Shown here: piece after piece, positions 1 through 64,000 of the stretch
Position numbering within the stretch: position 1 is the first letter of the stretch
How the letters are laid out: every line of letters starts with the position of its first letter
From: a bacterium UBP2_UBA5202
GTDB lineage: Bacteria; Edwardsbacteria; AC1; EtOH8
Reading direction: 5' to 3'
Assembly (NCBI GenBank): GCA_002412795.1
Contig: DHVS01000011.1
Coordinates: 19,824-83,823, forward strand
Length of the DNA stretch: 64,000 nt
Program-made: the position numbers and the translations under genes
Notes under the pieces: model-generated
The model's input: only the letters and a program-made list of their open reading frames with translations
What the model was told of the DNA's origin: nothing
Database searches by the model: none

Positions 1-341
1 GCACGTTATGGCACGAGGCGGTACATTCCACAGGCCACCAGAAAAGGCTGGATAGGAACAATAGCTACGACAAGGCAAAGTTCAGGGAGGCCTACAGCAA
101 CGAGGAATTGATAGCAGAGCTGGGATCATCATTCCTTTGTGCCTATGCCGGGATAGCACCAATGACCATACAGAACCAGGCTGCCTACATTGATTATTGG
201 TTAAAGAGGCTACAGGGTGACAAAAAGCTGATCATATTTGCGGCATCGGCGGCCCAGAAAGCAGCGAACTACATTATGAACGAACCCGGGGAGATCAATT
301 ACAACGCCTGTACTTGGCTGGGCGACTACTACAACTTATAA
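1..341 (+). CDS. ArdC-like antirestriction protein, C-terminal zincin-like metallopeptidase domain (5' partial; frame continues from window start)
   Basis: Frame 3 is open from nt 3. Translation reads TLWHEAVHSTGHQKRLDRN...YIDYWLKRLQGDKK...AASAAQKAANYI. The HExxH plus HSTGH..RL.R motif and the C-terminal AQKAA motif are typical of ArdC/TraC-like proteins of conjugative elements. Confidence 0.6.
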   Translation, partial: TLWHEAVHSTGHQKRLDRNNSYDKAKFREAYSNEELIAELGSSFLCAYAGIAPMTIQNQAAYIDYWLKRLQGDKKLIIFAASAAQKAANYIMNEPGEINYNACTWLGDYYNL

Positions 342-352
342 GGAGGGAAACC

Positions 353-532
353 ATGCACACAGCAACCATCACACATAAAAGGGAGCGTAGAAAGTATTCC
401 GAAAGGCTGGAGATCAAGGCCCCCTGTCCGTTATGCAGCCATACCTGTATCCTGGTCATTACCGGCAGCGAAAAGGAATACTACTGCCCCGATAAGTTCT
501 GCCCCAACTGCAAGGACCGCCATGAAGAATAA
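353..532 (+). CDS. small Cys-rich (CPxC...CPNC) zinc-ribbon-like protein
   Basis: GGAGG ribosome-binding site 8 nt upstream of the ATG at 353. Two CxxC pairs (CPLC, CPNC). A terminator follows. A longer ORF from 314 is possible, but 353 has the better ribosome-binding site. Confidence 0.4.
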   Translation: MHTATITHKRERRKYSERLEIKAPCPLCSHTCILVITGSEKEYYCPDKFCPNCKDRHEE

Positions 533-545
533 CAAAAGCACATAG

Positions 546-579
546 AGAGCCATTCCAATAACGGAGTGGCTCTTTTTTT
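546..579 (+). terminator. rho-independent terminator
   Basis: 7-bp stem AGAGCCA/TGGCTCT (546-552 / 567-573), followed by TTTTTT (574-579). Confidence 0.55.
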
Positions 580-597
580 GTGCCCGAAAGGAGACCT

Positions 598-1023
598 ATG
601 AAACGATATCCTACCTACCCCTTGGAGCTTTTAAAGGTGTCCGAGGCCATCACCAAGTGTCAGATATGCCGACCGGAGATAGTCTACGAGTACATGAAAG
701 AGGAATCCATGGCCGACCGGGAGATCTTCTGGGTTTTGCATCTGAATACCAAGAACCGGATAGTCAAGAAGGAAATGACAGCCATGGGAGCGGTGGACAG
801 TTGCCGGATAGTCCCTGCACTTGTTTTAAGGGGAGTAGTAGCATTAGGAGCACCAAGCATTATGACAGTGCATAACCACCCCAGCGGAGACCCCACCCCA
901 TCAACAGAGGACAGGCAGCTTTGGGGTACTTTGAGAGAGGCTTGTAAACTACTGGGTATCCGGGTACTGGACAACCTGGTGATCGGAGCTAATGGGTACT
1001 ATTCCGAGGAAGAAAACAAGTAA
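598..1023 (+). CDS. RadC-like JAB/MPN domain protein (DUF2466 family)
   Basis: HNHPSGDPTPSTED JAMM-like motif. GGAGA ribosome-binding site before the ATG at 598. This family is typical cargo of conjugative and integrative elements. Confidence 0.75.
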   Translation: MKRYPTYPLELLKVSEAITKCQICRPEIVYEYMKEESMADREIFWVLHLNTKNRIVKKEMTAMGAVDSCRIVPALVLRGVVALGAPSIMTVHNHPSGDPTPSTEDRQLWGTLREACKLLGIRVLDNLVIGANGYYSEEENK

Positions 1024-1171
1024 TTGGGGCTATGGGGCCGGTGTAGGGGGATGCTGCCAGGACCAAGGGCGATCTTTTCAAATAAATAAAATAAGGGCAC
1101 GGAATAGGACTAAAATAGATGGATATTTAGCTTGCTTTTGTCGGGGTTAAATTGTATTATTGTTGTAATTT

Positions 1172-1696
1172 GTGACTTCTCAAATTGACGTATCCGTATC
1201 ACCCTACATCCATCATTCTATGATCGAAATATCTGTTATAACTATCGGATTTGCGCATAAATTTAGATTTCGCCAAGGAATCAAAGTACAAGAAGTCTTA
1301 AAAAAAGTTTTTGACTATGAATTTAATGGTTATTATATTACTGTAAATGGTGTCAAGGCAAACAGAGATACCATTCTTAAAGACAAAGATATCCTTATTG
1401 CTGTTACTTCAGTCAAAGGCGAAGCAACTTTGAAAAGTAATGGTAAGATTTGGAGATATCATAAAAATGATCCTGACGATATTTTCCCGAGTGATTTTCA
1501 TGCGCATAATTATGAAGATGGTTTTTTATTGGATATTTATACTGGGCAAGTATTTGATCATAACACTAAAATGTACATTGGTACTTTAAAAAAGAAAAAT
1601 ATGTATGTGCTGTATATGAAATTGAAAGAATCTAGGGATATTGCTATTTCTTCACGGTGTGATGATGATCCCACAAAGTTTACTTTTTTAAAATAA
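1172..1696 (+). CDS. hypothetical protein (AT-rich sub-island)
   Basis: Long ORF in the low-GC block; no motif recognised. Start uncertain (alternative Met codons downstream). Confidence 0.35.
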   Translation: MTSQIDVSVSPYIHHSMIEISVITIGFAHKFRFRQGIKVQEVLKKVFDYEFNGYYITVNGVKANRDTILKDKDILIAVTSVKGEATLKSNGKIWRYHKNDPDDIFPSDFHAHNYEDGFLLDIYTGQVFDHNTKMYIGTLKKKNMYVLYMKLKESRDIAISSRCDDDPTKFTFLK

Positions 1697-1732
1697 CGAT
1701 TCATTTAAATATTGGCGAAGAAAGAATAATAT

Positions 1733-2536
1733 ATGATTACCCTTTACCAGGGGAGTGGTGCGTCCGGGTATTCTTTACTAGATTCCCCAATATCTGACGA
1801 AGAACTTTTAAAATTAAAAAGTGCAGTTACGAGGCTTCTTTTAGCTCGTAAACAACAAAATGCTGCTGCTTCCCTTCAATTATATCAATTTGAGCTGAGT
1901 AATGGCACAAATTTTTTTGGAGATGCTTTTCTTGTCCTTCATGCAAAATTACCAGTAGAGGAATATGTAAAACTGTCCGAATGTATGTCGGACCCCACAT
2001 ATTACTTATCGTTTAAATATATCGCAGCAGCTTTTCAAGAACTTAGTCATTATATTCGCTTTATTTCCATTGATGTAGATACCAACGATAGAGGTACAGT
2101 GGTTGAAACACTGACACCAAAAATTACAAGTGCTACAGTTGAAAGAGCACTGAAAGATGCTGAAAACCTTCTCCATTCTAATGGTGCAATAAGTGCGGTA
2201 GATCGTATTCATACTGCAATTCACGGTTATCTTAAGGCTGTATGTGAAGATCAAAATATTGAATATGCATATGATGCTGGGTTAACTCAACTATTTGGGT
2301 TATTAAGGGATAATCATCCGTGTTTAAAACTAAATGGTCCTAATGATCCAGACATAGTCCGTATATTAAGATCCAGCGCTGCAATATTAGAGTCAATAAA
2401 TAATGTTCGTAATCGTGCCAGCGTTGCTCATCCTAACACTGATCTTTTAGATGAACCGGAAGCTATATTGGCAATTAATTCTGTCCGTACATTATTGCAT
2501 TATCTTGATGCAAAAATACGGAAGTCATGTTCATAA
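1733..2536 (+). CDS. Abi_C-like abortive-infection family protein (putative)
   Basis: C-terminal NVRNRASVAHPN resembles the conserved RN..aHg core of the Abi_C (AbiJ/Abi C-terminal) domain. AT-rich. Lies upstream of the GmrSD/SIR2 pair. Confidence 0.4.
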   Translation: MITLYQGSGASGYSLLDSPISDEELLKLKSAVTRLLLARKQQNAAASLQLYQFELSNGTNFFGDAFLVLHAKLPVEEYVKLSECMSDPTYYLSFKYIAAAFQELSHYIRFISIDVDTNDRGTVVETLTPKITSATVERALKDAENLLHSNGAISAVDRIHTAIHGYLKAVCEDQNIEYAYDAGLTQLFGLLRDNHPCLKLNGPNDPDIVRILRSSAAILESINNVRNRASVAHPNTDLLDEPEAILAINSVRTLLHYLDAKIRKSCS

Positions 2537-2597
2537 ACAAATATCATTCGGGTTTTCATTCTGACACAATTTATGATTTCATTTTAATAATTTATTA

Positions 2598-4205
2598 ATG
2601 GGGGCTTTTATGGGCACAACAACAAAGCAATTGCATCAATTACTTGACTTAGTAAATAATGACGAGTTAGTTCTACCGGAAATTCAGCGCGATTTTATAT
2701 GGGATCGTAAAAATGTATTATTATTATTTGATTCTTTATATCGTGGCTTACCGATAGGGTATATGCTTGTTTGGAAGGCAAAACGGGCGGTAGCAGAGAA
2801 AGGTTTTAAACGGAGTCTTAAAAGGATTCCTGGTCGTCGTATTGATAATTTCTACGGTTATCTTTTAGATGGCCAACAAAGGCTTACATCTATTCAACTT
2901 GTTCGTGATGGAGAGGACTATTATTCATTAATGTTTTCTCTACGTCCCCAATTAGACGGAGATCCGGATTCAAATCGTTTTTCTTATGCCGCACGGTGGA
3001 ATAGTGGCCCATGGTTTGTCCCGGTATCTGAAGTTCTTGAGGGAACCTTAAAGCCGTTGGTTGTTATTGAAAATCTTAAAAAAGCAGATGATTTTGATTA
3101 CCATAGGGATGCAGAAAAAATAATTACATCTATTGCCAAACTTTCTGATATCATGGACCGCTCAATTGGTATTATTGAACACGAGGAAGACGATTATAAA
3201 AAAGCTACGGAGTTATTTATTCGTTTTAATTCAACTGGTAAAAATCTTAGGCGCAGTGATCTTGTGGCTGCCGAACTAGCTTTAACCGTTCCAAATTTAA
3301 TATCTACAAAGATACAAAAAGCTTCAACTACTATTTATAATCACTACGGTTTTAATTTTACTAAAACATTTTTAATACAGTGTTTATCTGCAGTTCATAC
3401 TGATAAAGTTGATCATAAGAAAGCTAAAGAAGTATGGTGTAAGTCCACAGAAGCGCAAATATTAAAATCCTGGGAAAGAACTTCTTTAGGCATTGATCGG
3501 GCAATAGAATTTATCACTGGAACTGTCCGCTGGGATTCTGATGCCTGGCTCCCATCGATAAATGCCTTAATGCCTTTGATATATTTGATGTCAAAGAAAA
3601 AATTTAATGCGCAAGAGCGTTTGATGGCAAGGCAGTGGTTATTACTTTCATCTTTCTACGCAATATTCAGCGGTTCAGTTTACAGTGAGTTAGATAGATT
3701 GTTTAAAGGCTTAAAAAATGAACCTTCTATTGACAAATTATATGCATTAACAAAAAGATATTTTTATAAAATAAACCCTGATAGCTTAATGTCTGGTCGT
3801 AGAACTGGTGCTGTTATGTCGCTCTATATATCATTATTGCGTAACACAAATGCAAAAAACTGGATTACACACACACCTCTTGATGGTTCTGTTGTTGGCC
3901 ATAATGCAGAACTTCAAGTCCATCATATATTCCCTCGTTCGTTATTGTTAAAACGAGGTTATAAATATTCCGAAATAAATACTTTTGCAAACTATGCTTT
4001 AATCAATAAAGATAGTAATTTAGACATATCTGATGAAGAACCAACTAAATATATTAAGAGATTGTCTATCAAGAAAGACGATCTGTGGCCGCAGTGTTTT
4101 CCCAGAGATATGAAATTATTAAATGTCAAACATTATGATGAATTTATCTGTGAAAGACAAAAAGTATTGGCCAGAGCCTTTAATGATTATATATTTGGAG
4201 GTTAG
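2598..4205 (+). CDS. GmrSD-like type IV (modification-dependent) restriction endonuclease, DUF262 + DUF1524
   Basis: N-terminal LPEIQRDFIWD...GLPIGYMLVW...LLDGQQRLTS (DUF262, ParB-like NTPase motifs). C-terminal HHIFPRS His-Me finger (DUF1524). Confidence 0.7.
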   Translation: MGAFMGTTTKQLHQLLDLVNNDELVLPEIQRDFIWDRKNVLLLFDSLYRGLPIGYMLVWKAKRAVAEKGFKRSLKRIPGRRIDNFYGYLLDGQQRLTSIQLVRDGEDYYSLMFSLRPQLDGDPDSNRFSYAARWNSGPWFVPVSEVLEGTLKPLVVIENLKKADDFDYHRDAEKIITSIAKLSDIMDRSIGIIEHEEDDYKKATELFIRFNSTGKNLRRSDLVAAELALTVPNLISTKIQKASTTIYNHYGFNFTKTFLIQCLSAVHTDKVDHKKAKEVWCKSTEAQILKSWERTSLGIDRAIEFITGTVRWDSDAWLPSINALMPLIYLMSKKKFNAQERLMARQWLLLSSFYAIFSGSVYSELDRLFKGLKNEPSIDKLYALTKRYFYKINPDSLMSGRRTGAVMSLYISLLRNTNAKNWITHTPLDGSVVGHNAELQVHHIFPRSLLLKRGYKYSEINTFANYALINKDSNLDISDEEPTKYIKRLSIKKDDLWPQCFPRDMKLLNVKHYDEFICERQKVLARAFNDYIFGG

Positions 4206-5299
4206 TGATAATCGTGAGATATAAAGATAGAAAATTATTAGATAAAGTATTTATTTTAGGGGCGGGTTCATCGTATAGTCTAACTGCTGGTCAATCTAAC
4301 AAAAATTGGATAGCACCGTTAGACGCTGAATTCCCAAAACGAATATGTGATTTGCAAAATAAACGTGGTTGGAGCAAAGAAGCTTCACAGAGGATTCTTG
4401 AGGATTGGTTGTATCATGTTGATTTTAATAAAATGAGTTTGGAAAAAGCAATCTCTCAACAAATAGCAGATTTACATTTTCTTGAGGCGATTCAACCCCA
4501 CAAAGGCATTCAACAAAGAAACGCATTAGAGTATTTAGAGGATGTAACATACGTCATATCATATATATTGAAACAAATACGAGTTAAAAACAAAAAAGCT
4601 GAAGAATTGTTCATCCAGAAATTTTTTGATTACGTTAGTGTAGATGCGTGCCCTAATCGGATAATTACTTTTAATTATGATACTATTGTAGATGCTCCTT
4701 TGATTGCAAAATATAAACCACAAGATGTCTATTTTTACAAGATAAAATCTGGAAGGAATATAAAAAATCCAAGAGTGACGCATAATCGTCATCCGTTATT
4801 GTTGAAGTTACATGGATCGGTGAATTGGTATTGCACTAAAGATACTTTTCGTGAAATATTTATTGATCTTTCAAAAACCAATACAAAGTCTTTCGCTATT
4901 AAAGATGATGCTTCAACAAGCCGATATATTAAAGATATATGGATTGATTATACCTGCATATCTCCCAAAGACGATTGTATACCATTAACCATTCCACCAA
5001 TACCAGTAAAGCCGGTAACAGATATTTCAATATTTACATATTTATGGACATGTGCTTATGAATATTTACATGATTGCAAAGAGATTGTTATTTCAGGCTA
5101 TAGTCTTCCAGAAACAGATACCCTGGCTGTGTCATTATTTTCTAAATTCAAGAATATGCAGTTAACAAAATTAACAATAATTGACCCATCTGCTGTTTCA
5201 ATTAGTAAATGGATGGCGATATTTCAGCGCAAGAATATTTCAAGGAAATATAAAATAGAATATTATCCGGATTTTTGTCAGTATATAAAAAATATTTAA
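4205..5299 (+). CDS. SIR2-like (SIR2_2 family) protein, probable NAD+-depleting defence effector
   Basis: FILGAGSS, ITFNYDT and KLHGSVNW correspond to the GAGxS / TTNYD / HGS motifs of the SIR2_2 family. The GTG start overlaps the GmrSD stop (TAGTG) with GGAGG upstream. Confidence 0.6.
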   Translation: MIIVRYKDRKLLDKVFILGAGSSYSLTAGQSNKNWIAPLDAEFPKRICDLQNKRGWSKEASQRILEDWLYHVDFNKMSLEKAISQQIADLHFLEAIQPHKGIQQRNALEYLEDVTYVISYILKQIRVKNKKAEELFIQKFFDYVSVDACPNRIITFNYDTIVDAPLIAKYKPQDVYFYKIKSGRNIKNPRVTHNRHPLLLKLHGSVNWYCTKDTFREIFIDLSKTNTKSFAIKDDASTSRYIKDIWIDYTCISPKDDCIPLTIPPIPVKPVTDISIFTYLWTCAYEYLHDCKEIVISGYSLPETDTLAVSLFSKFKNMQLTKLTIIDPSAVSISKWMAIFQRKNISRKYKIEYYPDFCQYIKNI

Positions 5300-5318
5300 A
5301 TATGTGCCCATAGCCCTG

Positions 5319-5357
5319 CCGTCTGCCTCTGCCCTATATAATAATGGCTACAGCATC
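5319..5357. repeat. 39-bp direct repeat copy 1 (CCGTCTGCCTCTGCCCTATATAATAATGGCTACAGCATC)
   Basis: Matches 5709-5747 at 35/39 positions. Contains a TATAAT-like element. Confidence 0.7.
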
Positions 5358-5420
5358 TAGCGGTTCTTTTTTCATATTGATTGTTTTATTATCAACCATT
5401 TTTATCAATAAGGAGATTCC

Positions 5421-5691
5421 AATGGCTAAGCAACCGATAACTCATTTTTGCGTTAGCAGGTATGCTAAAGTCTTCCCACCAAATATTCATACTCATTCTG
5501 ATTCAGTGGTTTTTTCATTGCCGTTTGAGGAGGCTGCCAAGCTTAATCTGGCGCTCGATGAATCTCTTAAAATAGCAATGCGAGAAGGTAGGAAAACGGG
5601 GGAGTTATTTATTCCCAAGGGATATATTGAACTTGGTTTTACTATAAGTAATAAGCTGGTGGTTGTATATTATTCTGACAAGAATAAATAA
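5421..5691 (+). CDS. hypothetical small protein (90 aa) bracketed by 39-bp direct repeats
   Basis: AAGGAG ribosome-binding site 6 nt upstream of the ATG at 5421. The track ORF 5344-5691 includes an improbable N-terminal extension. Confidence 0.35.
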
Positions 5692-5708
5692 CGGAATTAC
5701 GGTCATTA

Positions 5709-5747
5709 CCGTCTGCCTCCGCCCTATAGAATGATGGCTACGGCATC
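5709..5747. repeat. 39-bp direct repeat copy 2 (CCGTCTGCCTCCGCCCTATAGAATGATGGCTACGGCATC)
   Basis: Direct repeat of 5319-5357. Confidence 0.7.
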
Positions 5748-5759
5748 AGGGCCAGACCT

Positions 5760-6249
5760 TTAAATGTGGCCCTCGTTGGCTTCGTTCGCTGCATTCCAGA
5801 GCCTTCGACCTCCTTCATTCCGCTTCTCAATCTACTTCGGGCATTATACGCTCAGGCACGTAGTTGGCATAATAGTCAATTCCGTGCCTTTGCTTTATCT
5901 TTTAGCTCCAGGCACAGGCAGATTCCTGGATCGCTTACAGGGTAGCGGCGCTGGGTTTCGGCATGGCACCGTATAGCCACCAGGAAAGACGGCGGCTCCA
6001 GGCCAGCTCCAGGTCGCTCGTTCCACCTGTCGCTATTCCGCCGCCTGACCCATAATGCGCATTATGGTTCCTTGTCCCTTGCCTTGCCCCAGCGCTACGC
6101 CCGGAGGGTTTACATAACCGGCATTATGCAAACTACCCTGCTACGCTCTTGTAGGCCAGGCCCGCATCTGCCATTGCCTGTCGCTGATAAACTGGCCGAC
6201 CTGCCACGTTCCCTTTCAGGGGCTACCTTACAGGTTACGGGCTGTGGTC
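5760..6249 (+). ncRNA. candidate structured non-coding RNA / GC-rich non-coding element (class unknown)
   Basis: About 500 nt of GC-rich sequence with no credible ORF on either strand (only short overlapping ORFs). Sits between AT-rich coding blocks and ends at an intrinsic terminator. Contains a perfect 18-bp palindrome at 6050-6067. Confidence 0.3.
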
Positions 6250-6285
6250 TATCTGATACGACCGTTGTTTGATCCAGCAACGGTC
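6250..6285 (+). terminator. rho-independent terminator
   Basis: Stem GACCGTTG/CAACGGTC (6250-6257 / 6268-6275), followed by CTTTTGTATTT. Confidence 0.45.
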
Positions 6286-6372
6286 TTTTGTATTTGCCGG
6301 CACATATATCAAGATATCTGTGGTTGTATCCCCCCACATCCCAGGAGGATATAGTTTCAGGTATAATCGCGG

Positions 6373-6687
6373 ATGGTGTGGGGTGTTTTTAGGCTTGATT
6401 TTGTCGGGGCTAAGATGTATCCTTATAACATGAATGAAGACATGCCGAAATATTACAACCTGACGGCCGGTTCCGAGTTGGACTGCATGGCCAGAAAGCA
6501 CGGGTTTGAACCCGACCTGTATGGCTGGTATGTGATAAGGGACAACGGGCTGAAGGACGTATGGGATGCCTGGGTCAAATGCCGGGCCCTGCAAAAGGAA
6601 GTAAAGATCCGCTGGCCCAAGGCTGATTGGATAATATGCATAATTTCATACGACCTGTACATCATGGTCTTTCCGGAGGAAGAATAG
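6373..6687 (+). CDS. hypothetical protein
   Basis: ORF only; the start could be Met 6415. No motif recognised. Confidence 0.3.
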   Translation: MVWGVFRLDFVGAKMYPYNMNEDMPKYYNLTAGSELDCMARKHGFEPDLYGWYVIRDNGLKDVWDAWVKCRALQKEVKIRWPKADWIICIISYDLYIMVFPEEE

Positions 6688-6772
6688 GTTTCTATAAGCG
6701 GGAGGCCGCCAGGGAATTGATTCTTGAATAAGGTAACATGGTAAATATATAAGTAGAGATAGAGGAGAAACT

Positions 6773-6985
6773 ATGAAAGTACATAAAATTATCGAAGGTA
6801 GTGAGTTGGTATATCCAAAAACAGGCGAGTTTACTGTTTACTGCCCTGTATGTCCTTCTATTTGGATGCAAGACAATGAAAGTACAGAAAAATATTGTCA
6901 GCATCTTCGTTTTTTCTATAACAGATTGAATTTCCATAATCAACAACCGGCCCATGAAATGCTTGGGCTAAAAATCACCCATTGA
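6773..6985 (+). CDS. small hypothetical protein with a CPVC motif
   Basis: GAGGAG ribosome-binding site before the ATG. 70 aa. Confidence 0.4.
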   Translation: MKVHKIIEGSELVYPKTGEFTVYCPVCPSIWMQDNESTEKYCQHLRFFYNRLNFHNQQPAHEMLGLKITH

Positions 6986-7031
6986 AGTAGCTCGTGTTGA
7001 ACTTCTTGGTTGAATTCGAAAAGGAATAATT

Positions 7032-7643
7032 ATGATTAGAGAATGTCCCGGAATATTGCCAGATTCAATAACAAAGGTTCTTGATAAATTAGCCGATGAA
7101 TGGGCAACCTCTGCAATCAGGCCCAAATTAGATAAAGAGGTCACGAAAAACTGGGACAATCTTATTAAAAGTTGGACCAACGACGAAACCCTGCCTCTTT
7201 TTATTAGAAGGCCTAACCTTGGGAGAGGTTCAGTAATAAAACATGAAACGGGCAGGGATTTAGTTCCTGTTGACAATACACCTGCACATTGGGTATTTAA
7301 TATGGCTGACGAATACGGACATATGACTATTGAAGAATTATTTAATAAAGTGAATGATCGAGATGTCCCCGTGGCTATGGTGTTGTCTATAGAAGAGAGA
7401 AGAAACAATCTATTTAAAACTGGCAATCCACGAATTATGTTAAGTAGTAAAGGTTGGCAAGTGTGCCACAAAAAACCAGTCAAACTTGGCCCAAATGGAG
7501 ATGTAAAAAATATTCCCATAAATATACTTAAGGAACATTTTGTTCGGTTGATGATCCCTTCAAATATATTTCTTGTCCCCAAACAGCTTGGCGCTCTTGG
7601 AGAACTGCCGCAGTTTACTAATAGGATGATGGATATAGATTAA
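7032..7643 (+). CDS. hypothetical protein
   Basis: 203-aa ORF with AAGGAA upstream; no motif recognised. Confidence 0.45.
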   Translation: MIRECPGILPDSITKVLDKLADEWATSAIRPKLDKEVTKNWDNLIKSWTNDETLPLFIRRPNLGRGSVIKHETGRDLVPVDNTPAHWVFNMADEYGHMTIEELFNKVNDRDVPVAMVLSIEERRNNLFKTGNPRIMLSSKGWQVCHKKPVKLGPNGDVKNIPINILKEHFVRLMIPSNIFLVPKQLGALGELPQFTNRMMDID

Positions 7644-7857
7644 TTTAACTTATACAAGTGGCAGCTTTGGCAATGATAGTACCTAACGACATATGGTCTG
7701 ATTGGATTTTGTCACTCCTCTATAATACAATAACAGGGTCCGATAATGAGTTTATGTATCGCTAATTATTCATACCAATCGAATGCCAAAATTGTCTGTA
7801 TCAAAAAACTAAAACTACTGGACATATGCCGTGCCGGGCTGGGAAAGGAGTATTAAC

Positions 7858-8523
7858 ATGAGAACGCTGGTGATCCACCCCAATGACTCAACCACTGATT
7901 TTCTGACTGATATCTATTCCGGCAAAAACTGGGAGGTCATAAGAGGTCCAATTAAGAAAGAAGAGCTTGCTGCTAGGATAGCAGACCACGACAGAATAGT
8001 TATGCTGGGACATGGCCTGCCCTCCGGACTAATCGGACACGGAGGCCTGGTAATTGACGAGTCCATGGCTCATCTGCTGCGGGGCAGGAAGTGCGTGTGC
8101 ATCTGGTGCAATGCCGACCAATATGTGTTGCGTCATGGTTTGTCTGGGTTTTACACCGGGATGTTCGTTTCCGAACCGGCCGAGGCCAGGTTGTTCGGCC
8201 TGCCGATTGACGCTGATCCGATTAAGGAGTCCAACCGGCTCTTTGCGGTAGCTGTCAGGGATTCAATTTTTAAGGAGAACATGCTGGAATTGACCAGGCA
8301 GGCCTATAACAGCAAGACCAACCCGGTGATTGATTACAACCGGAACAACTTGTACTCCAGGGATGCTTTGATCGAAGACTGGCAGGGGCCTGGTGGAGGC
8401 GCTGGCCACGATTATGAGATTGACCCTGTTGACAACCATGTGAACGACAAATCAATTGAACAAGCCCATGCAATCGGCAGTATTTTGAAAGTAGGGAAGA
8501 ATAAGTATGAGAAAAATCAGTGA
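7858..8523 (+). CDS. hypothetical protein, possibly a caspase-like His/Cys fold; first gene of the Hsp70-helicase operon
   Basis: AAAGGAG ribosome-binding site before the ATG at 7858. IVMLGHG...CVCIWCNAD spacing resembles a caspase/CHAT His-Gly and Cys dyad (weak). 3' end overlaps the next gene by 17 nt. Confidence 0.45.
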   Translation: MRTLVIHPNDSTTDFLTDIYSGKNWEVIRGPIKKEELAARIADHDRIVMLGHGLPSGLIGHGGLVIDESMAHLLRGRKCVCIWCNADQYVLRHGLSGFYTGMFVSEPAEARLFGLPIDADPIKESNRLFAVAVRDSIFKENMLELTRQAYNSKTNPVIDYNRNNLYSRDALIEDWQGPGGGAGHDYEIDPVDNHVNDKSIEQAHAIGSILKVGKNKYEKNQ

Positions 8524-10933
8524 TGCGTTCCACGCCCTTGTCGCATCCGGCCCGAAGACTCTTAAAGTCCCGGACCAACCGGTGCGGGTCATCGGCATCG
8601 ACCTGGGCACAACCAATTCCACCATTGCCGAGATAATATGGGACCCGGACCAGCCCGGTGAGGTCAAGCCCCGATGCGTGGAGGTAAGCCAGGAAACCAT
8701 GGCCGGGGATTATACTCATATACTGATCCCGTCCGCAGTGGCCTTGCACCAGAGCAAGGCTATCATCGGCGAGGGGGCCAAGCGTCTGTTCCCCCGCTCG
8801 GCCGAGCTGGGCCTGGAGTCTTACAAGGACATTTTTCTGGAATGCAAGAACGACATGGGCAATGACCGCACCTACCACCGGGCGCCCCAGGGTTATCGTT
8901 CCGCGGCCGAGATCGGCGGCCATGTCCTGAAGTTCCTGGCCGGAGCGGCGTCCCAGCAAGGAGGCATCCCAATTTCTCATACGGTGGTCACGGTACCGGC
9001 TTCGTTCCAGATCTCCCAGCGCCAGGACACCGTCAAGGCGGCCGAGCTAGCCGGAATCACCATCGCCAACGGCGACCTGCTGGACGAGCCCATTGCCGCC
9101 TTGTTTGACTATCTGGTGGCTTTTCCGGAGAAGGTGGCCGAGCATCTGACCGGAAAAAAGAACCTGGTTGTGTTCGATTTCGGGGGCGGCACTTGCGATG
9201 TGGCCGTATTCCAACTGGAACAGGCCGACCTCGGGGGCCGGATAGGCATTTCCCCGCTGGCGGTATCTCGCTACCATCGCCTGGGCGGAGGGGACATAGA
9301 CCGGGCCATTGTTCACCAGGTGCTGATACCCCAGCTGATCGAGCAGAACCGCCTGAACAGCTTCGATATCGGGTTTGAGGACCGAAAAAACAAGCTGGAA
9401 CCGGCCCTCTTGGGGGTGGCCGAAGCGCTCAAGATGGGACTTTGCGATGAGATCAGGACACTTATTAGTTTTGGCAAATACAAATCTTCTGACAAGACAA
9501 CGGTAATCAAGATCCAGCCAGGACTCCACACCTGTTATCTTAACCATGAAAAATGGGAGCTGCGTTCACCGGCATTGTCAGCCAAGCAGTTTGAAGACCT
9601 GCTGGTCCCGTTCCTGGACTCTGACCTGCTCTATGCCAGGGAGACCGAATACTTCCTGACTTGCTCGATATTTGCCCCCATCCAGGACGCCTTGGACCGC
9701 TGTGGGCTGGAGACGAAGGACGTGGGCCTGTGCCTTTTGGTGGGCGGCAGCTGCCTTATCCCGCAGGTGTCGGCGGCGGTCAGAAAATACTTTGACAAGG
9801 CAACCATTTTTCAGCATGACAACCCCGATGCCATTCAGGTGGCCGTGGCCAAGGGGGCGGCCTGCCACGCCCTTTCGCTGGCCCTCTATGGGCATGGTCT
9901 GTTCCAGGTAAAAGCCCAGGAGCCCATAAATGTCAGCACAGCCTCGGGTCCGGTCGAGATCATACCCAAGGGGGCCGCTCTGCCTTACCCGGCCGAGGGA
10001 TGGAACACATTCAAGGCGCTGACGGTGCCGTCGACATCAATTAAAGATCCAGTGGCCATGAAGGTGGAGATTACCGCCGGGCCCAAGGACGATGTACGCA
10101 TCCTTTTCAGCCAGACCTGGTTCATTCCTGCCCCGGTCAACCAGGGTGACAGGCTTATATTGAGCTACCGGTTGGACGGCAACCAGGTGTTCGATTTTAA
10201 GCTGCGTTTGGAAAGCGACCCCGAGGGTGAAGGATACGACGGCCAGATCCAGAATCCCCTGACCAATGTGGTCAATCCCAACAAGACCAGGATCCTGATC
10301 CAGCAGGACGAAGAGGAACTGAGGACCGGGTCGGTGCCCAAAAGACTGATTCCCAGCAAGATAGTGGAGATCGCCCAGAACTATGCCAAGATCAAGCAGT
10401 ACGAGAAGGCCATTTCCTATCTGCAGAGGGCCTTGAGGATGGGCGACAGCCCCGATCCAAATATTCTGAACCTGATGGGTATTTATAGCGGGCATATAGG
10501 TGACACCGCCCATGAGGAGAAATATTACCGGGAATCCGCTGCCCAAGGAGGCGGCTCGGCATCCTTGTTTAATCTGGCCTTGAGCCAGAAAGAGAGAGGC
10601 AAGAACCAGGAGGCCCTGAAGACAGTCGAAGAGGCTGTCGAGGAGGGAGCGGACGGTCCGACCATGACGCTGCAGTCCATGCTGCAGGAAAAGACCGGGG
10701 ACAAACGGGGTTCGGAAAAATCGATCAAGGAAGCCTTTGAATTGTTCCGCCCATTTTCGGCCATGACAGACTGGGAGCTGGGTTGGTATATCACAGCCTG
10801 CAAAATGTCCGGACGCGATTCCGACCAGGAGAAGGCCAAAAAGGAAATGAGCCGCCGGGGCCAAAAGGGTGATATGACCGGAGGGGCCGATGGGATGCTA
10901 CCGGGCCTTTCCGGGGACTTGGTCCGGCGATGA
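8507..10933 (+). CDS. Hsp70 (DnaK)-like actin-fold ATPase with C-terminal beta-sandwich and TPR-like extension
   Basis: IGIDLGTTNS (Hsp70 signature 1) and VVFDFGGGTCDVAV (signature 2 / phosphate-2) are present. Roughly 430 aa follow the ATPase core, ending in TPR-like helices. Stop overlaps the next start (ATGA). Confidence 0.8.
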   Translation: MRKISDAFHALVASGPKTLKVPDQPVRVIGIDLGTTNSTIAEIIWDPDQPGEVKPRCVEVSQETMAGDYTHILIPSAVALHQSKAIIGEGAKRLFPRSAELGLESYKDIFLECKNDMGNDRTYHRAPQGYRSAAEIGGHVLKFLAGAASQQGGIPISHTVVTVPASFQISQRQDTVKAAELAGITIANGDLLDEPIAALFDYLVAFPEKVAEHLTGKKNLVVFDFGGGTCDVAVFQLEQADLGGRIGISPLAVSRYHRLGGGDIDRAIVHQVLIPQLIEQNRLNSFDIGFEDRKNKLEPALLGVAEALKMGLCDEIRTLISFGKYKSSDKTTVIKIQPGLHTCYLNHEKWELRSPALSAKQFEDLLVPFLDSDLLYARETEYFLTCSIFAPIQDALDRCGLETKDVGLCLLVGGSCLIPQVSAAVRKYFDKATIFQHDNPDAIQVAVAKGAACHALSLALYGHGLFQVKAQEPINVSTASGPVEIIPKGAALPYPAEGWNTFKALTVPSTSIKDPVAMKVEITAGPKDDVRILFSQTWFIPAPVNQGDRLILSYRLDGNQVFDFKLRLESDPEGEGYDGQIQNPLTNVVNPNKTRILIQQDEEELRTGSVPKRLIPSKIVEIAQNYAKIKQYEKAISYLQRALRMGDSPDPNILNLMGIYSGHIGDTAHEEKYYRESAAQGGGSASLFNLALSQKERGKNQEALKTVEEAVEEGADGPTMTLQSMLQEKTGDKRGSEKSIKEAFELFRPFSAMTDWELGWYITACKMSGRDSDQEKAKKEMSRRGQKGDMTGGADGMLPGLSGDLVRR

Positions 10934-12186
10934 GCTGGCTTGTTCCCGAAAATGAGCTTACCCCCGAGCAATTGCGGGCCATCAGGCTGGGACCGGAGGA
11001 AAACCGGGCAATAGTTGGGGGCCCTGGTTCCGGCAAGACCCAGATCCTCTTGTACCGGGCACGGTTTCTCAAGGATAAGCACAGGATATTTCCGGCAAAA
11101 TTCAGGGTGCTGGTCTATACCAATGTACTTAAGGATTACATTCGCTCCGCCCTACCGCTTTTGGGGCTGCCGGACGAATGCGTGCTTACCTTCGACCATT
11201 GGTGCCGGTTGTTTTATGAGGAACACATCGGCCGGACGCTTCCCTGGGACGCTACACACAAAACGCCAGATTTTGCCGCAATACGGCAGGCGGTGGCTGC
11301 CTTGATCGAAAACCGTAAGGTCAAACTTCCCCTTTATGACTTCGTGCTGGTGGACGAGGGGCAGGACTTGGATATAGGGGTCTTCAACCTGCTATCGAAG
11401 ATCGCCAAGCATGTGACGGTCTGCCTGGATTCCAAACAGAAGATCTATGACACAGATTCCAACGAACAGAGCATACTTTCCGTACTGGGAATACAAAGGC
11501 GCAACATCAGCCTGATAGACGCTTTCAGGGTCTGCCCCTACCTGGTGCGTCTGGCCTCGGTGCTGATTCCAGAACAGGGAGAGAGGGATGCTTTCGTAAA
11601 CCAAGCCAGGACCGAACAGGTGGAAAGGCAAATGCCGTTCCTGTACTTGGCAGATTCATATGCCGATGAGAAGGAAAAGCTCTTTCAGATGATCCGCGAG
11701 CGCCAGCTTAAGAACGATTCCATAGCCATTTTGTTCCCCATCAACAAACAGGTCTTCGGATATGCCCAGGGCCTGAAGGAGGCCGGGATCGAGGTCGAGG
11801 TGCCTCAAAAGGGGAAGACCAAGGGTAAAATCCCCACCCATGATTTCGGAAGCAGCCGCCCCAAGCTGATGTCCTACCATAGCGCCAAGGGCCTAACATT
11901 TGATTCTGTGTTTATGCCGAGGCTTACATCCAGGGCCTTCGAATTTACTAGGCAAAGCCAAGAACGGATATCCAAACTGCTGTTCGTGGCCATTACCAGA
12001 GCCACCAAATGGGTGTTCATCTCGACAGATAAAAAGGATATGCTTGACGTTATCCGCGACAAGATGCTTCCGATGGAAAGCACAGGGCAAATCTTCGTCG
12101 GTCGCATGGGGCAAAATGTAAGGGGATCACAACCATCAAAAATCCCCGAAATTGAAACAGAAAACGACCCGCTGGATTTTTTATAA
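10930..12186 (+). CDS. minimal UvrD/PcrA-like SF1 helicase (P-loop NTPase)
   Basis: LTPEQLRAI (Q motif), GGPGSGKT (Walker A), VLVDEGQDL (motif II), MSYHSAKGLTFDSVFM (motif V), LFVAITRATKWVFIS (motif VI). Confidence 0.7.
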   Translation: MSWLVPENELTPEQLRAIRLGPEENRAIVGGPGSGKTQILLYRARFLKDKHRIFPAKFRVLVYTNVLKDYIRSALPLLGLPDECVLTFDHWCRLFYEEHIGRTLPWDATHKTPDFAAIRQAVAALIENRKVKLPLYDFVLVDEGQDLDIGVFNLLSKIAKHVTVCLDSKQKIYDTDSNEQSILSVLGIQRRNISLIDAFRVCPYLVRLASVLIPEQGERDAFVNQARTEQVERQMPFLYLADSYADEKEKLFQMIRERQLKNDSIAILFPINKQVFGYAQGLKEAGIEVEVPQKGKTKGKIPTHDFGSSRPKLMSYHSAKGLTFDSVFMPRLTSRAFEFTRQSQERISKLLFVAITRATKWVFISTDKKDMLDVIRDKMLPMESTGQIFVGRMGQNVRGSQPSKIPEIETENDPLDFL

Positions 12187-12376
12187 AGGTAAGTTGTATG
12201 TTATAAAGATTATGACCAACTTATCCGTGATTGAAAATGCAATAAGACCGTAGAATCAAGATCGCAGGTATAACTAAATAATAATGGCTTTCCGGGCTTT
12301 GGAGTAACATCCAGGGCCCGTTTTTGTCACCCCTTGGTGGTACAATATTAGAGAACTTTAAATAAGGGGTAACGCC

Positions 12377-12649
12377 ATGGAAAAGAAGAAGATGGTGCCC
12401 AAGGTTGTCCAAAAAAGGGAAAGCTTGCCGGGCATTAGCCAGGATACCGCTGTAATCGTCAATAATATCGCTTCAGAATACGATTATATCGCTAAATTGC
12501 TGGGGAAACCGGGGTCAGGCTGGACCTTGGAAAGACAGGCATTGAGACAAGCGGATGGCAAATCCTACGATTTAATTGATGTCGTTTTGAAGGATGGAAC
12601 CCGCCGCCGGTATTGGTTTGACATCACGTCATTCTTTGGAAAAACCTAA
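12377..12649 (+). CDS. hypothetical small protein
   Basis: ORF with a TGnTACAAT extended -10-like element upstream. Confidence 0.4.
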   Translation: MEKKKMVPKVVQKRESLPGISQDTAVIVNNIASEYDYIAKLLGKPGSGWTLERQALRQADGKSYDLIDVVLKDGTRRRYWFDITSFFGKT

Positions 12650-12664
12650 AAGGAAGGAGCCCTC

Positions 12665-13324
12665 ATGTTATCCCCGTTGAAAGAGTTTAGATGCGACCAT
12701 TGTACCGATACTATTAACGATCCAAGCCAGGGCTGGGTGGAGTGGCTGGATTTGGATGGTAAGTGCTCACAGTTTCGTATTGTGCACCGCAGAGAACATT
12801 CGCAGGCACTTAACGGATGTTGCGGGGCGGAGGGCAGAAAAGATTGGCCTTTTTATTTTATTGATGACGTTAGAGAACTTTATGGGGAGTATTGGCTGGC
12901 TACGGCGGGGAAACATCTTACCGAAGGGGCTGTGCCTGGTGGTGAATACCCAGCCGTAGGGCACGAGAAATTAGGCACCGAGAACATGAAATACTGGCGG
13001 GCATATCCCCTGGAGGATTACCTGGGTTTTAAGAGCATGGCCTTTTTGCGCCGAATATTGAAGTCTGGAGCCTATTGTCCAGGATCTCATACCAAGCCTG
13101 AAGGCCTTGATTTACAGGATTTGACACATTTTATATGCCGGTTGACCATACCCTACTACGAAGATATTCATTTACGGGTTTCACGGTTGGTATTTAGAGT
13201 TGGCTTATTACCTTTGTTGGTTAAAACGCTTGTTTGGGGCGATGAAGGCCGCGTAATTCGAATGCAACAAGTACCGGCAATTTTAAAAAGATTGTTCTGG
13301 AGGGAAGATGAAAAAGAAATCTAA
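12665..13324 (+). CDS. hypothetical protein (Cys/His-rich N-terminus)
   Basis: AAGGAGCC ribosome-binding site before the ATG. CDHC...H..H...CC motif. Confidence 0.45.
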   Translation: MLSPLKEFRCDHCTDTINDPSQGWVEWLDLDGKCSQFRIVHRREHSQALNGCCGAEGRKDWPFYFIDDVRELYGEYWLATAGKHLTEGAVPGGEYPAVGHEKLGTENMKYWRAYPLEDYLGFKSMAFLRRILKSGAYCPGSHTKPEGLDLQDLTHFICRLTIPYYEDIHLRVSRLVFRVGLLPLLVKTLVWGDEGRVIRMQQVPAILKRLFWREDEKEI

Positions 13325-13469
13325 AGCTAAACCAAAATCTGCCTTCGACCGGGATTATGTGGTCAAAGGTCAGAAGGCGGTCTACCGGGGTAAAAGCTCA
13401 GATATTAATATGGACAAATTGCTGAAGGAAATGAAGAAACGAGGCCTGAAGAAACTGGAATTTAACTAA
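13308..13469 (+). CDS. possible small lysine-rich ORF (53 aa), below the ORF-track threshold
   Basis: MKKKSKAKPKSAFDRDYVVKGQKAVYRGKSS...KKLEFN. GGAGGG 3 nt upstream. Overlaps the previous gene's end out of frame. Confidence 0.2.
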   Translation: MKKKSKAKPKSAFDRDYVVKGQKAVYRGKSSDINMDKLLKEMKKRGLKKLEFN

Positions 13470-13489
13470 CTTTGATAGAAGGGCTATTA

Positions 13490-14119
13490 ATGGGCAAGAT
13501 CAATTACCTGATCATAGACGAAACGGACCCGGCACACGAGTTTGAGTGCGAGGGTGATGTGATAGAAACATTTTTCTCCACCTCCAAAGCCTTTAACTTC
13601 AAGAAATGCAAGAAGCACATTCACTCTAAAACGGACTTGGAGGATTGGCTTAGGCGGGAGAAGACCCAGGCCTTCAATATCGTTCATTTAGCCGCCCATG
13701 GCCGGTACCGCCCAAAGAGTGGTACTGAATTGGATTATTCCGCCATCTACCGTCAGCGGGGAAGGAGCGAAAAGGAGATATTCCGGCCAGATACCATCGT
13801 TAGGGCTTGTCTGGAGGCCGACCTTTTGGTGTCTACCTGCTGTGAGACCTTCAACAACCATTTCCTGGGAGTGCTAAATGGGTATGGCGGTGTGGCTAAT
13901 TTTATCGCCCCGGCCGGGGATCCGTTCATTGGGGATACCATCGTTTTCTCGTTGATGCTTTACAATGGACTTATCCGGGAGGTGGGGTTCCTGCGGGGAA
14001 AGTTAAGCGATAAAGCCATCCGGGAAACGTTTAAGATCGCTCAGAAGGGCTATAAGGCCTACCAGGGCGAGGGTGATTTTAAGCTGTACAATTGGAAGAA
14101 GGATGCGGTCCATAATTGA
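13490..14119 (+). CDS. CHAT/caspase-like peptidase domain protein
   Basis: FNIVHLAAHG and LLVSTCCET match the His (hlxxHG) and Cys (LvvLSaC) catalytic-dyad motifs of the CHAT/caspase fold. The start could also be 13472. Confidence 0.55.
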   Translation: MGKINYLIIDETDPAHEFECEGDVIETFFSTSKAFNFKKCKKHIHSKTDLEDWLRREKTQAFNIVHLAAHGRYRPKSGTELDYSAIYRQRGRSEKEIFRPDTIVRACLEADLLVSTCCETFNNHFLGVLNGYGGVANFIAPAGDPFIGDTIVFSLMLYNGLIREVGFLRGKLSDKAIRETFKIAQKGYKAYQGEGDFKLYNWKKDAVHN

Positions 14120-14468
14120 ACAAGGATATATAGGAGTATATATGGGACACACCGGGATATTCAAATGCAACGTTTGCGGTCATAGCTTTAATGCCAGCGT
14201 TGGGGGAACCTTTTTAGTGAGCTGTTTCGTTGCGTGGTTTGCGACTAAACCAAGGCTATACCGTACGAGGATTCACCAATGTATTTGCATAAAATGATGG
14301 GGACGAAGCCACTTCCTTTGCCTACCCCAAAGGAAATAGGAGTTTGTTTGAAGTGCGGCGGGTAGTTAAATGAAGATATAGGACCCATGTGTCCCAAGTG
14401 CAAATCAAGATCGATAAAACGAGTAAAAGTGATTCTTTACTGCGATTAACCTTTTAATGGAGGACAAA

Positions 14469-15338
14469 ATGAAAAAGCCTGATTCGATCAAAGAAGTGGA
14501 TGCTCAAATACGCCCGCTATACAAGCAGAAGAAATACCGGGCTATAATCCCCCTGTTGGAAAAATTGATGAAGCTGCAGCCCGCTAAATCTGAACACTAT
14601 CACAACCGGGGTTACTGCTATCACGAGTTGGGGGATTACGTTCAGGCCGTTATAGACCTGGACCGTGCCATTGATCTTGACCCAAAGGACATCGACAACT
14701 ACAAGACCCGGGCCGAGGTATATTTTGACATGGACAAACTGACCTTGGCCATTGCCGACTATTCAAAGGTGATCAAAGCGGAGCCTAAAAACTATAGGAT
14801 GTTCAATAACCGGGGTATGGCTTATAATGCCTTGGGTGATTTTAAATCTGCTAAAAGAGATTTTCTTAATTCATTGCGGGTAAATCCGAAAAATGATACT
14901 GCATGGTCAAATTTAGGAATGGTTTATGCGGAAACTGGCAAGTGGAGAAAAGCCATGCGATGCCTTAATGAGGCTGTTAGTTTGGGTGGTAAGGAAAGAA
15001 TAAATTATGTTAATCGGGGTTATTATTATCAGTGCCGGCATAACTTTAAGAAGGCTTTGGCTGATTATGATAAAGCGGTTGAAGTGGCTCCGCATGAATA
15101 TGATGCATTGGGAAACAGGGCAACTTTACTAAGCGAAGCCGGACATTTGCAAGAGGCTCTTAGGGATGTAAATAAAGTATTAAGGCATTGTCCCGATAAT
15201 AGTATTGCACATTGGCACCGGGCCGAGATTAGGTTAAAATTGGGGCAGTATAAAAAAGCCGACCATGATATTGAAAAGTGGTTTCAATTGAATGGTAAGG
15301 GGCTTTCAAACTGGAGGTTTGAAATACGAAACGAATGA
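14469..15338 (+). CDS. TPR repeat protein
   Basis: Repeated 34-aa W/LG/Y..A..Y motifs. GGAGG ribosome-binding site before the ATG at 14469. Confidence 0.6.
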   Translation: MKKPDSIKEVDAQIRPLYKQKKYRAIIPLLEKLMKLQPAKSEHYHNRGYCYHELGDYVQAVIDLDRAIDLDPKDIDNYKTRAEVYFDMDKLTLAIADYSKVIKAEPKNYRMFNNRGMAYNALGDFKSAKRDFLNSLRVNPKNDTAWSNLGMVYAETGKWRKAMRCLNEAVSLGGKERINYVNRGYYYQCRHNFKKALADYDKAVEVAPHEYDALGNRATLLSEAGHLQEALRDVNKVLRHCPDNSIAHWHRAEIRLKLGQYKKADHDIEKWFQLNGKGLSNWRFEIRNE

Positions 15339-15476
15339 TTATACTTATTCCAGATCTAATGCTATTATTTCTTGACAATTCTATAGTAGGGTGATAATAT
15401 ATATTTGTTATTGAGGGATAAATTTCTAATCACTTGTCTTTAATGGAGATAGAAAAATATATTAGTGGGGGGTATC

Positions 15477-17051
15477 ATGCCGAAATCAAAAAGGACTGTT
15501 GTTGTTGGAGATGTTCATGGACAATTTGAATCTCTAATTCTTATTCTAAATCATGCGGGATTGATTACTGAAAAAGGTGATTGGGCTGGAAGTGAAGATA
15601 TATTTATTCAAATAGGTGACGTGATTGATAGGGGACCGGACTCGCTAGATTGCTATAATTATCTAAAACAAATTCAGAAACAAGCCCTAAAAAAGGGTGG
15701 GGCAGTAGTAAGATTATGCGGCAATCATGAGTTGAATTTATTGCAGGGGGACTATGGGGAAGCAAAAAAAGATATAAAAAATCCCGAGAAAGTTGCTGGA
15801 GCAATTAAGAAAGACGTTTTATCGGGAGATATAAAGGCTGCGCATACCGATGGTTGTTGGCTTTTCACTCATGCCGGACTTCGTTCAGAAGTTCGCAAAC
15901 TGTTGTTAAAAGAGATGGGCTCTAACGTAAAGGATGTTGATCTGGTGAAACTAGTCGGCTATATTAATGACCGTTTTGTCAGTTTGGTAAAAAAGGGCGA
16001 GCTGGAGGGTCATCCTTTGCTATGGGTCGATCCTAAACGCGGTGGCAATGATAAAGTAGGGGGTATTTTCTGGGGGGATTGGAGCCTCATATCGCCATCT
16101 GTCCAGGCGAATGAAATACCGCAGGTGTTTGGCCATACCCCGACCGGTAACAAGGAAATAAATGTTTCATTATATTCGGGATTGATCAATATTGATACCG
16201 GGTTGTGCTTTGGCGGTAATCTTTCATTTTTAGAAATAACAGCTGATGGAGTATTATTCCGTCATATGATGAAAAATAAGAAGTGGACCTCATCTAAAAT
16301 AGAAACAGAAATAAACAGGACACAAAGCATAAAAATGGACTCAAGAAAACCCAATAGATCATTGATTCCCAGAAGAAAAACAAAGGGACCAGAATGGAGC
16401 TGGTCATTAGGTGAAGTGAATACCTCTAAAGATCATTTCAAACTTAAATACTTTTCTTCATCGGAAGATCAGAATGGGCATTTAGTGGCGCTTATAGGAA
16501 AACCAGTTGGTCAGAATTTTACTGTAAAAATACTTGAAGGGGAAAAAAGCTTAAAGAACAACAAGATGGTTAAGGCTGCATTAAAGGAGATAGATTATTA
16601 TTTGATAAATAAGGGCGAAACTGATCCTTGGCGGTACGCAATATACCACTGCGGCACTTCGTCTAACCTCTATTCTGAAATACGTTGGATGTATTTTCCG
16701 ACTGATAAAGACTTAAAAGGCATTAAAAATGTTCAACCGATTTACTATGTAGACGTTTCCAATAGCGACAACAAATTTGTGGGGAGGTTTGTGTTTGATC
16801 CCCTTTCAAAAGCTATAGTTCAGGAAGATGTTACAGACAAAAAGATTATGGATTATTTTCAACAAAGTGAGGCATGGACACCCCAAGGCCCCGAGAGAGT
16901 TACCGCAACTCAAAATCCCATTAGGTGGCTTGAATTGTTGCATGTTGCAACCGGATCACAGGGGCCGTTTGTCAGCGATATTAAGAAAAAAGTGATTAGC
17001 TATAACCGTAATTTGAGAACAGAAAATATTAGCGATAGAGAAGATGAATAA
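15477..17051 (+). CDS. PPP-family metallophosphoesterase (Ser/Thr phosphatase-like) with C-terminal domain of unknown function
   Basis: GDVHG, GDVIDRGPDS and GNHE calcineurin-like phosphoesterase motifs. About 250 aa of uncharacterised C-terminus. Confidence 0.7.
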   Translation: MPKSKRTVVVGDVHGQFESLILILNHAGLITEKGDWAGSEDIFIQIGDVIDRGPDSLDCYNYLKQIQKQALKKGGAVVRLCGNHELNLLQGDYGEAKKDIKNPEKVAGAIKKDVLSGDIKAAHTDGCWLFTHAGLRSEVRKLLLKEMGSNVKDVDLVKLVGYINDRFVSLVKKGELEGHPLLWVDPKRGGNDKVGGIFWGDWSLISPSVQANEIPQVFGHTPTGNKEINVSLYSGLINIDTGLCFGGNLSFLEITADGVLFRHMMKNKKWTSSKIETEINRTQSIKMDSRKPNRSLIPRRKTKGPEWSWSLGEVNTSKDHFKLKYFSSSEDQNGHLVALIGKPVGQNFTVKILEGEKSLKNNKMVKAALKEIDYYLINKGETDPWRYAIYHCGTSSNLYSEIRWMYFPTDKDLKGIKNVQPIYYVDVSNSDNKFVGRFVFDPLSKAIVQEDVTDKKIMDYFQQSEAWTPQGPERVTATQNPIRWLELLHVATGSQGPFVSDIKKKVISYNRNLRTENISDREDE

Positions 17052-17110
17052 GTTACAACCGACAAAGTATTTTTCGGCGGCAGTGTGTTCTTAAAACAAC
17101 TCAATAGATA

Positions 17111-17140
17111 AAGCCGAGCATAACCGCCCGGCTTTTTGTC
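17111..17140 (+). terminator. putative rho-independent terminator
   Basis: AGCCGAGC...GCCCGGCT hairpin followed by TTTTTGT. Confidence 0.4.
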
Positions 17141-17392
17141 TCTCCTCTGGGCTATAGTCTATTGGAGAAAATCGGGGTGAGCCCGTGGAGGTTTGCGGTT
17201 GTTAGGGAATGACGGTTTTAACTCAACCCTTCGACTTAGAAACATTTCAATTATGTAGTACAAGATTGGGTTTTAAAAAGGCGGGCTGGTCTCAAGTTTT
17301 CACTTGTTTATTTACCTATTTTTGGTGTATTCTTAATAGTACGGCAAAATTAACAACCGGGATTAGCTTTAACGCAATAATATTGAACCATT

Positions 17393-20300
17393 ATGTCATT
17401 AGATCTTACATTCATCACCAACGAATCCGGCAAAGACCTACGTGACCGTTTTAATGTCTTGCTAGGTAAGGATACACGTTATTTCGATTGCCTCGTCGGT
17501 TATTTCTTCATCAGTGGGTTTTATAAACTATATCCTTCGCTCATCAAGACTGAAAAAATACGCATTCTCGTCGGTATTAAAACCGATACTGATATTTACG
17601 AGTTGATTCAGACAGCGAAGGCTCAACAGGAATTTGTTCTTGAGTCACATGCATACGTCCGGCAGCAACTGCCCGCTGAAATCCTAAGTGAGTTTCAGAG
17701 ATCTGGTGATAGCGTTGACATAGAGGATGGCGTTCGGAAATTTGTGGATTGGATTAAATCCGGTAAGCTGGAGGTCCGTGCCTATCCGTCAGAACGGGTT
17801 CATGCAAAGCTCTATATCATGACATTCCAGGAGGGTGACCGCGATAAAGGCCGCGTCATCACCGGATCGAGCAATTTCACTAAGGCAGGCTTGATAGACA
17901 ATTTGGAATTCAATGTCGAGTTAAAGAACCGCTCCGATTATGACTTCGCCATCCAGAAGTTTAACGAGCTTTGGGCCAAGTCTGTTGACGTGACTGAGGA
18001 TTACGTCACGACGATAGAAGTCAAATCACCATACGCCCAATTCACACCCTACGAACTATATTTAAAGTTCCTCTACGAGTACTTCCGTGGCGAACTCAAT
18101 TTGCCCGACGAAATCGAGGATATGTATGTGCCCACGGGTTTCAAGAAACTGAAATACCAGGAAGAGGCCGTGTTGAACGCACGGAAAGTGCTCGATGAAT
18201 ACGGCGGTGCGTTTCTGTCCGACGTGGTCGGTCTCGGTAAAACCTACATGTCTGCTTTGCTCGCCCAACACCTCAACGAGCCTTGTCTCGTCATCGCCCC
18301 ACCGCACCTGCTCGATGAGCACAATCCTGGATCGTGGCCGAATGTCTTCCGTGAATTTGGTGTCAGAGGCTTTTTGTGCGAATCCCTCGGCAAGCTAGAT
18401 TCCCTGCGGGACCGCGACCTTCAGAAGTTCACAACCGTCTTCATTGACGAATCGCACCGCTTCCGCACCGAAGATACACAGAGCTATGAGATGCTCGCAC
18501 AGATATGCCGTGGTAAGCGCGTCGTTTTGGTCTCGGCTACACCGTTAAACAACACACCGCAGGACATCCTGAGCCAGATCAAACTGTTCCAGCCTGGCAA
18601 AAATAGTACTATTCCCAACGTCCGCAATCTTGAAGCCTTCTTCGGTTCGCTCCGGCGGCGGCTCGAAGGACTAGACCGCCAACGCGACCATGAGGTCTAT
18701 TTCCGTACGGTACAGGAGAATGCCCGGCAGACCCGCGAGAAAATACTCAAGTTCTTGATGATCCGCCGTACCCGCACCGAGATCGAGCGATACTACGGCG
18801 AAGACTTAAAGAAACAAGGACTGAAGTTCCCGGAGGTCGTCAATCCCGAACCGCTTTTCTATAAGTTCAACAAGGTCGAGGCCGAAGTCTTCGATGAGAC
18901 GATCCGTTCGCTGACGCATGACTTTAAATATGCCCGCTATACTCCGTTGGCCTACTACAACGGGGAGCGCGATGAACAGGATGTTCAGAGCCAGCGCAAC
19001 CTCGCCAAGTTCATGAAAATCCTAACGGTTAAGCGGCTCGAAAGTAGTTTCACCGCGTTCCTGTCCACGCTTGGGCGCTTCATCCATACCTACGAGCGTG
19101 TCATCGCAGAGTTCCAGAAGGGCCACGTATTCATCAGCAAGAAACACATCGGAAAAATCTTTGAATTACTAGAATCGGACGATCAGGAGGGCATTGACCG
19201 GCTGTTAGAGGAAGACAAGGCCGAGAAACTGGCGGCTAAAGATTTTATGCCGACGTTTATCGCTGATCTAGAAAATGATTTGAAGGCGCTGAAATCCATT
19301 CGCAACCAGTGGAATAAAGTTACCCGCGACCCCAAGTGGGAATCGTTCCGGGGCATCCTCAAGAAATCGCCCTATATCAAGGACAGCAAGATCATTATTT
19401 TCAGCGAGTCAAAGGAAACCGCCGACTATCTCGCCGGTAAAATCCGCGACGAGGTCGAACCCAAAACCCTACTTTATACTGGCGAGTCGCTTCACAGCGT
19501 CCGCGAGGATGTTATCGCCAACTTTGATGCCAAGGCGTATCGGCCCAAGGACGATTACCGCATATTAGTCGCCACAGAAGTACTCGCCGAAGGCGTGAAT
19601 CTCCACCGTTCCAACGTTGTCATCAACTATGATATTCCATGGAATCCCACCCGCCTCATCCAGCGCGTGGGTCGCGTCAACCGTGTGGACACGAAGTTCG
19701 ACAAGATTCACACATACAACTTTTTCCCGACTGATGAGGGCAACGACCTCATCAAGCTCCGCGAAGCCGCCGAGGCGAAAATCCACGCTTTCATTCAAAT
19801 GCTCGGTGCGGATGCCCGTCTGCTGACCGAGGGCGAGGAAATCGTCTCGCACGACTTGTTCGCCCGGTGGAATTCCAAAAAGACAATAACCGGCGAGGAC
19901 GAGGCGGAGGAAACAGAACTCAAGTTTCTCACCGAAATCCGCGCTCTTCGGGACAAACAACCGGATTTGTTCGAACGCATCAAACGCCTACCCAAGAAAG
20001 CCCGCTCCACTCGCGTCTTGTTGGATGAACCGGCAGTCCAGAATCCCCCGGCGTTACTCACTTATTTCCGCCAAGGCAAGCTCGACAAATTCTTCCTCGG
20101 TACGTCCGGTAACCAACCTACCGTCGAACTGGACTTCATGACCGCCGCGAAAATCTTGAAGCCCACCGATCCCAAAGAACCTCGCCAATCCATCCCTCAC
20201 GAGTTCTACGATTTGCTCGATAAGAACAAGGCTACCTTTGTCATCGCCACCACCGCCGATGCTGAACAAACTTCTGCCACCCATCGCGGTAGCCCGAATG

Positions 20301-20608
20301 ACGCCTATATCTTAAAACGTCTTAAGGATAAAGCCGTCCGTCGCTGTCAGCAGTTCACCGAGGATGATGAGGAATTCGTCGTTAAAGTTATTCGACTCGT
20401 GGAAGATGGTTCGCTACCGAAAGCTACGGCCAAGAAGATCGCAGCCGCCTTGAAGAAGCCGGAAAATCTACCACCTCTCAAGGTCCTTGCCGTCCTGCGC
20501 CGTGACGTCAAGAACGAGTATTTCCAGACCAGCCCCGCAGCACACGCCAGCCAGTCGCTCACCCCTCGTGAAGTCATTCTTTCATCATATCTTGTTAAAC
20601 AGCCATGA
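17393..20608 (+). CDS. PLD-family (HKD) nuclease fused to SNF2/SF2 helicase - restriction subunit of a split Type ISP-like R-M system
   Basis: N-terminal HAKLYIM...GSSNFT HKD motif. Helicase DESHRFR (motif II), LVSATPLNN (motif III), QRVGRVNR (motif VI). Stop overlaps the MTase start (ATGA). Confidence 0.8.
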   Translation: MSLDLTFITNESGKDLRDRFNVLLGKDTRYFDCLVGYFFISGFYKLYPSLIKTEKIRILVGIKTDTDIYELIQTAKAQQEFVLESHAYVRQQLPAEILSEFQRSGDSVDIEDGVRKFVDWIKSGKLEVRAYPSERVHAKLYIMTFQEGDRDKGRVITGSSNFTKAGLIDNLEFNVELKNRSDYDFAIQKFNELWAKSVDVTEDYVTTIEVKSPYAQFTPYELYLKFLYEYFRGELNLPDEIEDMYVPTGFKKLKYQEEAVLNARKVLDEYGGAFLSDVVGLGKTYMSALLAQHLNEPCLVIAPPHLLDEHNPGSWPNVFREFGVRGFLCESLGKLDSLRDRDLQKFTTVFIDESHRFRTEDTQSYEMLAQICRGKRVVLVSATPLNNTPQDILSQIKLFQPGKNSTIPNVRNLEAFFGSLRRRLEGLDRQRDHEVYFRTVQENARQTREKILKFLMIRRTRTEIERYYGEDLKKQGLKFPEVVNPEPLFYKFNKVEAEVFDETIRSLTHDFKYARYTPLAYYNGERDEQDVQSQRNLAKFMKILTVKRLESSFTAFLSTLGRFIHTYERVIAEFQKGHVFISKKHIGKIFELLESDDQEGIDRLLEEDKAEKLAAKDFMPTFIADLENDLKALKSIRNQWNKVTRDPKWESFRGILKKSPYIKDSKIIIFSESKETADYLAGKIRDEVEPKTLLYTGESLHSVREDVIANFDAKAYRPKDDYRILVATEVLAEGVNLHRSNVVINYDIPWNPTRLIQRVGRVNRVDTKFDKIHTYNFFPTDEGNDLIKLREAAEAKIHAFIQMLGADARLLTEGEEIVSHDLFARWNSKKTITGEDEAEETELKFLTEIRALRDKQPDLFERIKRLPKKARSTRVLLDEPAVQNPPALLTYFRQGKLDKFFLGTSGNQPTVELDFMTAAKILKPTDPKEPRQSIPHEFYDLLDKNKATFVIATTADAEQTSATHRGSPNDAYILKRLKDKAVRRCQQFTEDDEEFVVKVIRLVEDGSLPKATAKKIAAALKKPENLPPLKVLAVLRRDVKNEYFQTSPAAHASQSLTPREVILSSYLVKQP

Positions 20609-23600
20609 ACACCCAACAAGCCCGTTCCCGCATTGCCGAAACATTTCCCCAGCCGTTCAACCGTACAAAGTTTCTCGAATTTACGCGTAACTTGCTGAAC
20701 AAGTTCGACGAGACCAAAGCGGTGCAGTGGAACGCCACCTACGTTAAGGACGCCTTTAAACCTCATGTCTCCCGGTTTGAGCGTCTCGGCACTTACACGT
20801 CGCCCGATAATGAAAAGCTTGACGTGCTGATCGTCCACCTGACCAACAAATCCAAGCTTGAGCGCACCCGAACCGCAATCCGCAACTTCGTCGCCGACCA
20901 TCTTAAAACACGCGACCAAAAGGATGCAGCCCTCGTCGCGTTTGTCTCCCCTACTGAACGGCAATGGCGCTTCTCCTATGTCAGGATGGAATATACTGCC
21001 GTCGAAACAGAGTCCGGCAAGGTTGGCGTCGAGACGCGCCTGACGCCTGCCCGTCGTTATTCCTACATCGTTGGCGAAGGCGAAAGTTGCCATACTGCTC
21101 AAACCCGCTTTCTCGCCTTGCTCCAGGATACCGAAAAAAATCCTACGCTGGCCCAACTTGAAGATTCTTTCAGCGTTGAAGCCGTCACCAAGGAATTCTT
21201 CAACCAATATGCCTCGTTGTTCGGCGACATTGAGGCTGCGCTCCAGAAGCTCGCTGCCAAAGATCCCGTGATCGGCAAGGAGTTCAAGACTAAGAAAGTT
21301 AGCACCGTAGACTTCGCCAAGAAGCTTCTGGGCCAGATTGTGTTCCTATATTTCCTGCAAAAGAAGGGCTGGCTTGGTGTGGCGAAGGGAAAGGATTGGG
21401 GCACTGGCCCGCATGATTTCCTGCGACGGCTAGTGGATCAATCATCTGATCAGGTACCCAATATAAATATCTTCAACGATATTCTCGAACCACTATTTTA
21501 CGATACGCTGGCCACCGATCGTGGGCATGAGGCGTTGTGCAAACATTATAAATGCCGCATCCCTTTCCTAAACGGCGGCCTATTCGAGCCGATTTGCGAT
21601 TACGACTGGCGCAAGACCCACATCAACTTGCCCAATAAGCTTTTCACCAATACCCAGCACAACGACGCCGGAGATATCGGTACGGGTGTCCTCGATGTGT
21701 TTGACCGCTACAACTTCACCGTCAACGAGGCAGAGCCGTTGGAAAAGGAAGTGGCCATCGACCCGGAAATGTTAGGCAAAGTCTTTGAAAACTTGATCGA
21801 GGAAAATCGCCGTAAAGGCCTCGGCTCGTTCTATACACCTCGCGAGATTGTCCATTACATGTGCCGGGTAAGTCTTATCAACTATCTCTACACCGCACTT
21901 AATGCTGATAAGGAAACCGTCCCACGTAAGGATGTCGAAATATTCATCCATCATGGAGAGCAAATCTCATATTACGAAGCCGTCGAGGCGCGGTCTGCTA
22001 TCAAAATGCCCAAGAGCATTGAACAGAACGCCCGAATGATTGACGAAAAGCTTTTCACCATTACCGTCTGCGATCCAGCCGTTGGATCGGGCGCGTATCC
22101 GGTGGGCATGATGGCGGAGATTGTCCGCGCGCGTTGCTCACTGACTCCCTACTTCAACGATGTTCACGACCGCACGCCTTACCACTTCAAACGCCACGCT
22201 ATTCAGAACTGCCTTTATGGCGTCGACATTGACCACGGCGCAGTAGAGATCGCCAAACTCCGTCTCTGGCTTTCGCTCGTTGTGGACGAGGAGGACGTGA
22301 AGCAGATCAAACCGCTGCCCAATCTTGATTACAAGATCGTAACTGGAAATTCGTTACTGGGGGTAGAGAAAACGCTGTTCAACGATCAGGCCTTCCGTCA
22401 GCTCGAAAAGTTGAAGCCTCTATTTTTTGATGAAACCGATCATGCACAGAAGGAGAAACTGAAGAAGAAAATCGGCGAATTGATCCACGAACTCACAAAC
22501 GGTAAGGAGATTTTTGATTTCGAGATCTATTTTTCCGAAGTGTTCCACTCCAAGCACGGATTCGATGTGCTGCTGGCAAACCCGCCCTACGTTGGGCAGA
22601 AGGGCAACAAAGAAATCTTTCAGGAAATCGCGCGGACAGATTTCGGGAAAAGATTCCATCAACGAAGAATGGACTTGTTCTATTATTTCATCCACCGTGC
22701 CTTGGATTTAGGCCACAGCCAAACGCAAATTGCTTTCATCACGACCAATTATTTCATTACGGCAACGTATGCCGACAAGCTCAGAAAAGATCTCTTTGAA
22801 CGGGCCACTTTTCGAAGCCTGATTAACTTCAATGAACTCCGCATCTTTGAATCTGCTCTTGGCCAGCATAACATGGTGTCTTTGTTTGAACGTGGCAAAG
22901 ACCCCGACGCCAGCGTGCTTACGGCCACCACCAAACGGGTCGGATTTGCGACGTCTTCTGTTCTGAATACGATTGTTTCAGGCCGTGATTCCGAAACTGA
23001 ATACCGGGAGGTGGGGCAACCCGACCTGTATCACGGCGAACAGCACTACATAACGCTTGTCGGTAGCAGTGGGTCGGTGCGTGACCCCAAAATGGCCATC
23101 TTGGAGAAAATGGCGCGAAACGGTAAGTTGCTCGGTACACTTTGCAGCGTGTTTCAGGGAATTGTCACGGGAGCAGACAAAGTTAGCCCAAAACACGTAT
23201 CTCGATTCGGGGTCAAGGCAACGCCGGGATCGGGAATATTTGTTCTGACTGAGGCTGAACTGCGGGCGTTAAGATTGGGAAAAAGGGAACTCCAATACAT
23301 TCGTCCTTGGTTCAAGAATTCTGACATCCGGCGCTATTGGTGTTCCGTGGACAATTCCTTTCACCTTATTTATCGGTCGAGCAAACACGATGAGGACGAT
23401 CTGCCAGACCTAAAGAAGCATTTCGAGCAATTCAAGATACTCTTGGTAAACAGGAATGTCCGTGCTGGCGAGGTGACGCTCCCGCAATACGATGATTTTG
23501 TTCGGGGCAAAGGGCACATTGATTATGTGATGATCGCTTCTGCCATGAAGGCAGGAAAGTATTGCTGCATCTCCTATGCTCGTGATGAAAAACTGTTTAA

Positions 23601-24012
23601 TGGCCCGAAAATTGTTTCGCCTCAACGCAGTCCCCAAAACACGTTTTGCTTCAATGACGTTCCTTGGTATGCAAGCGCAGATGTCTATTACATCACCACG
23701 AAAGACCCCTCGGTTTCGCTCAAATATGTTTTGGCACTGATAAATTCGCGGCTGTATTTTCTTTGGCTCTATTTGAAAGGGAAACGGAAAGGAGAAATGC
23801 TGGAGCTTTACCAAAAGCCTCTCTCGGAAATTCCGATAAAACACATCGCTTTCGATGAGCAGAAACCTTTCATCAAACTGGTTGACCGCATACTCACGGC
23901 GAAGCAGCGGGGTGCCGAGGCGGACACGAGAGCGATGGAGCGGGAGATAGACGAGTTGGTGTACCAGTTGTATGGGTTGAGCCAGGAAGAAATCAAAATT
24001 GTAGAGGGTTAA
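20605..24012 (+). CDS. Eco57I/PglX-like N6-adenine DNA methyltransferase (gamma class) with C-terminal target-recognition region
   Basis: FYTPREIV (motif X) and LLANPPYVG (NPPY motif IV). About 1135 aa, typical of PglX / type IIG / ISP methyltransferase-TRD proteins. Confidence 0.8.
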   Translation: MNTQQARSRIAETFPQPFNRTKFLEFTRNLLNKFDETKAVQWNATYVKDAFKPHVSRFERLGTYTSPDNEKLDVLIVHLTNKSKLERTRTAIRNFVADHLKTRDQKDAALVAFVSPTERQWRFSYVRMEYTAVETESGKVGVETRLTPARRYSYIVGEGESCHTAQTRFLALLQDTEKNPTLAQLEDSFSVEAVTKEFFNQYASLFGDIEAALQKLAAKDPVIGKEFKTKKVSTVDFAKKLLGQIVFLYFLQKKGWLGVAKGKDWGTGPHDFLRRLVDQSSDQVPNINIFNDILEPLFYDTLATDRGHEALCKHYKCRIPFLNGGLFEPICDYDWRKTHINLPNKLFTNTQHNDAGDIGTGVLDVFDRYNFTVNEAEPLEKEVAIDPEMLGKVFENLIEENRRKGLGSFYTPREIVHYMCRVSLINYLYTALNADKETVPRKDVEIFIHHGEQISYYEAVEARSAIKMPKSIEQNARMIDEKLFTITVCDPAVGSGAYPVGMMAEIVRARCSLTPYFNDVHDRTPYHFKRHAIQNCLYGVDIDHGAVEIAKLRLWLSLVVDEEDVKQIKPLPNLDYKIVTGNSLLGVEKTLFNDQAFRQLEKLKPLFFDETDHAQKEKLKKKIGELIHELTNGKEIFDFEIYFSEVFHSKHGFDVLLANPPYVGQKGNKEIFQEIARTDFGKRFHQRRMDLFYYFIHRALDLGHSQTQIAFITTNYFITATYADKLRKDLFERATFRSLINFNELRIFESALGQHNMVSLFERGKDPDASVLTATTKRVGFATSSVLNTIVSGRDSETEYREVGQPDLYHGEQHYITLVGSSGSVRDPKMAILEKMARNGKLLGTLCSVFQGIVTGADKVSPKHVSRFGVKATPGSGIFVLTEAELRALRLGKRELQYIRPWFKNSDIRRYWCSVDNSFHLIYRSSKHDEDDLPDLKKHFEQFKILLVNRNVRAGEVTLPQYDDFVRGKGHIDYVMIASAMKAGKYCCISYARDEKLFNGPKIVSPQRSPQNTFCFNDVPWYASADVYYITTKDPSVSLKYVLALINSRLYFLWLYLKGKRKGEMLELYQKPLSEIPIKHIAFDEQKPFIKLVDRILTAKQRGAEADTRAMEREIDELVYQLYGLSQEEIKIVEG

Positions 24013-24046
24013 CCCCACACCCCCACCCACAACCTGGAGCCAAACC

Positions 24047-24850
24047 ATGATCGGCGCCATAGCTGGAGACATCATAGGCTCGGTTTATGAATATACCCCT
24101 ACTAAAACCTTGGATTTCCCTTTATTCAGCCAGGATTCCGAGCTTACCGATGATACCGTCCTTACCGTGGCTGTGGCCGACTGCCTGCTGAACAAGAAGG
24201 ACTATGTCAAGACATTCAGGGATTACGCCCATCGATACCCTCACTGCGGTTTTGGCGGGGGTTTTGCACATTGGGCCATTTCACCAGATCCCAAACCTTA
24301 TAACAGTTGTGGCAATGGATCGGCCATGCGGGTCAGTCCTATTGGCTTCTTCCACGATTCAATTAAAGAGGTATTGAGGGAGGCCAAAGCCAGCGCCGAG
24401 GTCACCCATAACCACCCCGAGGGCATCAAAGGAGCACAGGCCACGGCCGCCGCTGTATTTATGGCCAGGACCGGAAGCAGCAAGCCGGAGATCAAGGATT
24501 ATGTCACCAAACAGTTCAGTTACAACCTGGATCGGAAGCTGGACGATATTAGAAAGACCTACGAATACGATATAACCAGCCAAGGGACGGTGCCGGAGTC
24601 CATAATAGCCTTCCTGGAGGCAAAAGACTACGAGGACGCCATCCGCAAGGCGATTTCGCTGGGAGGGGATGCTGATACCTTGGCCTGCATCACCGGAGGG
24701 ATTGCCCAGGCCTTTTACAAGCATATTCCTATCCAGGTATTAATGGAAGCCAGGAAGCGGCTGACCCCGGACCTGCTGAAGATAGTGGATCAGTTCGAGA
24801 AAAGATGCCCGGATGCTGCACCAATATTAAAGGGACCGGGCCTGAGTTGA
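24047..24850 (+). CDS. ADP-ribosylglycohydrolase (ARH/DraG family)
   Basis: GAIAGDIIGSVYE, DDT, GNGSAMRVSPIG, GGDADT, ACITGGIAQAFY - the full set of ARH-family motifs. Confidence 0.8.
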   Translation: MIGAIAGDIIGSVYEYTPTKTLDFPLFSQDSELTDDTVLTVAVADCLLNKKDYVKTFRDYAHRYPHCGFGGGFAHWAISPDPKPYNSCGNGSAMRVSPIGFFHDSIKEVLREAKASAEVTHNHPEGIKGAQATAAAVFMARTGSSKPEIKDYVTKQFSYNLDRKLDDIRKTYEYDITSQGTVPESIIAFLEAKDYEDAIRKAISLGGDADTLACITGGIAQAFYKHIPIQVLMEARKRLTPDLLKIVDQFEKRCPDAAPILKGPGLS

Positions 24851-25397
24851 GGGCATATAGACAAACATAGTCTCTGCAGGTACCACCCAGATAGGTAAAA
24901 AGGCATATTACAAAACCCAAAAACCAGAAAAATTTCATCAGACTATAGTGTATTAGTAATTTGTGATCGGAAAAGGTCTCGAGCCTGCCGGTTCTGTACA
25001 GATAGAAGATATGCCGTTGATAAGGTTTACCCCGGAGTGGGCCAGCCCCATAGGGAAAATCTTGGAAATCAAATAAATCGATGCATACCCCGGTTCAGCA
25101 GCCCCAAAAACCAGGGTTAGCGTACAGACTAGCTCTTTTTGACGGAATGCTATTTTGCTGTTTGTCTATTGCATTGTATATCATATAGTTACAGCGATAT
25201 TTATACTTGATGGCAAGCTAACAGAGGGATAGTTCTAGCACGTCAAAACCCCTATCTGCCAATGAAAAAACGACGGGCTTTGCCCAATTGCAATCTTTTT
25301 AAAAATGCTGGCGATTGATAATATTCTGGTAATATGTGATAGGGTTAAATCGAGGGGGTGTTGTTAAAATCTGTAGGTGCCGTTTAACGGTTGTAAT

Positions 25398-25431
25398 AGA
25401 AAAGAGGAGGTTTTTAGCCTCCTCTTTTTTT
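25398..25431 (-). terminator. bidirectional intrinsic terminator immediately after the XRE repressor gene
   Basis: GAGGAGG...CCTCCTC hairpin flanked by an A-run and a T-run. Confidence 0.55.
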
Positions 25432-25814
25432 CATGCCTTTTTTGGTTTGCTGCTGGGTGGAATATTATCGGGTTTCCTTTTCTGCTGATTTTCTAAAAGG
25501 AATTTTGCATGCAACAGAACAGTTTTCCTTAGGTCATTGTCCAGCTTTTGGTATATATCAAAAAGCGCACCGGCCACCGGGTCAATTTTTATTATGATCT
25601 CGTTGCTTATCTTGTCAGAATCTCCAACCAGGTAATCTATGGATACGTTCAGTGACTTTGCCAACCGCGTAAGTGATTTTGACTGGAGCTGTACCAAATC
25701 GCCGCTTTCTAACCTGGATATCGTGGCCTGGGTAATGGCAGCTTTACTGGCCAGTTCCTTTTGGGTCAAGCCAAGCTTTAACCGGCTAGCATTAATTCTG
25801 TCCTTTAACAACAT
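25431..25814 (-). CDS. XRE-family HTH transcriptional regulator (phage CI/Cro-like repressor)
   Basis: LGLTQKELASKAAITQATISRLESG helix-turn-helix. Divergent from the rep gene. Confidence 0.75.
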   Translation of the reverse strand: MLLKDRINASRLKLGLTQKELASKAAITQATISRLESGDLVQLQSKSLTRLAKSLNVSIDYLVGDSDKISNEIIIKIDPVAGALFDIYQKLDNDLRKTVLLHAKFLLENQQKRKPDNIPPSSKPKKA

Positions 25815-25833
25815 ATTCCTCCTTTAGGGGGTA

Positions 25834-25862
25834 TTGACAATGATATATATCTGTGGTATAAT
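25834..25862 (+). promoter_or_regulatory. consensus sigma70-type promoter (TTGACA-17 bp-TATAAT) in the repressor/rep switch region
   Basis: TTGACA 25834-25839, 17-nt spacer, TATAAT 25857-25862. Confidence 0.5.
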
Positions 25863-26002
25863 GAATATACATCAAGGGAATGACAAGGCGACAAATTCTG
25901 TTTGGATATTTTTTTGATATCGGCTATGCAACAGATATAATTATAATATATTTCAGGGTAATATGTCAAGGATAATTTTTAAAAAAGAAAGGAGGTCAGC
26001 AA

Positions 26003-26062
26003 ATGAAAACCAGGCACGGGGTTCCTACCTTATATAGTAAGAATATATCGCAACAGTTTTAA
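26003..26062 (+). CDS. possible 19-aa leader/mini-ORF
   Basis: AAAGGAGG ribosome-binding site 7 nt upstream of the ATG. MKTRHGVPTLYSKNISQQF. Confidence 0.2.
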   Translation: MKTRHGVPTLYSKNISQQF

Positions 26063-26069
26063 TCACTTT

Positions 26070-27092
26070 ATGGAGGTCCTAATCATGTTAGACAGGCTAA
26101 AAGTAAGATTGGTAAATCCCTTGATTGATCCCGACAACCAGCTACGGATTATTCCCATGGCTACTGTGGGTAATGTGCCAGGCGGTTCCTATATGTCCCT
26201 TCGGTATATTGACGGTAGCAGGGTTCAAGTTGGCAGCATTTATTACAAGGAAGAAGGTCTTTGCACAGTTACAAGCTACAACGGCTACATCTATGTCACC
26301 TTTAATCTACCCATGCTGAAATCCGGTGGGCGACACAATATATGGCCAGTAACCCAGGCTGAAGCGCGCGCCTATATCACTAATCTTTCCCGGCGTATGG
26401 CAGAGGTTGGTTTAGTCTCCGATCTCAATACAGCCACGGTGGTAAATATTGAGCTTTTTGCCAATGCAGCTACCAGATATCCCTTTAGTGCTTTTCGGCC
26501 GCTGCTGGAGCTATTAGATATATCCCGTAGGACCAGGGCGGTGTATGACGGCAGCTATACCTTCTACAATTCGCAGCGGAAAGACATTATTTACGATAAA
26601 CGTGGTGATCAGCCCGAGGAAATTGCAAAAGAGCTCCCGGAACATCTCTTGCGCTATGAATACGAGTTGAAAACCGATGATGCCGTTGAAGCCGTCTTAG
26701 GGACAAAGAACCTTGGGCAGATAATTGAAGGTTGGGAACTAATGCGTGCTAAATACATCGCTAGAATTAGGGAAGTTCTGCTGAGCGATAGCCTGAAAGT
26801 GGAGCCACCAGTACAGGGCAATCTGGATCAGCTCATGGGGCAGAAGAAGAGGCTTGAGGTGTTACAGGCCATAGGAGCGGTTAACCTTTTAAAGCAATTT
26901 GGCAGCATTAACGCAGTCCGGGTGGAATTACGCCGCCAGGGGTATAAAGCATGGGAGATTCGGGCTTTTTTGAGAAAGCTGAAGAAGTATGCCGGGCAGA
27001 ACACCTGTACCGAGGTCAGCCTAGCCGAGCTAAGAACAGAATTATACAACAAGCTGATAGAGGGGCTTGGAGGAGGTGAACCCGAAGAATAA
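26070..27092 (+). CDS. putative replication-initiation protein of the integrative element
   Basis: Positioned between the repressor and the excisionase/integrase, as a Rep usually is. 340 aa. No catalytic motif verified. Confidence 0.35.
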   Translation: MEVLIMLDRLKVRLVNPLIDPDNQLRIIPMATVGNVPGGSYMSLRYIDGSRVQVGSIYYKEEGLCTVTSYNGYIYVTFNLPMLKSGGRHNIWPVTQAEARAYITNLSRRMAEVGLVSDLNTATVVNIELFANAATRYPFSAFRPLLELLDISRRTRAVYDGSYTFYNSQRKDIIYDKRGDQPEEIAKELPEHLLRYEYELKTDDAVEAVLGTKNLGQIIEGWELMRAKYIARIREVLLSDSLKVEPPVQGNLDQLMGQKKRLEVLQAIGAVNLLKQFGSINAVRVELRRQGYKAWEIRAFLRKLKKYAGQNTCTEVSLAELRTELYNKLIEGLGGGEPEE

Positions 27093-27185
27093 TGTAAACT
27101 GACCCTAACCGACGCCGGCGGGGTGAAAAGATCCCCGTGGGCCAGCCCCAACAAAAATAACAAATATTAATGTATGGAGACCAGC

Positions 27186-27983
27186 ATGACCAATATCAAT
27201 TACGGCAAGAAAAAACGTTTGACCGGCTTTAACGAGCTGGCTGAAGTAAAAATGAACATCAGCAAATATGGCTGCGATTACAAATGTCGTTACTGCTTTA
27301 ACACGTCCCTTTGTGTATGGGGCAGGGGATTTGACCCGGCAGACCTCGATGTAACAGTAATAGATCGCGAAAAGTTAAATGCGTTGGTAGAGCTGAAAGG
27401 GGATACCGTAATATACCCCAACACGCACGACATAACACCCAAGCACCTGGAAGCCCATCTACTCTTTATCGGGAAACTTTTGGCGGTATATCCGAAGGTG
27501 ACCGTAATCTCCAAGCCCAACCTGGTATGCATCCGGGCAATCTGCGAGGCCTTCCCGGAGCATAAGGACAAACTGACATTTTTATTCACTATTGGCACCG
27601 TGGATGACAAGGTACGAGAGTTCTGGGAACCCTACGCCCCTGGTATCCCAGAACGTGTTAAATGTCTAAAACTTGCTCATGATTTGGGTTTCAAGACCAG
27701 CGTCATTTCGGAACCTTTGCTGGATGAAACTCCGGATGGTGTTTTACAGATGGTCAAACCTTATGTGTCTGACGTCATCTGGATTGGAAAAGGGAATATG
27801 ATGATGCAACGGGTATCCTGCAATGGCCATAAAGACCCGGAGACCAAGGCCAGAGTGAAACAACTTGAAGTGTGGCATTCCAAGGCCAACCTTGAGGTCA
27901 TATACCAACGGCTGAAAGATGACCCGCAGATACGTTGGAAAGAAAACATACAAACAATACTCGGTCTTCGGCAGCCGAAATAA
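27186..27983 (+). CDS. radical-SAM-like protein (CxxxCxxC)
   Basis: CDYKCRYC motif near the N-terminus. GGAGA ribosome-binding site before the ATG at 27186. Confidence 0.5.
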   Translation: MTNINYGKKKRLTGFNELAEVKMNISKYGCDYKCRYCFNTSLCVWGRGFDPADLDVTVIDREKLNALVELKGDTVIYPNTHDITPKHLEAHLLFIGKLLAVYPKVTVISKPNLVCIRAICEAFPEHKDKLTFLFTIGTVDDKVREFWEPYAPGIPERVKCLKLAHDLGFKTSVISEPLLDETPDGVLQMVKPYVSDVIWIGKGNMMMQRVSCNGHKDPETKARVKQLEVWHSKANLEVIYQRLKDDPQIRWKENIQTILGLRQPK

Positions 27984-28036
27984 ATATTATACCGGGACAG
28001 GCTGTGAAAATTCGGCCCGTCCCAGAGGAGTTGAGT

Positions 28037-28240
28037 ATGAATGAGTTTAATGACAAGCCCCTACTTTGGAATGTTACCCAGGTATCTCAGGCAACCGGAC
28101 TCAGCATCCACACCATCCGCTCATGGGTTTCGCAGCACCGTATTCCGTATGTCAAGATGGGTACAAGGACGATGTTTAAACCAGAGGCGATCAGGTCCTG
28201 GATCGAAGAACAACAGGTGGAACCAATAATCGCCAGGTAA
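28037..28240 (+). CDS. excisionase/MerR-like HTH DNA-binding protein
   Basis: GAGGAG ribosome-binding site. Short HTH protein immediately upstream of the integrase. Confidence 0.5.
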   Translation: MNEFNDKPLLWNVTQVSQATGLSIHTIRSWVSQHRIPYVKMGTRTMFKPEAIRSWIEEQQVEPIIAR

Positions 28241-28313
28241 AACTGGCAATCATTAACGCTGATGGCTGCTGTACTATGCAGCGGTCACCAGCACTTTATT
28301 AAAAGGAGGGATT

Positions 28314-29372
28314 ATGTCCATCAGACGCGAAAAGGGCCGCTACGTCATTGACTATTACTATCAAGGGGTGCGAAGACGGGAAGTGGCCGGGACCAACAAA
28401 AGGGAAGCTGAGAATATTCTGGCCATCCGCAAGGCCGAGATCCTGCAAGGTCGGTATCAGATCAAGAAGCCGTCCACAATGACCTTTGCAGAATTCTCAG
28501 AGATTTACATGGTGTATGCAAAAGCCAACAAGAGATCGTGGTTAAGGGATTATACCTCGTTGAAGCATCTGTTACCTGCCTTCGGAGCCAAGAAACTGAG
28601 TGATATAACCACCCATTCAATTGAAGACTACAAGATCAAAAGGTTGGCTAATGTAAAACCGGGGACGGTTAACCGCGAAATAGTTTTGATCAAGCGAGAA
28701 TTCAATTTAGCCATTGCTTGGGGCAATGCATCGGTCAATCCTGTGAAGGGGGTAAAACTATTCCGGGAGGATAATATTCAGGAGCGAATACTTACCAGGG
28801 ACGAAATTACCAAGTTGTTGGCGGCCTGTTCTGATTATTCCCGGCCCATAGTATTGACCGCACTTCACACCGGTATGAGAAAGGGTGAGATATTGGGCCT
28901 GAAGTGGGGCCAGGTTGACTTGGAAAAAAGGGTCATAACCATTCTGTTCAGCAAGAGCGGCCGGGTCCGTAAGATTCCGATCAACTCTGTCTTATTAGAG
29001 GTGCTGAAGGGGCTAAAAGAGAAGGCCACCCAGGAGTATGTCTTCACTTGCGTAAGGACCAAAGCCCCGGCTGGTAAAATTCAAACGGCGTGGTTGACTG
29101 CAATTAGGAAATCTGGTATAATACGTTGTCGTTTTCATGATCTGCGGCATACCTTCGCCAGCCATCTGATAGCTAATGGGGTGGACATAGTAACGGTCAA
29201 GGAACTACTCGGGCATGCGGACATCAAGATGACAATGCGCTATGCCCATGCCGCCCCAGAGACCAAGTTGCAGGCAGTGGCTACCCTGGAAAAGAGTGTT
29301 GGCGAAGTCCATAGTCACTATTTAGTCACCAGGCCTAAAATGGCCAAACCGGTAGTTGTCGTAAAGCGTTGA
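28314..29372 (+). CDS. tyrosine site-specific recombinase (phage integrase family)
   Basis: C-terminal HDLRHTFAS...LLGHADIKMTMRYAH (R-H-R-Y catalytic signature). Lies adjacent to a tRNA. Confidence 0.85.
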   Translation: MSIRREKGRYVIDYYYQGVRRREVAGTNKREAENILAIRKAEILQGRYQIKKPSTMTFAEFSEIYMVYAKANKRSWLRDYTSLKHLLPAFGAKKLSDITTHSIEDYKIKRLANVKPGTVNREIVLIKREFNLAIAWGNASVNPVKGVKLFREDNIQERILTRDEITKLLAACSDYSRPIVLTALHTGMRKGEILGLKWGQVDLEKRVITILFSKSGRVRKIPINSVLLEVLKGLKEKATQEYVFTCVRTKAPAGKIQTAWLTAIRKSGIIRCRFHDLRHTFASHLIANGVDIVTVKELLGHADIKMTMRYAHAAPETKLQAVATLEKSVGEVHSHYLVTRPKMAKPVVVVKR

Positions 29373-29385
29373 ATATCAATAACGT

Positions 29386-29461
<76 letters not shown>

Positions 29462-29551
29462 GACTACGCTATAAAAGAAATATATAAGCCGGCCTCCGCC
29501 TTCGTTTCTGCTACGGCGGACACGTCGTCTGGCAACCCAGGCTACACTATA

Positions 29552-29601
29552 AGCAAAGAGGCGGAGATTTGTTTTTACAAATCTCCGCCTCTTTGCTTTT
29601 T
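29552..29601. terminator. strong bidirectional hairpin terminator (20-bp stem)
   Basis: AGCAAAGAGGCGGAGATTTG / CAAATCTCCGCCTCTTTGCT followed by TTTT. Lies downstream of the minus-strand amidohydrolase and of the tRNA. Confidence 0.7.
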
Positions 29602-29605
29602 AATC

Positions 29606-31192
29606 TTAAATTTCTCTTCCACCAATAAATGTTCTCTTTACTTTTAACCGGCCTATCTCATCGGCTCTGACTTGGAACAAATCATCGGACAGGCAGATGA
29701 AATCTGCCAGCTTGCCCGGCTCCAAAGTCCCGAGAACTTTTTCCCTCCCGCTAGCATAAGCGGCATCAGACGTATATGCCCGGACCGCCTGCTTGATGTT
29801 CATTCTTTCTTTGGGGTAAAAAGATTCGGGATTATCTCCCCGTTGCCTGGTAACTGCCGCCTGGATTGCTTTGAAAGGGTCCGGGGTTTCGATCGGAGCG
29901 TCCGAGCCAAAAACAATTGTAGTCCCTGCCTTGGCCAAAGATCCGAAGGGGTAGGCGGAGGCCTCCCGGCCAACCCAATATTTCTTGATCAGGTCAATGT
30001 CCGAAGGCAGGTGGATGGGCTGGACGGAAGCTATGACGCCCAATTCCCTATATCTTATCAGGTCAGAAGCTGCCACCGACTGGCAGTGTTCTATCCGGTG
30101 GCGCAAAGTCCTGTCCAAATTTCTGGTCTGCCGGTAAATGTCCAGGGCCATTTTGTTGGCGGCGTCCCCGATGGCGTGAATGGCGCAGGCAATGCCGTGC
30201 TGGGCGGCTGTCTTTGCCAGGGACAGCAGTTGGTCATAGTCGGCCACCTGCAGGCCAAAGGAATTTCCTGACGAATATGGTTTGAGCATCAAAGCGGTCT
30301 GCGAACCCAGGGAGCCGTCAATGAAAAGTTTAAGCCCGCCGAACTTCAGGAAATCATCGCCGAACCCGGACCTTAACCCCAGGCCGACAGCCTCGGTCAG
30401 GGAATCCTCCCGCAGGTAGGCCACGGCCCTCAAATGCAATTGTCCCTCCTGGTGCGCTTTCTGCAAAAGAGAGAACTCGGCCCCGGTCTCCATGGTATGG
30501 AAACCGGTCAGGCCCATTTGGGCAAAAACTTTTTGGCCCAGGTCCAAAGCCTCCCGCTGTTCTTTTTCCGACGGCTTGGGGATCCGCAAGTAACATTGGT
30601 TGGCGGCCTCCTCCCGGACAATGCCGGAAGGACGCCCATCCCTGTCCCGTTCCACCAGACCGCCGGGCAGCCCAGGGATCTCCGAGTCCAGGCCCAGTTC
30701 CTTAATGGCGGCCGAATTAATCCAGGCGGTGTGCCAGTCCTTGCCCCACAAGAATACCGGGTTGGAAGGCGATATGGCATCCAAGTCTTTTTTACGGGGC
30801 AGACGGCCTTCGGCCCAGATGTTCTTGTTCCAGCCGGTGCCCAACAGCCACTGGCCGGGCCGTTTACCTTTCAGGTATCCGGAGACAATTTTCAAACAAT
30901 CTTTCAGCGATCTGACGCTGTCCAGGTTGGGTCGTGACAGCATCAGAGAATAACCGCAAAAATGGGTGTGGCAGTCGGTAAAGCCGGACAGGACGGTCAT
31001 TCCCTGAAGGTCTATGATCTCCGGCTTCAGAGACTTGTACCTGCCCAGCAGTTCTTTGGATTTTCCCACCGCCAGGATGGCTCCGGTAAACACATGGCAA
31101 GCCAAAGCTTCTTCCGTACGCTTGTCTCCAAGTGAGTGGATCCTGGCGTTGGTAAAAAGCCTGAACGTTCCGGCCTTAGGTGTTCTCTTCAT
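29606..31192 (-). CDS. amidohydrolase-3 family metal-dependent hydrolase
   Basis: ...GFTDCHTHF... and overall Amidohydro_3 architecture. Start uncertain (Met codons at 31192, 31213 and 31246). Confidence 0.7.
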   Translation of the reverse strand: MKRTPKAGTFRLFTNARIHSLGDKRTEEALACHVFTGAILAVGKSKELLGRYKSLKPEIIDLQGMTVLSGFTDCHTHFCGYSLMLSRPNLDSVRSLKDCLKIVSGYLKGKRPGQWLLGTGWNKNIWAEGRLPRKKDLDAISPSNPVFLWGKDWHTAWINSAAIKELGLDSEIPGLPGGLVERDRDGRPSGIVREEAANQCYLRIPKPSEKEQREALDLGQKVFAQMGLTGFHTMETGAEFSLLQKAHQEGQLHLRAVAYLREDSLTEAVGLGLRSGFGDDFLKFGGLKLFIDGSLGSQTALMLKPYSSGNSFGLQVADYDQLLSLAKTAAQHGIACAIHAIGDAANKMALDIYRQTRNLDRTLRHRIEHCQSVAASDLIRYRELGVIASVQPIHLPSDIDLIKKYWVGREASAYPFGSLAKAGTTIVFGSDAPIETPDPFKAIQAAVTRQRGDNPESFYPKERMNIKQAVRAYTSDAAYASGREKVLGTLEPGKLADFICLSDDLFQVRADEIGRLKVKRTFIGGREI

Positions 31193-33131
31193 TGTAATGT
31201 TCCCAGCGGTCATAGAGATATTTAAGCTCCTTGCGGTTCTTGTCAAAATCGTTCATCAGTTCCTTCATCTTCGCGCCGTCCTTGTAAATGGCGGGATCGG
31301 CCAGCCCTCCCTGATCGGACTCCAGGGATTTCTGCTTCTTTTCCAGCAAATGGATCCGTTCCTCGAGCTCGGCCACCGTCTTTTTATGCTTCCGCTGCTC
31401 GGCCGCCTGTTGGGACCTTAGTTTTTTTGATTCCTCCCACAGAGGCCTGTCCGGCGGAAGTTTGGCGGCAGAAGCCTTTTCCTTGACCGGCTGGGGGGCC
31501 GTGGCAGCGTCCTGGGCCAGCAGGGATTCTTTTTTCTCCAGATACTCGGTGTAATTGCCGGGGAATATTCCGATCCGGCCGCCGGCCACTTCCACCACGG
31601 TGTCCACCACCTGGTCCAGCAGGTAGCGGTCGTGGGTCACCAGCACCACGGCCCCCCGGTATTCCTTCAGGGCCTGCTCCAGGATCTCCTTGCCCTTCAG
31701 GTCCAGGTGGTTGGTGGGCTCGTCCATGATCAGAAGGTTGGCAGGCAAAAGCAGGGTGCAGCACAGGGCCAGCCGGGACTTTTCCCCGCCGGACAGCACC
31801 GAGACCTTCTTGTATACATCGTCGCCGGGGAAGAGAAAGGACCCCAGAATGGTGCGGATCCGGCCCGGGGTCTCCAGCGGGATCACGTCCTCCACCTGCT
31901 GGTAGACAGTCTTCTTGTCGTCCAGCATCTCGGCGGTGTGCTGGGCAAAGTAGGCCAGGTGCAGCTGGGGCGATTCCACCATCTCCCCGGAGGTGGGGGG
32001 TTCCACCCGGGCCAGCATTTTCAGCAAAGTGGATTTGCCGGCGCCGTTCAACCCCACCAGGCCCAGCTTGCGGCCGTTCTCCACCAGCAGGTCCACATGG
32101 CTTAATACGCGTTTGTCCCCGTAATGCTTGGAGACGTCCTTGAGGGTCACCATGTTGCGCCCGCAGTAGGGGGGCTGGGGCAGGTTCAGCCGGAAACTTT
32201 TGACGGTGGAGGGAAGGTCCACCCGCTGCTGCTGAAGTTTCTCAATCATCTTCTCCCGGCTGGTGACCATGGCCCGCTTGATGTAGTTGCCCTTCCAGCG
32301 GCAGACGAATTCCTTTAAATGCTCGATCTCCTTGTCCTGCTCCACCTGCTGTTTGATCAGCAGCTCCCGGCGCTTTTCCTTTTCGGTCAGATATCCGGAA
32401 TAGTTGGCGTGGTAGATGTCCAGCCGGCCGTGCTCCAGTTCAAAGATCTTCCTGACCGTGCGGTCTATGAAATAACGGTCGTGGGAGATCATCACCGCAG
32501 TCCCCTTGAAGCTTTTCAAAAAACCTTCCAGGTATTCCATGGACTCGATGTCCAGGTGGTTGGTGGGCTCGTCCAAAAAAAGATAGGACGGCTCCTGCAG
32601 CAGCAGCTTGACCAGGGCCAGCCGCATCTGCCAGCCCCCGGAAAAGGTCTCCACCGGGCGGGAGAAGTCGTCCTCGGAGAAGCCCAGCCCCTGGAGCACC
32701 GATTTGGTGCGGCTCTCCAGCTGGTATCCGTCCTGGCCCTCGAACAGGTGGTGCAGTTCGCCGTAGCGCTCGATCACCGCCGGCAGTTCCGGGTCGTGCT
32801 GGGACATGGCGGCCATCAGGTGGGACAGCTCCTCGGCCTCGTCCCTCATGGCGTGGCGGTCGGCAAAGACGGAGGAGGCCTCCTCCAGCACCGTCCGGCC
32901 CTTGAATACCACCTCCTGCTGGGGCAGGTAGCCGGTGCGCATCTTTTTGGCCGAGGCCACCCCTCCGGTAGTGGGGCTCTGGAGCCCCAGGGCGATCTTG
33001 AACAGGGTGGTCTTGCCGGCGCCGTTGGGGCCCACCAGGGCGATGCGCTCGGATAGCCCGATGTTCCAGGTGATGTCTTTGAAGAGGACCTTTTCGCCGA
33101 AGGAGACCGATATGTTGGAAAGCTGGATCAT
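31176..33131 (-). CDS. ABC-F family ATPase (two ABC domains, C-terminal coiled coil)
   Basis: Two GPNGAGKTTL / GLNGAGKSTL Walker A motifs. Two LSGG signatures (LSGGWQMRL, LSGGEKSRL). Confidence 0.85.
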   Translation of the reverse strand: MIQLSNISVSFGEKVLFKDITWNIGLSERIALVGPNGAGKTTLFKIALGLQSPTTGGVASAKKMRTGYLPQQEVVFKGRTVLEEASSVFADRHAMRDEAEELSHLMAAMSQHDPELPAVIERYGELHHLFEGQDGYQLESRTKSVLQGLGFSEDDFSRPVETFSGGWQMRLALVKLLLQEPSYLFLDEPTNHLDIESMEYLEGFLKSFKGTAVMISHDRYFIDRTVRKIFELEHGRLDIYHANYSGYLTEKEKRRELLIKQQVEQDKEIEHLKEFVCRWKGNYIKRAMVTSREKMIEKLQQQRVDLPSTVKSFRLNLPQPPYCGRNMVTLKDVSKHYGDKRVLSHVDLLVENGRKLGLVGLNGAGKSTLLKMLARVEPPTSGEMVESPQLHLAYFAQHTAEMLDDKKTVYQQVEDVIPLETPGRIRTILGSFLFPGDDVYKKVSVLSGGEKSRLALCCTLLLPANLLIMDEPTNHLDLKGKEILEQALKEYRGAVVLVTHDRYLLDQVVDTVVEVAGGRIGIFPGNYTEYLEKKESLLAQDAATAPQPVKEKASAAKLPPDRPLWEESKKLRSQQAAEQRKHKKTVAELEERIHLLEKKQKSLESDQGGLADPAIYKDGAKMKELMNDFDKNRKELKYLYDRWEHYNEENT

Positions 33132-33262
33132 TTATCAGTTGTTTTAAAATGCGGCAGGCTTATTAAGAATAGTAATTCTATCATAATTTGTAAAAATATA
33201 CAAACAGCACTTGACAAACGGGGGAAATGGGTTGATAATTAAAGGATAACAAAGAGGATGCA

Positions 33263-34354
33263 ATGAAAAAACAATATTTTACAATTATTATTTCCATGAT
33301 ACTTGTCTCCATTGTCTGGGCCGGCACCGTGCCCCCGGATTCCACGATATTTGCAGGGCAGACAGGGATCACGTTGATAAACTCGCTGGTGGCTTCCTAT
33401 AAATCCACTACCAACCTGGGTTATGATGTTGGCCGTGACAGCATGTACGGGGCTTATGACAAGCTGAATGACAGCCTGGAGTGCGTTTACAGCGGCTACA
33501 AGATATACATGCAGCCGGGGCAGGATCCCGTCACCTGGGCCTATGATCATGACATCAACTGCGAGCACACCTGGCCCCAGAGCATGCTGGTTTCAAGTAC
33601 CGCCAAGGCGGACCTGCACCACCTTTTCCCCACCGAGATCCAGGTCAACGGAGACAGAGGAACGCTTCCCTTTGGCGATATCCCCGACAATCAAACCAAC
33701 AAATGGTACCGCAACAATGTGATCACCACCACCATCCCAGCCTCCAACATTGAACAGTATGCCGAACTGTTGACCAGCGTCAGGTTCGAACCTAGGGAAA
33801 TACAAAAAGGTAATACTGCCCGGGCCATGTACTATGTGCTGACCATGTGGCAGCTGGGTGACACCAACTTGTCCTGGTGGACCGGACAGAAGAACGGGCT
33901 GTATGCATGGCATGTAAATGACGCGGCCGATGCCCGGGAGATAACCCGCACTAGGAGGATAGCCGCTCACCAGCAGAATAAGCCCAATCCCTTCGTGCTG
34001 GACAGCACCCTGATCCGCCGGGCTTATTTCCCGGCCCTGGGAGTGGAGGCCGGAGCAGATGACAGGGAACTGGCAAAGGGTGTCAAAATATGTCCCAACC
34101 AGCCCAATCCGTTCTCGAATTCAACCGCCATCCGCTTTTCTCTTACAACCGGGGCTGCCGCTGAATTTGCCATCTATGACGTGAGCGGCCGGAGGGTATA
34201 TAGTTGGACGAAAAAACTGAATGCCGGGGAAAACACCGTTAACTGGAACGGCAGGAACGAGAAGGGAGAGGCGCTTCCCAATGGAGTCTATATGTTCCGT
34301 TTTCAAGCTAATGGAAAACCTTTTGCGACCGGGAGGATGGTTTTGGTTAAATAG
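33263..34354 (+). CDS. secreted endonuclease I (EndA/NucM family) with T9SS C-terminal sorting domain
   Basis: Signal peptide. NCEHTWPQS...DLHHLFP...N..RG..PFG Endonuclease_1 motifs. C-terminal NQPNPFSNSTAIRF...MVLVK matches a Por/T9SS C-terminal domain. Confidence 0.7.
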   Translation: MKKQYFTIIISMILVSIVWAGTVPPDSTIFAGQTGITLINSLVASYKSTTNLGYDVGRDSMYGAYDKLNDSLECVYSGYKIYMQPGQDPVTWAYDHDINCEHTWPQSMLVSSTAKADLHHLFPTEIQVNGDRGTLPFGDIPDNQTNKWYRNNVITTTIPASNIEQYAELLTSVRFEPREIQKGNTARAMYYVLTMWQLGDTNLSWWTGQKNGLYAWHVNDAADAREITRTRRIAAHQQNKPNPFVLDSTLIRRAYFPALGVEAGADDRELAKGVKICPNQPNPFSNSTAIRFSLTTGAAAEFAIYDVSGRRVYSWTKKLNAGENTVNWNGRNEKGEALPNGVYMFRFQANGKPFATGRMVLVK

Positions 34355-34439
34355 TGTTTTCGGGATTTTCATTTGATAAACGGCGCAGTTAAACTGCGCC
34401 GTTTATTTTTGCCAGTTAGTACCCTGATGTCAAGGTTGT

Positions 34440-36266
34440 TCAATTGGCTGAGAGAATTGGGGCGCTGCCATTGCCATTCTCTTCGAGCTTTTCTTTCTCC
34501 CTTAACGTCACATAATACCCATCCCTGGCCAGTAGCTCCCGGTGGCTGCCCTGTTCCACGATCTTTCCGTCCTTAAGCACCAGTATCTGGTCGGCCCGTT
34601 CGATGGTGGAGGTCCGGTGGGAGATGATGAAGCAGGTGACGCCGGGGAGCTTCTCATTCAGCTCCTGCCAGACCAGGGTTTCGGTGGTGGCGTCCAGGGC
34701 CGAGGTGATGTCATCCAGGATCAGTATCTTGGGATGCCCCAGGGCGATCCTTTCCACGATGGCCCGGGCCAGGGAGGCCCGCTGTTTCTGGCCGCCGGAG
34801 AGGCTGGTGCCGCGCTGGCCGATCATGGTGCCGTAGCCCTGGGCGAAGCCTTTGACCTCCTTCTCCAGCTGGGAAATGCGCCCGGCCTCGACCGCCCGGT
34901 CCTGGTCCACGTTGTCCCGGTGGAAGATGACGTTGTTCAAGATGCTGTCGGAGAACAGCAGGGCCTCCTGCGGGGCATAGCCGATGATGCTCCGAAGCTC
35001 TGACAAATTGAATTCCCTGATGTCGACGCCGTCAATTTTGACCGCGCCGGAGGCCGGGTCGTGCAGGCGGAGCAGCATATGGACCAGGGTGGTCTTGCCG
35101 CAGCCCACCTCGCCCATCAGGGCTATCTTCTCCCCCCGGGCCACCCGGAAGCTGACATCCTGCAGCTGGTATTTGCCGTTCTTCCCGTAGCTGAAGGATA
35201 CCTGCTCGAAATCCAGGGAACGTTCAAAGGATATATCCTTAGGCTCTGGCGGATCGCCGACCTCAGGCAAAGCAGTCTCCAGCTCAAGGACCCGGGAGTA
35301 AGAGACCGCCGCCCGCTTGCCGGAAATGAAGAAGTTGCCCATGTTCCATAAAGGTTCGATCATCATCAGGCTGTAGGTGTAGAAGGCCACGAAACTTCCC
35401 AGGGTCAGGCTTCCCTTGACCACCAGCCAGCCCCCTGCCAGCAGCACCACCAGAACCCCCAGCTGGTCGATCAGGATGTTGGAGGAGTTGAACAGGGCCT
35501 CGGACTGGATGGTCCTGACCTCGGCCTTTATCCGGCGGTCCATGGCCCGGGCGAATCCCTGTTTCTGGTGATCCTGGCGGTTGTATACCTTGAGCACCCT
35601 GATGCCGGAGAAGCAGGCCTCCAGAAAATCATTGACCGTGGAGATGGCGTTCTGAAGCTTGAGGAACCGTTTTTCGAAGGTCTTTTCGTTGTACAGAAAC
35701 AGCCAGGCCACGATGGGCACGGGAAGCAGGGCAAACTGTGCCAGGGTGGCGTTTATCCGGAACATCACTATCAGGATGAAGCTGAACAGGGCCAGACCCT
35801 GCAGCGCCCGGAAAAATCCGGAGCAGGTGAACCAGGAAAATTTTTCGGCCAGATCGTCGGTCAGCCTGGTGACCACGTCCCCGGTCCGGTGTCCGGACAG
35901 GGTGGAGGGCCCCAGCCTGGTGAGATTGGCAAAGATCCTGTTCCGCAGCTCGGCCTCGATGTTCATGTTGGTCCATCCCCGGGTGGACATCAGCACCCAG
36001 TTGACTACGGCCGCACCCGTTCCCAGCAGCAAAAGGAACAGCACGTTGCGGTTCAGCTGCTGTAGGGGAAGCTTGCTGAGCAGGCCGTCCACCACCAGCT
36101 TGAAAAAGACGGGATAGCTGATGGCCAAAGCGGTGTGAAGCAGGGTCATCACCAGCAGCAGCAGCAGTTTGAGTTTGTGAGCACCCCAGTAGCGGTAAAG
36201 CCATCCGAAGATCAGCTTCAGGCTGCCGGTGTCTTTAGGCGAATTGGATTCGATATAACTTGGCAT
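34440..36266 (-). CDS. ABC exporter, fused permease-ATPase (MsbA-like)
   Basis: Six N-terminal TM helices. LSGGQKQRASLARAI signature. Confidence 0.8.
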   Translation of the reverse strand: MPSYIESNSPKDTGSLKLIFGWLYRYWGAHKLKLLLLLVMTLLHTALAISYPVFFKLVVDGLLSKLPLQQLNRNVLFLLLLGTGAAVVNWVLMSTRGWTNMNIEAELRNRIFANLTRLGPSTLSGHRTGDVVTRLTDDLAEKFSWFTCSGFFRALQGLALFSFILIVMFRINATLAQFALLPVPIVAWLFLYNEKTFEKRFLKLQNAISTVNDFLEACFSGIRVLKVYNRQDHQKQGFARAMDRRIKAEVRTIQSEALFNSSNILIDQLGVLVVLLAGGWLVVKGSLTLGSFVAFYTYSLMMIEPLWNMGNFFISGKRAAVSYSRVLELETALPEVGDPPEPKDISFERSLDFEQVSFSYGKNGKYQLQDVSFRVARGEKIALMGEVGCGKTTLVHMLLRLHDPASGAVKIDGVDIREFNLSELRSIIGYAPQEALLFSDSILNNVIFHRDNVDQDRAVEAGRISQLEKEVKGFAQGYGTMIGQRGTSLSGGQKQRASLARAIVERIALGHPKILILDDITSALDATTETLVWQELNEKLPGVTCFIISHRTSTIERADQILVLKDGKIVEQGSHRELLARDGYYVTLREKEKLEENGNGSAPILSAN

Positions 36267-38028
36267 AAAAACCGTTCATTTCCAATAATTCTTGATGTCT
36301 GCCGGATTCCACGATCCGGCCCTTGTGTATCACCATTATCTTGTCGGCGTCCAGAATGGTGGAAAGCCTATGGGCCACGATCACCGCTGTCCGGCCTTCC
36401 AGCAGGCGCTTGATGCCTTCCTGGATCAGCCTTTCCGACATCGGGTCCACCGAGGAGGTGGCCTCGTCCAATATCAGGATCTGGGGGTCGAAGGCCAAAG
36501 CCCGGGCGAAGGAGACCAGCTGCCTCTCACCTTGGGAGAGGTTGGCGCCCCGCTCGGCCAGCTCCGATTCCAGGCCGTGGGGCATTTTGTCCAGCATCCG
36601 TTTCAGCCCCAGGATCTCTACCGCCCGGTCCAGCTGCTCCCGGCTCATCTCCGAACCCAGAGTCAGGTTCTCCTTGACCGTTCCGGGGAAGAGGAATACA
36701 TCCTGGAGCACCAGCCCAAAGTGGCGGCGCAGTTTGTCCACCGGTATCTTCCGGACATCGGTCCCATCAATGGTGATGCAGCCCGACTGGGGGTCGTAGA
36801 ACCTGAGCATCAGGTTGATGATGGAGCTTTTGCCGCCGCCGGTGGCTCCCACCAGGGCTATCTTCTCGCCCTTGTTGATGGTGAAATTGATGTCGCGTAG
36901 CACCCAGTCCGGCTCGTCCTTTCCGGCCCGGGTAAGATAGGAGAAGTTCACATCCTTGAATTTAATTGAATCATTGAACTGTGTCCATCCGCAGCCGGCG
37001 GCGGCGTTGACCACCCGGGGCTGGAGGTCCATGATCTCGAAGACCCGCTGGGCGCCGGCAAAGGCCCGTTGCATGACCCCCACCTGCTCCGAGAAGGCGT
37101 AGACCGGCATGAAGAACTGCCGAAGATATCCCAAAAACAGCACCATGGCCCCGATGGTCAAAAGCCCTTTGGCCACCATATTGCCGCCGACCAAAAGGAT
37201 GATGGCCAGCCCGGTTATTTCAAAGACCCCCACCAGGCTGAAGAAGCCCATGGTCATCACGTCGGCCGGCAGCAGGGTCTTGATATACGACCGGTTGAGC
37301 TGGGCCATCTTTTGCCTGACCTCTTCCTCGCGGGAAAAGGCCTGAATCACCCTCATGCCCTGGACCATCTCGGTGAGGTAGGCCACGATCTCGGCGTACT
37401 TTTTGCGGACCACCAAGAACATCGGCCTGACCTTCTTCTGGAACAGGACGGTCAACAGCGCTATCACCGGGATCAAAGTGGATACCGCCAGAAACAGCCG
37501 GGGGCTGACCCTGATCATGATGAATATCATTCCCCCCAAGCTGACCACTGCGCCCAGCACCGTGAACATGGTGGAGGTGAACAGCCGCCGGATGGCCTCG
37601 GTGTCGCTTTCCACCCGGGCGATCAGCCGCCCCACCGGGTGCTGGTCAAAATAAGAGATATCCAGCCCCAGCATGTGCCCGAACAACTGCTCCTTAAGGG
37701 CCGACACGATCTTCACCCCCAGCGATTCCAGCAGCACCAGCATCAAATAATTGACGCCAAAGGTGGCCAGCTGGAGCAGGACGTAGAGCCCCACCGTCAG
37801 CAGCAGGCCCTTAAAGTCGCTGCCGGCAATGTTGACGTCTATGGCCCGTTTCAACAGCAGGGGAGGCAGCAATCCCAGGGTCGAGGAGATGGTCAGTATC
37901 AGCCCGCCGCCGAGGACCCTCATTTTGAATGGCTTCAGCAGGGGCAGCATTCGTTTCAAAAGCTGCCGGTCGTAGATCTTCTTGGACGGCAGGTCTTCAA
38001 TATTTTCGTCGCTTTCGTCGAACCACAT
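36235..38028 (-). CDS. ABC exporter, fused permease-ATPase (partner of 34440-36266)
   Basis: GATGGGKSS Walker A and LSQGERQLVSFARAL signature. Overlaps the downstream gene. Confidence 0.8.
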   Translation of the reverse strand: MWFDESDENIEDLPSKKIYDRQLLKRMLPLLKPFKMRVLGGGLILTISSTLGLLPPLLLKRAIDVNIAGSDFKGLLLTVGLYVLLQLATFGVNYLMLVLLESLGVKIVSALKEQLFGHMLGLDISYFDQHPVGRLIARVESDTEAIRRLFTSTMFTVLGAVVSLGGMIFIMIRVSPRLFLAVSTLIPVIALLTVLFQKKVRPMFLVVRKKYAEIVAYLTEMVQGMRVIQAFSREEEVRQKMAQLNRSYIKTLLPADVMTMGFFSLVGVFEITGLAIILLVGGNMVAKGLLTIGAMVLFLGYLRQFFMPVYAFSEQVGVMQRAFAGAQRVFEIMDLQPRVVNAAAGCGWTQFNDSIKFKDVNFSYLTRAGKDEPDWVLRDINFTINKGEKIALVGATGGGKSSIINLMLRFYDPQSGCITIDGTDVRKIPVDKLRRHFGLVLQDVFLFPGTVKENLTLGSEMSREQLDRAVEILGLKRMLDKMPHGLESELAERGANLSQGERQLVSFARALAFDPQILILDEATSSVDPMSERLIQEGIKRLLEGRTAVIVAHRLSTILDADKIMVIHKGRIVESGRHQELLEMNGFYAKLYRIQFA

Positions 38029-38222
38029 AAGATAATTCCAATAATTTCATTTTTACAAACATTCAGCCACCAAGGCACCAAGACACAAAATGATGGCTAA
38101 GCTTGGCACCCCAGTAGCACTTCGTCCGGGATCAGAACATCGCTCAATATGGTACCCAGTGTATGTCTCGTGGTTGAATGTTCATTGGTTTTGTTCTAAC
38201 GTTGTTTTGCGGGCCAACCCGG

Positions 38223-39329
38223 TCATTCCTCATCCAACGTTTCCCGCCGTTGTCCGCTCCGCACTTTTTTTTGGGAGCTCCGGTGTTCCGTGATCTTTTC
38301 TTTCATGGCCTGTCTTTTTTTGTGAGCCGCCAGTTCCCGGTGCATCTTCTGGTAATTCTTGTACCGGGAGGGTTCCAGACCACCGCTTTTCATGGCTTCT
38401 TTCACGGCGCAGCCCGGTTCTCCTTCATGGCGGCAGTCCTTGAAGCGGCAGGCGCGGGCCAGTTCCTCGATGTCGTCAAAGGTCTGACTCAAACCATCGC
38501 CCCCGTCCCACAGCTGCATTTCCCTTAAGCCCGGGGTGTCGATCACCATCCTCTTGTTCGGCAGCAGAAAAAGGTTGCGGCTGCTGGTGATATGTCGGCC
38601 TTTGTCCTTGTAAGCAGACAGCTCCCCGGTGGCCAGGGTATCGGTCCCGGTCAGCCGGTTGACGATGGTGGATTTTCCCACCCCCGAACTGCCGACGAAG
38701 ACGCAGGTCCTGCCTTCCGGCAGATATTTCCACAGCCTTTCCATTCCCTGGTCCAAAACGGCGCTGATTACCGCCACCGGGATCTCCCGGGCCGCCTTTT
38801 CCGCTTCCCTTTGTTTTTCCGCCGGATCCAAGCAGAGGTCCGCCTTGTTCAGCACGATCACCGGACTGGCCCCGCAGTTCCGGGCCGAGACCAGATACCG
38901 CTCCAGCCGGCTGAAATTAAGCTCGTCGTTCAGGGCCCCCACGATGAACACGGTGTCAATATTGGCGGCCATGGTTTGTTGATCGGTCAGCGCCCCGGCC
39001 CGGTTCCGGGTCAGGCAGTTCTTCCTGGGCAGAATGGCCTTGATGGTCCCGCTGCGGTTGGCCGGATCGTGGTCAAAAGCCACCCAGTCGCCCACCGCCG
39101 GGATCCCGGTCAGCCATTCTTCCGGCAGTCCTTCCGTCAGTATCCCGTCCCGCAGTTTTCCCGAGACCGCCAGCTCCAGCTCGCCCATTTTTGTTAAGAC
39201 CCTTACCAGGCTTAAATGGACGGCCGCCACCCGGCCTGGCAAGATGTTCTTGTTTTCAGGCAGGGCGGAGACCAGCAACCGGAAATTCTGTTCGAAATGA
39301 TCATCCCAGCCTAAGATCGAAAGGTCCAT
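38223..39329 (-). CDS. rsgA: ribosome small-subunit-dependent GTPase A
   Basis: VLNKADL, GSSGVGKSTIVNRL and C-terminal zinc-binding CRHEGEPGC. Confidence 0.8.
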   Translation of the reverse strand: MDLSILGWDDHFEQNFRLLVSALPENKNILPGRVAAVHLSLVRVLTKMGELELAVSGKLRDGILTEGLPEEWLTGIPAVGDWVAFDHDPANRSGTIKAILPRKNCLTRNRAGALTDQQTMAANIDTVFIVGALNDELNFSRLERYLVSARNCGASPVIVLNKADLCLDPAEKQREAEKAAREIPVAVISAVLDQGMERLWKYLPEGRTCVFVGSSGVGKSTIVNRLTGTDTLATGELSAYKDKGRHITSSRNLFLLPNKRMVIDTPGLREMQLWDGGDGLSQTFDDIEELARACRFKDCRHEGEPGCAVKEAMKSGGLEPSRYKNYQKMHRELAAHKKRQAMKEKITEHRSSQKKVRSGQRRETLDEE

Positions 39330-39947
39330 TTAACAGTTTCCTTGTTTTTCAGTGTTTTGGTTTGTGACGGTTTGCCTGCTTTGGCCAGGTGGCCGATTGC
39401 ATTTTTCCTCCCTTTGCCTTAGTGGGGAAGGCCAAAGAAAAAAGCCACAGGTTTAGATTTTTCCTGTGGCTTTCCCATGCTCTTTATTGACGCAACAGAC
39501 AACGGCAAAAGAAAAAGGCCCCAGGTTTTACGCAACCCATGGCCTTGTAAAGAAGATCAGCTCAAATCAACTTTGGCATGGGGGCGCAGCTATCCCAGGG
39601 AAATTATCCATGGGAAGCAAATTCGCGATTATGTCAGTGTGGTTGATCATTTTTGCGCACCCCCCTTTGGGTACCATAGAAAGTTAAGGTTTGAGATTAA
39701 TGTGTTATTGTATAGCAAAATCCGGTTATTTGTCAAGTCTTTTTTTTATTTGCAAGTTGGTTATTTAGAAAAATACTGCGTATTGCCAGACAATGCCACA
39801 GTCTCTTGACAGGGCTGAAACCTCTTGTTATAATGTAAATAAAGGATTACAGAAATAAGCGGGAAGAATATGTTCTTCAGCGATATTCAGGGTGCCAATA
39901 CTAAGGTAAGCCGGAGGCAGTTCACAAAAACATTTAGAGGGAATACG

Positions 39948-40538
39948 ATGAGCAAATTATCTGCCAGGAAACGGTTCACATCTTTTATTTTAGCAGCATG
40001 GTTTTTCCTAAACACGGCTTCAGCAGCTGCCGGTGAATTGAATTTCAAACTGAAGCCGCTGAATGGCGGGAAGAAACTGGAATTGGCTAAATTGCTGGAA
40101 AAAGGCCCGGTGTTGGTGTCCTTTTGGGCCACCTGGTGCCATCCCTGCCAGGATGAACTGGTCCATCTGCAGAAAATATATGAAGTCTACCGGGACAGCG
40201 GACTCAGCTTCTTCGCAGTTTCCATCGACGACGCCAAGACAGCCGGCAAGGTCCGGACAGTGGCCAGCGGCAAGCGCCTGACCATTCCCATCCTGCTGGA
40301 TCCGGAGCAGGAGGCCATGCAGAACTTCGGGCTTTCCAACGTCCCCGGGGTCTTCATAGTGGGCAAGGACGGAAAACTGCTTTACCACCATATCGGCTAC
40401 AAACCCGGCGACGAGGCGGGGCTGGATGTTAATATTAAAACCATTGTCGGACTGATAAAAAATCCGGAGCTTTCTCTGCCCCCCGATTCTTCTGCGCTTT
40501 CCGACACCACCGGGTCCACCGGCAAGGAGGATAAATGA
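39948..40538 (+). CDS. TlpA-like thioredoxin-fold thiol:disulfide oxidoreductase
   Basis: WATWCHPCQDE CxxC active site. N-terminal signal/anchor. Confidence 0.65.
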   Translation: MSKLSARKRFTSFILAAWFFLNTASAAAGELNFKLKPLNGGKKLELAKLLEKGPVLVSFWATWCHPCQDELVHLQKIYEVYRDSGLSFFAVSIDDAKTAGKVRTVASGKRLTIPILLDPEQEAMQNFGLSNVPGVFIVGKDGKLLYHHIGYKPGDEAGLDVNIKTIVGLIKNPELSLPPDSSALSDTTGSTGKEDK

Positions 40539-42613
40539 AAATCAGAAACTTATCCCTGCTATGGGCCGGGGTAATAGTAACAATCTTATCATTGCTCAAC
40601 GGCTGCGGCAAGAGGCTGCCTACCACGGTCGATGAAGGCCAGGGATATCAACGCACCCTGCTGGTGGAGGTTTTTACCTCGGAATTCTGCACCAACTGCC
40701 CCAAGGCCGATGCCGCCGCCGAAAGCCTGGCCGCGGAGATGGGGGACTCGTTGTGCCTGGTGGAACTGCATCCCAAGGCCTTCCAATCCTCCGGAGACAG
40801 CCTGGGCCTGGCCGAGGCCGATACGCTGGTGGCGGGGTATGAAGCCGGTCTGGCTTCGCAGGGGCTGCCGTTCTTCTCCTGCGACGGGATTGAAAACATC
40901 CTGGGCACCCAATCCGATGTCTCCGGCACGTACCAGGAGTACCGGCAAAAGGCTGACCTGCGCAAGCTGATCAAGAGCCCTTTGGAGATATCCCTGACCG
41001 CCTGGCTAGATCAGGATGCCGTGGTATATTCGGCCCAGATCAACTCAGATGCTTCGCTGCCAAAAGATGCTGATCTGGGTCTGGTGCTGCTGGTGGTAGA
41101 GGATTCGGTGAATGCCTACGGCAAGGCGTTCCGCTATGTGGCCCGCTCGTTTATACCGAATACCAATGGCAATCCGCTGGTTATCCAGCCGGCTTCTTCG
41201 ATATCCAAGGCCGGCACCATCGCAAGAAATACCGGCTGGCTCCCCTGGCGCCTGTCGCTGATTGCCTATGTCCGTAACAATGATACTAAGGAAATACTAC
41301 AGGCGGCCAAGGTCCGGATCATTGCTGCCACCACGGCTCCGGCCACGCCGGTACTGAGCCTGCCGGCCAATTATGCCGTGGGCCAGAGCCTGAATCCCAC
41401 CCTGAGCTGGCTGGCCAGCAGCGGAGCGGCCAGCTATACCCTGCATTTGGCCACAGACAGCCTGTTCAACAATCTGATACAATATCCCAGTGGCCTGAAC
41501 GCAACCAGTGTCATCCTGGGGGGGCTGATTAATTCCACCACCTACTACTGGCGGGTCAACGCCAGCAACAATGCCGGGACCTCGAACTGGTCGTCCTGGA
41601 GAAGTTTCACCACCACCGCCACATCACTGCCAGGCGCACCGACCCTGGTTTCGCCGGCCAGCGGCGATACCGGGATCAGTAAAAGCCCCGCTTTGAGTTG
41701 GAACACCAGCAGCGGAGCTCTTAGCTACGGCCTGCAGGCGGCCACCAGCAACTCATTTTATCCCGCCAGCCTTATCTTTTCTCAAACCAACCTGACCGGC
41801 ACCAGCCAGGAGCTGCTGGGCCTGGAGCCAGCCACCGTATATTATTGGCGGATCAACGCTTTCAATGATGCGGGGGGGTCGGCCTGGTCGGAGACCCGGT
41901 CCTTCACCACCACAGTCAGCCCGGCCCCCGAAGCCCCGGGCTTGCTCTCACCGGCAAACTGGGAATTGAACGCGGGCACCAATCCGGTCCTGAAATGGAG
42001 TTCATGCTATGGCGCCGTTGGCTACCGCCTCCAGGTTTCGCCCAACCACGATTTCAGGAATGCCGCCTTAGACCAGGGAGGTTTGACCGATACCAGCCAG
42101 GCGTTCAACGGAATTGACTCCCTGACCACCTATTACTGGAGGGCCAATGCCTCCAACAATTTCGGGGCCTCGGCCTGGTCCGAGGTTTGGAATTTTACCG
42201 ACGCCCGGGGCTACGGCTTCTCCCGGGTAATAACACCGGACTCAACCGTCTGGCTGCCGGACACAATCATAAGCTACAGCCTGTCCCACCCGGAACCACC
42301 GGAGCTGGGTTACCACATCTATCTGACCAACCTGTCCTCCCAGATGACGATCTATGCCCAGGCTCCGTCCGCGCTTAATTCTGATTCACTGTTGTTCTGG
42401 GGATACTTATGCTCCGAAGCCAACTGTTATGGGCCAGATGGCGTCGCCAGCGCTTTGTTCAAGTCCGGGACCACCCAGCACTGGACGGTGCATTTCAACT
42501 TCAACACCCTGCCGCCGCCGGAGGGCCTGCACTGGCTGACGCTGAAGCTGTGGGCCGCAGACAACCCCTCGCATATCATGATCCGCAAGCTTTACCTGGA
42601 GGTGCTGCCGTGA
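40535..42613 (+). CDS. lipoprotein with N-terminal thioredoxin-like CxxC region and multiple fibronectin-III-like repeats
   Basis: Lipobox LLNGC. FCTNCPKA. Repeated TYYWRVNA/TVYYWRINA motifs. Confidence 0.55.
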   Translation: MKIRNLSLLWAGVIVTILSLLNGCGKRLPTTVDEGQGYQRTLLVEVFTSEFCTNCPKADAAAESLAAEMGDSLCLVELHPKAFQSSGDSLGLAEADTLVAGYEAGLASQGLPFFSCDGIENILGTQSDVSGTYQEYRQKADLRKLIKSPLEISLTAWLDQDAVVYSAQINSDASLPKDADLGLVLLVVEDSVNAYGKAFRYVARSFIPNTNGNPLVIQPASSISKAGTIARNTGWLPWRLSLIAYVRNNDTKEILQAAKVRIIAATTAPATPVLSLPANYAVGQSLNPTLSWLASSGAASYTLHLATDSLFNNLIQYPSGLNATSVILGGLINSTTYYWRVNASNNAGTSNWSSWRSFTTTATSLPGAPTLVSPASGDTGISKSPALSWNTSSGALSYGLQAATSNSFYPASLIFSQTNLTGTSQELLGLEPATVYYWRINAFNDAGGSAWSETRSFTTTVSPAPEAPGLLSPANWELNAGTNPVLKWSSCYGAVGYRLQVSPNHDFRNAALDQGGLTDTSQAFNGIDSLTTYYWRANASNNFGASAWSEVWNFTDARGYGFSRVITPDSTVWLPDTIISYSLSHPEPPELGYHIYLTNLSSQMTIYAQAPSALNSDSLLFWGYLCSEANCYGPDGVASALFKSGTTQHWTVHFNFNTLPPPEGLHWLTLKLWAADNPSHIMIRKLYLEVLP

Positions 42614-44130
42614 GAAATGGTTTTATCTTGCTATGCCTGCTGGCATTTGCTTTGCCGGCTGCAGCCTGGGATTTTTCCGGCAACAACCAGGCAACCATCT
42701 GGGTGTCACGGGGCGATTCACTTTCCGGAGGCGCATACAATATCCTGCAGTACCGGGAAGCTTGCGACCTGAGGCTGGCGGGCAGGGTCAAGGACGGCAT
42801 CAGGCTCGAGGCCGGACTCAAATTCCTATACGACCAGGAGACCTGGGACGACCAGCCTTTATTCTCAGGGTTCTCCAAACGTTACCTCCAGCTTAAAACC
42901 GATATGCTGACAGTCCGGATCGGCACGTACTATGTTGCTTTGGGACGGGGCCTGGTGCTGAACTGCGCCAACGAACAGGCGGCCAAGATAGACCGGCAAC
43001 TGGACGGAGCAATGGCCTTGGTCTCGGTTGACGGCCTGGGCGATGCCCGGCTGCTATTCGGCCGGATCAGCGAGAACACCAGGGAGCTGGACACTTCCAT
43101 GACCTATCTGGGAATAGAACTGAAATTTACCAAGTTGGCATCAATCACGCCCGGCCTGGCTTACCTCAGAGCCAATGCCGCCGGCCAGGGTTCCGACCCC
43201 TCGCTGGGAAAGCCGGTGGAGGAAACTTACAGCGGCAGTCTGGCAGGCAATCTTGGTCCGGTGGAGTACTACGGCGAGTATGGGGGGCGGCGCACTTACG
43301 GACGGCTTTCGCCCACCGCCGGCTGGGTCGGCATCAAAGACATCAATGGGCACGCTATTTACGGCAGTTTGTCGGCGTCATCCAGCGGCCTCGGCGTTAT
43401 GATGGATTTCAAAGACTACCGGGACTTCGACGCCGGCATCAACGCCCCGCCGCCCTGCAACCGGGAGGGCCGGCTTTTGAACAACGGCCGGGGTGAGAGG
43501 GGTTTTCAGCTGGATATAACGACCACCCCCTGGGAGTTACTGGAGCTGCACGGAAACATATCCTCAGCTAAAAGCACAAAAAAATCCGACAACGTGTCTG
43601 TTAGTGACGGAACAGTATATCCCGGAGAACAGAAGTGGGGCGATATCTTGGCCGAATGCAGATGGGAATATTCTTCCAGCATAATATTTACCGGCGAGGC
43701 GCGATCCCGGCGGGAGGACAACCTGCAGCCCGACATCATCGTCAAAAAATATCAAGGGGCTTCGGCCGGGATAGTCTGGAGATATAGCGCTGATCAGACA
43801 TTATCCTTAAAGGCCGGAGGCAACCGCTACCATAATATTTATCAAACTGAAAATCTTGATTATGACGAAGTCCTGGCCGAACTGGGCTGGGTGCCTCTAA
43901 AATGGCTGAACGTTTTTGCCTCGGCCGATCTGGCCGACAAGCCGGTGGCCGAGTACGACGGTCAAAAAAGTTGGGGCGAGACCGGATGTTCCGTCGATCT
44001 CGATCAGGGACGACAACAACTGAAACTTTCCGTGGGAAAGACCAAGGGAGGGTTGGTCTGCTCCGGCGGGTTCTGCCGCTGGGAGCCGGCCTTCCGGGGT
44101 TTCAAGGCGGTCTGGAGCTGGAAATTCTGA
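42610..44130 (+). CDS. putative outer-membrane beta-barrel protein
   Basis: GTG start overlapping the preceding stop. Signal peptide ...FALPAAAWDF. C-terminal ...WSWKF aromatic terminus. Confidence 0.45.
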   Translation: MRNGFILLCLLAFALPAAAWDFSGNNQATIWVSRGDSLSGGAYNILQYREACDLRLAGRVKDGIRLEAGLKFLYDQETWDDQPLFSGFSKRYLQLKTDMLTVRIGTYYVALGRGLVLNCANEQAAKIDRQLDGAMALVSVDGLGDARLLFGRISENTRELDTSMTYLGIELKFTKLASITPGLAYLRANAAGQGSDPSLGKPVEETYSGSLAGNLGPVEYYGEYGGRRTYGRLSPTAGWVGIKDINGHAIYGSLSASSSGLGVMMDFKDYRDFDAGINAPPPCNREGRLLNNGRGERGFQLDITTTPWELLELHGNISSAKSTKKSDNVSVSDGTVYPGEQKWGDILAECRWEYSSSIIFTGEARSRREDNLQPDIIVKKYQGASAGIVWRYSADQTLSLKAGGNRYHNIYQTENLDYDEVLAELGWVPLKWLNVFASADLADKPVAEYDGQKSWGETGCSVDLDQGRQQLKLSVGKTKGGLVCSGGFCRWEPAFRGFKAVWSWKF

Positions 44131-44585
44131 CGAACAGCAAATATCACCAAAAATAATGACAGGCGATTCTGCGGCAAAAATAACGCAATTAAGATAGGAA
44201 CCAGACATGACGATGGAATACTTTAATGACCATCTCCACCCCTGCCCCAAATGCGGGGAAAAGCACGACATCAGGCTGGTCCGCATCAGAAAATTCTTGT
44301 CCAAAGTTAGCTACCGGGTGTGCTGCGATTAATGCGGCCGCACCGGGCTGGAGGTTGCCGCACCGCAGGAGGCCCTGAATTGCTGGAATTACACCCGAGT
44401 CAGTTCCGTGTCCAACTTTTAAAGACTGTATTCCCAAAGGCCCGGTTAAAGACCGGGCCTTTTATACAATCCAGTTCACTACGATTAAAACCGTTCTTCT
44501 TTTCTTGACATCATTAAACGCCCTTGCTATAATGATATTAAGGGTTATAAGAATTTGCCGCCGGTAAAACCAAATCAAATATCCG

Positions 44586-45536
44586 ATGAATGACAAAAGA
44601 TCAAATATTCTGGATTACTTTTTCGTCCTCAGGCCCATCCTCTTGGTGCCGGCCTGGACCATGGTGCTGGCCGGTTATTACCAGGCCCAGCTCCAGGCGG
44701 GGATTTCTGCCAGGCCGCTTTGGCTGCTGCCCGGGAAGCTATGGCTGGCCCTGGCCATTTACAGCGGGCTGATGGGCGCGGTCTACATAGTCAACCAGAT
44801 CTTCGACATCGAGACCGACCGGATCAACAAGAAGCTGTTCCTGGTGGCCGAGGGCTATGTCAGCAAGAGCGGCATCTGGGCGGAGGCCGGGATACTGATG
44901 GTGCTGGCCCTGGCCCTGGCTGTTTATTTTTTCAGCCGGCCCTTTGCGGTGATCATTCTGGCCTCAGGTATCCTGGGTCTGCTGTATTCGGTGCCTCCGT
45001 TCAAGTTCAAGGCCAAACCATTCCTGGACATGGCGGCCAACGGTTTCGGCTATGGGGGACTGGCCTTTGCTGTTGGCTGGCTGGTCTTTGGGCAGTATAG
45101 TGAAAAAATATGGCTGGCGGCGTCGCCCTACATGCTGGCGGTGGCGGCGGTCTATGTCAACACCACCATTCCCGATTACCATTCGGACAAGGCCACCGGC
45201 AACATCACCACCGGGGTCTTTCTGGGCGGAACGGTCACCATCGGGCTGGGGCTGGCCCTGATGGCTGGTTCGGCGGGACTGGCATATTACCTGAACGACA
45301 TGCTGTGCCTGATCGCCGCCCTATGCGCCGTTCCCTTGTTCCTGATAGCGGTTATCACCGGGAAGATGAAGTGGACCATGCTGTCCTACCAGGGGGGATC
45401 CTTGATACTGGTGCTGCTGGTGGGGCTGATGTATCCCGTGTTCTTTTTACTGCTATTGGGCACCTACCTGGCGCTGAAGGTCTACCACAAGAAGCGGTTC
45501 AACATGGATTATCCGAAATTCGCCGACCGGGGGTAA
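44586..45536 (+). CDS. UbiA-family prenyltransferase-like integral membrane protein
   Basis: Polytopic membrane protein with an NQIFDIETD Asp-rich motif. Confidence 0.5.
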   Translation: MNDKRSNILDYFFVLRPILLVPAWTMVLAGYYQAQLQAGISARPLWLLPGKLWLALAIYSGLMGAVYIVNQIFDIETDRINKKLFLVAEGYVSKSGIWAEAGILMVLALALAVYFFSRPFAVIILASGILGLLYSVPPFKFKAKPFLDMAANGFGYGGLAFAVGWLVFGQYSEKIWLAASPYMLAVAAVYVNTTIPDYHSDKATGNITTGVFLGGTVTIGLGLALMAGSAGLAYYLNDMLCLIAALCAVPLFLIAVITGKMKWTMLSYQGGSLILVLLVGLMYPVFFLLLLGTYLALKVYHKKRFNMDYPKFADRG

Positions 45537-45630
45537 TCCAGCACGGAGTCAATAAAGTAGTTACTGGTTATTCGTTAATCGTTAATCGTATTTGTGTCTT
45601 TGTGTCTTGGTGGTAAAAAAGGTAAGCACT

Positions 45631-46479
45631 ATGAATATCAGGCGCTCAATAATAGCCGGGAGCTGGTATCCGGGAGAGCCGGCCATGCTTAAGGCCGAGG
45701 TCGAAAGATACCTGGCGGCGGTCCAAACATATTCCACGGATTCCGAACTGCTGGGGATAGTGGCCCCCCATGCGGGATTGATGTACTCCGGGCCGGTGGC
45801 GGCCTATGCCTACAAAAATATCAAAGGCTTCGGCATCAAGACCGTGGTGCTGATAGGCCCCAGCCACCGAGCCTATTTCGAGGGCGCCGCAGTCTATGCC
45901 TCCGGAGAATGGGAGACCCCGCTGGGCAAAGTGGGAATCGACGCCGAACTCTGCCGGAAGATCATCAGCCAGGACCAGACCCATATCAATGATCTGCCGG
46001 CGGCCCACGCCCAGGAGCATTCGCTGGAGATCCAGCTTCCCTTTCTGCAAACGGTATTGGATCCCGGTTTTAAGATCGTTCCCATCATGGTGTCCAATCA
46101 TTCGCTGGCTTCCTGCGAAAGGCTGGCCCACTCCATAGTCCATGCGCTCAATGGAAACAGTGAAGGGATCATGCTTTTGGCCTCCAGCGACCTGTCCCAT
46201 TTCCATTCCCAGGCCGAAGCCAAGAAGCTGGACCAGAAGGTGGTCAAGGGCATCGAGAGCTACGATCCCGAAAAACTGGCCGGGGACCTGGCCTTTGAGA
46301 AATGCGAGGCCTGCGGGGGCGGGCCCATAGTGACAGTGATGATCGCCTGCAAACTGCTGGGAGCGGATAAGGGCGTGGTCTATGATTACCGGACCTCGGG
46401 CGATGTAACGGGTGAGAAGGAACAGGTGGTGGGGTATCTGGCCGCGGGGCTCTACAAGGCACAGGAGCCGATGGAATAA
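45631..46479 (+). CDS. MEMO1-family protein (AmmeMemoRadiSam system protein B)
   Basis: IAGSWYPGEP...VAPHAGLMYSGPVAAYAY. Confidence 0.75.
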   Translation: MNIRRSIIAGSWYPGEPAMLKAEVERYLAAVQTYSTDSELLGIVAPHAGLMYSGPVAAYAYKNIKGFGIKTVVLIGPSHRAYFEGAAVYASGEWETPLGKVGIDAELCRKIISQDQTHINDLPAAHAQEHSLEIQLPFLQTVLDPGFKIVPIMVSNHSLASCERLAHSIVHALNGNSEGIMLLASSDLSHFHSQAEAKKLDQKVVKGIESYDPEKLAGDLAFEKCEACGGGPIVTVMIACKLLGADKGVVYDYRTSGDVTGEKEQVVGYLAAGLYKAQEPME

Positions 46480-46482
46480 AAA

Positions 46483-47067
46483 ATGGGCAATTTAAAAAAT
46501 ACGGAAATAGTGGGCGGGTTGAGCTCGGAAGAGAAAAAAGAGCTTTTCCGGATCGCTCATTTGTCCATCGAGGCCGAGGTCAGGGGACTGCCCAAGCCGA
46601 AACTCGCTCCGCTGACCCCGAGGCTGTCCGAACTGCGCGGGGTGTTCGTAACCCTGAAGGAGCAGAGGCAGCTGCGGGGCTGCATTGGCTACATTGAGGG
46701 CATCAAGCCGCTGTATCTGGCGGTGGCCGAGATGGCGGTGGCCGCGGCGGTAGACGATCCGCGCTTTCCCGGGGTCGCGGAAGCAGAACTGCCGCATTTG
46801 GAATACGAGATCTCGGTGCTGACGCCGAAAAGGCAGATAGGTTCTCCGGAAGAATTCATTCCCGGCCAGCACGGGATAATAGTACAGCGGGGCGGGCGCT
46901 CCGGGGTGTTTTTGCCGCAGGTGGCGGCCGAGGAGGGCTGGAACCGGGAGGAGACCTTGAATTATCTCTGCGCCCACAAGGCGGGCCTGCCGGCCGGGGC
47001 CTGGAGGGAGAAGGAGACGAAGTTGTTTATCTTCGAAGCTGAAGTGATCGAGGAAAATATTAAATAA
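46483..47067 (+). CDS. AMMECR1 domain protein (AmmeMemoRadiSam system protein A)
   Basis: GVFVTL...RGCIGYIE motif. Confidence 0.8.
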   Translation: MGNLKNTEIVGGLSSEEKKELFRIAHLSIEAEVRGLPKPKLAPLTPRLSELRGVFVTLKEQRQLRGCIGYIEGIKPLYLAVAEMAVAAAVDDPRFPGVAEAELPHLEYEISVLTPKRQIGSPEEFIPGQHGIIVQRGGRSGVFLPQVAAEEGWNREETLNYLCAHKAGLPAGAWREKETKLFIFEAEVIEENIK

Positions 47068-47077
47068 ATAAACGCTG

Positions 47078-47998
47078 ATGAGTAAAGCAAAAAAAATAAT
47101 TATAATAGCTTGTGCTATAGTTTTAATGGTTGTTGTTGCGTTTGTGACAATAGGTTATCTTGTCTTTCGGGGTATGTATGGGAACGAATTCGTAAAAGAG
47201 GTATACATCCCAGGTACAAAATATAAGGCTGTTGCCTTTGTCGGAAATGGTGGAGCTACAACTGCATTTAGCACGTGTGTGTCATTTCTTGATACAGCTG
47301 ATTGCCTAACCGATAGCGATCGAGGGAATGTTTTCAATAGTTACCGAAGCAATAAAATTGATATTACTTTATCTAAGGATACTATTAAGATTGAACACGA
47401 TGGAGATGAAAAAGAAACTAGATATAAACAACAATATTCAGGAGTAATAATTAAAGTTTCTAAGGCTACTACACCCGCATCAAACGGCAGGTCTAAAAAT
47501 ACAGTTTGGCAAAGATATGAGGTTTTAAGGGGTGAGGTAGATAATATTGTAAGTGAACAGGACAATCTTGTAAAGTTAAAGGGGTTGCAATTTCACGATA
47601 AAAACAGGGGTCAGAGAATCTATTTAGATTCGTTAAATATATTTATCAGAAGAACTGGTGGAGGATTCTACAAAGTAAAAAAACTATCTAAATTTGATTG
47701 GAATCCCTTTATATCGCCTAAATCGGTTACTAAAGTAAAGAAACCATCAAGCATCCTTGTGGAGTACAATGCGTTTTTATTGAAACACAATATCCTTAAA
47801 ATGTATTGGGATGAGAACGAAGTATGTTACATGAAGATTGGTGAAAATGGTGATTGGTTGTGGTTTTCAGTAAATGAAAAAGATAGCGATTATATATGTA
47901 AAACATTTGAGACAAGTATTGGTCGTGCTTATACGGAGCACGATAATCAAGTATATATTATTAACAGCCACTGGAAATATTGCATAGAGTTAAAATAG
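47078..47998 (+). CDS. hypothetical membrane-anchored protein (AT-rich, compositionally foreign)
   Basis: N-terminal TM helix. GC content far below neighbouring genes. Confidence 0.5.
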   Translation: MSKAKKIIIIACAIVLMVVVAFVTIGYLVFRGMYGNEFVKEVYIPGTKYKAVAFVGNGGATTAFSTCVSFLDTADCLTDSDRGNVFNSYRSNKIDITLSKDTIKIEHDGDEKETRYKQQYSGVIIKVSKATTPASNGRSKNTVWQRYEVLRGEVDNIVSEQDNLVKLKGLQFHDKNRGQRIYLDSLNIFIRRTGGGFYKVKKLSKFDWNPFISPKSVTKVKKPSSILVEYNAFLLKHNILKMYWDENEVCYMKIGENGDWLWFSVNEKDSDYICKTFETSIGRAYTEHDNQVYIINSHWKYCIELK

Positions 47999-48001
47999 TT
48001 T

Positions 48002-48304
48002 ATGCGCGACAATCAAATAATCGAAACCATGACCGGGCTGGCCGAAAAGCTTGGCCTATCCATCAAATTCGACGAGTTCGACGGCCGGGGAGGCTGGTGC
48101 AAGCTCAAGGGCACCGAGAAGATCATCATCAACAAGCGGATGATGCCCAAGGAGCAGACCCGGGTGCTGGCCCAGATCCTGGCCCGGTATCCCACCGAGG
48201 AGCTGGCCATGCCGCCCCGTGTCCGCCAGCTGATAGACGACGCCAAGGAGGAATTGCCGGAAAAAGAAGAACAGCAGACCGAATCGGAGGCCGAGGGAAA
48301 ATGA
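48002..48304 (+). CDS. hypothetical protein
   Basis: 100-aa ORF; no motif recognised. Confidence 0.45.
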   Translation: MRDNQIIETMTGLAEKLGLSIKFDEFDGRGGWCKLKGTEKIIINKRMMPKEQTRVLAQILARYPTEELAMPPRVRQLIDDAKEELPEKEEQQTESEAEGK

Positions 48305-48822
48305 GCCTGTCCAGCTGCCGGGAATGCAAAAAAGAGGTCAGCCCCAATGCCCGGAGCTGCCCCCACTGCGGCGCTCCCCAGCCGGCCAACCAGGCCTGGA
48401 ACGGGTGGGGCTTCGACTGGAAATCCAAAGCCTCCTACTACGGCTGGCCGCTGGTCCACGTCTCGGTCGGCAAGGACCGGAACAGCAAGCTCAGGGTGGC
48501 CAGGGGCTGGGTGGCCATCGGGCAGTTCGGCATAGGCGCTATCACCATCGCCCAGTTCGGGGTGGGGATAGTGTTCGGCTTCGGGCAGATAATCCTGGGA
48601 ACCACGGCCATCGCCCAGATCGCGGTAGCCCTGCTGTTCGGGATGGGGCAGCTGGCCACCGGTTACATCGCGGTGGGACAGATCGTTTTCGGATACTACG
48701 GCCTGTGCCAGGCCGGCTGGGCCGCCCACCTCTGGAGCCAGAAATTCAGGGACCCGGAAGCGGTGCGGTTCTTCAAACAGCTGGCGGAATATGCCGGGTC
48801 AACTATCCTAAGGAGCAGATGA
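48301..48822 (+). CDS. zinc-ribbon domain membrane protein
   Basis: CRECKK...CPHCG zinc ribbon followed by Gly-rich TM segments. Start overlaps the previous stop (ATGA). Confidence 0.5.
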   Translation: MSLSSCRECKKEVSPNARSCPHCGAPQPANQAWNGWGFDWKSKASYYGWPLVHVSVGKDRNSKLRVARGWVAIGQFGIGAITIAQFGVGIVFGFGQIILGTTAIAQIAVALLFGMGQLATGYIAVGQIVFGYYGLCQAGWAAHLWSQKFRDPEAVRFFKQLAEYAGSTILRSR

Positions 48823-48823
48823 A

Positions 48824-49186
48824 ATGAGAACAGCCGGTTACATCATTGCCGCCATCCTGATATTTTTCGGGGTGCTGTTCCTGATGTCTGCCCGGGCCGA
48901 GTACACCGCCAATCCGGGAAGCCGGATCATCACCGGGCTGGCCCTGATGGGGGGCGGGATCGCCATCGCCGTGATGCTCAAAAAAAACCAGCCCAAACCG
49001 GCCCAAAAGATCGAGATAGTCCAGAAGATAGACCTGGCCGGGAAGTCTTTGCCCGAACAGATGAAGTGCAAACAATGCGGGGCTCCGCTCTCCAAGGATA
49101 CTGTGACAGTGAAGGAAGGGGCGGTGTTCATCAACTGCCCCTACTGCCAGAGCACCTACCAGATAACCGAAGAGCCTAAATGGTGA
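48824..49186 (+). CDS. small membrane protein with C-terminal zinc ribbon
   Basis: Two TM helices, then CKQCG...CPYC. Confidence 0.5.
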   Translation: MRTAGYIIAAILIFFGVLFLMSARAEYTANPGSRIITGLALMGGGIAIAVMLKKNQPKPAQKIEIVQKIDLAGKSLPEQMKCKQCGAPLSKDTVTVKEGAVFINCPYCQSTYQITEEPKW

Positions 49187-49190
49187 AAAG

Positions 49191-49661
49191 ATGAACATAG
49201 AAGATCAGGCCAGACATTATTTCAACAATGGCTACAACTGCGCCGAGTCGGTGCTATTGTCAGTCTGCGGTCAGATGGGATATGATTCCAAAGAATATGG
49301 GATATGCATACCCCGGGTGGCCACCGGCTTTGGCGGGGGCATCGCCCGCAAAGGCGGAATATGCGGGGCATTGTCCGGCGGATTGATGGCCCTGGGTCTG
49401 GCCCTGGGAAGAGACAATGCCCAGGAAAGCCGGGATCCCTGTTATCCGGCGGCCGACCAGTTCTACAACGAATTCGTGGAAAGGTTCGGCCACTCCACCT
49501 GCCGGGAACTGACCGGGCTGGACATGAAGAACGAGCCGGACCGCAAAAGGTACATGGACGTCATCCACCAGGAGCGGTGCAACCCTATGGTGGCCTGGTC
49601 GGCCGGGAGGGTGATGGAGTTGATCGGGGAGCATTCCCAGGGAAAGCCTGGGCTGGCCTGA
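49191..49661 (+). CDS. C_GCAxxG_C_C family protein
   Basis: YNCAESVL...GICGALSGG family signature. Confidence 0.7.
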   Translation: MNIEDQARHYFNNGYNCAESVLLSVCGQMGYDSKEYGICIPRVATGFGGGIARKGGICGALSGGLMALGLALGRDNAQESRDPCYPAADQFYNEFVERFGHSTCRELTGLDMKNEPDRKRYMDVIHQERCNPMVAWSAGRVMELIGEHSQGKPGLA

Positions 49662-49727
49662 ATCCTTTTATCAAAGAAACATCCCGGGGGCGTTCTGACA
49701 AAGCGGCCCCTTTATTTATTCGCTGAT

Positions 49728-51554
49728 ATGAGCCATTTACCGACCACCAAAAAAGAAATGCAAACCCTGGGCTGGGATCAATGCGACGTGATCCTGGTCA
49801 CCGGCGACGCCTATGTAGACCACCCTTCGTTTGGCGCGGCGGTGATCGGGCGGGTGCTGGAGGACCAGGGTTTCAAGGTGGGCATCATCGCCCAGCCGGA
49901 CTGGCGCAGTCCCGCCGATGTCATGCGGCTGGGGAGGCCCCGGCTGTTCTTCGGGGTCACCTCCGGGAACATAGACAGCATGCTGCACCATTACACCGCC
50001 AACAAAAAACTGCGGCACGACGACCCCTATTCCCCCGGAGGCCGCCACGGCCTGCGCCCCAACCGGGCGGTGATAGTCTATTCCAACCTGATCAGACAGT
50101 CATATAAGGATGTTCCCATCGTGCTGGGCGGGATAGAGGCATCCCTGCGGCGGCTGGCCCACTATGATTACTGGGACGATGCGGTGCGGCGTTCCATCCT
50201 GTTCGACGCCAAAGCCGACCTGCTGGTCTACGGGATGGGGGAGAGGGCGGTGGGCAGGATAGCTCAACTGCTGAATACTGAAGAAGGCCCTTCGACAGGG
50301 GCTTCAGCAAGCTCAGTCGAGCCGCTCAGGGCAAGAAGGCAGAATATCGAATTGATGAACGTGCCGGGGACAGCGGTCATAGTTCGTGACTCGGAGCTTC
50401 CGAAATTCGGAACTTCGGAATATGCCGAGCTGCCGTCGTTCGAGGAAGTGTCAACCTCAAAGGAAGCCTTCAACCAGGCTTTCGTCATTGCGTCCAGTGA
50501 GGCCAATCCGCATTTTGGGAAAAGGCTGCTGCAAAAGCATGGTGACCGTTATCTCTTGGTCAATCCGCCAGCACAGCCACTGAGTTCCGAAGAATTAGAT
50601 GCGGTCTATTCCCTGCCATATCAGCGCAAAGCCCATCCTTCATATAAAGAACCGGTTCCGGCCCTGGAAACGGTCAAATACTCAATCACTTCCCACCGGG
50701 GCTGTTACGGCGGCTGCAGTTTCTGTACCCTGTATTTTCATCAGGGCCCTGTCATCCAGTCGCGCAGTTCCCAGTCTGTCGTAGACGAGATAAAAATGCT
50801 GGCTAAAGACAATAACTTCAAAGGCATCATCAGCGACATCGGCGGGCCGACCGCCAACATGTACGGCACCGGCTGCAAGGTCAATGGCCGGGAAAAGTTC
50901 TGCCGGAAACCCAGCTGTCTGGCTCCGCAGCTGTGCGAAAACCTGAAACCGGGACAGCATCCCAGCGTCAAGCTCTGGCGCGAAGCATTGAAGGTACCGG
51001 GGGTCAAAAATATCTTCGTGGCTTCCGGGGTGCGCTACGACCTGGCTCTGCACGACCGCAAATATCTGAAGGAACTGATACAAAAGCACACCGGGGGGCA
51101 TCTTAAGGTAGCTCCGGAACACTGCTCGGCCACCGTCCTGAAACAGATGAACAAGCCGGGAATCGGCACTTTCGTAGAATTCCTGAAGATCTTCCGGCGG
51201 CTGAGCAGGCGGGAACAGTATCTGGTGCCGTACCTGATCTCCAGCCACCCGGGCTGCAGGTACGATGATATGCTGGAACTGAAGCGTTTCCTTAAAAAGA
51301 ACGGCCTGGCGGTGGAACAGGTCCAGGATTTCATCCCCCTGCCCATGACCGCCTCGGCCGCCATGTACCACACCGGGAGGAATCCCTATACCGGGGAGGA
51401 GCTTTTTGTGGAGCGCAGCGCCGCCGGCAAGCTGAGGCAGCGGTATGCACTGGAGGCCGCCAGGGGCGATCAGTGGGAATGGATCGGAAAACCGGAGGAT
51501 GGAAAAGATAGCCCGGGCCGGATCATGAAAAAGCGCAAACACACAAAGAGGTAG
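49728..51554 (+). CDS. YgiQ-family radical SAM protein (UPF0313)
   Basis: N-terminal YgiQ-type domain. [10 protein letters not shown] radical-SAM cysteine triad. Confidence 0.8.
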
Positions 51555-51560
51555 CGGCCG

Positions 51561-52190
51561 ATGATATACCTGAAAAAGATCAAACCGGGATCCTCCGAGG
51601 ACAAACTGGAGAAGCTGGTCAAGGAAAGGCTCACGGCGGGGGCCGACAAAAAGGAGATCGACCGCCGGATATGGGACCTGTTCGGCGGGGAGTACTGCGT
51701 GATGTTCACCGATCTTTCCGGATTCTCCCGCAACGTGGCCCAGTTCGGGATAATTCACTTCCTGCAGACCATTTACCAGTCGGAATGCGTCCTGGCGCCG
51801 GTAATTGATGAGAACGACGGCTTGGTGCTCAAGTTCGACGGGGACAGTCTGCTGATCGTCTTTCGGGACGTGCCCCAGGCGATTACCGCCGCCGTCGCCA
51901 TGCAGAGGAAACTCAAAACGTTCAATATGGACAAGTCCGAGGAGGAAAAAGTGCTGCTCTGTGTCGGGCTGGGTTACGGCCCCATGCTGAGGATAGGGGA
52001 TTCGGACATCTTCGGGGCCGAGGTCAACGCGGCCAGCAAGCTGGGCGAGGACGTGGCGGGATCCGGGCAGATCCTGGTCACCGAGAGCGTCAGAAAGAAG
52101 GCCGGCGATATTCCAGGCATCTCATTTGAGAAGGTTGCCCAGGCCCCCGCCTGGATGGGCAAGGCTTTTGACTTGAAGTATAACTCATAA
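51561..52190 (+). CDS. class III adenylate/guanylate cyclase catalytic domain protein
   Basis: VMFTDLSGFS...KFDGDSLLIVF...GLGYGP...FGAEVNAASKL cyclase-homology-domain motifs. Confidence 0.7.
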   Translation: MIYLKKIKPGSSEDKLEKLVKERLTAGADKKEIDRRIWDLFGGEYCVMFTDLSGFSRNVAQFGIIHFLQTIYQSECVLAPVIDENDGLVLKFDGDSLLIVFRDVPQAITAAVAMQRKLKTFNMDKSEEEKVLLCVGLGYGPMLRIGDSDIFGAEVNAASKLGEDVAGSGQILVTESVRKKAGDIPGISFEKVAQAPAWMGKAFDLKYNS

Positions 52191-52202
52191 AAGGGGAATC
52201 GC

Positions 52203-53186
52203 ATGATAAAGACAAGTAAATCCCAAAAATCAATCATAAGAAAACCGGCCAAGAATAGATGGTCCAAAGGCCTATACAAGAAGATGATCATTGATCAGAG
52301 AAAATTTATGTGGGAACCGGAATACGTTGCCCTTATAGCTAAATGGGTAGGTTTCAAACCGGGCCAGACGGTGGTTGATGTGGGTTGTGGCTTGGGATAT
52401 CTAGGAACGTTATATTGGCCTCATTTTGGCAAGAATGGTAAATATTGCGGAGTGGATGTCAGCCCGAAGCTGGTAGCCCAGGCCAAGAAGTTGTCCCATA
52501 ACTGGGCCAAAAGCGGAGAAACGGAATTCAAGATTGGGGACGCTTATAAATTGCCATATCCCGATAAGTTCGCGGATGTAGTAATGTGTCAGACCCTGTT
52601 GATGCACTTGGCCGATCCGCAGAAGGCCGTGAATGAGATGTATAGGATATTGAAGCCGGGCGGGACCGTGCTGTGCAAAGAGCCGGATAATCTGTCCTGG
52701 TCTTTACAGCACGCTCTCACGTCACTTCCGGAATTACCAGTGGAGGATGAAATGTTTTTCCGGAAAATAGATTTTATTTATACCCAGGGCAGGGCAAATT
52801 TGGGGCAGGGTTATTTTAATGCTGCCCCACGGGTACCGCTGTGGCTGAAAGCTGCCGGGTTCAGCCAGATTGACGCCAAGATAGCAAGCCAGGCATCGCT
52901 CGGGGTCCCGCCGTATGAAACGCCCAGGCAAAAGCATGAAATCGCCGAGAGGAAGGAATCGATTCGTAGTAGCAAGGAGCCCAGTTATAAAAAACAGGCA
53001 AATGAACACTTCAGAAAAACATTTTTTGCCGGGGGAGGAACCCAGTCTGATTATGATAAGTACCTGAAATTGCGTAAAAAAAATAGGCCAAGGAAAAAAC
53101 TTTATGAACAACAGATAAAGAATGGTTCATATTATTGGTTCAACGCCCGGCAGCTTTTTGCAATAAAGGGAAATAAACCACGATAG
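52203..53186 (+). CDS. class I SAM-dependent methyltransferase (paralog 1)
   Basis: VVDVGCGLGYLG motif I and ILKPGG. Confidence 0.7.
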   Translation: MIKTSKSQKSIIRKPAKNRWSKGLYKKMIIDQRKFMWEPEYVALIAKWVGFKPGQTVVDVGCGLGYLGTLYWPHFGKNGKYCGVDVSPKLVAQAKKLSHNWAKSGETEFKIGDAYKLPYPDKFADVVMCQTLLMHLADPQKAVNEMYRILKPGGTVLCKEPDNLSWSLQHALTSLPELPVEDEMFFRKIDFIYTQGRANLGQGYFNAAPRVPLWLKAAGFSQIDAKIASQASLGVPPYETPRQKHEIAERKESIRSSKEPSYKKQANEHFRKTFFAGGGTQSDYDKYLKLRKKNRPRKKLYEQQIKNGSYYWFNARQLFAIKGNKPR

Positions 53187-53237
53187 TACATTGTAAACGT
53201 TAGAAGATCTCAAATCCAACAAAATTGAGAGGCAACT

Positions 53238-54188
53238 ATGAGAAAACCAGCCAAGAACAAATGGTCCAAGGGGGAATATAAGCGGGCTATCATCGATCAG
53301 CGAAAATATCTATGGGAACCGGAATACGTGGCCCTGCTGGCCAAATGGGCGGGGTTCAAACAGGGCCAGACCGTGGTTGATGTGGGATGCGGGCTGGGGT
53401 ATCTGGGAACCCTATACTGGCCGTTTTTCGGCCGGGGCGGCAAATATTGCGGGGTGGATGTTAGCACCAAACTTGCGACGCAGGCCAAGAAGCTGTCGTT
53501 ACATTGGGCTAAAGGCGGAAAAACTGAATTTAAAACTGGGGACGCTTACAAACTGCCCTACCCCGACAATTATGCCGATGTGGTCATGTGCCAGACCCTA
53601 CTGATCCACCTTTCCGATGCCCAAAAAGCCATAAATGAAATGTTCCGGATATTGAAGCCAGGAGGTGTAGTTTTATGCAAGGAACCGGACAATCTATCCA
53701 TGTCTTTGCAGCATACCATTACTTCGTTGCCTGAATTACCGTTAGAGGATGAGTTGTTTTTCCAAAAGGTTGCGTTCATAAGCAACAAGGGGAATGCGGC
53801 CTTGGGTTTGGGATATTATAATGCTGCCCCTCGTGTTCCCTTATGGCTTAAAGAAGCAGGATTCAAAAAAATAGATGCGCGGATAAACAGTTATTTGATG
53901 CTGGGTATCCCGCCATATGAGACAGAAAAACAAAAATATGCCATTGAGTACAGGCAAAAACTGCAAAAACTGTATGATACGCCTAATGAGAAGAGAAAAG
54001 ACAACTATGAATTCAAGAAAATATTTTTTGCCGGGGGAGGAAATAGGTCCGATTATGTCAAATACATGAAATTAAAAAGAAAGTACAAACCAAGAAATGA
54101 TTTGTATAAACAGCAGGTAAAGGACGGCACCGCTTATTGGTTTTGTTCCAGTCAATTTTTTGCCATAAAAGGAAGCAAGCCAAAATAA
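53238..54188 (+). CDS. class I SAM-dependent methyltransferase (paralog 2, roughly 75% identical to paralog 1)
   Basis: Same motifs as paralog 1. Tandem duplicate. Confidence 0.7.
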   Translation: MRKPAKNKWSKGEYKRAIIDQRKYLWEPEYVALLAKWAGFKQGQTVVDVGCGLGYLGTLYWPFFGRGGKYCGVDVSTKLATQAKKLSLHWAKGGKTEFKTGDAYKLPYPDNYADVVMCQTLLIHLSDAQKAINEMFRILKPGGVVLCKEPDNLSMSLQHTITSLPELPLEDELFFQKVAFISNKGNAALGLGYYNAAPRVPLWLKEAGFKKIDARINSYLMLGIPPYETEKQKYAIEYRQKLQKLYDTPNEKRKDNYEFKKIFFAGGGNRSDYVKYMKLKRKYKPRNDLYKQQVKDGTAYWFCSSQFFAIKGSKPK

Positions 54189-54220
54189 ATCGAACAATTC
54201 AGATAGAGGGTAGATCAACT

Positions 54221-54376
54221 ATGTCTGAACAAAAGCCCCCTTCTTTGTGGAACCGCAATTTCCTCCTCCTCTGGCAGGGCCAGCTGGTCTCCTCGCCGGG
54301 CGACAATTTTTACGCCATCGCCCTGGGATTCTGGGTGCTGGAGAATACCGATTCCACCGGCCTGATCATGGAGTAA
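54221..54376 (+). pseudogene. N-terminal fragment of an MFS transporter gene (truncated remnant)
   Basis: MSEQKPPSLWNRNFLLLWQGQLVSSPGDNFY is a typical MFS N-terminus, but the frame stops after about 51 aa. Confidence 0.35.
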
Positions 54377-54415
54377 ATTCCAATAAACCAAACTTGAGTC
54401 AGTTAAAATATTCCC

Positions 54416-55822
54416 ATGTGCCTTACCCCGAAAATAATTGAAACCATCAACTCCGCCGGCCGGCTTTACGAGGTGGGCGGGGCGGTGCGCGACCGCATCC
54501 GTCATTCTCTTGATACATTGGGAAACATAGATCAGACAAGGTTTACCCAATTCCAGCCGGAAGAGGTGGATTACCTGGTGACCGGCATAACGATGGACGA
54601 GCTGGCCAAACTTCTCAAGCAGTTCGGCCGGGTGGAAGTGGTGGGAAGATCCTTTGGTATCATTAAATTTAAATTGCAGACTGCAAAAGGCAAATTTAAA
54701 ACCTTTGACATTGCCCTGCCGCGCAGGGAGCAAAGCACCGGGCCGGGGCACAGGGATTTTGCGGTGGAATACGATCCCGGTATTCCGGTGGAGCAGGACC
54801 TGGGGCGGAGGGACTTTACCGTCAACGCTATCGCTCTGCAAATTAAAAAATCAGAAGGCAGAAGGCAAAATTTGGAACTGACAGACCCTTGTGGTGGAGT
54901 TGAAGACATCAGAAACAAGTTGATGCGGATGGTCTCGCCAAACTCCTTTGCCGAGGACCCCCTGCGGATGCTCCGGGCCTGCCAGTTTGCAGCCCGGATG
55001 GGATTCTCGGTGGAACAAAATACCTTCAAGGCCATTAAAAAGAACGCCGAACTTATCTCCACGGTTTCCCCGGAAAGGGTGCAGCAGGAACTGAACAAGA
55101 TGCTGCTGTCCGATCAGCCGTCCATCGGCCTCTGGCTGATGCAGCGCAGCGGAATGCTCAAAGCAATGCTGCCCGAACTGGAACAGGGCGCGGACGTCAC
55201 CCAGCCCGGGGGGTATCACCGCTATAAGGTCTTTGAACACTCCATCAAGACCGCGGACTTTGCGCCCAAAACCTTGGAACTACGTTTGGCGGCCCTGTTG
55301 CACGACGTGGCCAAGCCACAATGCCGGGAGGCCGTGGAAGGCGGGGCCCATTTTTACGGTCACGACAAACTGGGGGCAAAAATGGCCGGGGAGATTTTGG
55401 CCCGGCTGAAATACTCAAATCAGATAATTGAAAGAGTCACCGGGCTTATCGCCAAACACATGTTCGCCGTGCCGGAGACCGGCAAGGGTTTGAGGAGGCT
55501 GATCTCCAAGACCGGACTGGAGGGCCTGGACGACCTGATCGAGCTGCGCCGGGCCGACATCCTGGCCCAGGGTATGGAGGGTGATACGGGTTACCTGGAA
55601 TCCTTCAAGCAGGCCGTCAAAGAGGAACTCGGCAAAAAGCCGGCCTTTTCCATCAAGGACCTGAAAGTAAACGGAAACGACCTGATGAAGGAACTGGGCC
55701 TTGCTCCGGGGCCGGAAATGGGACGGATATTGAAACAGCTTTTTGAAATGACGCTGGAAAACCCCAAAAACAACCGCAAGGCATATCTTTTAAAAGAAGC
55801 CCGGCGGCTGCGTAAACCTTGA
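54416..55822 (+). CDS. cca: CCA-adding tRNA nucleotidyltransferase with HD domain
   Basis: GGAVRDRI and RRDFTVNAIA polymerase-beta-like head. HD-domain LLHDVAKP. Confidence 0.75.
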   Translation: MCLTPKIIETINSAGRLYEVGGAVRDRIRHSLDTLGNIDQTRFTQFQPEEVDYLVTGITMDELAKLLKQFGRVEVVGRSFGIIKFKLQTAKGKFKTFDIALPRREQSTGPGHRDFAVEYDPGIPVEQDLGRRDFTVNAIALQIKKSEGRRQNLELTDPCGGVEDIRNKLMRMVSPNSFAEDPLRMLRACQFAARMGFSVEQNTFKAIKKNAELISTVSPERVQQELNKMLLSDQPSIGLWLMQRSGMLKAMLPELEQGADVTQPGGYHRYKVFEHSIKTADFAPKTLELRLAALLHDVAKPQCREAVEGGAHFYGHDKLGAKMAGEILARLKYSNQIIERVTGLIAKHMFAVPETGKGLRRLISKTGLEGLDDLIELRRADILAQGMEGDTGYLESFKQAVKEELGKKPAFSIKDLKVNGNDLMKELGLAPGPEMGRILKQLFEMTLENPKNNRKAYLLKEARRLRKP

Positions 55823-55938
55823 CGCTGGCGGTTATATTTGTTATAATCACGGCTAAGCATGATGCAAACGGACAACAGGGGATGCAAACGGAGAGAATCG
55901 GTTTGCATCTGCATATCCCGTTTGAATCCGCAAAATCA

Positions 55939-56025
55939 GCGAGGGTGGCGGAACTGGCAGACGCGCCAGACTTAGGATCTGGTGCCGTAAAAGGCATGGG
56001 GGTTCAAATCCCCCCCTTCGCACCA
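55939..56025 (+). tRNA. tRNA-Leu (anticodon UAG), long variable arm, CCA encoded
   Basis: Acceptor GCGAGGG/CCTTCGC. Anticodon loop CTTAGGA. Extra arm GGTGCCGTAAAAGGCAT. Confidence 0.8.
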
Positions 56026-56108
56026 CCACATCGATTGTATGAGCCGCAATCGATGGAATTTATAATTAAAAATCAGTAATTCTAAATTGATATAATTAAG
56101 GAGACGTT

Positions 56109-57419
56109 TTGAAGGTCGAGTTAAAGGAGCCAAAGGTCTGGCAGCGTGTTTTTGAGATCGAGGTGCCTGGGGAGCAGGTCAAGGCCGCCATCGAAGAGCT
56201 TTATCTGGACTACAGCCGCAATGCCAAGATTCCCGGGTTCCGGCCGGGCAAGGTCCCGCGCACCGTGCTGGAGGCCCGCTTCGGCAAGGGTATCGAGGCC
56301 GAGGCCATCGAGCGGCTGGTGCCGGAGTCCTACGAAAAGGCCCTGGTGGACCACAAGATCGTGCCCATCAACCGGGCCGAGATCTCGGACCTGGACTTCA
56401 CCCCCGACCGGAGCATCAAGTTCAAGGCCACCTTTGAGGTGCTGCCCCCGGTTGCCCTGAAGCAATACAACGGCCTGCCGGCCACCAAGCGCCTGCGCAG
56501 GATTTCCGGCCTGGACGTGGACCGGGAGATAGAATACCTGCAGGGCCTGTATGCCGAATACAAGCAGACCGGGAATCCGGCCAAAAACGGCGACCGGCTG
56601 ATCATAGATTTTGTGCCGCTGTCGGGCCTGGACAATCCCGAAAAATCCAAGGGCGAGAACTACCCGGTGGATCTGGGCACCCCCCAGGTGCTGCCGGAGT
56701 TCAATAAGAACCTGATCGGGACCAAAGCCGGGGACATAAAGGAGATCACCGTAAAATACCCCGACGATTACCAGGGCGGCGGGCTGGCCGGCAAGGAAGC
56801 GGTGTTCAAGGTCACGGTCAAGGAAGTGCGGGAAAAGCACCTGCCGTCCCTGGACGACGAATTTGCCAAGAAGGTCAGCGAGTACCAGACCATAACCGAG
56901 CTGAAGGAAAAGATCAAGAACGGGCTGGAGTCCCGCTCCAGCGCCGAGGCCGCCGAGGGGGTGAGGGTGCAGGTGCTGCAAAAGATGATAGAGGACAACC
57001 CGCTGGAACTGCCCCAGTCGCTGGTGACAGGAGAGCTGGAAAAGATGGTGGCCGACGCCAAGGAGCGCCATCACCGCCAGCACAAACACCAGACCGGCAA
57101 AGAGTGCCAGGACTGTCCCGATGACGCCAAGCTCAAGGAGCAGTACCTGCCCATCGCCGAGTGGAAGATAAAAGAGGAACTGCTGCTGGCCGAGGTGGCC
57201 CGGCAGGAAAAGATAGAGGTCTCCCAGGCCGATTTGGATGAATCCTTCGCCGACCTGGCCCGCTATTACCGCAAGACCGCCGAGGAGATCAAGGCCACCT
57301 TCAGTTCCAGCCAGGACCGGCTTGACGACCTGAAGGACAGGATAGCAGTGACCAAGGCCGGTAAGCTGGTGGCCGAAGCGGCCGCGGTCAAGGAAGAATT
57401 CATCGAGGGGCCCAAGTAG
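56109..57419 (+). CDS. tig: trigger factor
   Basis: TTG start with AAGGAG ribosome-binding site. N-terminal ribosome-binding domain, then PPIase-like and C-terminal domains. Conserved tRNA-tig-clpP neighbourhood. Confidence 0.85.
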   Translation: MKVELKEPKVWQRVFEIEVPGEQVKAAIEELYLDYSRNAKIPGFRPGKVPRTVLEARFGKGIEAEAIERLVPESYEKALVDHKIVPINRAEISDLDFTPDRSIKFKATFEVLPPVALKQYNGLPATKRLRRISGLDVDREIEYLQGLYAEYKQTGNPAKNGDRLIIDFVPLSGLDNPEKSKGENYPVDLGTPQVLPEFNKNLIGTKAGDIKEITVKYPDDYQGGGLAGKEAVFKVTVKEVREKHLPSLDDEFAKKVSEYQTITELKEKIKNGLESRSSAEAAEGVRVQVLQKMIEDNPLELPQSLVTGELEKMVADAKERHHRQHKHQTGKECQDCPDDAKLKEQYLPIAEWKIKEELLLAEVARQEKIEVSQADLDESFADLARYYRKTAEEIKATFSSSQDRLDDLKDRIAVTKAGKLVAEAAAVKEEFIEGPK

Positions 57420-57583
57420 GACACCCACCCACGCTTGCGTCCCGCCACACTTCGACCATAACTTGGCAGGTTCCGTCAGGCGGCTCAGTGTCCGGCGGGG
57501 CTTCAGCGCGCAGGCACTAAAGACACGAAAATTATCCAACAACCTCATACCCGTGAAAACGGGAATTTAAAAGAGGAAAAACA

Positions 57584-58195
57584 ATGAGCTTAGTCCCATT
57601 TGTGATCGAGCAGAGCGGCCGCGGCGAGCGGGCCTACGACATCTATTCCCGGCTGCTAAAGGACCGGATCATCTTCATCGGTTCACCCATCGACGACGTG
57701 GTGGCCAACCTGATCATCGCCCAGCTGCTGTTCCTGGAGGCCGAGGACCCGGAAAAGGACATCCAGTTCTACATCAATTCCCCCGGGGGCTCGGTCACCT
57801 CGGGCATGGCCATCTACGACACAATCCAGTACATCAAGTCCGACGTGGTCACCATCTGCATGGGGATGGCCGCCAGCATGGGAGCCCTGCTGCTGGCCGC
57901 CGGCGCCAAGGGCAAACGCTTTGCCCTGCCCAATTCACGGATCATGATCCACCAGCCTTTGGGCGGGGTGCAGGGCCAGGCCACCGACATCGACATCCAC
58001 GCCAAGGAGATCCTTTTGATCCGGGAGAAGCTCAACGGCATCCTGGCCCACCACACCGGGCAGTCGGTGGAGAGGATAGCCAAGGACACCGACCGGAATT
58101 TTTGGATGTCGTCCGACGAGGCCAAGGAATACGGGATTATTGACGATATCATGAAGACCAGGATCCACGCATTGAAGAATGAAGATAAAAAGTAA
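57584..58195 (+). CDS. clpP: ATP-dependent Clp protease proteolytic subunit
   Basis: [11 protein letters not shown]...[17 protein letters not shown]...MHQP signature with Ser-His-Asp triad. Confidence 0.9.
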
Positions 58196-58214
58196 CCGGT
58201 TCCTGGAGCATAAA

Positions 58215-58249
58215 AGCCGCCCCGCTGAAAGCAGGGCGGCTTTGTTTTG
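58215..58249 (+). terminator. rho-independent terminator after clpP
   Basis: GCCGCCCCGCTG..CAGGGCGGC hairpin followed by TTTGTTTTG. Confidence 0.6.
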
Positions 58250-58289
58250 TCCTTGCTTTTAAGCACCCCTCGTTGTAAAATACTTATCT

Positions 58290-58940
58290 ATGCGCATTAC
58301 CATTTTCACATCCCTTTTCATCGCGCTCTTGGCGGGCTGTCTCTTTGCCGGGCCGATCGACATCGTCCGCTTGAAATACGGCGGCGGAGGCGACTGGTAC
58401 AACGATCCCGAGGGAGAGCTAAACCTCCTAAAGGAGTTCTCGGCCCGTACCGGGACCAGCGTCAAGGCCGAAAAGGTCTCGCTCTCGGCCGCCGATGAAG
58501 ACCTGTTCCTGCACCCCTTTTTGTACATCACCGGGCACGGGGAGATAAAGTTTACGGCCCGCGAAGTGGAGCGGCTGAGGCTGTTCCTGGTTTCTGGCGG
58601 CTTCCTCTATGCCGACGACGACTACGGGATGGATGTTTCCTTCCGCCGGGAGCTGAAGCGGGTCTTCCCGGAATCCGAACTGCAGGAACTCCCGCCGGAT
58701 TTTCCGCTATTCACTTGTTATTATGATCTCTCCGCCGGACTGCCCAAGATCCACGAACACGAAAAGGGGAGGCCCAAAGCCTACGGCTTATTTTATCAGG
58801 GGCGGCTGGTGGTCTGCTATACCTTCAACACCAACATCTCCGACGGCTGGACCAACAACCACAACGATCCGGCCGAAAAAAGGGAAGAGGCGTTCAAGGT
58901 GGGCATCAACATCCTGTGGTATGTATTGACCAGGCCTTGA
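58290..58940 (+). CDS. DUF4159-like secreted protein
   Basis: Signal peptide. RLKYGGGGDWYNDP motif typical of DUF4159 proteins found in aerotolerance (Bat)-type clusters. Confidence 0.45.
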   Translation: MRITIFTSLFIALLAGCLFAGPIDIVRLKYGGGGDWYNDPEGELNLLKEFSARTGTSVKAEKVSLSAADEDLFLHPFLYITGHGEIKFTAREVERLRLFLVSGGFLYADDDYGMDVSFRRELKRVFPESELQELPPDFPLFTCYYDLSAGLPKIHEHEKGRPKAYGLFYQGRLVVCYTFNTNISDGWTNNHNDPAEKREEAFKVGINILWYVLTRP

Positions 58941-58948
58941 AGTAAATA

Positions 58949-61900
58949 GTGACAGACAATAACAACATAGGGACTGTAAAGTCAGGACTGAAAGAGGCCG
59001 GTCAGAGATACAGAATTTCTCTGCTCAGAAAACAGCTTTGGCTGGCGGCGCTCCTTTCCCTGGGCTGGTTGCTTTTTTGGCATTGCTTGGATGTGCTGCT
59101 GATCTTGCCTTCCGGCGCCAGGTCTTTTACGGCCCGGTCTTCGCTGTCCCTGGCCGCAGCCGGCGTCATCTACCTGCTGTATCACCTGTTCAAACCGGTC
59201 TCCCCTAAAACGATCGCCGCCATGATCGAAGCCAGGGAACCAAGCTTGCGCCAGGAACTGTCCACCGCCCTGCAATGGGAGGATGCCCAACAGTCCATAG
59301 AAGGCTATTCCCCAGACCTGTTGCAGGCCTTGCAGGACAAAATGACAAAAGCGCTGGACCAGCTGGATCACAAGAAAATATTTCCCGGGCCGGCACGAAA
59401 ACTAAAAACAACCGCTATGGTATTGGCAGTGGTCATGGCTTTGGCCCTGCTGATCTGGCCGGGTTCCTGCAAACTAACCTGGCAAAGGTTCCATGATTCC
59501 AACGGCATCTGCGGCGACTGGGACGGGGTCGAGATTCTGCCCGGTCATGCCCGGCTGGCCCGGGGGGAAACCTTTACGGCGGAGTTGTCTTCAGCCAACC
59601 CGGTTGGTTCGAGGTTTGACCTGCTGATCCAAGAACACAGCCGGTCTCAGAAAATAAAATTCCAGGATGCCGGCAACGGCAGTTTGTCCGCCAGGATGGA
59701 GAATGTCAGCCAAGCCTTTGGCTACCGCATCATCCAGGGCCGCAGACAGAGCGCAGGATATTCAGTTCAGGTCTACCAGCCCCTGACCCTGAGCGATCTG
59801 AAACTGGAGATATCTCCCCCGGCCTATACCGGCATCCGTCCTTATACTCAGGAGAACGACGCCAGCATTACCGCGCCCAGGGGAACCAGAGTATCACTGA
59901 CCGCCCGGGCCAGCCAGCCCCTGCAGACGGCCGGGATGATCCACGACGACGGTTTGGTAAGCGAGGCCCAGGAAATAAAAGACAGTCTTTTCAAACTGAG
60001 TTTCAAGGTTCAAAAAATTTCACGATATCATCTTTGGGCCAAAGGCGGTACCGGGGACACCCTGTTGCACGGACTGGAATATACCATCACCGCGCTGGAG
60101 GACTTGCGGCCCGCCGCCGAGATCCTGGCCCCGGCCGATGACAGCCCCCTTCCCGAAGGGATGCTGGCGGAGATCCAGCTTCGTTTTTCCGACGATTATG
60201 GATTGAGCCGGGCCGTGCTTCATGTCCAGGACACTCAGTTCGAGAAGCTCTACCAGCTAAAAATACACCCTGCAGTTTCCGACACCCGGATATTCTTTAC
60301 CTGGAACAGTTCCGAATCATTCCTGCTGCCGGGCGACTCGGTGCTTTACTGGGCCGAGGCCTGGGACAACGACGCCGTCAGCGGCCCCAAAAGTGCAAAG
60401 TCCAAAATTCAGAAATTCCGGGTGCCCTCCAGGGAAGAATTTTTCAAGTCGGCGGCCCAGGCCGACTCGGCCTATCAGCAGAACCTGGATCAGGCCCAAA
60501 AGCAGAACCAGTCCCTAAAACAGGAGATGGAGCGCTTAAGCCAGGCGGTGAAGGAGAACCGCAAGATGGATTGGCAGCAGAAGGCCGCGGTGGAGGAGGC
60601 CCTGAAGAAGCAGGAGGAACTGGTGGGCCGGATGGAGCAGACCGCCGAGCAGGCCCGTCAGGACGTGAAAAAGGCCCAGGGCTTCAAGTTCGATCCCCAG
60701 ACGGTGGAGAAACTGGCCGAGCTGAAAGAACTCTTTGACCAGGTGGCCAGCGAGGAGATGCGCCGGTCGATGGAGCAGATGCAGCAGGCTCTTCAGAACA
60801 TGGACCGGAAACAGATAGAGAAGGCCCTGGAGAATTTCAAGCTGTCCCAGGAAGACTTTCAGCAAAAACTGGATGCGGCCATCGCCTCGCTTAAGGAACT
60901 CAAGCAGGAGAGGATGCTGTCCCTGCTCAAGCAGGAGGCGGACCGGATGGCGGCCGAGCAGAAGGCGGTCAAGGACAGTCTGGCAAAAGATCCCGGCAAA
61001 GAAGCCTCAAGCAACCTCAAACAAAGACAGGAACAACTGGCCAGGGACCTGGAAACCTCCCTGCAGCAGATGAATGAACTGTCAAAACAGATGGACGAGG
61101 GAAACCGCGAGGCTTCGCAGAAGATGCAGCAGGCCATGCAGAAGGCTCAAGTACAGAAGACCGCCCAAAAGATGCGCCAGGCCGGGCAGAAGATGGAATC
61201 CAAGCAGAACCGGGAAGCACAGGAGCTGCAGCAGGAAGCGTTGACCGACCTGACCGAACTGTCGGCCGGACTGCAGAGCGCCAGGAACACCATGGGCTCC
61301 CAGCGCAGCCAGGCGGCCTCAAAGGCCATGCGGGACAAGGCCAGGGAACTTATAAAACTTTCCCAGCAGCAGGAACAGCTGAACCAGAGGATTCAAAATA
61401 GTTCGGACGACCAGGCCGAGCTGGCCTGGAGACAGCAGGTCTTGCAGAGGCAGGCGGCCAGGGTCAAACAGAAATTGGACGAACTGACCCGGAAGAACTT
61501 TTTGCTTTCGCCCCAGGCGGCCCAGGCCCTGCAGGAGGCCGGCAAGCAAATGGAGAACTCCGCCCAGTCCCTTTCCGAAGGCCGGGGCCAGCAGGCCGGA
61601 ACCAGCGGCAAGACGGCCCAGGGTCTGCTGAACCAGTCGGCCGCGGCGTTGATCCAGTCCTCCTCCAAAAGCGGCGGGTCCTCGGGGTCCGGCGACATGC
61701 TGGGCGACCTGGAGGGCATGTCCGGGATGCAGCAGAACATCAACCAGGCCAGCCAGGGGCTGATGCCCATGCCGGGAGGGGAGCAGGGCGGGATGTCTCA
61801 AGCCGCCCGCAGCCAGATGGCCCGGCTGGCCGCCGAGCAGGAGGCGGTGCGCCAGGGGATGGAGGAGTTCAACCAGAAATACGGGGGCCGGCCGGACCGG

Positions 61901-62218
61901 GCCGGCCAGCTGGACGACCTGACGCAGGAGATGGAGAAGGTGGTGGAGGACCTGAAGAAGAACAATGTCAGCCGCCAGACCATAGAGCGGCAGGAGAAGA
62001 TCTTGGCCAGAATGCTTTCGGCCGGGCATTCATTAAAGGAACAGGACACCTCGCCCCAGCGGCAGGCTCAGCCGGGGGAATACCAGGCGCCGGGCCGGCC
62101 GGCAAAACCGAACCAGGGCGACCCGGCCTGGAAGAATCTGCCGGACTGGAGAAACCAGCCGTATCCGTTGGAATACAGGGAACTGCTGGAGAAGTATTAC
62201 CGGTCGCTGGGTCAGTGA
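58949..62218 (+). CDS. large membrane-anchored coiled-coil protein (about 1089 aa), BatD-like?
   Basis: N-terminal TM helices. Long Q/A/E/K-rich coiled-coil C-terminal half. Confidence 0.5.
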   Translation: MTDNNNIGTVKSGLKEAGQRYRISLLRKQLWLAALLSLGWLLFWHCLDVLLILPSGARSFTARSSLSLAAAGVIYLLYHLFKPVSPKTIAAMIEAREPSLRQELSTALQWEDAQQSIEGYSPDLLQALQDKMTKALDQLDHKKIFPGPARKLKTTAMVLAVVMALALLIWPGSCKLTWQRFHDSNGICGDWDGVEILPGHARLARGETFTAELSSANPVGSRFDLLIQEHSRSQKIKFQDAGNGSLSARMENVSQAFGYRIIQGRRQSAGYSVQVYQPLTLSDLKLEISPPAYTGIRPYTQENDASITAPRGTRVSLTARASQPLQTAGMIHDDGLVSEAQEIKDSLFKLSFKVQKISRYHLWAKGGTGDTLLHGLEYTITALEDLRPAAEILAPADDSPLPEGMLAEIQLRFSDDYGLSRAVLHVQDTQFEKLYQLKIHPAVSDTRIFFTWNSSESFLLPGDSVLYWAEAWDNDAVSGPKSAKSKIQKFRVPSREEFFKSAAQADSAYQQNLDQAQKQNQSLKQEMERLSQAVKENRKMDWQQKAAVEEALKKQEELVGRMEQTAEQARQDVKKAQGFKFDPQTVEKLAELKELFDQVASEEMRRSMEQMQQALQNMDRKQIEKALENFKLSQEDFQQKLDAAIASLKELKQERMLSLLKQEADRMAAEQKAVKDSLAKDPGKEASSNLKQRQEQLARDLETSLQQMNELSKQMDEGNREASQKMQQAMQKAQVQKTAQKMRQAGQKMESKQNREAQELQQEALTDLTELSAGLQSARNTMGSQRSQAASKAMRDKARELIKLSQQQEQLNQRIQNSSDDQAELAWRQQVLQRQAARVKQKLDELTRKNFLLSPQAAQALQEAGKQMENSAQSLSEGRGQQAGTSGKTAQGLLNQSAAALIQSSSKSGGSSGSGDMLGDLEGMSGMQQNINQASQGLMPMPGGEQGGMSQAARSQMARLAAEQEAVRQGMEEFNQKYGGRPDRAGQLDDLTQEMEKVVEDLKKNNVSRQTIERQEKILARMLSAGHSLKEQDTSPQRQAQPGEYQAPGRPAKPNQGDPAWKNLPDWRNQPYPLEYRELLEKYYRSLGQ

Positions 62219-62262
62219 CAGACATTTGCCACCAAGACACAAAGACACAAAGCTAAAAGAAA

Positions 62263-63786
62263 ATGTCTCATAAAATCCATATAATAATAATCTTATTGCT
62301 GACCACAGCGTTTGCACGGGCCCAGAAGCCGATTCAAAAGCCCGACCAAAAACTTTGGCAGGAGGCCGCGGCTTTGGCCAAGGCCGGCCAGCATCCCGCC
62401 GCGCTGGAAAAATACCAGACCGTCTTAAAACCGGTCAAGGACCAAAACCTCTTCCGGCAGGCGGCCACCACATTACAGAACAGCGGGGCCAAGGACGAGC
62501 ACCTGAAGCTCTATCTTTGGAGCCGCAAAACCCTGAAGAACAAAAAAGCCTTTGCCCGGGAGCTGGCCGAGATCTACTCGGCCCAATTAAGCTACCCCCA
62601 GGCCTTGCCGGAATGGGCCGTAACTTTTGAAACCCTGCCCGATATCGCCCGGCTTAAGATAGAAGAGATCGCCCCGGTGTTCGGTTACCTGCCCGCCGCC
62701 AAACTGCTGGAGGATGCCGGCGAGTCCAAGAGCGACGCCTGGCAGGCCCTGCTGTCAGGACTTTACCTTAAAGGCTCCGATCTTAAGCGGGCCTGGGACC
62801 GCTGCAAAAGGATCTCCGACAAAAATGTTTCGGGAACGATCTTGCGGCGGCTTTTGAATTCCCCCGGCCTTTCCTCCAACCTGGCCATTGACATCGTAAC
62901 TGAATACATCTCCCAAGTGCCCCCGGACAAGAATTACTGGCAGCACCGTCTGGCCGGACTGCTGGCAGAGAACGGCCAAACCGACAAGGCCGAGCAGGTC
63001 TACCGCAGCATGAATGACGGCCGGGCCGGGCTGGAGCTGTCCCGTCTGTTGCTGGAGCAAAGCCATAAGCCGGGCGAAGCGCTGGAGATCGTCAAAAGCA
63101 GACAAAGATCATGGACCGATTCCCTTAAAACCGAAGGCCAGTTCCTAAAGGCCCGCTGCTACATAGCCCTGGACCTGCCCGACAGCGCCAGGGCGGTCTA
63201 TTCTGCCCTCAGCGATTCCACCAAACCGGTAAAGGTGCGCCAGCCGGCCCTCTTCCATTCCGGGGAGCAGTCCCTGATGAACGGAGACTTTGACGGCGCC
63301 CTGGCGTTCTACCGGCAGGCGGCGGCCCTGGGTTCGGACAATGACGTGGTCAACGATGCCCTGTCACGATTACTCTTGATTAGTGACCATAAAACTGATA
63401 AAATAAATCTTTTACAGGAATGGGCCAAAGGATTCAAACTCCAATCCCAGTTCAGGTATCCCCAGGCGGTGGCGTCCTATAAACAGGTGATCCAAAGCGA
63501 CACTTTTGGCCAGCTGGCCGACCTGTCCCTGAACAGCTTGGCGGGAATTTCCTTAAGCGCCCGGGATCATAAAAAAGCGGCCGAATACTGGGGCAGGCTG
63601 TTCAGCACCTCAAAAGATTCCTCACTGGCGGCCGAGGCCTGCTACCAGCGGGGCCTGCTGCTTAGGGACAGGCTGTCCGACCCCAAGGAAGCGCTTAAGT
63701 GCTGGGAGGAAGGGGTCATCAAATATCCGGCCACCTCCTGGGCCGAGTTGATGCGCGAGGAACTGGGCAAGGGGACCAAGCACTAA
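62263..63786 (+). CDS. TPR repeat protein with signal peptide
   Basis: Signal peptide. Multiple TPR-like helical repeats. Confidence 0.55.
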   Translation: MSHKIHIIIILLLTTAFARAQKPIQKPDQKLWQEAAALAKAGQHPAALEKYQTVLKPVKDQNLFRQAATTLQNSGAKDEHLKLYLWSRKTLKNKKAFARELAEIYSAQLSYPQALPEWAVTFETLPDIARLKIEEIAPVFGYLPAAKLLEDAGESKSDAWQALLSGLYLKGSDLKRAWDRCKRISDKNVSGTILRRLLNSPGLSSNLAIDIVTEYISQVPPDKNYWQHRLAGLLAENGQTDKAEQVYRSMNDGRAGLELSRLLLEQSHKPGEALEIVKSRQRSWTDSLKTEGQFLKARCYIALDLPDSARAVYSALSDSTKPVKVRQPALFHSGEQSLMNGDFDGALAFYRQAAALGSDNDVVNDALSRLLLISDHKTDKINLLQEWAKGFKLQSQFRYPQAVASYKQVIQSDTFGQLADLSLNSLAGISLSARDHKKAAEYWGRLFSTSKDSSLAAEACYQRGLLLRDRLSDPKEALKCWEEGVIKYPATSWAELMREELGKGTKH

Positions 63787-63891
63787 ATGCACATTTCAAA
63801 ATTCAAAGTGCAAAACTTAAAATACCAGGCATTACTACTTTAATACTCCGTACATTAATACTTTTAAAATATAAAAAATTAAGGAACCATC

Positions 63892-64000
63892 ATGGCTAAA
63901 GAGCACAAGCTTTTAATGAACCCCAAGTCGATCTGGGAGACAGCCAAGGAAAGCGACAAGAAGAATTTCTTTGCCCTGGCCAAGGACTATTCGGTCTTTT
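63892..64000 (+). CDS. hypothetical protein (3' partial at window end)
   Basis: ATG with AAGGAA upstream. ORF runs off the window. Confidence 0.3.
   Translation, partial: MAKEHKLLMNPKSIWETAKESDKKNFFALAKDYSVF

Follow-up and report, generated by a model that had tools for sequence, protein, structure and literature searches.

An AT-rich five-gene cassette lies within a tRNA-Met-integrated island

Near the left end of the 64-kb window (the whole stretch of DNA analyzed, 64,000 nt), an AT-rich block holds five genes on one strand: orf174, a gene for an AbiJ-like protein with an Abi_C/HEPN domain, a GmrSD gene, a SIR2 gene and orf89. GC content calculated in 500-nt windows was 0.30–0.38 between positions ~1001 and ~5750, compared to 0.49–0.50 in the left flank and 0.47–0.61 in the right flank, which confirmed the drop between 1.1 and 5.3 kb described in an initial annotation of this DNA. 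The low-GC block extends ~450 nt past the limit of 5300 given there and therefore takes in one extra small ORF (orf89). Overall, the GC content of the cassette is 0.34 (versus 0.51–0.55), and the GC3 of its four main genes is 0.21–0.27, compared to 0.57–0.72 for the RadC, Hsp70, MTase and integrase genes.

Two pairs of direct repeats were identified around this block. The left copy of a 28-nt repeat (GCTTGCTTTTGTCGGGGTTAAATTGTAT; 1130..1157, + strand) lies at the left edge and the right copy at 6393..6420 (+), so that both copies flank the whole AT-rich block. They are 86% identical, their likeness stops at ~30 nt, and the repeat occurs twice in the window and in none of 100 shuffles. A 39-nt repeat flanks orf89, with its first copy (5319..5357, +) directly 3′ of the SIR2 stop codon and its second (5709..5747, +) where GC climbs back; the copies are 90% identical and likewise occur twice in the window and never in the shuffles. 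Further out, the left side of the island encodes ArdC (just upstream of the window) and RadC, while at its right end (28.3–29.5 kb) a tyrosine integrase gene adjoins tRNA-Met, with housekeeping genes beyond. Given the contrast in GC and GC3, which marks the block as compositionally foreign, and the bracketing 28-nt repeat, the cassette (~4.6 kb, ~1.1–5.75 kb) is horizontally acquired AT-rich cargo within a tRNA-Met-integrated island of at least ~30 kb, in line with the separate acquisition proposed earlier.

The orphan orf174 (1172..1696, +; GC 0.31), which public assemblies also annotate as a gene, produced no match to Pfam, PADLOC or in a plasmid search; its sole family match was a sub-threshold ThiS-like (beta-grasp) match over residues 16–81, and a single partial relative (41% identity) was found among 5.8 billion proteins. 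The last AT-rich gene, orf89 (5422..5691, +), is an 89-aa gene call in public assemblies that had no Pfam or PADLOC match; none of the fetched loci contains a relative. Between orf174 and the GmrSD gene, 1733..2536 (+) encodes a predicted RNase, an abortive-infection protein that resembles AbiJ and ends in a HEPN (Abi_C) domain. It matched Pfam Abi_C above the Pfam cut-off (E 5.8e-14) and HEPN (E 4.3e-5; 24.1 bits, cut-off 22), residues 122–258 matched PADLOC AbiJ (E 6.4e-8), and its translation shows an R-x4-H motif (RASVAH). A total of 480 plasmids carry “abortive infection family protein” genes that share 38–49% identity with its C-terminal half. An Abi_C-like gene had been placed upstream of GmrSD from the outset, and these matches uphold that placement.

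Domain composition of the GmrSD and SIR2 proteins

The GmrSD gene (2610..4205, +) encodes a 531-aa BrxU/GmrSD-family type IV restriction enzyme with a DUF262 NTPase, a helical linker and a DUF1524 His-Me-finger nuclease. Its start at ATG 2610 agrees with the homologue consensus MGT..K.L, and ATG 2598 is also possible. The N-terminal domain matched Pfam GmrSD_N (DUF262) with an E-value of 2.7e-26; GmrSD_C (DUF1524) scored below its cut-off (19.3 versus 23 bits), but passed (24.5 bits) in a 55%-identical homologue (P0133). Residues 139–530 aligned to the PADLOC HEC-05 model (E 1.2e-39), HEC-05 being BrxU (bioRxiv 10.1101/2024.01.29.577857). BrxU (7p9k) was also found at E 5e-26 in a profile search of solved structures and was the top Foldseek match to the AlphaFold 2 model (pLDDT 84; E 1.8e-15, full length). 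Invariant positions in the family include FDS (D41, S42), DGQQR (87–91), HH (438–439), N461 and N470. From these motifs and the modeled fold, GmrSD is predicted to be a complete single-protein enzyme, and with its nuclease intact it would need no extra effector. Both BrxU and GmrSD are documented as single-protein systems (PMC10952713; bioRxiv 2024.01.29.577857).

The SIR2 gene (4214..5299, +) encodes a stand-alone SIR2-fold protein of 361 aa, a predicted NAD+-consuming effector. Its Pfam SIR2_2 score (22.2 bits) lies below the cut-off of 24.5, but the closest homologue (P0002) passes with 25.1 bits and the majority of 551 homologues carry PF13289. By family, motif and fold all three domains assigned earlier (Abi_C, GmrSD and SIR2_2) hold. 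The motifs GAGSS, TFNYDT and HGSVNW are present and invariant across the family, with invariant residues G16, A17, G18, S20, N154, D156 and H200. The AlphaFold 2 model (pLDDT 90.4, pTM 0.90) matched the SIR2 subunit of SIR2-HerA best in Foldseek (8sub, 8wld; TM ~0.55–0.60), followed by DSR2 and Avs5, and PADLOC SIR2 models matched the protein weakly (best E 2.7e-8). No sensor domain is recognizable. Among the best 150 of 8075 representative SIR2 matches, proteins are 340–440 aa long, save fragments and one 689-aa protein, lengths that argue against fusion to DUF262.

The GmrSD and SIR2 genes are closely packed

At the junction (...GGAGGTTAGTGATAATCGTGAGA...), the last base of the GmrSD stop codon TAG (4203–4205) is also the first base of a GTG at 4205, which had been read as the SIR2 start in a stop/start overlap. 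The two codons do touch; the true start, however, is probably the in-frame GTG at 4214, leaving a gap of 8 nt, because this start yields the N-terminus MR.Y..R found in all homologues and in the deposited 361-aa product (P0001), and so fits both the conserved N-terminus and public gene calls. A GGAGG lies within the 3′ end of GmrSD, just upstream of the SIR2 start, and this spacing and motif would also fit a true operonic partnership. Gaps between consecutive cassette genes, all on the same strand, are 36, 73, 8 and 122 nt. No terminator-like site was found between GmrSD and SIR2, and the sole convincing + strand terminator-like hairpin lies downstream at 6260–6285. Given the 8-nt gap and the lack of an intervening terminator-like site, GmrSD and SIR2 are very likely co-transcribed, which agrees with their proposed co-expression, and all modules of the cassette are probably transcribed together.

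The pairing does not recur in related loci

The initial annotation had proposed that GmrSD and SIR2 form a system and had named recurrence of the pair in other genomes as a check. At family level, no such pair was found outside this element. None of ~24 independent SIR2-family loci contained a GmrSD-family gene (phmmer and a 120-sequence profile), none of 8 independent GmrSD-family contexts contained SIR2, and the pair was absent from ~141 distant SIR2_2 loci; GmrSD and SIR2 occur together solely in copies of the one element (L001–L003). The GmrSD-family contexts are few (n = 8 independent). In the nearest relatives of the two partners (53% and 62% identity) the other gene is missing, and no SIR2 gene accompanies GmrSD relatives of 56–62% identity, of which one (L188) lies among housekeeping genes. 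No fusion-length proteins were present among the top matches of either family.

Nor do SIR2 relatives keep another constant neighbor. All-against-all clustering of 189 ORFs neighboring SIR2 loci revealed no family common to independent loci except a type I methylase, found twice, and PADLOC run on 97 SIR2-locus neighbors gave no family matching more than two. Genes upstream of SIR2 relatives are mutually unrelated (PDC-S11 nuclease, OLD-type ATPase, HNH protein, MCP, DnaN, RNR and MMPL). SIR2 relatives elsewhere begin 44–77 nt after such unrelated genes, which indicates that tight packing is not specific to GmrSD. Defense neighborhoods of the relatives include type I R-M, PDC-S11, AbiEii, RES-Xre, OLD ATPase, HNH, and RE_ScaI with an HTH gene.

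The pairing is therefore unique to this element for these two families, but DUF262 beside SIR2_2, taken as broad domains, is not: a DUF262 gene lies near SIR2_2 in 2 of the ~141 distant loci, each time a short nuclease-less DUF262 with a distant SIR2 protein. At one locus of a remote lineage (L136), a small SIR2 gene begins 2 nt after a DUF262 gene that lacks the nuclease, which weakly keeps the DUF262-SIR2 idea alive for other families.

Stacked single-gene defenses as the best explanation

Because the pair is absent in relatives, with no recurrent neighbor and no fusions, and because GmrSD keeps its nuclease motifs, GmrSD and SIR2 look like autonomous genes that came to lie side by side recently. 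As no relative of either gene adjoins the other, we consider it likely that three anti-phage modules, each a single gene independent of the others, are stacked in the cassette, an instance of ordinary defense-island stacking rather than a sensor-effector pair. The AbiJ-like HEPN protein would act as an RNase that aborts infection. By analogy with BrxU and GmrSD, the DUF262 NTPase of the restriction enzyme would gate its C-terminal His-Me-finger nuclease against phage DNA with modified cytosines, and by analogy with DSR, ThsA and SIR2-HerA, the SIR2 protein may respond to a phage cue by hydrolyzing NAD+ and so starve the infected cell. The 8-nt junction would then reflect compact packing of cargo genes within one operon, and sharing an operon could provide co-regulation and layered defense, with restriction first and abortive infection in reserve.

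Two other explanations were weighed. GmrSD and SIR2 could form a two-component system in which the SIR2 NADase is a second effector, acting by abortive infection, that GmrSD unleashes once it senses modified or foreign DNA or the inhibition exerted by an anti-restriction protein of the phage. The short gap with GGAGG, the extreme AT composition common to both genes and a SIR2 protein without a sensor domain of its own would fit this arrangement. The SIR2 protein of SIR2-HerA, the closest structural relative, requires a partner, which counts against a stand-alone SIR2, and the tight pair at L136 makes such a partnership possible in principle. In Menshen, moreover, the DUF262 protein NsnA can sense for effectors from separate genes (PMC12065111). 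Family-level absence of the pair from every SIR2-family, distant SIR2_2 and GmrSD-family locus, extending to the nearest relatives of both partners, together with the intact GmrSD nuclease, the lack of fusions and close spacing that is not GmrSD-specific, makes this system improbable, and the earlier proposal is not borne out. Slightly less probable still is that the SIR2-fold protein is a regulatory or housekeeping deacylase or ADP-ribosyltransferase, or an inactive remnant, rather than an NAD+-depleting defense effector. The sub-threshold SIR2_2 score, the weak PADLOC matches and relatives that adjoin non-defense genes such as those for MCP, MMPL, DnaN and an epimerase would be consistent with such a role, but neither the catalytic Asn and His nor the NAD-binding GAGxS loop varies within the family, the fold is closer to SIR2-HerA, DSR2 and Avs5 than to the deacetylases CobB and SIRT5, several SIR2-family loci are clear defense neighborhoods, and the gene here sits in a foreign cassette alongside Abi and restriction-enzyme genes.

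Comparison with known defense systems

Each of the three modules resembles a known system. The AbiJ-like protein is similar in length to lactococcal AbiJ (267 versus 281 aa) and shares its C-terminal Abi_C/HEPN domain, R-x4-H motif and PADLOC AbiJ match, but none of the known AbiJ N-terminal domains matches its first ~120 residues. GmrSD and BrxU are each a single polypeptide, comparable in length and alike in the order DUF262, helical linker, DUF1524, and both have FDS and DGQQR motifs for nucleotide binding and a (D/H)H-I-(Y/F)-P His-Me-finger motif. In contrast, identity is just ~17–18%, the nuclease motif is HHIFP (DHIYP in BrxU), and the gene lies outside any BREX or Hma locus. It differs from Menshen NsnA in that it is a complete GmrSD, nuclease included, with only a weak N-terminal NsnA match (E 1.9e-4), whereas the match between NsnA and the DUF262 protein at L136 has an E-value of 3e-34. 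Genes for NsnB and NsnC are absent here, and the Menshen survey makes no mention of SIR2 (PMC12065111).

For the SIR2 protein, SIR2-HerA (Nezha; 8sub, 8wld) is the closest solved fold (TM 0.55–0.60, probability 1.0), and both have a similar size (~350–400 aa) and the active-site motifs GAGxS, NYD and LHGS.NW. However, identity is ~14–15%, and no HerA or other ATPase gene adjoins SIR2 here or in ~24 related loci. The SIR2 catalytic domain with its conserved Asn and His is also shared with DSR1/DSR2, ThsA (Thoeris), SIR2-APAZ/pAgo (SPARSA) and Avs5, and this domain is established to deplete NAD+ during infection (Garb et al. 2022, via a later paper). Those systems each carry a sensor of their own or are partnered with one (pAgo, a STAND NTPase, SLOG plus TIR or a large C-terminal domain), whereas the protein here is a bare 361-aa SIR2. 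A precedent for a SIR2 defense protein of this kind is “sole-Sir2”, a small stand-alone SIR2-like single-gene system with NADase activity in vitro, a homologue of which shielded E. coli from T2 and T4 (bioRxiv 10.1101/2024.12.27.630466). At ~440 aa it has a C-terminal Sir2 domain behind an N-terminal putative sensor, whereas the SIR2 fold here starts from residue ~10. Likened by description rather than by sequence, sole-Sir2 is the best functional analogy for a SIR2 gene acting alone.

A compositionally foreign block of co-oriented genes

GC content, measured in a 500-nt sliding window, lies at 0.30-0.38 across positions ~1000 to ~5750, compared to 0.49-0.50 on the left flank and 0.47-0.61 on the right. 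The drop that had been noted between about 1.1 and 5.3 kb in the initial annotation was confirmed, and the low-GC block was found to reach ~450 nt past position 5300, adding one small ORF. GC3 values of the genes within the block (orf174, 0.25; Abi_C gene, 0.21; GmrSD, 0.27; SIR2, 0.24) were low when compared to other genes of the window (RadC, 0.59; Hsp70-like, 0.72; methylase, 0.60; integrase, 0.57), which identifies the block as compositionally foreign. The suggestion that it was acquired separately is thus upheld by both GC and GC3. ORF calling placed all genes of the block on the forward strand, in agreement with public gene calls on the same element, in the order orf174 (1172-1696), Abi_C gene (1733-2536), GmrSD gene (2598 or 2610 to 4205), SIR2 gene (4205 or 4214 to 5299) and the small orf89 (5344 or 5422 to 5691). 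Searches of E. coli genomes and of plasmids found no DNA near-identical to the window's initial 8 kb.

The junction between the GmrSD and SIR2 genes reads GGAGGTTAGTGATAATCGTGAGA. A stop/start overlap had been proposed here, and the TAG stop of GmrSD (4203-4205) does share one base with a GTG at 4205. However, translation from the in-frame GTG at 4214 yields an N-terminus (MR.YKDRK...FILGAGSS) that aligns from residue 1 with every homologue, and the deposited 361-aa product (P0001) begins at the same GTG. Judged from these alignments, an 8-nt gap is the likelier arrangement. With either start the genes are packed so closely that their co-transcription is very probable, and no terminator-like site was found between them, so the proposed co-expression stands. 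A promoter scan returned 28 sites where 21.7 were expected, a result that carries no information given the AT-rich DNA and a host that may not be of the sigma-70 type. Rfam searches over positions 1-9000 gave no credible match.

Predicted identity of the encoded proteins

The 531-aa protein is predicted, from profile and structural comparisons, to be a full-length enzyme of the BrxU/GmrSD family and a new, divergent member of it. Its N-terminal region matched Pfam GmrSD_N well above threshold (E 2.7e-26; 93.4 bits, cut-off 33.2), and residues 139-530 aligned to the PADLOC model HEC-05 (E 1.2e-39), which has been equated with BrxU (bioRxiv 10.1101/2024.01.29.577857). BrxU (7p9k) was also the sole solved relative found with the family profile (E 5e-26), and the best Foldseek match of the AlphaFold 2 model (pLDDT 84), aligning over the whole length (615 columns, E 1.8e-15) and followed by DndI and SspE. 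For the C-terminal Pfam domain GmrSD_C (DUF1524), the protein scored 19.3 bits, below the cut-off of 23, while a 55% identical homologue (P0133) passed with 24.5 bits. The function-linked motifs of BrxU (RLFDS, DGQQR and DHIYP; bioRxiv 10.1101/2024.01.29.577857) correspond to LLFDS, DGQQR and HHIFP in the window protein, and these were invariant across 32 family members, including each residue of DGQQR (D87, G88, Q89, Q90 and R91). Residues H438, H439, N461 and N470 were likewise invariant in the family. Plasmid-encoded matches were just ~25-28% identical.

The 361-aa protein is predicted to have a SIR2 fold of the class found in defence systems. Its score against Pfam SIR2_2 (PF13289) was 22.2-22.3 bits, just under the cut-off of 24.5, with the nearest homologue (P0002) reaching 25.1 bits and most of the best 120 homologues carrying PF13289 in their precomputed annotation. 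Invariant positions in the family include G16, A17, G18 and S20 of the GAGxS loop, N154 and D156 of TFNYD, and H200 of KLHGS.NW. When the AlphaFold 2 model (pLDDT 90.4, pTM 0.90) was searched with Foldseek, the SIR2 protein of SIR2-HerA ranked first (TM 0.55-0.60), followed by DSR2 and Avs5, with the deacetylases CobB and SIRT5 ranking lower; all of these had a probability of 1.0. The domain assignments of the initial annotation were therefore right on family, motif and fold evidence. PADLOC matched the protein to weak, generic SIR2 models alone, and no validated PADLOC system corresponds to the family. No plasmid or phage sequence matched the SIR2 protein in tblastn searches. Counted as clusters at 50% identity among 1.84 billion representatives, the SIR2 profile recovered 72 at E <= 1e-30, 2591 at <= 1e-10 and 8075 at <= 0.001; small SIR2_2 proteins, the class to which the family belongs, number in the thousands.

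Directly upstream of GmrSD, the Abi gene is predicted from its sequence to encode an AbiJ-like HEPN protein of 267 aa. Both its Abi_C domain (E 5.8e-14; 52.4 bits, cut-off 24) and its HEPN domain (24.1 bits, cut-off 22) exceeded the Pfam cut-offs, which bears out its earlier description as Abi_C-like. The protein also matched PADLOC AbiJ (E 6.4e-8), its translation contains an R-x4-H motif (RASVAH), and hundreds of plasmids carry "abortive infection family protein" genes resembling its C-terminal half. The remaining genes of the block have few or no relatives. orf174, which lies 36 nt before the HEPN gene, is essentially an orphan: a search of 5.8 billion proteins recovered a single partial relative, and the orf174 N-terminus is weakly ThiS/beta-grasp-like (E 1.3e-4, well short of the cut-off). 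For orf89, no relatives were found in the fetched loci or in family searches.

Recurrence of the GmrSD-SIR2 pairing

SIR2 loci were drawn from species-representative genomes, metagenomes, IMG/VR and exact-protein look-ups. A strong SIR2 family member was present in 35 loci, ~24 of which were independent after removal of same-contig duplicates. All ORFs of all 189 loci were then searched with the window GmrSD protein and a 120-sequence family profile. A GmrSD-family gene was found beside SIR2 solely in L001-L003, which represent the window's own element in different samples, and in none of the ~24 independent SIR2-family loci. When the 189 ORFs located within 3 kb of the SIR2 gene were clustered all against all, no neighbour family was common to independent loci, except for a type I methylase that occurred twice, and PADLOC analysis of 97 neighbour ORFs placed no family in more than two, with methylase models dominating. 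The genes directly upstream of SIR2 members were diverse: a PDC-S11 nuclease (66-nt gap), an OLD-type ATPase (44 nt), DnaN (77 nt), an HNH protein, a chemoreceptor, the small subunit of ribonucleotide reductase (RNR), an MMPL transporter and an epimerase. This SIR2 family thus lacks a conserved partner, and its members frequently lie a short distance downstream of unrelated genes.

The same result was obtained from the GmrSD side, as SIR2 was absent from all eight independent contexts of GmrSD-family members (44-62% identity). These contexts include a gene followed after 193 nt by an unknown 287-aa gene, one facing a convergent gene, one followed by a second DUF262 gene, one in an island containing other DUF262 genes, one standing singly among housekeeping genes and one adjoining PmbA/TldD. 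GmrSD-SIR2 fusions were found neither among the best 120 homologues of each protein (307-394 aa for SIR2, out of roughly 550; 420-559 aa for GmrSD, out of roughly 940) nor among the best 150 of the 8075 SIR2-profile matches, which were fragments or proteins of 340-440 aa, with one of 689 aa. The proposal of a novel, coupled GmrSD-SIR2 system thus fails on recurrence for both families, the pair being confined to a single element in the loci searched. A literature search found no description of a GmrSD-SIR2 or DUF262-SIR2 system, and SIR2 is absent from the Menshen/DUF262 survey (PMC12065111).

In Thiohalobacter thiocyanaticus (L007, 4324-9068), the SIR2 homologue directly follows type I HsdM and PDC-S11 nuclease genes, with NOV_C, AbiEii, RES-Xre and HNH genes downstream, and a type I methylase likewise lies close by at a second locus (L008). 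Both match the picture of type I restriction-modification loci with embedded defence genes. On two short metagenome contigs, family members lie directly 3' of a DnaN sliding-clamp gene (L095, 1150-3427) and of the RNR small-subunit gene (L100, 280-2844), contexts that may be phage or other mobile-element genomes and not defence islands.

A different arrangement was observed on metagenome contig Ga0315296_10002423 (L136, 4574-6663), where a 344-aa, nuclease-less DUF262 protein is followed after a 2-nt gap by a 350-aa SIR2_2 protein (31.9 bits). The DUF262 protein scored 64.8 bits against Pfam GmrSD_N and matched NsnA, the DUF262 sensor of the Menshen system, in PADLOC (E 3e-34). The pair is flanked by an NYN gene and a VapBC-like (MazE/PIN) pair, and its lineage is unrelated to the GmrSD and SIR2 genes of the window. 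At another locus (L122, 2919-6954), a similar DUF262 gene and a SIR2 gene of 401 aa are separated by 1.7 kb and two genes, the DUF262 gene lying upstream. L136 is a stronger candidate for a genuine DUF262-to-SIR2 system than the window locus is.

The surrounding island and its repeats

A tyrosine integrase gene (28314-29372), with an HTH_17 excisionase-like gene upstream of it, abuts a tRNA-Met (CAT; 29386-29461), beyond which lie housekeeping genes. Positions 28314-29461 probably mark where the integrated island containing the cassette ends on the right; ArdC and RadC genes are found on its left side. Por_Secre_tail domains in flanking genes suggest a host of the Bacteroidota/FCB type. Elsewhere in the window, a PLD-SNF2 helicase gene (17393-20608) lies between an AT-rich Metallophos gene (15465-17051) and an MmeI-like N6-methyltransferase/restriction fusion (20605-24012), which it overlaps; an ADP-ribosylglycohydrolase gene (24047-24850) lies 35 nt beyond the fusion. 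Three genes at 7858-12186 overlap, at 8507-8523 and 10930-10933: the first is orf221, the second encodes an Hsp70-like ATPase of 808 aa with TPR repeats at its C terminus, and the third a UvrD-like helicase of 418 aa. None of the three was matched by PADLOC; they look like an operon and possibly represent another candidate defence locus of this island, so far uncharacterised.

Two direct repeats were identified around the block. A 28-nt repeat (1130-1157 and 6393-6420; 86% identical), present in exactly two copies in the 64-kb window, encloses the entire AT-rich block and also the GC-rich spacer after it. Such an arrangement would fit the block having been inserted or exchanged as a whole, and the repeat may represent a recombination or insertion site, or a 5' leader common to orf174 and the gene at 6373/6415-6687. 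A 39-nt repeat (5319-5357 and 5709-5747; 90% identical; two copies in 64 kb and none in shuffled sequence) brackets orf89, with the first copy directly after the SIR2 stop and the second where GC climbs again, and might serve as a regulatory element or delimit a cassette. A 25-nt inverted repeat (1081-1105 / 5879-5903; 80% complementary) was considered as possible terminal repeats of a mobile cassette and set aside because such a match is expected by chance in 6.5 kb (~0.2 expected, estimate). The spacer itself (5750-6370; GC 0.47-0.56) has no convincing ORF and no Rfam match; its predicted RNA fold is more stable than that of shuffled sequences (z -2.75), and a terminator-like hairpin lies at its end (6260-6285).

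Stacked defences or a coupled system

Overall, the block is likely to be a cargo cassette of stacked, independent single-gene defences inside a larger integrated island. By analogy to characterised relatives, the GmrSD enzyme would restrict phage DNA with modified cytosines under NTP control, and the HEPN protein would cleave RNA. The SIR2 protein may deplete NAD+ after a trigger, as do the SIR2 proteins of DSR, Thoeris and SIR2-HerA according to a paper citing Garb et al. 2022. A common transcript would then provide co-regulated, layered immunity, a point also made for co-oriented defence genes by an embedding study (bioRxiv 10.1101/2024.01.29.577857). Read as such a cassette, the locus illustrates how defence islands assemble, with self-sufficient foreign single-gene systems gathered in an operon-like cassette within an island bounded by integrase and tRNA.

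The tight spacing of GmrSD and SIR2, the lack of a sensor domain in the SIR2 protein and the existence of a tight, nuclease-less DUF262-SIR2_2 pair at L136 could all point to a true sensor-effector pair, yet the pairing does not recur in relatives of either family and the window GmrSD retains an intact nuclease, which makes this explanation unlikely; close spacing by itself predicts functional partnership poorly. It is also unlikely that the SIR2 protein is a non-defence enzyme or remnant, given the invariant catalytic residues of its family, the defence-type proteins matched by its fold and the defence neighbourhoods of family members. It is similarly improbable that DUF262 (GmrS-type) DNA sensors can drive a small SIR2 NADase effector, with the window operon as a young instance. 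Were this the case, the restriction enzyme would trigger NAD+ depletion as a backup defence on detecting modified DNA or when blocked by a phage anti-restriction protein, and the L136 pair would be a cleaner, older form of the same logic.

Comparison with known defence systems

As in GmrSD/BrxU type IV enzymes, the window GmrSD protein combines, in the same polypeptide, an N-terminal DUF262 (ParB-like NTPase) domain containing DGQQR with a predicted DUF1524 His-Me-finger nuclease containing (D/E/H)H...N, and the Abi_C protein shares the C-terminal Abi_C/HEPN domain and R-x4-6-H motif of AbiJ-like HEPN abortive infection proteins. The SIR2 protein departs from the multi-component and multi-domain SIR2 systems with which it was compared. 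The adjacent HerA-type ATPase gene of SIR2-HerA (Nezha) is absent from the ORFs at 580-8523 of the window, and no HerA/ATPase gene was found recurring beside SIR2 family members. Thoeris couples a SIR2 protein bearing a SLOG/Macro sensor with an adjacent TIR protein (ThsB), whereas the window SIR2 is a single-domain protein of 361 aa whose neighbours gave no TIR match. SPARSA has a pAgo, which the window SIR2 lacks, and DSR1/DSR2 are proteins of ~1000 aa with an N-terminal SIR2 domain and a C-terminal sensor region, compared to 340-400 aa across the window family. This partner-less, sensor-less family, outside all validated systems, may show how a bare SIR2 protein is kept off and switched on. 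As a predicted effector, the window SIR2 would work like a stand-alone SIR2, and the nearest analogy for its action is the stand-alone "sole-Sir2" (bioRxiv 10.1101/2024.12.27.630466).

Follow-up and report, generated by a model that had tools for sequence, protein, structure and literature searches.

Our analysis suggests that the non-coding block lying between two cargo regions of a genomic island in the window (the whole stretch of 64,000 nucleotides that was analysed) encodes a lineage-specific structured RNA on the + strand, which would end at a genuine terminator and form the 3′ end of the operon to its left. We give this reading an even chance, and it is from the sequence that we infer the strand, the transcription and the ends of the RNA. 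The block was originally described as one GC-rich non-coding stretch, but was resolved into a mosaic of three joined non-coding modules, here termed R2, M and T, which differ in their distributions. The prediction of a structured non-coding RNA with an intrinsic terminator stood for T and for the R-P-T element, in which modules R and T enclose a different inner domain; both are well supported as structured RNA, whereas M is weakly supported. The part of the block with a clear function is the terminator only.

Genomic context and extent of the block

The island spans ~30.7 kb between two direct copies of 39 bp from the 5′ half of tRNA-Met, with ordinary chromosome to its left. Its left part carries an ArdC-like antirestriction gene and RadC, followed by AT-rich cargo comprising AbiJ/HEPN-like, GmrSD-like and SIR2-like genes and an 89-aa ORF. 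To the right of the block, the cargo consists of Hsp70-like/TPR, UvrD-like helicase, PLD-SNF2 helicase, Eco57I-type methylase and ADP-ribosylglycohydrolase genes, and the island ends with an oppositely oriented XRE-type HTH gene, radical-SAM and excisionase-like HTH_17 genes, a gene for a tyrosine integrase of the generic Xer-like type, and tRNA-Met. The 89-aa ORF had no match in Pfam, PADLOC, PHROGs or NCBIfam, and its cassette was not found in any of the family's 16 other genomes.

1.3 kb to the left of the window, and 29385-29423: copies of the 39-bp direct repeat
5422-5691, + strand: 89-aa cargo ORF with an AAGGAG ribosome-binding site, lying cassette-like between R1 and R2
25431-25814: gene for an island HTH protein

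The non-coding stretch runs from 5692 to 6372, between the end of this ORF at 5691 and the next gene. It had been described as strongly GC-rich, which holds against its flanks (30-37 % GC) but not against the genome as a whole (2.52 Mb in 42 contigs, 54.9 % GC). At 54-57 % GC the block is host-like, and it is the AT-rich cargo on either side, not the block, that has the unusual composition.

Mosaic structure and the R repeat

The modules were delimited by searches of the family (17 genomes) and the phylum (19 species genomes), together with one metagenome pattern scan. They occur in varied combinations (R with M, M alone, M with T), and the boundaries of M are ragged.

5312-5357, + strand: R1, the upstream copy of R, 13 nt past the stop codon of the SIR2-like gene
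5707-5762, + strand: R2, the 5′ module of R-P-T, with the helix 2/3 hairpin and a GGGCCAGACC extension
5763 to ~6189, + strand: M, ~420 nt, occupying the place of domain P in the window
6190 to about 6296-6327, + strand: T, a three-hairpin domain and the terminator

R is a repeat of ~50 nt that forms an imperfect hairpin with a variable centre. R1 and R2 are ~90 % identical, and R was also found in G001, G012:C9 (three copies), G012:C1, G016, G009 and G005. The flanks of R1 are resident on the 5′ side and foreign on the 3′ side, and those of R2 are the reverse; in G012:C9, two ORFs are separated by the three R copies. R1 carries CCATAGCCC, a 5′ strand able to pair with GGGCTGTGG in T to form helix 1, and this strand is missing from R2. 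R contains a -10-like box (TATAAT in R1, TAGAAT in R2); no -35 box accompanies it, and the promoter scan did not pick it up.

Module T and the R-P-T element

The hairpin and T-run that had been predicted on the + strand were confirmed, with the hairpin at 6260-6285 and its tail at 6286-6295. The site has the features of a Rho-independent terminator and is the sole terminator-like site on the + strand between 5200 and 6800.

6190-6259, + strand: T domain, with a TGGC/GCCA hairpin, other hairpins and the 3′ strand of helix 1
6211-6221, + strand: hairpin CCCT-TTC-AGGG
6225-6235, + strand: covarying hairpin ACCT-TAC-AGGT (hairpin 10)
6239-6247, + strand: 3′ strand of helix 1 within T, GGGCTGTGG
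6260-6295, + strand: intrinsic terminator, a 10-pair hairpin (6260-6285) followed by TTTTGTATTT

T is common to the window, G001, G012:C9 and G016, and in part to metagenome locus L035, and a covariance model of T found matches in 6 of the 19 genomes of the phylum. Two of its hairpins are invariant or nearly so across five aligned sequences. In hairpin 10, by comparison, all four pairs were compensated with no broken cells in the five sequences, the variants being ACCU/AGGU, GACC/GGUC, GCAC/GUGC and GUCC/GGAC, to which G005 adds ACAC/GUGU. The + strand is favoured for T, as its alignment contained 21 G-U cells compared to 5 A-C cells.

In five genomes (G001, G012:C9, G016, G009 and G005), R and T enclose domain P, of ~125 nt. 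The resulting R-P-T element is ~250 nt long, lies directly past the last left-hand cargo ORF in related islands and was modelled as one fold of ~10 helices, in which GGGCUGUGG of T pairs with the 5′ end of R to close the structure. The original prediction had proposed covariation analysis with related genomes as a check, and this yielded a clear signal: 94.3 % of cells were paired and 15 of 67 pairs (27 cells) had changed on both sides, compared to 0-3 in slid controls, among only five sequences from two or three clades, which served both to derive the structure and to count the changes. Compensatory changes above controls, the general mark of a structured non-coding RNA, were therefore seen in R-P-T and in hairpin 10 of T, and weakly in M. 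Terminator-like ends were found in all six units, by scanning in the window, G016, G005 and G009 and through a hairpin shared with the window in G001 and G012:C9. The terminator hairpin is compensated in G016, and in G005 it is replaced by a different hairpin and T-run. In five of six genomes, ArdC and RadC are located upstream of R-P-T; in G005 there were no island genes within 10 kb of the element.

The version in the window has a complete T, M in place of P, and an R2 that lacks its share of helix 1. The window thus carries a derivative of R-P-T with M in place of the inner domain, and this derivative may be a broken one.

Module M

M was represented by six distinct DNA copies, these being the window, G012:C1, G012:C4 and metagenome loci L024, L035 and L032 (partial). 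Eight of 14 metagenome pattern hits were true copies of M, several of which duplicate those of G012. At least two further copies are known only as called ORFs (P0001 and P0002). The remaining six metagenome hits and all four hits in genome_contigs had only the palindrome of M in common with it; the four genome_contigs loci were rejected as chance occurrences, none aligning beyond 19-27 nt.

5763-5929, + strand: 5′ domain of M, 60-85 % identity between copies, with many indels
5930-6151, + strand: core of M, 220 nt, 89-96 % identity in the six distinct copies
6152-6189, + strand: 3′ tail and linker, partly common to G012:C1, L035 and L032, 33-71 % identity
5798-5802 and 6145-6149, + strand: closing helix AGAGC/GCTCT, with two different compensations
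5854-5860 and 5883-5889, + strand: hairpin AGGCACG/CGTGCCT, base kept, loop from ~7 to 30 nt
5937-5945 and 6133-6141, + strand: outer helix of the core, ACAGGGTAG/CTACCCTGC
6110-6131: imperfect palindrome of the core, TTACATAACCGGCATTATGCAA

The identity of the M core exceeds that of the nearby RadC genes, whose DNA is 75-82 % identical. M points in the same direction as RadC in all four loci in which RadC is present, and it starts ~10-110 nt past the stop codon of a co-directional ORF. The identity of this ORF differs between loci and includes the 89-aa ORF (after the SIR2-like gene), PD40, DnaJ-TPR, Mrr-nSTAND3 and a secreted protein with a FlgD_ig/CHU_C-type C-terminal sorting region, and the genes downstream of M also vary. 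M was found in other islands without R or T, always in the same direction as the genes upstream of it.

The fold of M is more stable than that of shuffled sequences on both strands (z -3.4 on the + strand and -3.96 on the - strand). In the consensus fold of the + strand, which was likewise built from the few sequences being compared, 8 of 92 pairs had changed on both sides, compared to 2.2 in shuffles and 1-4 in slid controls, and 5 of 87 pairs were compensated on the - strand. The G-U tally was even between the strands (46 vs 47). As the - strand folds at least as well and with similar compensation, pairing alone does not distinguish between the strands of M. The informative parts of the + strand fold are the closing helix at 5798-5802/6145-6149 and the hairpin at 5854-5860/5883-5889. 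The helices of the core hardly vary, and most pairs of M are invariant and uninformative on covariation. AGCCTTC occurs near the 5′ boundary of M and GAAGGCT near the 3′ boundary in three copies, and this complementary pair also forms a helix of P. M may thus have been grafted onto a stem of P, or the likeness may be coincidental.

Coding potential and similarity searches

The absence of a plausible ORF from the block was upheld, as none of its three stop-free frames matched Pfam at E<=1. Frames are broken between copies by one-base indels in the M core and by indels in the 5′ domain that are not multiples of three; an ATG ORF at 5764-5976 reads ATG-TAG in copy L035. An exhaustive phmmer search of the 108-aa + strand frame against 1.84 billion representatives gave four matches, two of which were ORF calls over other copies of M in shifted frames and two of which were low-complexity, so that neither Pfam nor phmmer provided a real protein-coding hit of the kind, such as a frameshifted pseudogene, that had been named as refuting evidence.

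Rfam 15 detected only two tRNAs in the whole window at the gathering score, and ARAGORN detected no tmRNA. Within 5500-6500 the Rfam scan returned no match even at E<=10, the unmatched families including group II intron, RNase P, tmRNA, STAXI, GOLLD, ROOL, HEARO and OLE. This speaks against the suggested group II intron fragment, as against RNase P and tmRNA, and leaves the proposed resemblance to large non-coding RNAs of the prophage kind as an analogy only. The further suggestion of a retron msr/msd was likewise contradicted by the reverse transcriptase searches: RVT_1 (PF00078) was absent from both genomes searched (G000 and G012), while control genomes did match, and no reverse transcriptase was found among the neighbours of any copy. 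M does have closing helices (5798-5802/6145-6149 and 5937-5945/6133-6141), which are not diagnostic of a retron without a reverse transcriptase. A decayed protein gene, a retron or an intron fragment would account for the long stop-free frames (one of 108 aa on the + strand), the long inverted repeats and the strong fold, but given these searches and the frame-breaking indels we consider this explanation to be largely refuted and very improbable.

BLAST of the block found no match in complete E. coli genomes, phage records or plasmids, and two exact-pattern scans of viral contigs gave no matches. M and R-P-T were found only in a small phylum (19 species genomes) and a few metagenome contigs. 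A scan of the + strand from 5200 to 6800 gave no sigma-70-type promoter, and there is accordingly no sign of a separate RNA gene; the - strand had one promoter-like site (5870-5843), which is not kept in other copies. On neither strand did 5707-6296 show complementarity of 13 nt or more to other parts of the island, the longest being one 12-mer, which is about the chance level.

Palindromes and candidate operators

The perfect 18-bp palindrome CCATAATGCGCATTATGG is present at 6050-6067 as predicted. Its half-site GCATTATG recurs as had been claimed, although at 6121-6128, one base from the predicted position of 6120-6127. Perfect palindromes with arms of at least nine number 74 in the 2.52 Mb genome (356 counted minus 282 runs of N), which gives an expectation of ~2 per 64 kb; the window contains one, and so the palindrome alone is not beyond chance. 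What is notable about it is its conservation, as it is invariant in all six DNA copies of M. The palindromes at 6050-6067 and 6110-6131 share the half-site CATAAT/ATTATG, with their centres ~61 bp apart. The motif was found nowhere else in the genome, including the promoter region of the island HTH gene.

A further inverted repeat lies just past the terminator and outside the block:

6301-6322: inverted repeat CACATATATC-AA-GATATCTGTG

It is conserved in G001, and in G012:C9 its arms flank TTGACA. It may serve as an operator at the promoter of the following operon, and is a better candidate operator than the palindromes of M. In G016, a promoter-like site lies directly past the terminator. Together, the repeat and this site indicate an arrangement in which the terminator is followed by the apparent regulated promoter of the next operon.

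Alternative explanations

The element could act as folded single-stranded DNA, either as an attC-like cassette site or as an oriT, single-strand origin or Frpo/ssi signal employed during single-stranded movement of the island, and the compensated helices would suit single-stranded DNA equally. R forms an imperfect hairpin whose centre varies, its copies flank small ORFs in direct orientation and with flanks as they would appear after Campbell-type insertion of a circle, and ArdC-like and RadC neighbours are typical of the leading regions of transferred DNA. However, MobA_MobL relaxase was found in neither of two genomes (G000 and G012), and relaxase PF03432 and the coupling protein TraG-D_C were found in none of four host genomes, so that the combination of relaxase and coupling protein required by an oriT was lacking for the relaxase families covered, MobA_MobL and PF03432. 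The island integrase scored 73.6 bits against an integron-integrase cut-off of 265 (TIGR02249), no GTT-type core site was visible in the R copies, and the 89-aa cassette was seen in 0 of the 16 other family genomes. Moreover, the + strand carries no -35/-10 boxes, the element lies downstream and not upstream of genes, and terminator-like T-run ends have been kept despite sequence change. We judge action as single-stranded DNA to be unlikely, and give a similarly low rating to the possibility that the block is a functionless linker between cargo modules, alike between islands through recent recombination, in which only the terminator works. The ragged boundaries of M, the loss of modules in various combinations, the parts of the R-P-T fold missing from the window and the small number of known copies all fit a linker of this kind. 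Against it, the M core is more conserved than both the adjacent protein genes and its own 5′ domain, the pairing of R-P-T has been kept through many double changes across three genera, and orientation and position are constant.

Double-stranded regulatory DNA was considered for M, with the palindromes at 6050-6067 and 6110-6131 serving as operators of a dimeric island HTH protein. This is in keeping with the invariance of the first palindrome and the half-site common to both, and with the XRE-type HTH proteins encoded by the islands, one of which in G012:C1 lies ~300 nt from M. However, no constant gene adjoins M, both of whose flanks vary; M is located where genes end, and in the window a terminator follows it; its conservation covers 220 nt and thus extends beyond two sites; and the motif is missing from the HTH promoter region and from the rest of the genome. 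Copy P0002, available as a called ORF only, also appears to lack the perfect palindrome. The operator-rich region put forward in the original prediction could apply to the two palindromes of M, but would leave the compensated helices unexplained, and we regard it as somewhat less probable still than the single-stranded DNA and linker explanations.

Proposed role of the element

In the preferred reading, that of a structured RNA at the end of an operon, the block would be the non-coding 3′ end of the left transcription unit of the island, which comprises the ArdC-like gene, RadC and the defence cargo. RNA polymerase arriving from the cargo genes would transcribe R2, M and T and stop at 6285-6295. 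Termination would insulate the next operon, with its own apparent operator-like repeat and promoter, and the 3′ end that it leaves would be extensively folded. Release from this end could give rise to a stable RNA of ~0.55-0.6 kb, or of ~0.3 kb where P is present. M would then be an exchangeable domain of the RNA, and R may also be a recombination anchor at which small cargo cassettes are added. Candidate roles for the RNA are message stabilization, regulation of the island and action as an anti-defence decoy.

A more speculative proposal, which we think has a slim chance of being correct, is that R-P-T, in its folded form, serves for docking in a system of gene capture distinct from integrons, with M as an ORF-less cassette encoding a large structured RNA, possibly with an anti-defence function. 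Small circles with the ~40-nt core of R would insert at R in Campbell fashion, and single-gene cargo would accumulate ahead of a terminator that stays in place, within a defence island at tRNA-Met.

If the structured RNA of the preferred reading is transcribed, R-P-T and M would represent two linked families of structured non-coding RNA beyond any Rfam model, occupying a constant place in the backbone of a defence island, with one cargo region on either side. The claim of novelty would rest on the Rfam scans and similarity searches, and the literature was searched for comparators. If true, this would mean that defence islands keep conserved RNA parts besides protein genes, and the element would serve as a landmark for cargo hotspots in the genomes of a poorly studied small phylum. 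The R-flanked single-gene units additionally hint at a route of cargo addition.

Comparison with known elements

The STAXI motif (RF01728) appears to be the nearest published concept found. It is a structured element of unclear function near Ssb, topoisomerase, antirestriction and XerDC-integrase genes, for which action as RNA and as single-stranded DNA were both considered (PMC2864571). STAXI and the present element have in common that they are conserved, structured, non-coding elements in mobile DNA beside antirestriction and integrase genes. However, there was no match to STAXI in sequence or structure; STAXI is a tandemly repeated pseudoknot in Enterobacterales, whereas the present element is a single multi-helix fold of ~250 nt (R-P-T) or ~590 nt (R2-M-T) in what is apparently a small FCB-type phylum.

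GOLLD, ROOL, HEARO and OLE are large structured non-coding RNAs of prophages and mobile elements, and all are Rfam families. The present element resembles them in being several hundred nucleotides long, multi-branched, lineage-restricted and located in mobile elements, but it differs in its modularity (P or M as the inner domain) and its position at the 3′ end of an operon, and none of these families matched at E<=10.

Integron cassettes and their attC sites offer a further likeness, as R is an imperfect hairpin repeat lying in direct orientation between short, mostly single-gene units, and its structure is better conserved than its central sequence. Direct repeats between single-gene cassettes were observed as R1-ORF89-R2 in the window and in G012:C9. 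The core sites of attC, R″ and R′, have the consensus RYYYAAC ... GTTRRRY. No GTTRRRY-type core is visible in the R copies, there are only 2-3 repeats per array, R forms the 5′ part of a larger fold ending in a terminator, and the integrase of the island, on the comparison with TIGR02249 given above, is not of the integron type.

Frpo/ssi sites are described as long hairpins with -35 TTGACA and -10 TATAAT boxes upstream of leading-region ORFs, and the present element resembles that description in being a strongly folding non-coding stretch among antirestriction-type genes (PMC11541004). It differs in having no such boxes, in lying downstream of genes and before a terminator, and in that searches of four host genomes found no conjugation genes. 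The insulator terminator of Tn916 provides an example of a terminator/insulator in a mobile element (PMC11658703). The arrangement at 6260-6285, like those ending the units of G016, G005 and G009, is comparable to Tn916-type insulators and to 3′-UTR-derived RNAs in that an intrinsic terminator parts successive transcription units. Unlike Tn916-type insulators, however, the terminator here is preceded by a conserved and covarying fold of 250-590 nt, which is far beyond what termination needs.

Island boundaries and cargo

The island is approximately 30.7 kb in length and is delimited by two copies of a 39-bp direct repeat, each corresponding to the 5' half of tRNA-Met:

Contig C35 18526–18564 (window about −1297): left copy
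Window 29385–29423: right copy

The left copy is a truncated tRNA that carries its own TTGACG...TATAAT promoter, and the intact tRNA-Met adjoins the integrase. Two groups of cargo genes lie to the right of the non-coding block:

Window 8507–12186: 808-aa protein that combines an N-terminal Hsp70-like ATPase with TPR repeats, then a 418-aa UvrD-like helicase
Window 17393–24850: PLD-SNF2 helicase (1071 aa), Eco57I/MmeI-type methylase (1135 aa) and ADP-ribosylglycohydrolase, consecutive

The Hsp70-like/TPR gene overlaps the start of the helicase gene, and the two may form an undescribed two-gene defence pair; PADLOC returned no match for the 808-aa protein, and the helicase is similar to the GajB and NERD+UvrD models. 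The second group resembles a system of the BREX or type ISP kind.

Distribution and arrangement of the non-coding elements

Genome G012 alone holds three related islands or remnants, on contigs C1, C4 and C9 (loci L011, L012 and L013), with the palindrome-bearing module M present on C1 and C4, and the R-P-T element, in which the ~50-nt repeat R and the terminator domain T enclose domain P, on C9. On C1, R and M are found directly 3' of two large secreted proteins whose C-terminal domains are of the sorting type, and upstream of the HTH and radical-SAM end of the island. Two entries called as 'proteins' in the protein library (P0001 and P0002) are translations across further copies of M in other assemblies, of which P0002, judged from the called protein, apparently lacks the perfect palindrome. 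R-P-T may also occur outside the ArdC/RadC island type, because no ArdC, RadC or integrase homologue was found within 10 kb of the copy in genome G005 (L048, contig C80).

Single small ORFs are bracketed by R repeats in the same direction (window 5312–5357, 5422–5691 and 5707–5762; L013 8655–10517), and their flanks show the pattern that Campbell-type insertion of an R-bearing circle would leave. The arrangement is integron-like, but the integrase of the island is not an integron integrase.

Further repeats

An additional feature follows the terminator directly on its 3' side:

Window 6301–6322: inverted repeat CACATATATC-AA-GATATCTGTG

This repeat is kept in related genome G001, has TTGACA between its arms in G012 (C9), and is probably an operator in the promoter region of the operon that follows. 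The first palindrome count for the host genome was inflated by N runs (masked stretches) on contigs C13, C38 and others. Genuine palindromes that recur in this genome include CCTCCCCTCGAGGGGAGG, present 12 times, and GGCAATTCATGAATTGCC, present 9 times; these may be members of small repeat families.

Follow-up and report, generated by a model that had tools for sequence, protein, structure and literature searches.

An Hsp70-like ATPase gene bearing a TPR domain (gene 2) and the minimal UvrD-like helicase gene that directly follows it (gene 3) are a real, recurrent and co-evolving pair, and only these two genes form a conserved unit. We infer an anti-phage or anti-mobile-element function and give about an even chance to the pair being an undescribed two-gene defense module. 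The genes lie in the window, the whole 64,000-nucleotide stretch of bacterial DNA that was analyzed, where the initial annotation had described a tightly coupled three-gene operon that begins with a small caspase-like gene (gene 1). The three open reading frames, both overlaps (17 nt between genes 1 and 2, ATGA between genes 2 and 3) and the motifs then cited are all real. Two antisense reading frames (8270..8980 and 10037..10864, minus strand) were rejected as unsupported, the homology being entirely on the plus strand.

Genes 2 and 3 recur as a pair

Gene 2 (8507..10933, plus strand) encodes 808 residues and gene 3 (10930..12186, plus strand) encodes 418. We compared 71 non-redundant related loci, 66 of which had enough downstream sequence to score the helicase. 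At 56 of the 66 a helicase, in most cases of 400-470 residues, was encoded directly downstream of the Hsp70-like gene of about 800 codons, so the recurrent adjacency to a UvrD-like helicase of the 400-450-residue type, which had been proposed as a check, was observed. The gap between the genes was -2 to +87 nt, mostly below 40 nt, with three outliers of up to 311 nt, and the helicase also followed the Hsp70-TPR gene in all seven neighborhoods looked up. Pairwise identities among the Hsp70-like proteins tracked those among the helicases (matrix correlation, Mantel r 0.75), a value reached by none of 2000 permutations. The opposite outcome, an Hsp70-like gene in housekeeping surroundings and lacking the helicase, had been named as refuting the proposal. 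The 56 loci speak against it, but it has something on its side: some loci have ordinary neighbors (L085, for example, has flagellar export genes and a PAS kinase), and the remaining ten of the 66 encode divergent Hsp70-TPR proteins and no helicase, so that the ATPase is apparently able to work alone or with another partner.

Homologs of gene 2 number more than 120, are about 800 residues long with 48-57% identity and come from at least eight phyla (sources include Alphaproteobacteria, Omnitrophota, Desulfobacteraceae, Bacteriovoracaceae, Acidobacteriota, Nitrospirota, Eubacteriales and Verrucomicrobiia); a family-specific C-terminal profile found 223 clusters (50% identity) at E <= 1e-30. The distribution is patchy over phyla at about 50% identity and the flanking genes are not conserved. 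We give about even odds to the reading that the true unit is a two-gene cassette, 8444-12330, which moves horizontally. As the family was not found in PLSDB plasmids or GenBank phages and was present on only one IMG/VR contig, the argument for mobility is drawn entirely from the patchy distribution and the islands. The first DNA of the cassette is the junction and leader (8444..8506, plus strand), which includes the ribosome binding site of gene 2 (the surroundings of the gene 2 start read GTAGGGAAGAATAAGTATG). Downstream of gene 3, a terminator-like hairpin of 11 pairs followed by a T-run (12293..12330, plus strand) likely closes the transcription unit.

Gene 1 is a truncated bystander

Gene 1 (7858..8523, plus strand) encodes 221 residues counted from the ATG, with GGAAAGGAG upstream. 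The tentative label of caspase-like was correct: a His follows one strand and a Cys the next, as in the clan CD caspase-hemoglobinase fold, and by fold the protein is a predicted mini clan CD-like cysteine peptidase. A three-gene system, in which this protease would be the effector or activator acting with the Hsp70-like ATPase and the helicase, could appeal to the co-orientation and 17-nt overlap of genes 1 and 2, the intact caspase-fold domain with its conserved His/Cys dyad, the lack of a predicted terminator between the two genes and a GC3 of 0.60, which differs from the flanks and is near the values for gene 2 (0.72) and gene 3 (0.64). We nevertheless consider such a system very improbable. 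No gene 1 homolog was found at any of the 71 non-redundant related loci, where the upstream genes are unrelated (HTH proteins, a 186-residue protein lacking similarity, methyltransferases, or nothing), and the gene 1 family is overwhelmingly found on viral contigs. Moreover, gene 1 is 3'-truncated. In blastn alignments to its closest relative (L257:1771-2404 versus window:7804-8443; 79% identity) similarity ends at 8443, and the relative's reading frame runs about 220 residues past this break point. Beyond 8443 gene 1 reads through the gene 2 leader to a stop at 8523, and therefore the 17-nt overlap is no sign of coupling. The coupling claimed for the three genes thus holds for genes 2 and 3 and fails for gene 1, which lies outside the conserved module as a truncated phage-type mini-caspase gene that abuts the cassette by chance. 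Its contribution may be upstream transcription only.

Gene 2 encodes an Hsp70-like ATPase whose lid is replaced by a TPR domain

The nucleotide-binding domain (NBD) signatures first noticed in gene 2 (within VIGIDLGTTNS and VFDFGGGTCDV) were borne out by a Pfam HSP70 match at 1e-29, and Pfam TPR models matched the repeats noted toward the C-terminus. The actin-fold NBD (8582..9889, plus strand; residues 26-461) has the phosphate-1, phosphate-2 and adenosine motifs, and the phosphate-binding motifs are invariant across homologs. By sequence, the ATPase domain is intact. The initial annotation held that the substrate-binding region is missing. This is probably wrong, since an AF2 model (pLDDT 88, pTM 0.83) contradicts it: at the position of the DnaK substrate-binding domain (SBD) it places a beta-sandwich (9902..10252, plus strand; residues 466-582) that is probably SBD-beta-like, although an hhalign comparison with the DnaK SBD gave no significant match. 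At the level of fold the protein belongs to the Hsp70 superfamily. The lid is replaced in the model by a Hop/CHIP-like TPR array of ten helices (10340..10873, plus strand; residues 612-789).

Gene 2 scored only 107-115 bits with the NCBIfam HscA and DnaK models, about one sixth of the cut-offs of 620-822 (HscA, 115 bits with a cut-off of 620; DnaK, 109 bits with a cut-off of 648), which argues that it is no housekeeping chaperone. The other marks of a canonical DnaK or HscA are also missing: there is no helical lid, and no J-domain or GrpE gene was found in the operon.

Gene 3 encodes a core-only helicase

Gene 3 matched the Pfam UvrD-helicase (N-terminal) and UvrD_C models. The full set of SF1 motifs reported for this 418-residue protein is present, and across 48 homologs motifs Q, I, II, III, IV, V and VI vary little or not at all. 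Alignment to PcrA covers PcrA residues 12-99, 217-364 and 560-618 only; 2B is missing altogether, and about 40 residues remain of 1B. Gene 3 is therefore a minimal, core-only relative of UvrD, PcrA and Rep, a bare motor of two RecA domains, rather than a canonical SF1A member. Both proteins have invariant ATPase motifs and are predicted to be active enzymes. Following a variable low-complexity linker, predicted to be flexible, the helicase ends in a conserved acidic-hydrophobic tail (12163..12183, plus strand; ENDPLDFL-COOH) with the family consensus D-D-[LI]-[LT]-D-[LF]-L, or more loosely D-D-L-x-D-[FL]-L-COOH. In the 48 homologs position -3 is D in 38, position -2 is L, F or I in 43 and position -1 is L or F in 46.

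The neighborhoods of the pair are variable and rich in defense genes

In the window the cassette lies among AbiJ, GmrSD and SIR2, the latter two upstream, and a PLD-SNF2 gene and an Eco57I/MmeI-type methyltransferase gene downstream, in an island that ends in a tyrosine integrase. The GmrSD/SIR2 and restriction-modification-like flanks described at the outset were thereby recovered; a CHAT gene was not, as Pfam found no such domain in the downstream reading frames tested (12665, 13472, 14457 and 15465). At the related loci the commonest neighbor families, by plain frequency, were Eco57I, Type_ISP_C, SNF2, ResIII, N6_Mtase, N6_N4_Mtase, MTES_1575, PLDc_2, AbiEii, GmrSD, BrxL, SLFN and phage integrase. 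PADLOC identified DrmD/SNF2, type IIG restriction-modification, type III methyltransferases and PDC-S37/MkoA-like helicases at these loci. The pair may thus serve in defense.

The housekeeping duties of UvrD, Rep and PcrA relatives include the removal of proteins from DNA, and specialized Hsp70s with dedicated clients (HscA, HscC) exist. By these precedents the pair could instead be a specialized chaperone-helicase for DNA transactions of the host or of a carrier mobile element, for example in restarting replication, clearing protein roadblocks, maintaining the element or countering restriction. Some loci lack defense neighbors (L085), and the integrative element that carries the window copy also encodes ArdC, RadC and an integrase. 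We nonetheless hold a role outside immunity, including these specific tasks, to be unlikely, given the patchy distribution amid unconserved flanks, the predominance of restriction-modification and defense genes among neighbors, the lack of a J-domain or GrpE partner and the absence of the family from sequenced plasmids and phages.

The same neighborhoods bear on whether the pair is an accessory module that aids or regulates PLD-SNF2 plus type IIG, ISP or III enzymes, as do genes embedded in Hma- or DISARM-type loci. Among neighbors, methyltransferases of Eco57I type, type ISP and type III are commonest, and the window GmrSD matches HEC-05, an Hma-embedded candidate. PLD-SNF2 relatives are directly adjacent at two loci (L086 and L088), and in the window the distance is 5 kb, but such genes flank only 10 of the 71 loci (14%), the others having type ISP, type III or no such enzymes. 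No single restriction-modification type accompanies the pair, and its tight internal spacing is kept whatever adjoins it. A dependent role of this kind is quite unlikely.

The pair differs from known systems

Profile searches, as proposed, gave HSP70 and TPR matches for gene 2 and UvrD and GajB matches for gene 3, whereas PADLOC returned nothing for genes 1 and 2 at E <= 0.1. A literature search for an Hsp70-like/UvrD-like pair likewise found no description and no named system, in keeping with the original claim of novelty.

The likeness to Gabija drawn at first extends to the helicase superfamily and to the arrangement: a two-gene module in defense islands with a UvrD-type SF1A helicase second and an ATPase partner upstream. 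It ends at the partner, as GajA is an OLD-family ABC-ATPase with a TOPRIM nuclease, whereas the module here has an actin-fold Hsp70-like ATPase and no nuclease. Gene 3 is itself GajB-like only in part. Its best PADLOC match is C3a187 (NERD+UvrD; 1e-26); many GajB models match as well, but piecemeal, in two or three stretches (1e-19 to 1e-5), and the best of them have about 560-640 positions as against 418 residues lacking 2B. To our knowledge, a conserved C-terminal tail motif is no feature of GajB.

We found only one comparable architecture in the literature, CoCoNuT type III, a predicted defense system whose types III-B/C comprise CnuD (Hsp70-like NBD/SBD plus HEAT), the McrBC-like GTPase CnuBC and the SF1 helicase CnuH (PMC11090510). 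The shared plan is an SF1 helicase encoded near an Hsp70-like NBD/SBD that is joined to an alpha-solenoid; gene 2 (NBD, SBD-like domain and solenoid) is analogous in architecture. However, the solenoid is TPR here and HEAT in CnuD, and the Walker-A-like motifs of CnuD are degenerate (PMC11090510) whereas the phosphate-binding motifs of gene 2 are invariant. CnuH is UPF1-like with OB, SmpB-like and RNase-like domains (PMC11090510); gene 3 is a bare UvrD-like core that matches UvrD-helicase/UvrD_C rather than AAA_11/AAA_12 and has no extra domains. No McrB-like NxD GTPase (CnuB) or McrC-like DUF2357 (CnuC) was found in the operon or in window reading frames 1733 to 24012, nor were these domains among the top neighbor families of related loci, and the pair shows no sign of RNA targeting.

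HSP70 proteins have also been placed in predicted GTPase-centered conflict systems by Kaur et al. 2020, some lacking the peptide-binding domain and some linked to TPR-bearing proteins; UvrD is not mentioned there (PMC7159879), and the present pair has no GTPase, tubulin, GrpE or DnaJ partner. The pair resembles these systems and HscA, HscC and YegD in giving an Hsp70 ATPase a narrow task, but differs from HscA and DnaK in falling far below the NCBIfam cut-offs.

A possible mechanism

If the pair is a defense module, the Hsp70-like protein may act as its sensor and regulator, driven by ATP, and would hold or license the helicase. The most plausible means is that the helicase C-terminal peptide, or the G-x-L-P tail of the Hsp70-like protein itself, docks in the TPR groove or in the cleft of the SBD. 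Once these sites were taken by a foreign protein or peptide, the Hsp70-like protein would change state, and the released or activated helicase would translocate on invader or replicating DNA. There it could remove bound proteins, unwind intermediates or, like GajB, burn (d)NTPs. Signaling may also run in the opposite direction: the helicase would sense invader DNA (ends, ssDNA or replication intermediates), and the Hsp70-like ATPase would be the effector and would either sequester or unfold a host or phage protein that is essential, or form an actin-like polymer that arrests the cell. We regard this reversal as rather improbable.

With the Hsp70-like protein as sensor, the stronger proposal is that the pair is a new class of immune system built on a true Hsp70 machine, in which the SBD and clamp TPR sense and the helicase is controlled via its C-terminal peptide. 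This is possible, with the doubts prevailing. If true, the Hsp70-TPR-C-terminal-peptide wiring of eukaryotic co-chaperones would have been put to bacterial immunity. Hop/Sti1, CHIP and Sgt2 are TPR co-chaperones of Hsp70/Hsp90 that bind the C-terminal EEVD peptide; here, by analogy, the Hsp70-like protein carries the TPR in its own chain and the candidate peptide is on the helicase. The conserved TPR residues (N655, N689, K634, W756 and W760), those at the clamp positions included, are equally conserved in the helicase-less copies, which does not favor a TPR groove reserved for the tail of the helicase. The C-terminal G/S-x-L-P motif of gene 2 (10892..10903, plus strand; residues 796-799) is conserved as well: L798 and P799 are each present in 69 of 70 homologs, and the tail is modeled with beta-bridges at 797 and 800-801 (pLDDT 60-72).

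The conserved unit is a gene pair

The region contains three plus-strand ORFs, as proposed in the initial annotation: gene 1, encoding a small caspase-like protein (7858..8523, 221 aa from an ATG with GGAAAGGAG just before the start); gene 2, encoding an Hsp70-like ATPase with TPR repeats (Hsp70-TPR; 8507..10933, 808 aa); and gene 3, encoding a minimal UvrD-like helicase (10930..12186, 418 aa). The overlap is 17 nt between genes 1 and 2 and an ATGA between genes 2 and 3. At 12293-12330 the sequence would fold into a strong hairpin that, with its T-run, resembles a terminator. The GC3 values of the three genes (0.60, 0.72 and 0.64, respectively) stand out against those of the flanking island genes (0.21-0.41), and long antisense ORFs across the GC-rich 7858-12186 region were unsupported. 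A scan for sigma-70 promoters gave none ahead of gene 1, and its site count fell below that of shuffled sequences. The host probably belongs to the Bacteroidota/FCB group, as a T9SS sorting domain next to the island suggests, and promoters of that group are of a type other than those the scan detects.

More than 120 full-length homologs of gene 2 (~800 aa, 48-57% identity) were found in Alphaproteobacteria, Omnitrophota, Desulfobacteraceae, Bacteriovoracaceae, Acidobacteriota, Nitrospirota, Eubacteriales and Verrucomicrobiia. A profile search of genome contigs with the full-length alignment was uninformative, as it picked generic Hsp70 motifs (80 DnaK-type loci of about 28% identity). A profile built on the last 340 residues, the part specific to the family, matched 223 clusters (50% identity) at E <= 1e-30, and scanning metagenomes with the alignment of the C-terminal part brought in 80 further loci; after de-replication the set comprised 71 loci. 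Searches of plasmids and cultured phages gave no match to the Hsp70-TPR family.

The pairing of the Hsp70-like gene with a helicase of about 400 aa proved recurrent. The next gene encoded a UvrD-like helicase (403-437 aa), overlapping gene 2 or a few nt away, in all seven independent neighbourhoods, and a gene 3 homolog was present at 56 of the 66 loci that had at least 600 nt of downstream sequence. The spacing between the two matches was -2 to +87 nt in 53 of those 56. Moreover, the matrices of pairwise identity for the gene 2 and gene 3 products were strongly correlated (Mantel r 0.75), with none of 2000 permutations as high. The ten exceptions (L131, L132, L143, L150, L151, L155, L166, L168, L170 and L175) form a divergent Hsp70-TPR branch of 35-42% identity without a helicase nearby. 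Five of these loci have in common small ORFs (100 and 145 aa) that lack Pfam domains; the others adjoin a type III R-M, Fic/RhuM, or Thg1 plus a kinase, and an ADP-ribosylglycohydrolase gene also occurs beside this branch.

Gene 1 behaved differently. A homolog was absent from all 71 loci, and what precedes the pair differs among loci, being an HTH protein, a large methyltransferase or helicase, a 186-aa protein of no relation, or no gene at all. The 186-aa protein (at L084) was considered as a gene 1 analogue and rejected for lack of similarity. The closest relative of gene 1, at locus L257, is 79% identical in DNA sequence over window positions 7804 to 8443, with no similarity beyond; its ORF runs about 220 residues past the break, and the window ORF enters the gene 2 leader and stops at 8523. 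As the similarity ends at 8443, the left edge of the cassette lies at about 8444 and the 17-nt overlap, initially read as coupling of gene 1 to gene 2, is a by-product of the junction. We therefore rejected gene 1, absent elsewhere and truncated here, as a system component; it appears to be a bystander. Hence, of the three-gene operon originally proposed the gene 2-gene 3 part held and the gene 1 part did not, and comparison of loci argues that the conserved unit is the pair rather than the trio. That all three genes make up the system, as their overlaps had suggested, is now very improbable. We infer that the two-gene cassette is mobile.

The Hsp70-like ATPase

The Hsp70 assignment of gene 2 was borne out by the motifs VIGIDLGTTNS and VFDFGGGTCDV and by a match to Pfam HSP70 (1e-29), accompanied by matches to TPR models. 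The structure model (pLDDT 88, pTM 0.83) places a nucleotide-binding domain (NBD) at residues 26-461, a beta-rich domain at residues 466-582 with a connecting helix after it, and ten TPR-type helices at residues 612-789 followed by a short tail. Among 69 gene 2 sequences the ATPase signature residues were all invariant, as were N689, W760 and P799, and N655, W756 and L798 were nearly so (at least 90%).

Alignment to PDB sequences by phmmer was restricted to the NBD and did not cover the substrate-binding domain (SBD), and hhalign against the DnaK SBD gave the expected register at a non-significant probability of 0.3%. In NCBIfam the gene 2 product scores roughly a sixth of what the DnaK and HscA models require, and it is not a housekeeping chaperone. 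According to the model, it would carry two peptide-recognition modules, an SBD-like domain and a clamp-type TPR.

About ten residues from the C-terminus is a G/S-x-L-P motif (residues 796-799, window 10892-10903), of which L798 and P799 are each kept in 69 of 70 homologs. The model puts this G-x-L-P tail in a beta-bridge. The chaperone HscA recognises LPPVK, and by analogy the tail may be a pseudo-substrate of the protein's own SBD cleft.

The helicase and its C-terminal tail

Gene 3 matches the Pfam UvrD N- and C-terminal domains, and motifs Q, I, II, III, IV, V and VI show complete or almost complete conservation across 48 homologs, which substantiates its description as a small UvrD-like SF1 helicase. 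Alignment with PcrA is limited to residues 12-99, 217-364 and 560-618; compared with PcrA, domain 2B is absent and 1B is cut to about 40 residues. Judging from these conserved motifs, genes 2 and 3 seem to encode two catalytically intact NTPases.

The initial annotation did not describe the conserved C-terminal tail of gene 3. A variable low-complexity linker is followed by the peptide D-D-[LI]-[LT]-D-[LF]-L-COOH (ENDPLDFL in the window), with D at position -3 in 38 and L or F as final residue in 46 of the 48 homologs. Bacterial SSB has the C-terminal tip DDDIPF. Two helicase homologs, at L160 and L167, have SSB-tail-like C-termini (DEEDYPF and DDFDDMPF), and others end in LSDLF, similar to beta-clamp-binding motifs. 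Given these endings, the gene 3 tail might dock on host replication proteins instead of the Hsp70-like partner. Docking of the tail in the TPR domain can be proposed hypothetically; however, copies without a helicase conserve the residues of the TPR groove to the same degree, and tail type and TPR residues show no co-variation beyond phylogeny, both of which count against it.

A mosaic defence island

Upstream of the cassette the window has an AbiJ/HEPN gene, a GmrSD gene (a PADLOC HEC-05 match) and a SIR2 gene. The first genes downstream are small ORFs without Pfam or PADLOC domains, a TPR protein gene and a metallophosphatase gene. Farther on are a PLD-SNF2 helicase, an Eco57I/MmeI-type methyltransferase, an ADP-ribosylglycohydrolase (24047-24850, 57% identical to the copy at helicase-less locus L131), a radical-SAM protein and a tyrosine integrase (28314-29372), followed by ordinary genes. 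On the left the island is flanked by RadC (580-1023) and by ArdC, just outside the window edge. GC content is strongly mosaic (0.32 to 0.57) across positions 1-29400, the entire left half, which looks like one integrative element. Defence genes, integrase and ArdC/RadC together argue that the locus is a mosaic defence island carried by an integrative element.

The CHAT gene expected downstream was not found: Pfam showed no CHAT domain in the two ORFs that separate the cassette from the TPR gene (219 and 215 aa, 12665-14119) or in the next two genes, and the two ORFs had no match in Pfam, PADLOC or PHROG. Immediately beyond the terminator a 90-aa ORF (12377-12649) shares 40% identity with the ORF of 100 aa that comes directly after helicase-less Hsp70-TPR genes (L131, L143 and L151); it may be an accessory gene or merely shared island content.

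A census of neighbouring ORFs (200 aa or longer and no more than 5 kb from the pair; 84 on the upstream and 95 on the downstream side; raw counts) gave Eco57I, Helicase_C, Type_ISP_C, SNF2, ResIII, N6_Mtase and N6_N4_Mtase as the commonest Pfam families. The same list of commonest families included AAA_11/12 with MTES_1575, PLDc_2, phage integrase, AbiEii, GmrSD, WYL, SLFN, SocA_Panacea and RhuM, and housekeeping families occurred only as singletons or pairs. A non-defence DNA-maintenance role for the pair we consider unlikely. PADLOC models matched among the neighbours were DrmD/SNF2-like, type IIG R-M, type III methyltransferases and PDC-S37/MkoA-like helicases. A function as an accessory to R-M systems would suit this company, but the pair has no constant partner, and the PLD-SNF2 and methyltransferase genes were rejected as obligatory partners (PLD-SNF2 relatives at 10 of 71 loci); such a function seems distinctly improbable.

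At several loci (L084:11717-16906, L111:9323-14530, L115, L148:9329-14440) the gene directly downstream of the pair encodes a 1730-aa protein that joins an SF1 (AAA_11/AAA_12) helicase to an MTES_1575/DUF559 nuclease domain; these fusions match the PADLOC PDC-S37 and MkoA-like models.

Relation to known systems and possible mode of action

The initial claim that no named defence system combines an Hsp70-like ATPase with a UvrD-like helicase held up in the sources covered: no PADLOC v2 model matches gene 2, neither PADLOC v2 nor the papers searched yielded a named system of this kind, and a literature search on Hsp70 in anti-phage defence gave no account of the pair. There is a small chance that some other paper or database already describes it.

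In Gabija a UvrD-like motor is partnered with an OLD nuclease and the system acts by nicking; its defining GajA was sought and is lacking in the pair. The nearest published ideas are CoCoNuT type III, in which CnuD has an Hsp70-like NBD/SBD with HEAT repeats and is accompanied by McrBC-like proteins and a UPF1-like helicase (PMC11090510), and the GTPase-centred conflict systems with HSP70 of Kaur et al. 2020 (PMC7159879). The McrBC-like genes and UPF1-like helicase of CoCoNuT were likewise sought and are missing from the pair. The pair is real, widespread and uncharacterised, and is probably a defence or conflict module of new composition. Its wider kind, the defence-island ATPase-plus-SF1-helicase modules, is already known, and the chance that the pair is a mechanistically new class, while below even, is substantial.

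We propose that the Hsp70-like protein would act as an ATP-driven sensor and regulator, holding or licensing the helicase through peptide docking. A foreign protein at its binding sites would switch its state, and the helicase would be the DNA-directed effector: a translocase, protein stripper or NTP burner. As the module has no nuclease, the outcome must differ from the nicking by Gabija. The sensor and effector roles could be reversed, although we think this improbable. Given the intact ATPase, peptide-binding domain, clamp-type TPR and motor-only helicase with its tail, the signalling logic is directly testable, and which protein senses and which executes, and how a nuclease-free module halts a phage, are questions within reach. 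Bacterial immunity is driven by STAND, AAA+, ABC/OLD and SMC NTPases, and should the pair protect against phages the Hsp70 chaperone fold would join them. The pair would also illustrate the re-use of minimal UvrD-like motors, with an OLD nuclease in Gabija and with Hsp70 here.

A mini-caspase family of viral contigs

Gene 1 had no match in Pfam, NCBIfam, PADLOC or PHROGs. Its AlphaFold model (pLDDT about 97 for residues 1-170) has the conserved H52 and C84 each after one of two consecutive strands, and the tentative caspase-like label was thus correct. The family consists of minimal caspase-fold proteins of about 170 aa with a conserved HG...C dyad (window 7858-8367; L091-L095, L177-L256). IMG/VR viral contigs hold 304 relatives, many on contigs 90-500 kb long. 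The contexts inspected, on contigs of 85-233 kb, place the family in long series of tiny, early-gene-like ORFs that share one strand and are accompanied by a DNA methylase or a 5'-3' exonuclease. GenBank phages gave a single weak match, and a BFVD fold search with gene 1 gave no convincing viral structure match. From this distribution the family appears to be large, uncharacterised and mainly on viral contigs (large phages), and the mini-caspase could be a phage protease directed at host proteins; the family may merit separate study.

The L257 relative (P0122) is encoded by a longer, apparently frameshifted gene (L257:1826-3997) and consists of the mini-caspase plus a domain of ~220 aa in which D-T-G occurs twice and to which Pfam has nothing similar. 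A guess from the two D-T-G motifs that the domain is a retropepsin was rejected, as Pfam gave no support. The P0122 gene is followed by that of a 306-aa TPR protein, a protease-plus-TPR arrangement that resembles TPR-CHAT pairs.

Follow-up and report, generated by a model that had tools for sequence, protein, structure and literature searches.

The 4.7-kb run of same-strand genes described here lies inside a bacterial defence island linked to tRNA-Met and, with a probability of roughly one half, is a mosaic of separately acquired pieces that is neither one system nor a part of the neighbouring Hsp70/UvrD operon. One piece would be a tight operon of g90, g219, g53, g209, a decayed zinc-ribbon gene and an intact TPR gene, with a putative minimal CHAT-type cysteine peptidase as its core, while the other would be a self-contained gene for a lambda-NinI-like PPP phosphatase with its own promoter-like site and terminator. 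The run is probably conflict-related, as we infer its function, and probably partly new in its split TPR and CHAT arrangement. The sequence-only reading had presented the genes as one module of signalling type. A single module is not borne out, since the homologues do not co-occur as a set, and the signalling label was derived from the names of domains, in a run that contains no kinase, cyclase or nucleotide sensor. The relevant features of the window (the whole 64,000-nt stretch of DNA that was analysed) are as follows:

12293..12320, + strand: intrinsic-terminator hairpin followed by UUUUUG, dividing the Hsp70/UvrD operon from the run
12377..12649, + strand: g90, a basic, soluble orphan protein of 90 aa (open reading frame, AAGGGG ribosome-binding site)
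12665..13324, + strand: g219, a Cys/His-rich protein of 219 aa, member of an uncharacterised family
13308..13469, + strand: g53, a very basic protein of 53 aa (pI 10.3), found by gene callers and overlapping the end of g219
13490..14119, + strand: g209, a stand-alone minimal CHAT/caspase-fold protein and putative cysteine peptidase (fold match, invariant dyad)
14143..14450, + strand: pseudogene of a 4xCxxC zinc-ribbon protein (colinearity, position), filling a former 338-nt 'gap'
14469..15338, + strand: soluble TPR protein with about seven repeats (Pfam), ATG 14469 or alternatively 14457
15372..15400, + strand: promoter-like site TTGACA, 17 nt, TAATAT, with an upstream TG (consensus scan)
15477..16292, + strand: PPP-family metallophosphatase domain, lambda NinI-like (Metallophos, phrog_246)
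16263..17051, + strand: near-orphan C-terminal domain of the phosphatase, about 260 aa (one relative)
17106..17137, + strand: terminator-like hairpin followed by UUUUUG, after the phosphatase gene
28314-29372: integrase adjoining tRNA-Met (29386)

All five open reading frames proposed earlier were confirmed on the + strand, and the domain calls hold, CHAT/caspase-like at the level of fold and catalytic dyad, and TPR and PPP by sequence. The VHLAAHG and LVSTCCE motifs of the CHAT-like protein are both real, and the 219-aa protein is Cys/His-rich as described (7 Cys and 8 His). Based on the sequence and on independent gene calls for identical contigs, the likely start of the CHAT-like gene, which has a GAAGGG ribosome-binding site, was corrected to ATG 13490 (209 aa) and that of the phosphatase gene to ATG 15477 (524 aa), and the TPR gene likely starts at ATG 14469 (289 aa) or 14457 (293 aa). 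The earlier gene list had overlooked the 53-aa gene and the zinc-ribbon pseudogene, which are the best ties of the protease to partners elsewhere.

Island setting and upstream boundary

The integrated island that had been proposed is supported by an integrase abutting tRNA-Met, defence genes on the left (HEPN/Abi_C, GmrSD_N, SIR2-like, PLD-SNF2 and type IIG R-M) and a mosaic GC content. Housekeeping genes lie on the right, and no att repeat was found within the window. The genes of the run are sited in this defence island and are indeed not housekeeping. The island also carries an ADP-ribosylglycohydrolase.

Membership of the upstream system and 'one or more separate mini-systems' had both been offered for the run, and the second fits better. 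The hairpin at 12293-12320, detected by consensus scan, has 11 pairs (7 G-C) and a folding energy of -22.9 kcal/mol (z = -3.8), which 0 of 200 shuffles equalled, and GC content drops at this terminator from 52-60% to 42-47%. Moreover, L104 and L269, two loci with Hsp70-TPR/UvrD homologues, have none of the run's genes in the sequence available. The strong terminator, the GC drop at 12.3 kb and these two loci therefore separate the run from the upstream operon. That the whole run from g90 to the phosphatase forms one large multi-gene system with Hsp70/UvrD is very improbable and is largely refuted by the neighbourhood data: homologues of g219, g53, g209 and the TPR gene occur in five other loci without Hsp70/UvrD, and three other Hsp70/UvrD loci are without them. 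Set against these data and the compositional break, such a system would account for the shared strand, the direct adjacency and the co-occurrence of a phosphatase, a TPR gene and Hsp70/UvrD in another locus, L021.

The peptidase operon and its partners

The gaps between g90, g219, g53 and g209 are only 15, -17 and 20 nt, which indicates a tight operon. Its first gene, g90, lies outside the conserved cassette; it has no significant match in Pfam, NCBIfam or PADLOC and none in phage records, with a single weak PHROG match (E 0.009). DNA homology with L011 begins only at 12663, past g90, and is limited to 12663-14101, corresponding to a 1.4-kb g219-g53-g209 cassette that in L011 adjoins infC, an unrelated site. 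The cassette is under purifying selection, and the dN/dS values against the L011 orthologues (0.11 for g219, 0.16 for g53 and 0.03 for g209) indicate that the three genes are more than chance reading frames.

The family of g219 consists of proteins of about 160 aa with an N-terminal CxxC...H...C element and a RRLTIPYYEEAR motif, and an exhaustive HMMER search recovered 122 representatives at E<=1e-3. A family profile from which g219 had been left out matches it at E 2.7e-30 with 127/160 positions covered, and g219 differs from the family in a 45-aa insert and a swapped C-terminus, being without the family's C-terminal 35 positions. The domain search that had been suggested for g219 found no Pfam family, and its structural model (pLDDT 69) has no fold match in the PDB; a protein of a Gordonia phage is its one weak match. 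Relatives of g219 are found in phage genomes at moron positions. The small g53 gene and the mini-CHAT gene are linked in three loci, one of which has the two in reverse order: the g53 homologue precedes the CHAT gene in L011 (92% identity) and follows it in L014 (63%). Because g53 and g219 are seen only with close CHAT relatives (at least 76% and at least 91% identity, respectively), their linkage may reflect recent history rather than function.

The 13-member family of g209 has H66, H70, G71, C117 and C118 invariant in every member. The Pfam CHAT model scores g209 at 12.7 bits, below the gathering threshold (cutoff 24), and gives weak matches in 6/13 members. The AF2 model of g209 (pLDDT 65, pTM 0.70) has its best Foldseek match in SAVED-CHAT (8tl0_C, E 3.4e-6, probability 1.0), with further matches to GSU0716, Csx29, MALT1, separase and caspase-4. 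Because of the fold match to SAVED-CHAT, Csx29, MALT1 and separase and the invariant His-Gly/Cys dyad, g209 is assigned to the CHAT/caspase fold at the level of predicted fold and dyad, on a model of only moderate confidence.

Neighbours of the CHAT gene were compared in only six independent contexts. A TPR protein lies within 3 kb of it in four (the window, L014, L018/19 and L268), a multi-CxxC zinc-ribbon protein is near it in four, g53 accompanies it in three and an AAA+ ATPase is directly upstream in two (L014 and L268); the L011 and L016 contexts have no TPR, zinc-ribbon or ATPase partner. The TPR assignment in the window is unambiguous (Pfam TPR_1, 135.9 bits, E 1.4e-40). L014 has an orthologue of it (48% identity) three genes past CHAT; the TPR proteins adjoining the CHAT homologues in L268 and L018/19 are non-orthologous. 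The homologues do not recur as a full set; a TPR and a zinc-ribbon protein are both near the mini-CHAT gene in 4/6 contexts. In none of its contexts outside this genome does the mini-CHAT family occur with the phosphatase.

The zinc-ribbon partner is a pseudogene here. Its CNVC, CVVC, CLKC and CPKC motifs are spread over three reading frames, with one frameshift and two in-frame stop codons, in an order that matches the intact L014_142 and the N-terminal domain of an L033 protein, and it lies between the CHAT and TPR genes as in L014; the call is based on this colinearity and position, single HSPs being weak (E 0.002-0.05). Since this partner is decayed and no AAA+ gene is adjacent to the CHAT gene in the window, the module may be incomplete or inactive. 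Both features, together with the truncated g219 and the orphan phosphatase tail, would also suit a decaying remnant that is currently functionless. This is highly unlikely for the run, given the strong purifying selection on g219, g53 and g209, the intact catalytic residues of both protease and phosphatase, and open reading frames that are intact and identical in about 10 independent assemblies.

In relatives, a separately encoded TPR protein and a multi-CxxC zinc-ribbon protein travel with the peptidase, joined in the fullest versions by an AAA+ ATPase, an arrangement that may be described as a 'split' NTPase/TPR/CHAT conflict module. The operon in the window would be a reduced form, joined to g219 (of a zinc-finger, phage-moron family) and g53. 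We infer protease activity, an order of activation, substrates and an anti-phage role as follows: the TPR protein, possibly with g219, would bind a trigger such as a phage protein and license the peptidase, which would then cut g53 or some protein of the host or the phage, leading to growth arrest or switching a response on.

The phosphatase gene

The phosphatase matches Pfam Metallophos (45 bits, cutoff 21.5), and its residues 2-277 match phrog_246, 'NinI-like serine-threonine phosphatase' (E 8.5e-26), with further matches to ApaH, PrpA and a Shewanella PPP tyrosine phosphatase. The GDVHG (residue 11), GDxxDRG (here GDVIDRG, 47) and GNHE (82) motifs noted earlier were all found and, together with H132 and GHTP (219), are invariant in 21 homologues. 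Its 176 homologues are mainly stand-alone proteins of about 290 aa, and family members bear different, unrelated extra domains at either end. The 262-aa C-terminus, for which a domain search had also been suggested, has no Pfam match and bears no relation to the extra domains that other fused members carry; a search of 5.8 billion clusters gave one relative, P0134, which is 40% identical over about 100 aa and has the motif DPWRYAxYHCGTSSNxYS in common with it.

The promoter-like site at 15372-15400 matches at 10/12 positions and lies 77 nt ahead of the phosphatase start; as a promoter it is only suggestive, because the total of such sites in the region equals chance expectation. No terminator was found between the TPR and phosphatase genes, and the hairpin after the phosphatase has -14.4 kcal/mol (z = -3.0; 3/200 shuffles as good). 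Among 80 genome loci of the phosphatase family, none has g90, g219, g53, g209 or Hsp70/UvrD, and the neighbours differ by locus, with GmrSD, WYL regulators, ERCC4, HEPN and WD40-caspases recurring. These loci and shifting neighbours, the varied extra domains, and the promoter-like site and terminator of its own argue for autonomy. The phosphatase would thus act independently of the peptidase operon, its almost unique C-terminal domain probably giving target specificity. The pieces may not be fully independent, since the zinc-ribbon domain family also adjoins phosphatase homologues (L031, L033 and L035) and L021 has Hsp70/UvrD, phosphatase and TPR genes together.

In L021, the phosphatase (45% identical) is directly followed by the TPR gene and lies 3.6 kb from Hsp70-TPR (51%) and UvrD (47%). 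This similar divergence is consistent with long co-inheritance, both families are rare, and the other gene types that the two islands share (GmrSD, SNF2) are non-orthologous. Either by itself or with a TPR protein, the phosphatase might be an accessory of the Hsp70-TPR/UvrD system, with the CHAT operon inserted later between them. We consider this unlikely: the sample is biased, L021 having been found via the phosphatase; no Hsp70/UvrD occurs within 10 kb at the 80 loci; the L104 and L269 Hsp70/UvrD loci are without the phosphatase in the sequence available; and in the window UvrD lies 3.3 kb and one terminator away from a phosphatase gene that has a promoter-like site and a terminator of its own.

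It is similarly doubtful that the genes are cargo serving mobile elements (e.g. in counter-defence or establishment) rather than host defence, where the phosphatase would undo host phosphorylation or hydrolyse signalling nucleotides and the protease would cut host immune proteins. The phosphatase is of the phage lambda type, and one fused relative, on a plasmid-like contig, has relaxase and KorB as neighbours and is adjacent to a PTP/ADP-ribosylglycohydrolase protein; the window island has an ADP-ribosylglycohydrolase as well. The L014 CHAT cassette is inside an integrase-bearing element with RadC, a DprA-like protein and a CX5R-motif phosphatase, and phages contain g219 relatives. However, neither the CHAT family nor the close subfamily of the phosphatase is represented in IMG/VR or PLSDB, phage moron sites (the P2 hotspots, for example) are known in their own right to harbour defence genes, and the recurrent neighbours of the phosphatase (GmrSD, WYL regulators, HEPN and caspases) are of defence type. 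A mosaic within a defence island remains the preferred reading.

Comparison with known systems

Genes of the g219 family take the same kind of slot as the two-gene morons in P2-like phage hotspots (Rousset et al. 2022, PMC9122126). In both Bacillus phage vB_BpuM-ZY1 and L265 they are flanked by tail genes of the other strand, and the second gene differs between the two. In the window, g219 is instead partnered by g53 and the CHAT gene, and the element that hosts them is an integrase island rather than a phage. The phosphatase shares all PPP signature motifs with lambda NinI (lambda phosphatase), PrpA/PrpB and ApaH, but scores far under every equivalog cutoff and belongs to a distinct subfamily of environmental anaerobes, with a 260-aa near-orphan C-terminal domain.

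The best structural match of g209 (TM 0.57) is SAVED-CHAT of the type III-B CRISPR/CBASS-like protease cascade (PDB 8tl0), which has its His/Cys dyad in the same motif context. However, sequence identity is 15%, g209 is without the SAVED sensor domain and no cyclase or cOA-producing system is adjacent to it. TPR-CHAT (Csx29) of the type III-E CRISPR 'Craspase' likewise combines a CHAT-fold cysteine peptidase with TPR repeats, and its chains 8eey_B and 7y9x_B are among the g209 fold matches. In the run, however, TPR and CHAT are encoded by separate genes and the CHAT protein has just 209 aa. Cas7-11, a CRISPR array and Csx30/31 were not found nearby; what accompanies the CHAT gene is a zinc-ribbon protein, the basic 53-aa g53 and, in relatives, an AAA+ ATPase.

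The STAND-type conflict systems that combine an NTPase, TPRs and a caspase/CHAT effector (Kaur et al. 2020, PMC7159879) differ in being one giant protein rather than separate small polypeptides, and the ATPase of the relatives described here, absent from the window copy, is classical AAA+/ClpB-D2, not STAND. Nevertheless, the logic of ATPase, repeat sensor and protease effector in variable islands is the same, L014 and L268 showing AAA+ / (TPR) / CHAT / TPR / zinc ribbon.

Gene content of the run and its island

The same-strand run of genes lies in an island that occupies the first 29.4 kb of the window, is a GC mosaic (35–60%) and is followed on its right by housekeeping genes (an ABC-F protein, MsbA-like transporters, YgiQ and the CCA-adding enzyme). 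Island cargo includes HEPN/Abi_C, GmrSD_N and SIR2-like genes, a pair encoding an Hsp70-TPR protein and a UvrD-family helicase, a PLD-SNF2 helicase, a type IIG restriction-modification enzyme, an ADP-ribosylglycohydrolase and a radical SAM protein. No att repeats of the tRNA-Met at the island end were found within the window.

Features of the run and island (window positions)
1733-5299: same-strand block at the low-GC (35%) left island end; HEPN/Abi_C, a GmrSD_N (DUF262) protein in which no C-terminal nuclease domain is detectable, and an overlapping weak SIR2-like gene
7858-8523: 221-aa protein without a family match, overlapping the Hsp70 start by 17 nt
12377-17051, + strand: the run, comprising genes for g90, g219, g53 and g209 (proteins of 90, 219, 53 and 209 aa), a zinc-ribbon pseudogene, a TPR gene and a phosphatase gene
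13308-13469, + strand: g53, overlapping the end of the g219 gene
17393-24850: PLD-SNF2 helicase (1071 aa; PADLOC 'HKD+Snf2', E 1e-44) overlapping the type IIG enzyme (1135 aa, E 1.7e-231), then the ADP-ribosylglycohydrolase
28314-29372: integrase gene marking the island end and adjoining tRNA-Met
29386-29461: tRNA-Met

The sequence-only reading had named five open reading frames (two small proteins, a CHAT-like protein, a TPR protein and a phosphatase), all of which are present on the + strand, and independent gene calls add g53 as a sixth gene. Inspection of the sequence, together with gene calls made independently on identical contigs, places the starts at ATG 13490 for g209, ATG 14469 or 14457 for the TPR protein (289/293 aa) and ATG 15477 for the phosphatase (524 aa). 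Spacing between the g90, g219, g53 and g209 genes is 15, −17 and 20 nt. All six proteins are free of hydrophobic segments, and g53 has a pI of 10.3. The predicted TPR protein is borne out by multiple motifs above threshold (TPR_1 135.9 bits over 6 stretches; TPR_2 124 bits). Among catalogued defence components (PADLOC-DB v2.0), it has generic TPR matches alone, and no match was found for g90, g219, g209 or the phosphatase; g90 also had no tblastn match in PLSDB or phages.

Between the protease and TPR genes, a 338-nt gap encodes CNVC, CVVC, CLKC and CPKC over three reading frames, in the order and spacing of an intact 142-aa zinc-ribbon protein at another locus (L014) and of the N-terminal domain of ZnR-ERCC4 proteins. 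This sequence is broken by one frameshift and two stop codons and is therefore a pseudogene.

A small CHAT/caspase-like protein and its partners

At the level of fold and catalytic dyad, modelling places g209 among CHAT/caspase-like proteins as a putative peptidase. This is because its AlphaFold (AF2) model on the family alignment, which is moderately confident (pLDDT 65, pTM 0.70), shows a caspase-haemoglobinase fold by Foldseek, with SAVED-CHAT as the best PDB match (8tl0_C, E 3.4e-6, probability 1.0), followed by GSU0716, Csx29, MALT1, separase, caspase-4, DdvA and gingipain. In addition, the conserved His-Gly and Cys follow successive strands as in clan CD, H70-G71 directly after strand 61-67 and C117 directly after strand 109-115, and H66, H70, G71, C117 and C118 are invariant in 13 family sequences. 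The earlier CHAT call thus stands for the fold and the His/Cys dyad and fails on the Pfam CHAT score (PF12770, 12.7 bits, E 0.087; gathering cutoff 24), a model that weakly matches six of 13 family members (best E 0.013). The family profile had no match to PDB sequences, even at E 10. All 209 residues form the caspase-like catalytic core, and no sensor domain is present. The family is rare, with only 13 relatives among 5.8 billion clusters, and has no member in IMG/VR or PLSDB. The 221-aa protein upstream of Hsp70 also carries a caspase-like-looking HG...C pattern ('IVMLGHG ... CVCIWCNADQ') and was considered as a g209 relative; no similarity was detected, and it has no homologue upstream of the Hsp70 genes in L021, L104 or L269.

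Six independent contexts of the CHAT gene were obtained, the window included.

Contexts of the CHAT gene (identity to g209; partners)
Window, 100% (g209 itself): g90 / g219 / g53 / CHAT / zinc-ribbon pseudogene / TPR / phosphatase
L011, 91%: g219 orthologue (77%), g53 orthologue (92%), CHAT beside infC; nothing else common
L014, 76%: AAA+ (ClpB-D2-like) / 484-aa TPR-like / CHAT / g53 homologue / 142-aa zinc ribbon / TPR / RadC and further genes
L016, 54%: no TPR, zinc-ribbon, AAA+, g53 or g219 partners; AbiEii pair nearby
L268, 53%: AAA ATPase / CHAT (4-nt gap) / TPR / 131-aa multi-CxxC protein / P-loop protein
L018/19, 52%: TPR protein 2.7 kb upstream; 110-aa zinc-ribbon protein downstream

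The neighbourhood comparison that the sequence-only reading had proposed reveals recurrent partners: TPR and zinc-ribbon genes each accompany CHAT in four of the six contexts (the pseudogene counted), g53 in three, AAA+ and g219 in two each, and the phosphatase in one. The L014 context lies inside an integrase-bearing element, its TPR protein is 48% identical to that of the window, and its g53 homologue lies downstream of CHAT. The window and L011 are homologous at the DNA level only over 12663-14101, a stretch that marks out a 1.4-kb cassette of g219, g53 and g209 without g90. The cassette genes have dN/dS values of 0.11 (g219), 0.16 (g53) and 0.03 (g209), and one zinc-ribbon gene of the run is broken; it is very improbable that the run as a whole is a decaying remnant.

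Within the cassette, nucleotide identity to L011 peaks at 95–98% in 13385-13505 (flanks 70–88%), a segment that runs from the 3' half of g53 through the g53-g209 spacer into the first g209 codons. Synonymous divergence of g53 is likewise unusually low (pS 0.24 vs 0.64–0.69). Recent gene conversion could explain this, as could a constraint at the RNA level or on translational coupling.

A domain search with the 219-aa protein, also proposed earlier, led to an uncharacterised family of ~160-aa proteins (122 representatives in an exhaustive HMMER search) for which no Pfam model was found. Its members share an N-terminal CxxC...H...C element and a RRLTIPYYEEAR motif. The window protein matches the family profile built without it (E 2.7e-30), contains 45 inserted residues and is replaced over the last 35 profile positions; g53 as a frameshifted remnant of this lost C-terminus was rejected. 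A fold search with the g219 model gave no PDB match and one weak match, a Gordonia phage protein (BFVD). Two relatives sit in phage moron positions, one adjoining a tape-measure gene (L265) and the other, in a P2-like Bacillus phage, flanked by tail-fibre/methylase genes and the sheath gene; the second gene is different and unrelated in each. With such phage relatives on one side and a g209 family missing from the virus and plasmid collections on the other, we consider it unlikely that the run genes are mobile-element cargo with counter-defence roles.

The phosphatase and the Hsp70/UvrD pair

The phosphatase call of the sequence-only reading proved sound. The N-terminal 270 aa form a complete PPP domain (Metallophos 45 bits, cutoff 21.5) whose motifs GDVHG (11), GDVIDRG (47), GNHE (82), H132 and H220 are invariant in 21 homologues. 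The closest profiles are phage NinI (phrog_246, E 8.5e-26), ApaH (51 bits vs an equivalog cutoff of 176) and PrpA (41.5 bits vs 326); as none matches at equivalog level, the substrate may be protein or nucleotide. Most of the 176 homologues are stand-alone proteins of ~290 aa, and a few have additional domains at the N- or C-terminus that are unrelated and absent from Pfam. The 262-aa C-terminal tail, described earlier as an unknown domain, has a single partial relative (P0134; motif DPWRYAxYHCGTSSNxYS) and was unrelated, on comparison, to the extra domains of other fused members. Further unannotated extra domains occur N-terminally in P0017, P0018 and P0064 and C-terminally in P0035. An extra domain with the motif GHGLNSY/H is N-terminal in some family proteins and C-terminal in another, as would be expected if domains had been shuffled about a PPP core that stays constant.

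Neighbours of the phosphatase vary. GmrSD, WYL/WCX regulators, ERCC4, HEPN, RecB-like nucleases and WD40-caspases recur at low frequency, and housekeeping genes also occur. A specific association with TPR genes was rejected: TPR neighbours are near background (~6/81 loci) and not orthologous. An IMG/VR scan returned only distant (~25% identity) NinI-type phosphatases, and tblastn against PLSDB and phages found no match for g209, the phosphatase domain or the Hsp70 C-terminal half.

Neighbours at other loci (locus positions)
ERCC4-nuclease proteins adjoining phosphatase homologues: L033 1176-2108; L035 3757-4686; L031 4725-5636; L030 7389-7979
Tandem WD40-caspases: L029 8233-13272
CX5R-motif tyrosine/dual-specificity phosphatase: L014 13555-14013
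Hsp70-TPR + UvrD pair: window 7858-12186; L021 12479-16128; L104 8063-11666; L269 4434-6915

The four ERCC4 proteins come from Desulfobacterota-type MAGs, and all except that of L030 have an N-terminal 4xCxxC zinc ribbon. This domain stands alone beside the mini-CHAT gene in L014 and as a pseudogene in the window. The L014 zinc ribbon and the window pseudogene are homologous to the ZnR-ERCC4 N-terminal domain (E 1e-11 to 1e-14), and ZnR-ERCC4 nucleases adjoin phosphatase homologues in L031, L033 and L035. In L029, from a Syntrophaceae MAG, the phosphatase homologue is directly followed by genes for two paralogous WD40-caspases (Peptidase_C14-like, ~810 aa each). The relaxase-bearing P0035 contig encodes a PTP-ADP-ribosylglycohydrolase fusion three genes from its fused phosphatase and the L014 element holds the CX5R phosphatase; several 'eraser' enzymes therefore cluster in these elements.

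Judged from the sequence, neither the CHAT module nor the phosphatase is part of the Hsp70/UvrD transcription unit. A terminator hairpin with a U-tract (−22.9 kcal/mol, z −3.8), at which GC falls, lies upstream of g90 and separates the run from the Hsp70-TPR/UvrD operon; co-transcription is not predicted from the sequence. The phosphatase has a near-consensus promoter-like site 77 nt upstream and a terminator-like hairpin after it. The idea that the run might belong to the upstream system fits the evidence less well than separate mini-systems. Of the 80 phosphatase loci from many phyla, none has Hsp70/UvrD, g90, g219, g53 or g209 within 10 kb. Conversely, g90, g219, g53, g209 and window-TPR orthologues are found at none of the three other Hsp70-TPR/UvrD loci, and a single large system including Hsp70/UvrD is scarcely credible. 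A phosphatase occurs at one of the three (L021; not L104 or L269 in the sequence available), where it is 45% identical, sits beside a TPR gene non-orthologous to that of the window, and lies with it 3.6 kb from Hsp70-TPR (51%) and UvrD (47%). With the zinc-ribbon domain found near both CHAT and phosphatase genes, this linkage means that the pieces may not be fully independent; weighed with the 80 loci, a phosphatase acting as an Hsp70/UvrD accessory seems rather improbable.

The 808-aa Hsp70-like ATPase, whose C-terminal region is TPR, and the overlapping 418-aa helicase are kept as a pair in four loci at 39–51% identity, at least three of them in defence-type surroundings (SNF2 helicases, type IIG restriction-modification, GmrSD, integrase), a count that leaves out L269 with its short flank. 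In L104, an SNF2 and type IIG pair likewise accompanies it. PADLOC v2.0 has no model for the Hsp70-TPR protein, and the pair is a candidate uncatalogued system. A metagenome scan with the Hsp70 alignment gave L104 as the sole true relative and otherwise ordinary DnaK/HscA, which swamped it because one search pattern was GIDLGTTN; the IMG/VR scan added one Hsp70-TPR locus.

Interpretation and relation to known protease systems

CHAT/caspase-like proteases are emerging as switches in bacterial immunity, as in Craspase, SAVED-CHAT and gasdermin activation. To our knowledge, the protease is fused to its own sensor in all studied cases. The best-supported reading of the run, at a probability of about 0.5, is a mosaic of a reduced 'split' TPR + CHAT protease module and an autonomous NinI-like phosphatase, both probably conflict-related as judged by context. 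The separate mini-systems envisaged by the sequence-only reading survive in this mosaic form and not as one joint module. The CHAT module would now be joined to g219 and g53, its zinc-ribbon partner being dead. By analogy with Csx29, SAVED-CHAT and the STAND-caspase family (PMC9729208, PMC10028731, PMC7159879), we infer that the TPR protein or g219 may sense a trigger, that the CHAT protease may cleave a target such as g53, and that the phosphatase would act separately.

A more far-reaching and distinctly doubtful reading makes mini-CHAT, separate TPR, 4xCxxC zinc ribbon and AAA+ an undescribed rare protease-based immune system, the 'split' counterpart of TPR-CHAT and STAND-caspase. The window would be a re-wired version in which the phage-moron zinc-finger g219 and g53, a candidate substrate or inhibitor, replace lost parts, with the NinI-like phosphatase and Hsp70-TPR/UvrD co-evolving as a loosely coupled super-module.

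If a split module is real, a 209-aa CHAT core whose TPR, zinc-ribbon and AAA+ partners are encoded apart from it would be a minimal, dissectable protease switch, and the set would add proteins for anti-phage screening. If the run is inert or not conflict-related, its value is modest, as a case showing that neighbouring genes on one strand of an island are not a system by that fact alone. The analysis also flags as defence-island residents the uncharacterised g219-like family in phage moron slots (at least 122 sequence clusters), a subfamily of NinI-like phosphatases whose extra domains are swappable and the uncatalogued, conserved Hsp70-TPR/UvrD pair.

The anatomy of the run is new, its g209 family is rare and the window copy is reduced. 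Literature searches turned up only TPR-CHAT fusions, SAVED-CHAT and the anti-sigma factor DdvA, and no mini-CHAT in a split arrangement. Craspase goes with Cas7-11 (gRAMP) and a CRISPR array, whereas Pfam and PADLOC scans found no cas genes flanking the run, and no Rfam families, tandem repeats or repeat array were found in 12000-17500. SAVED-CHAT has an N-terminal SAVED sensor, for which g209 has no match. The TPR-CHAT of Csx29 is one polypeptide of ~700–750 aa, whereas in the window the two parts are separate genes encoding 209 and 289 aa.
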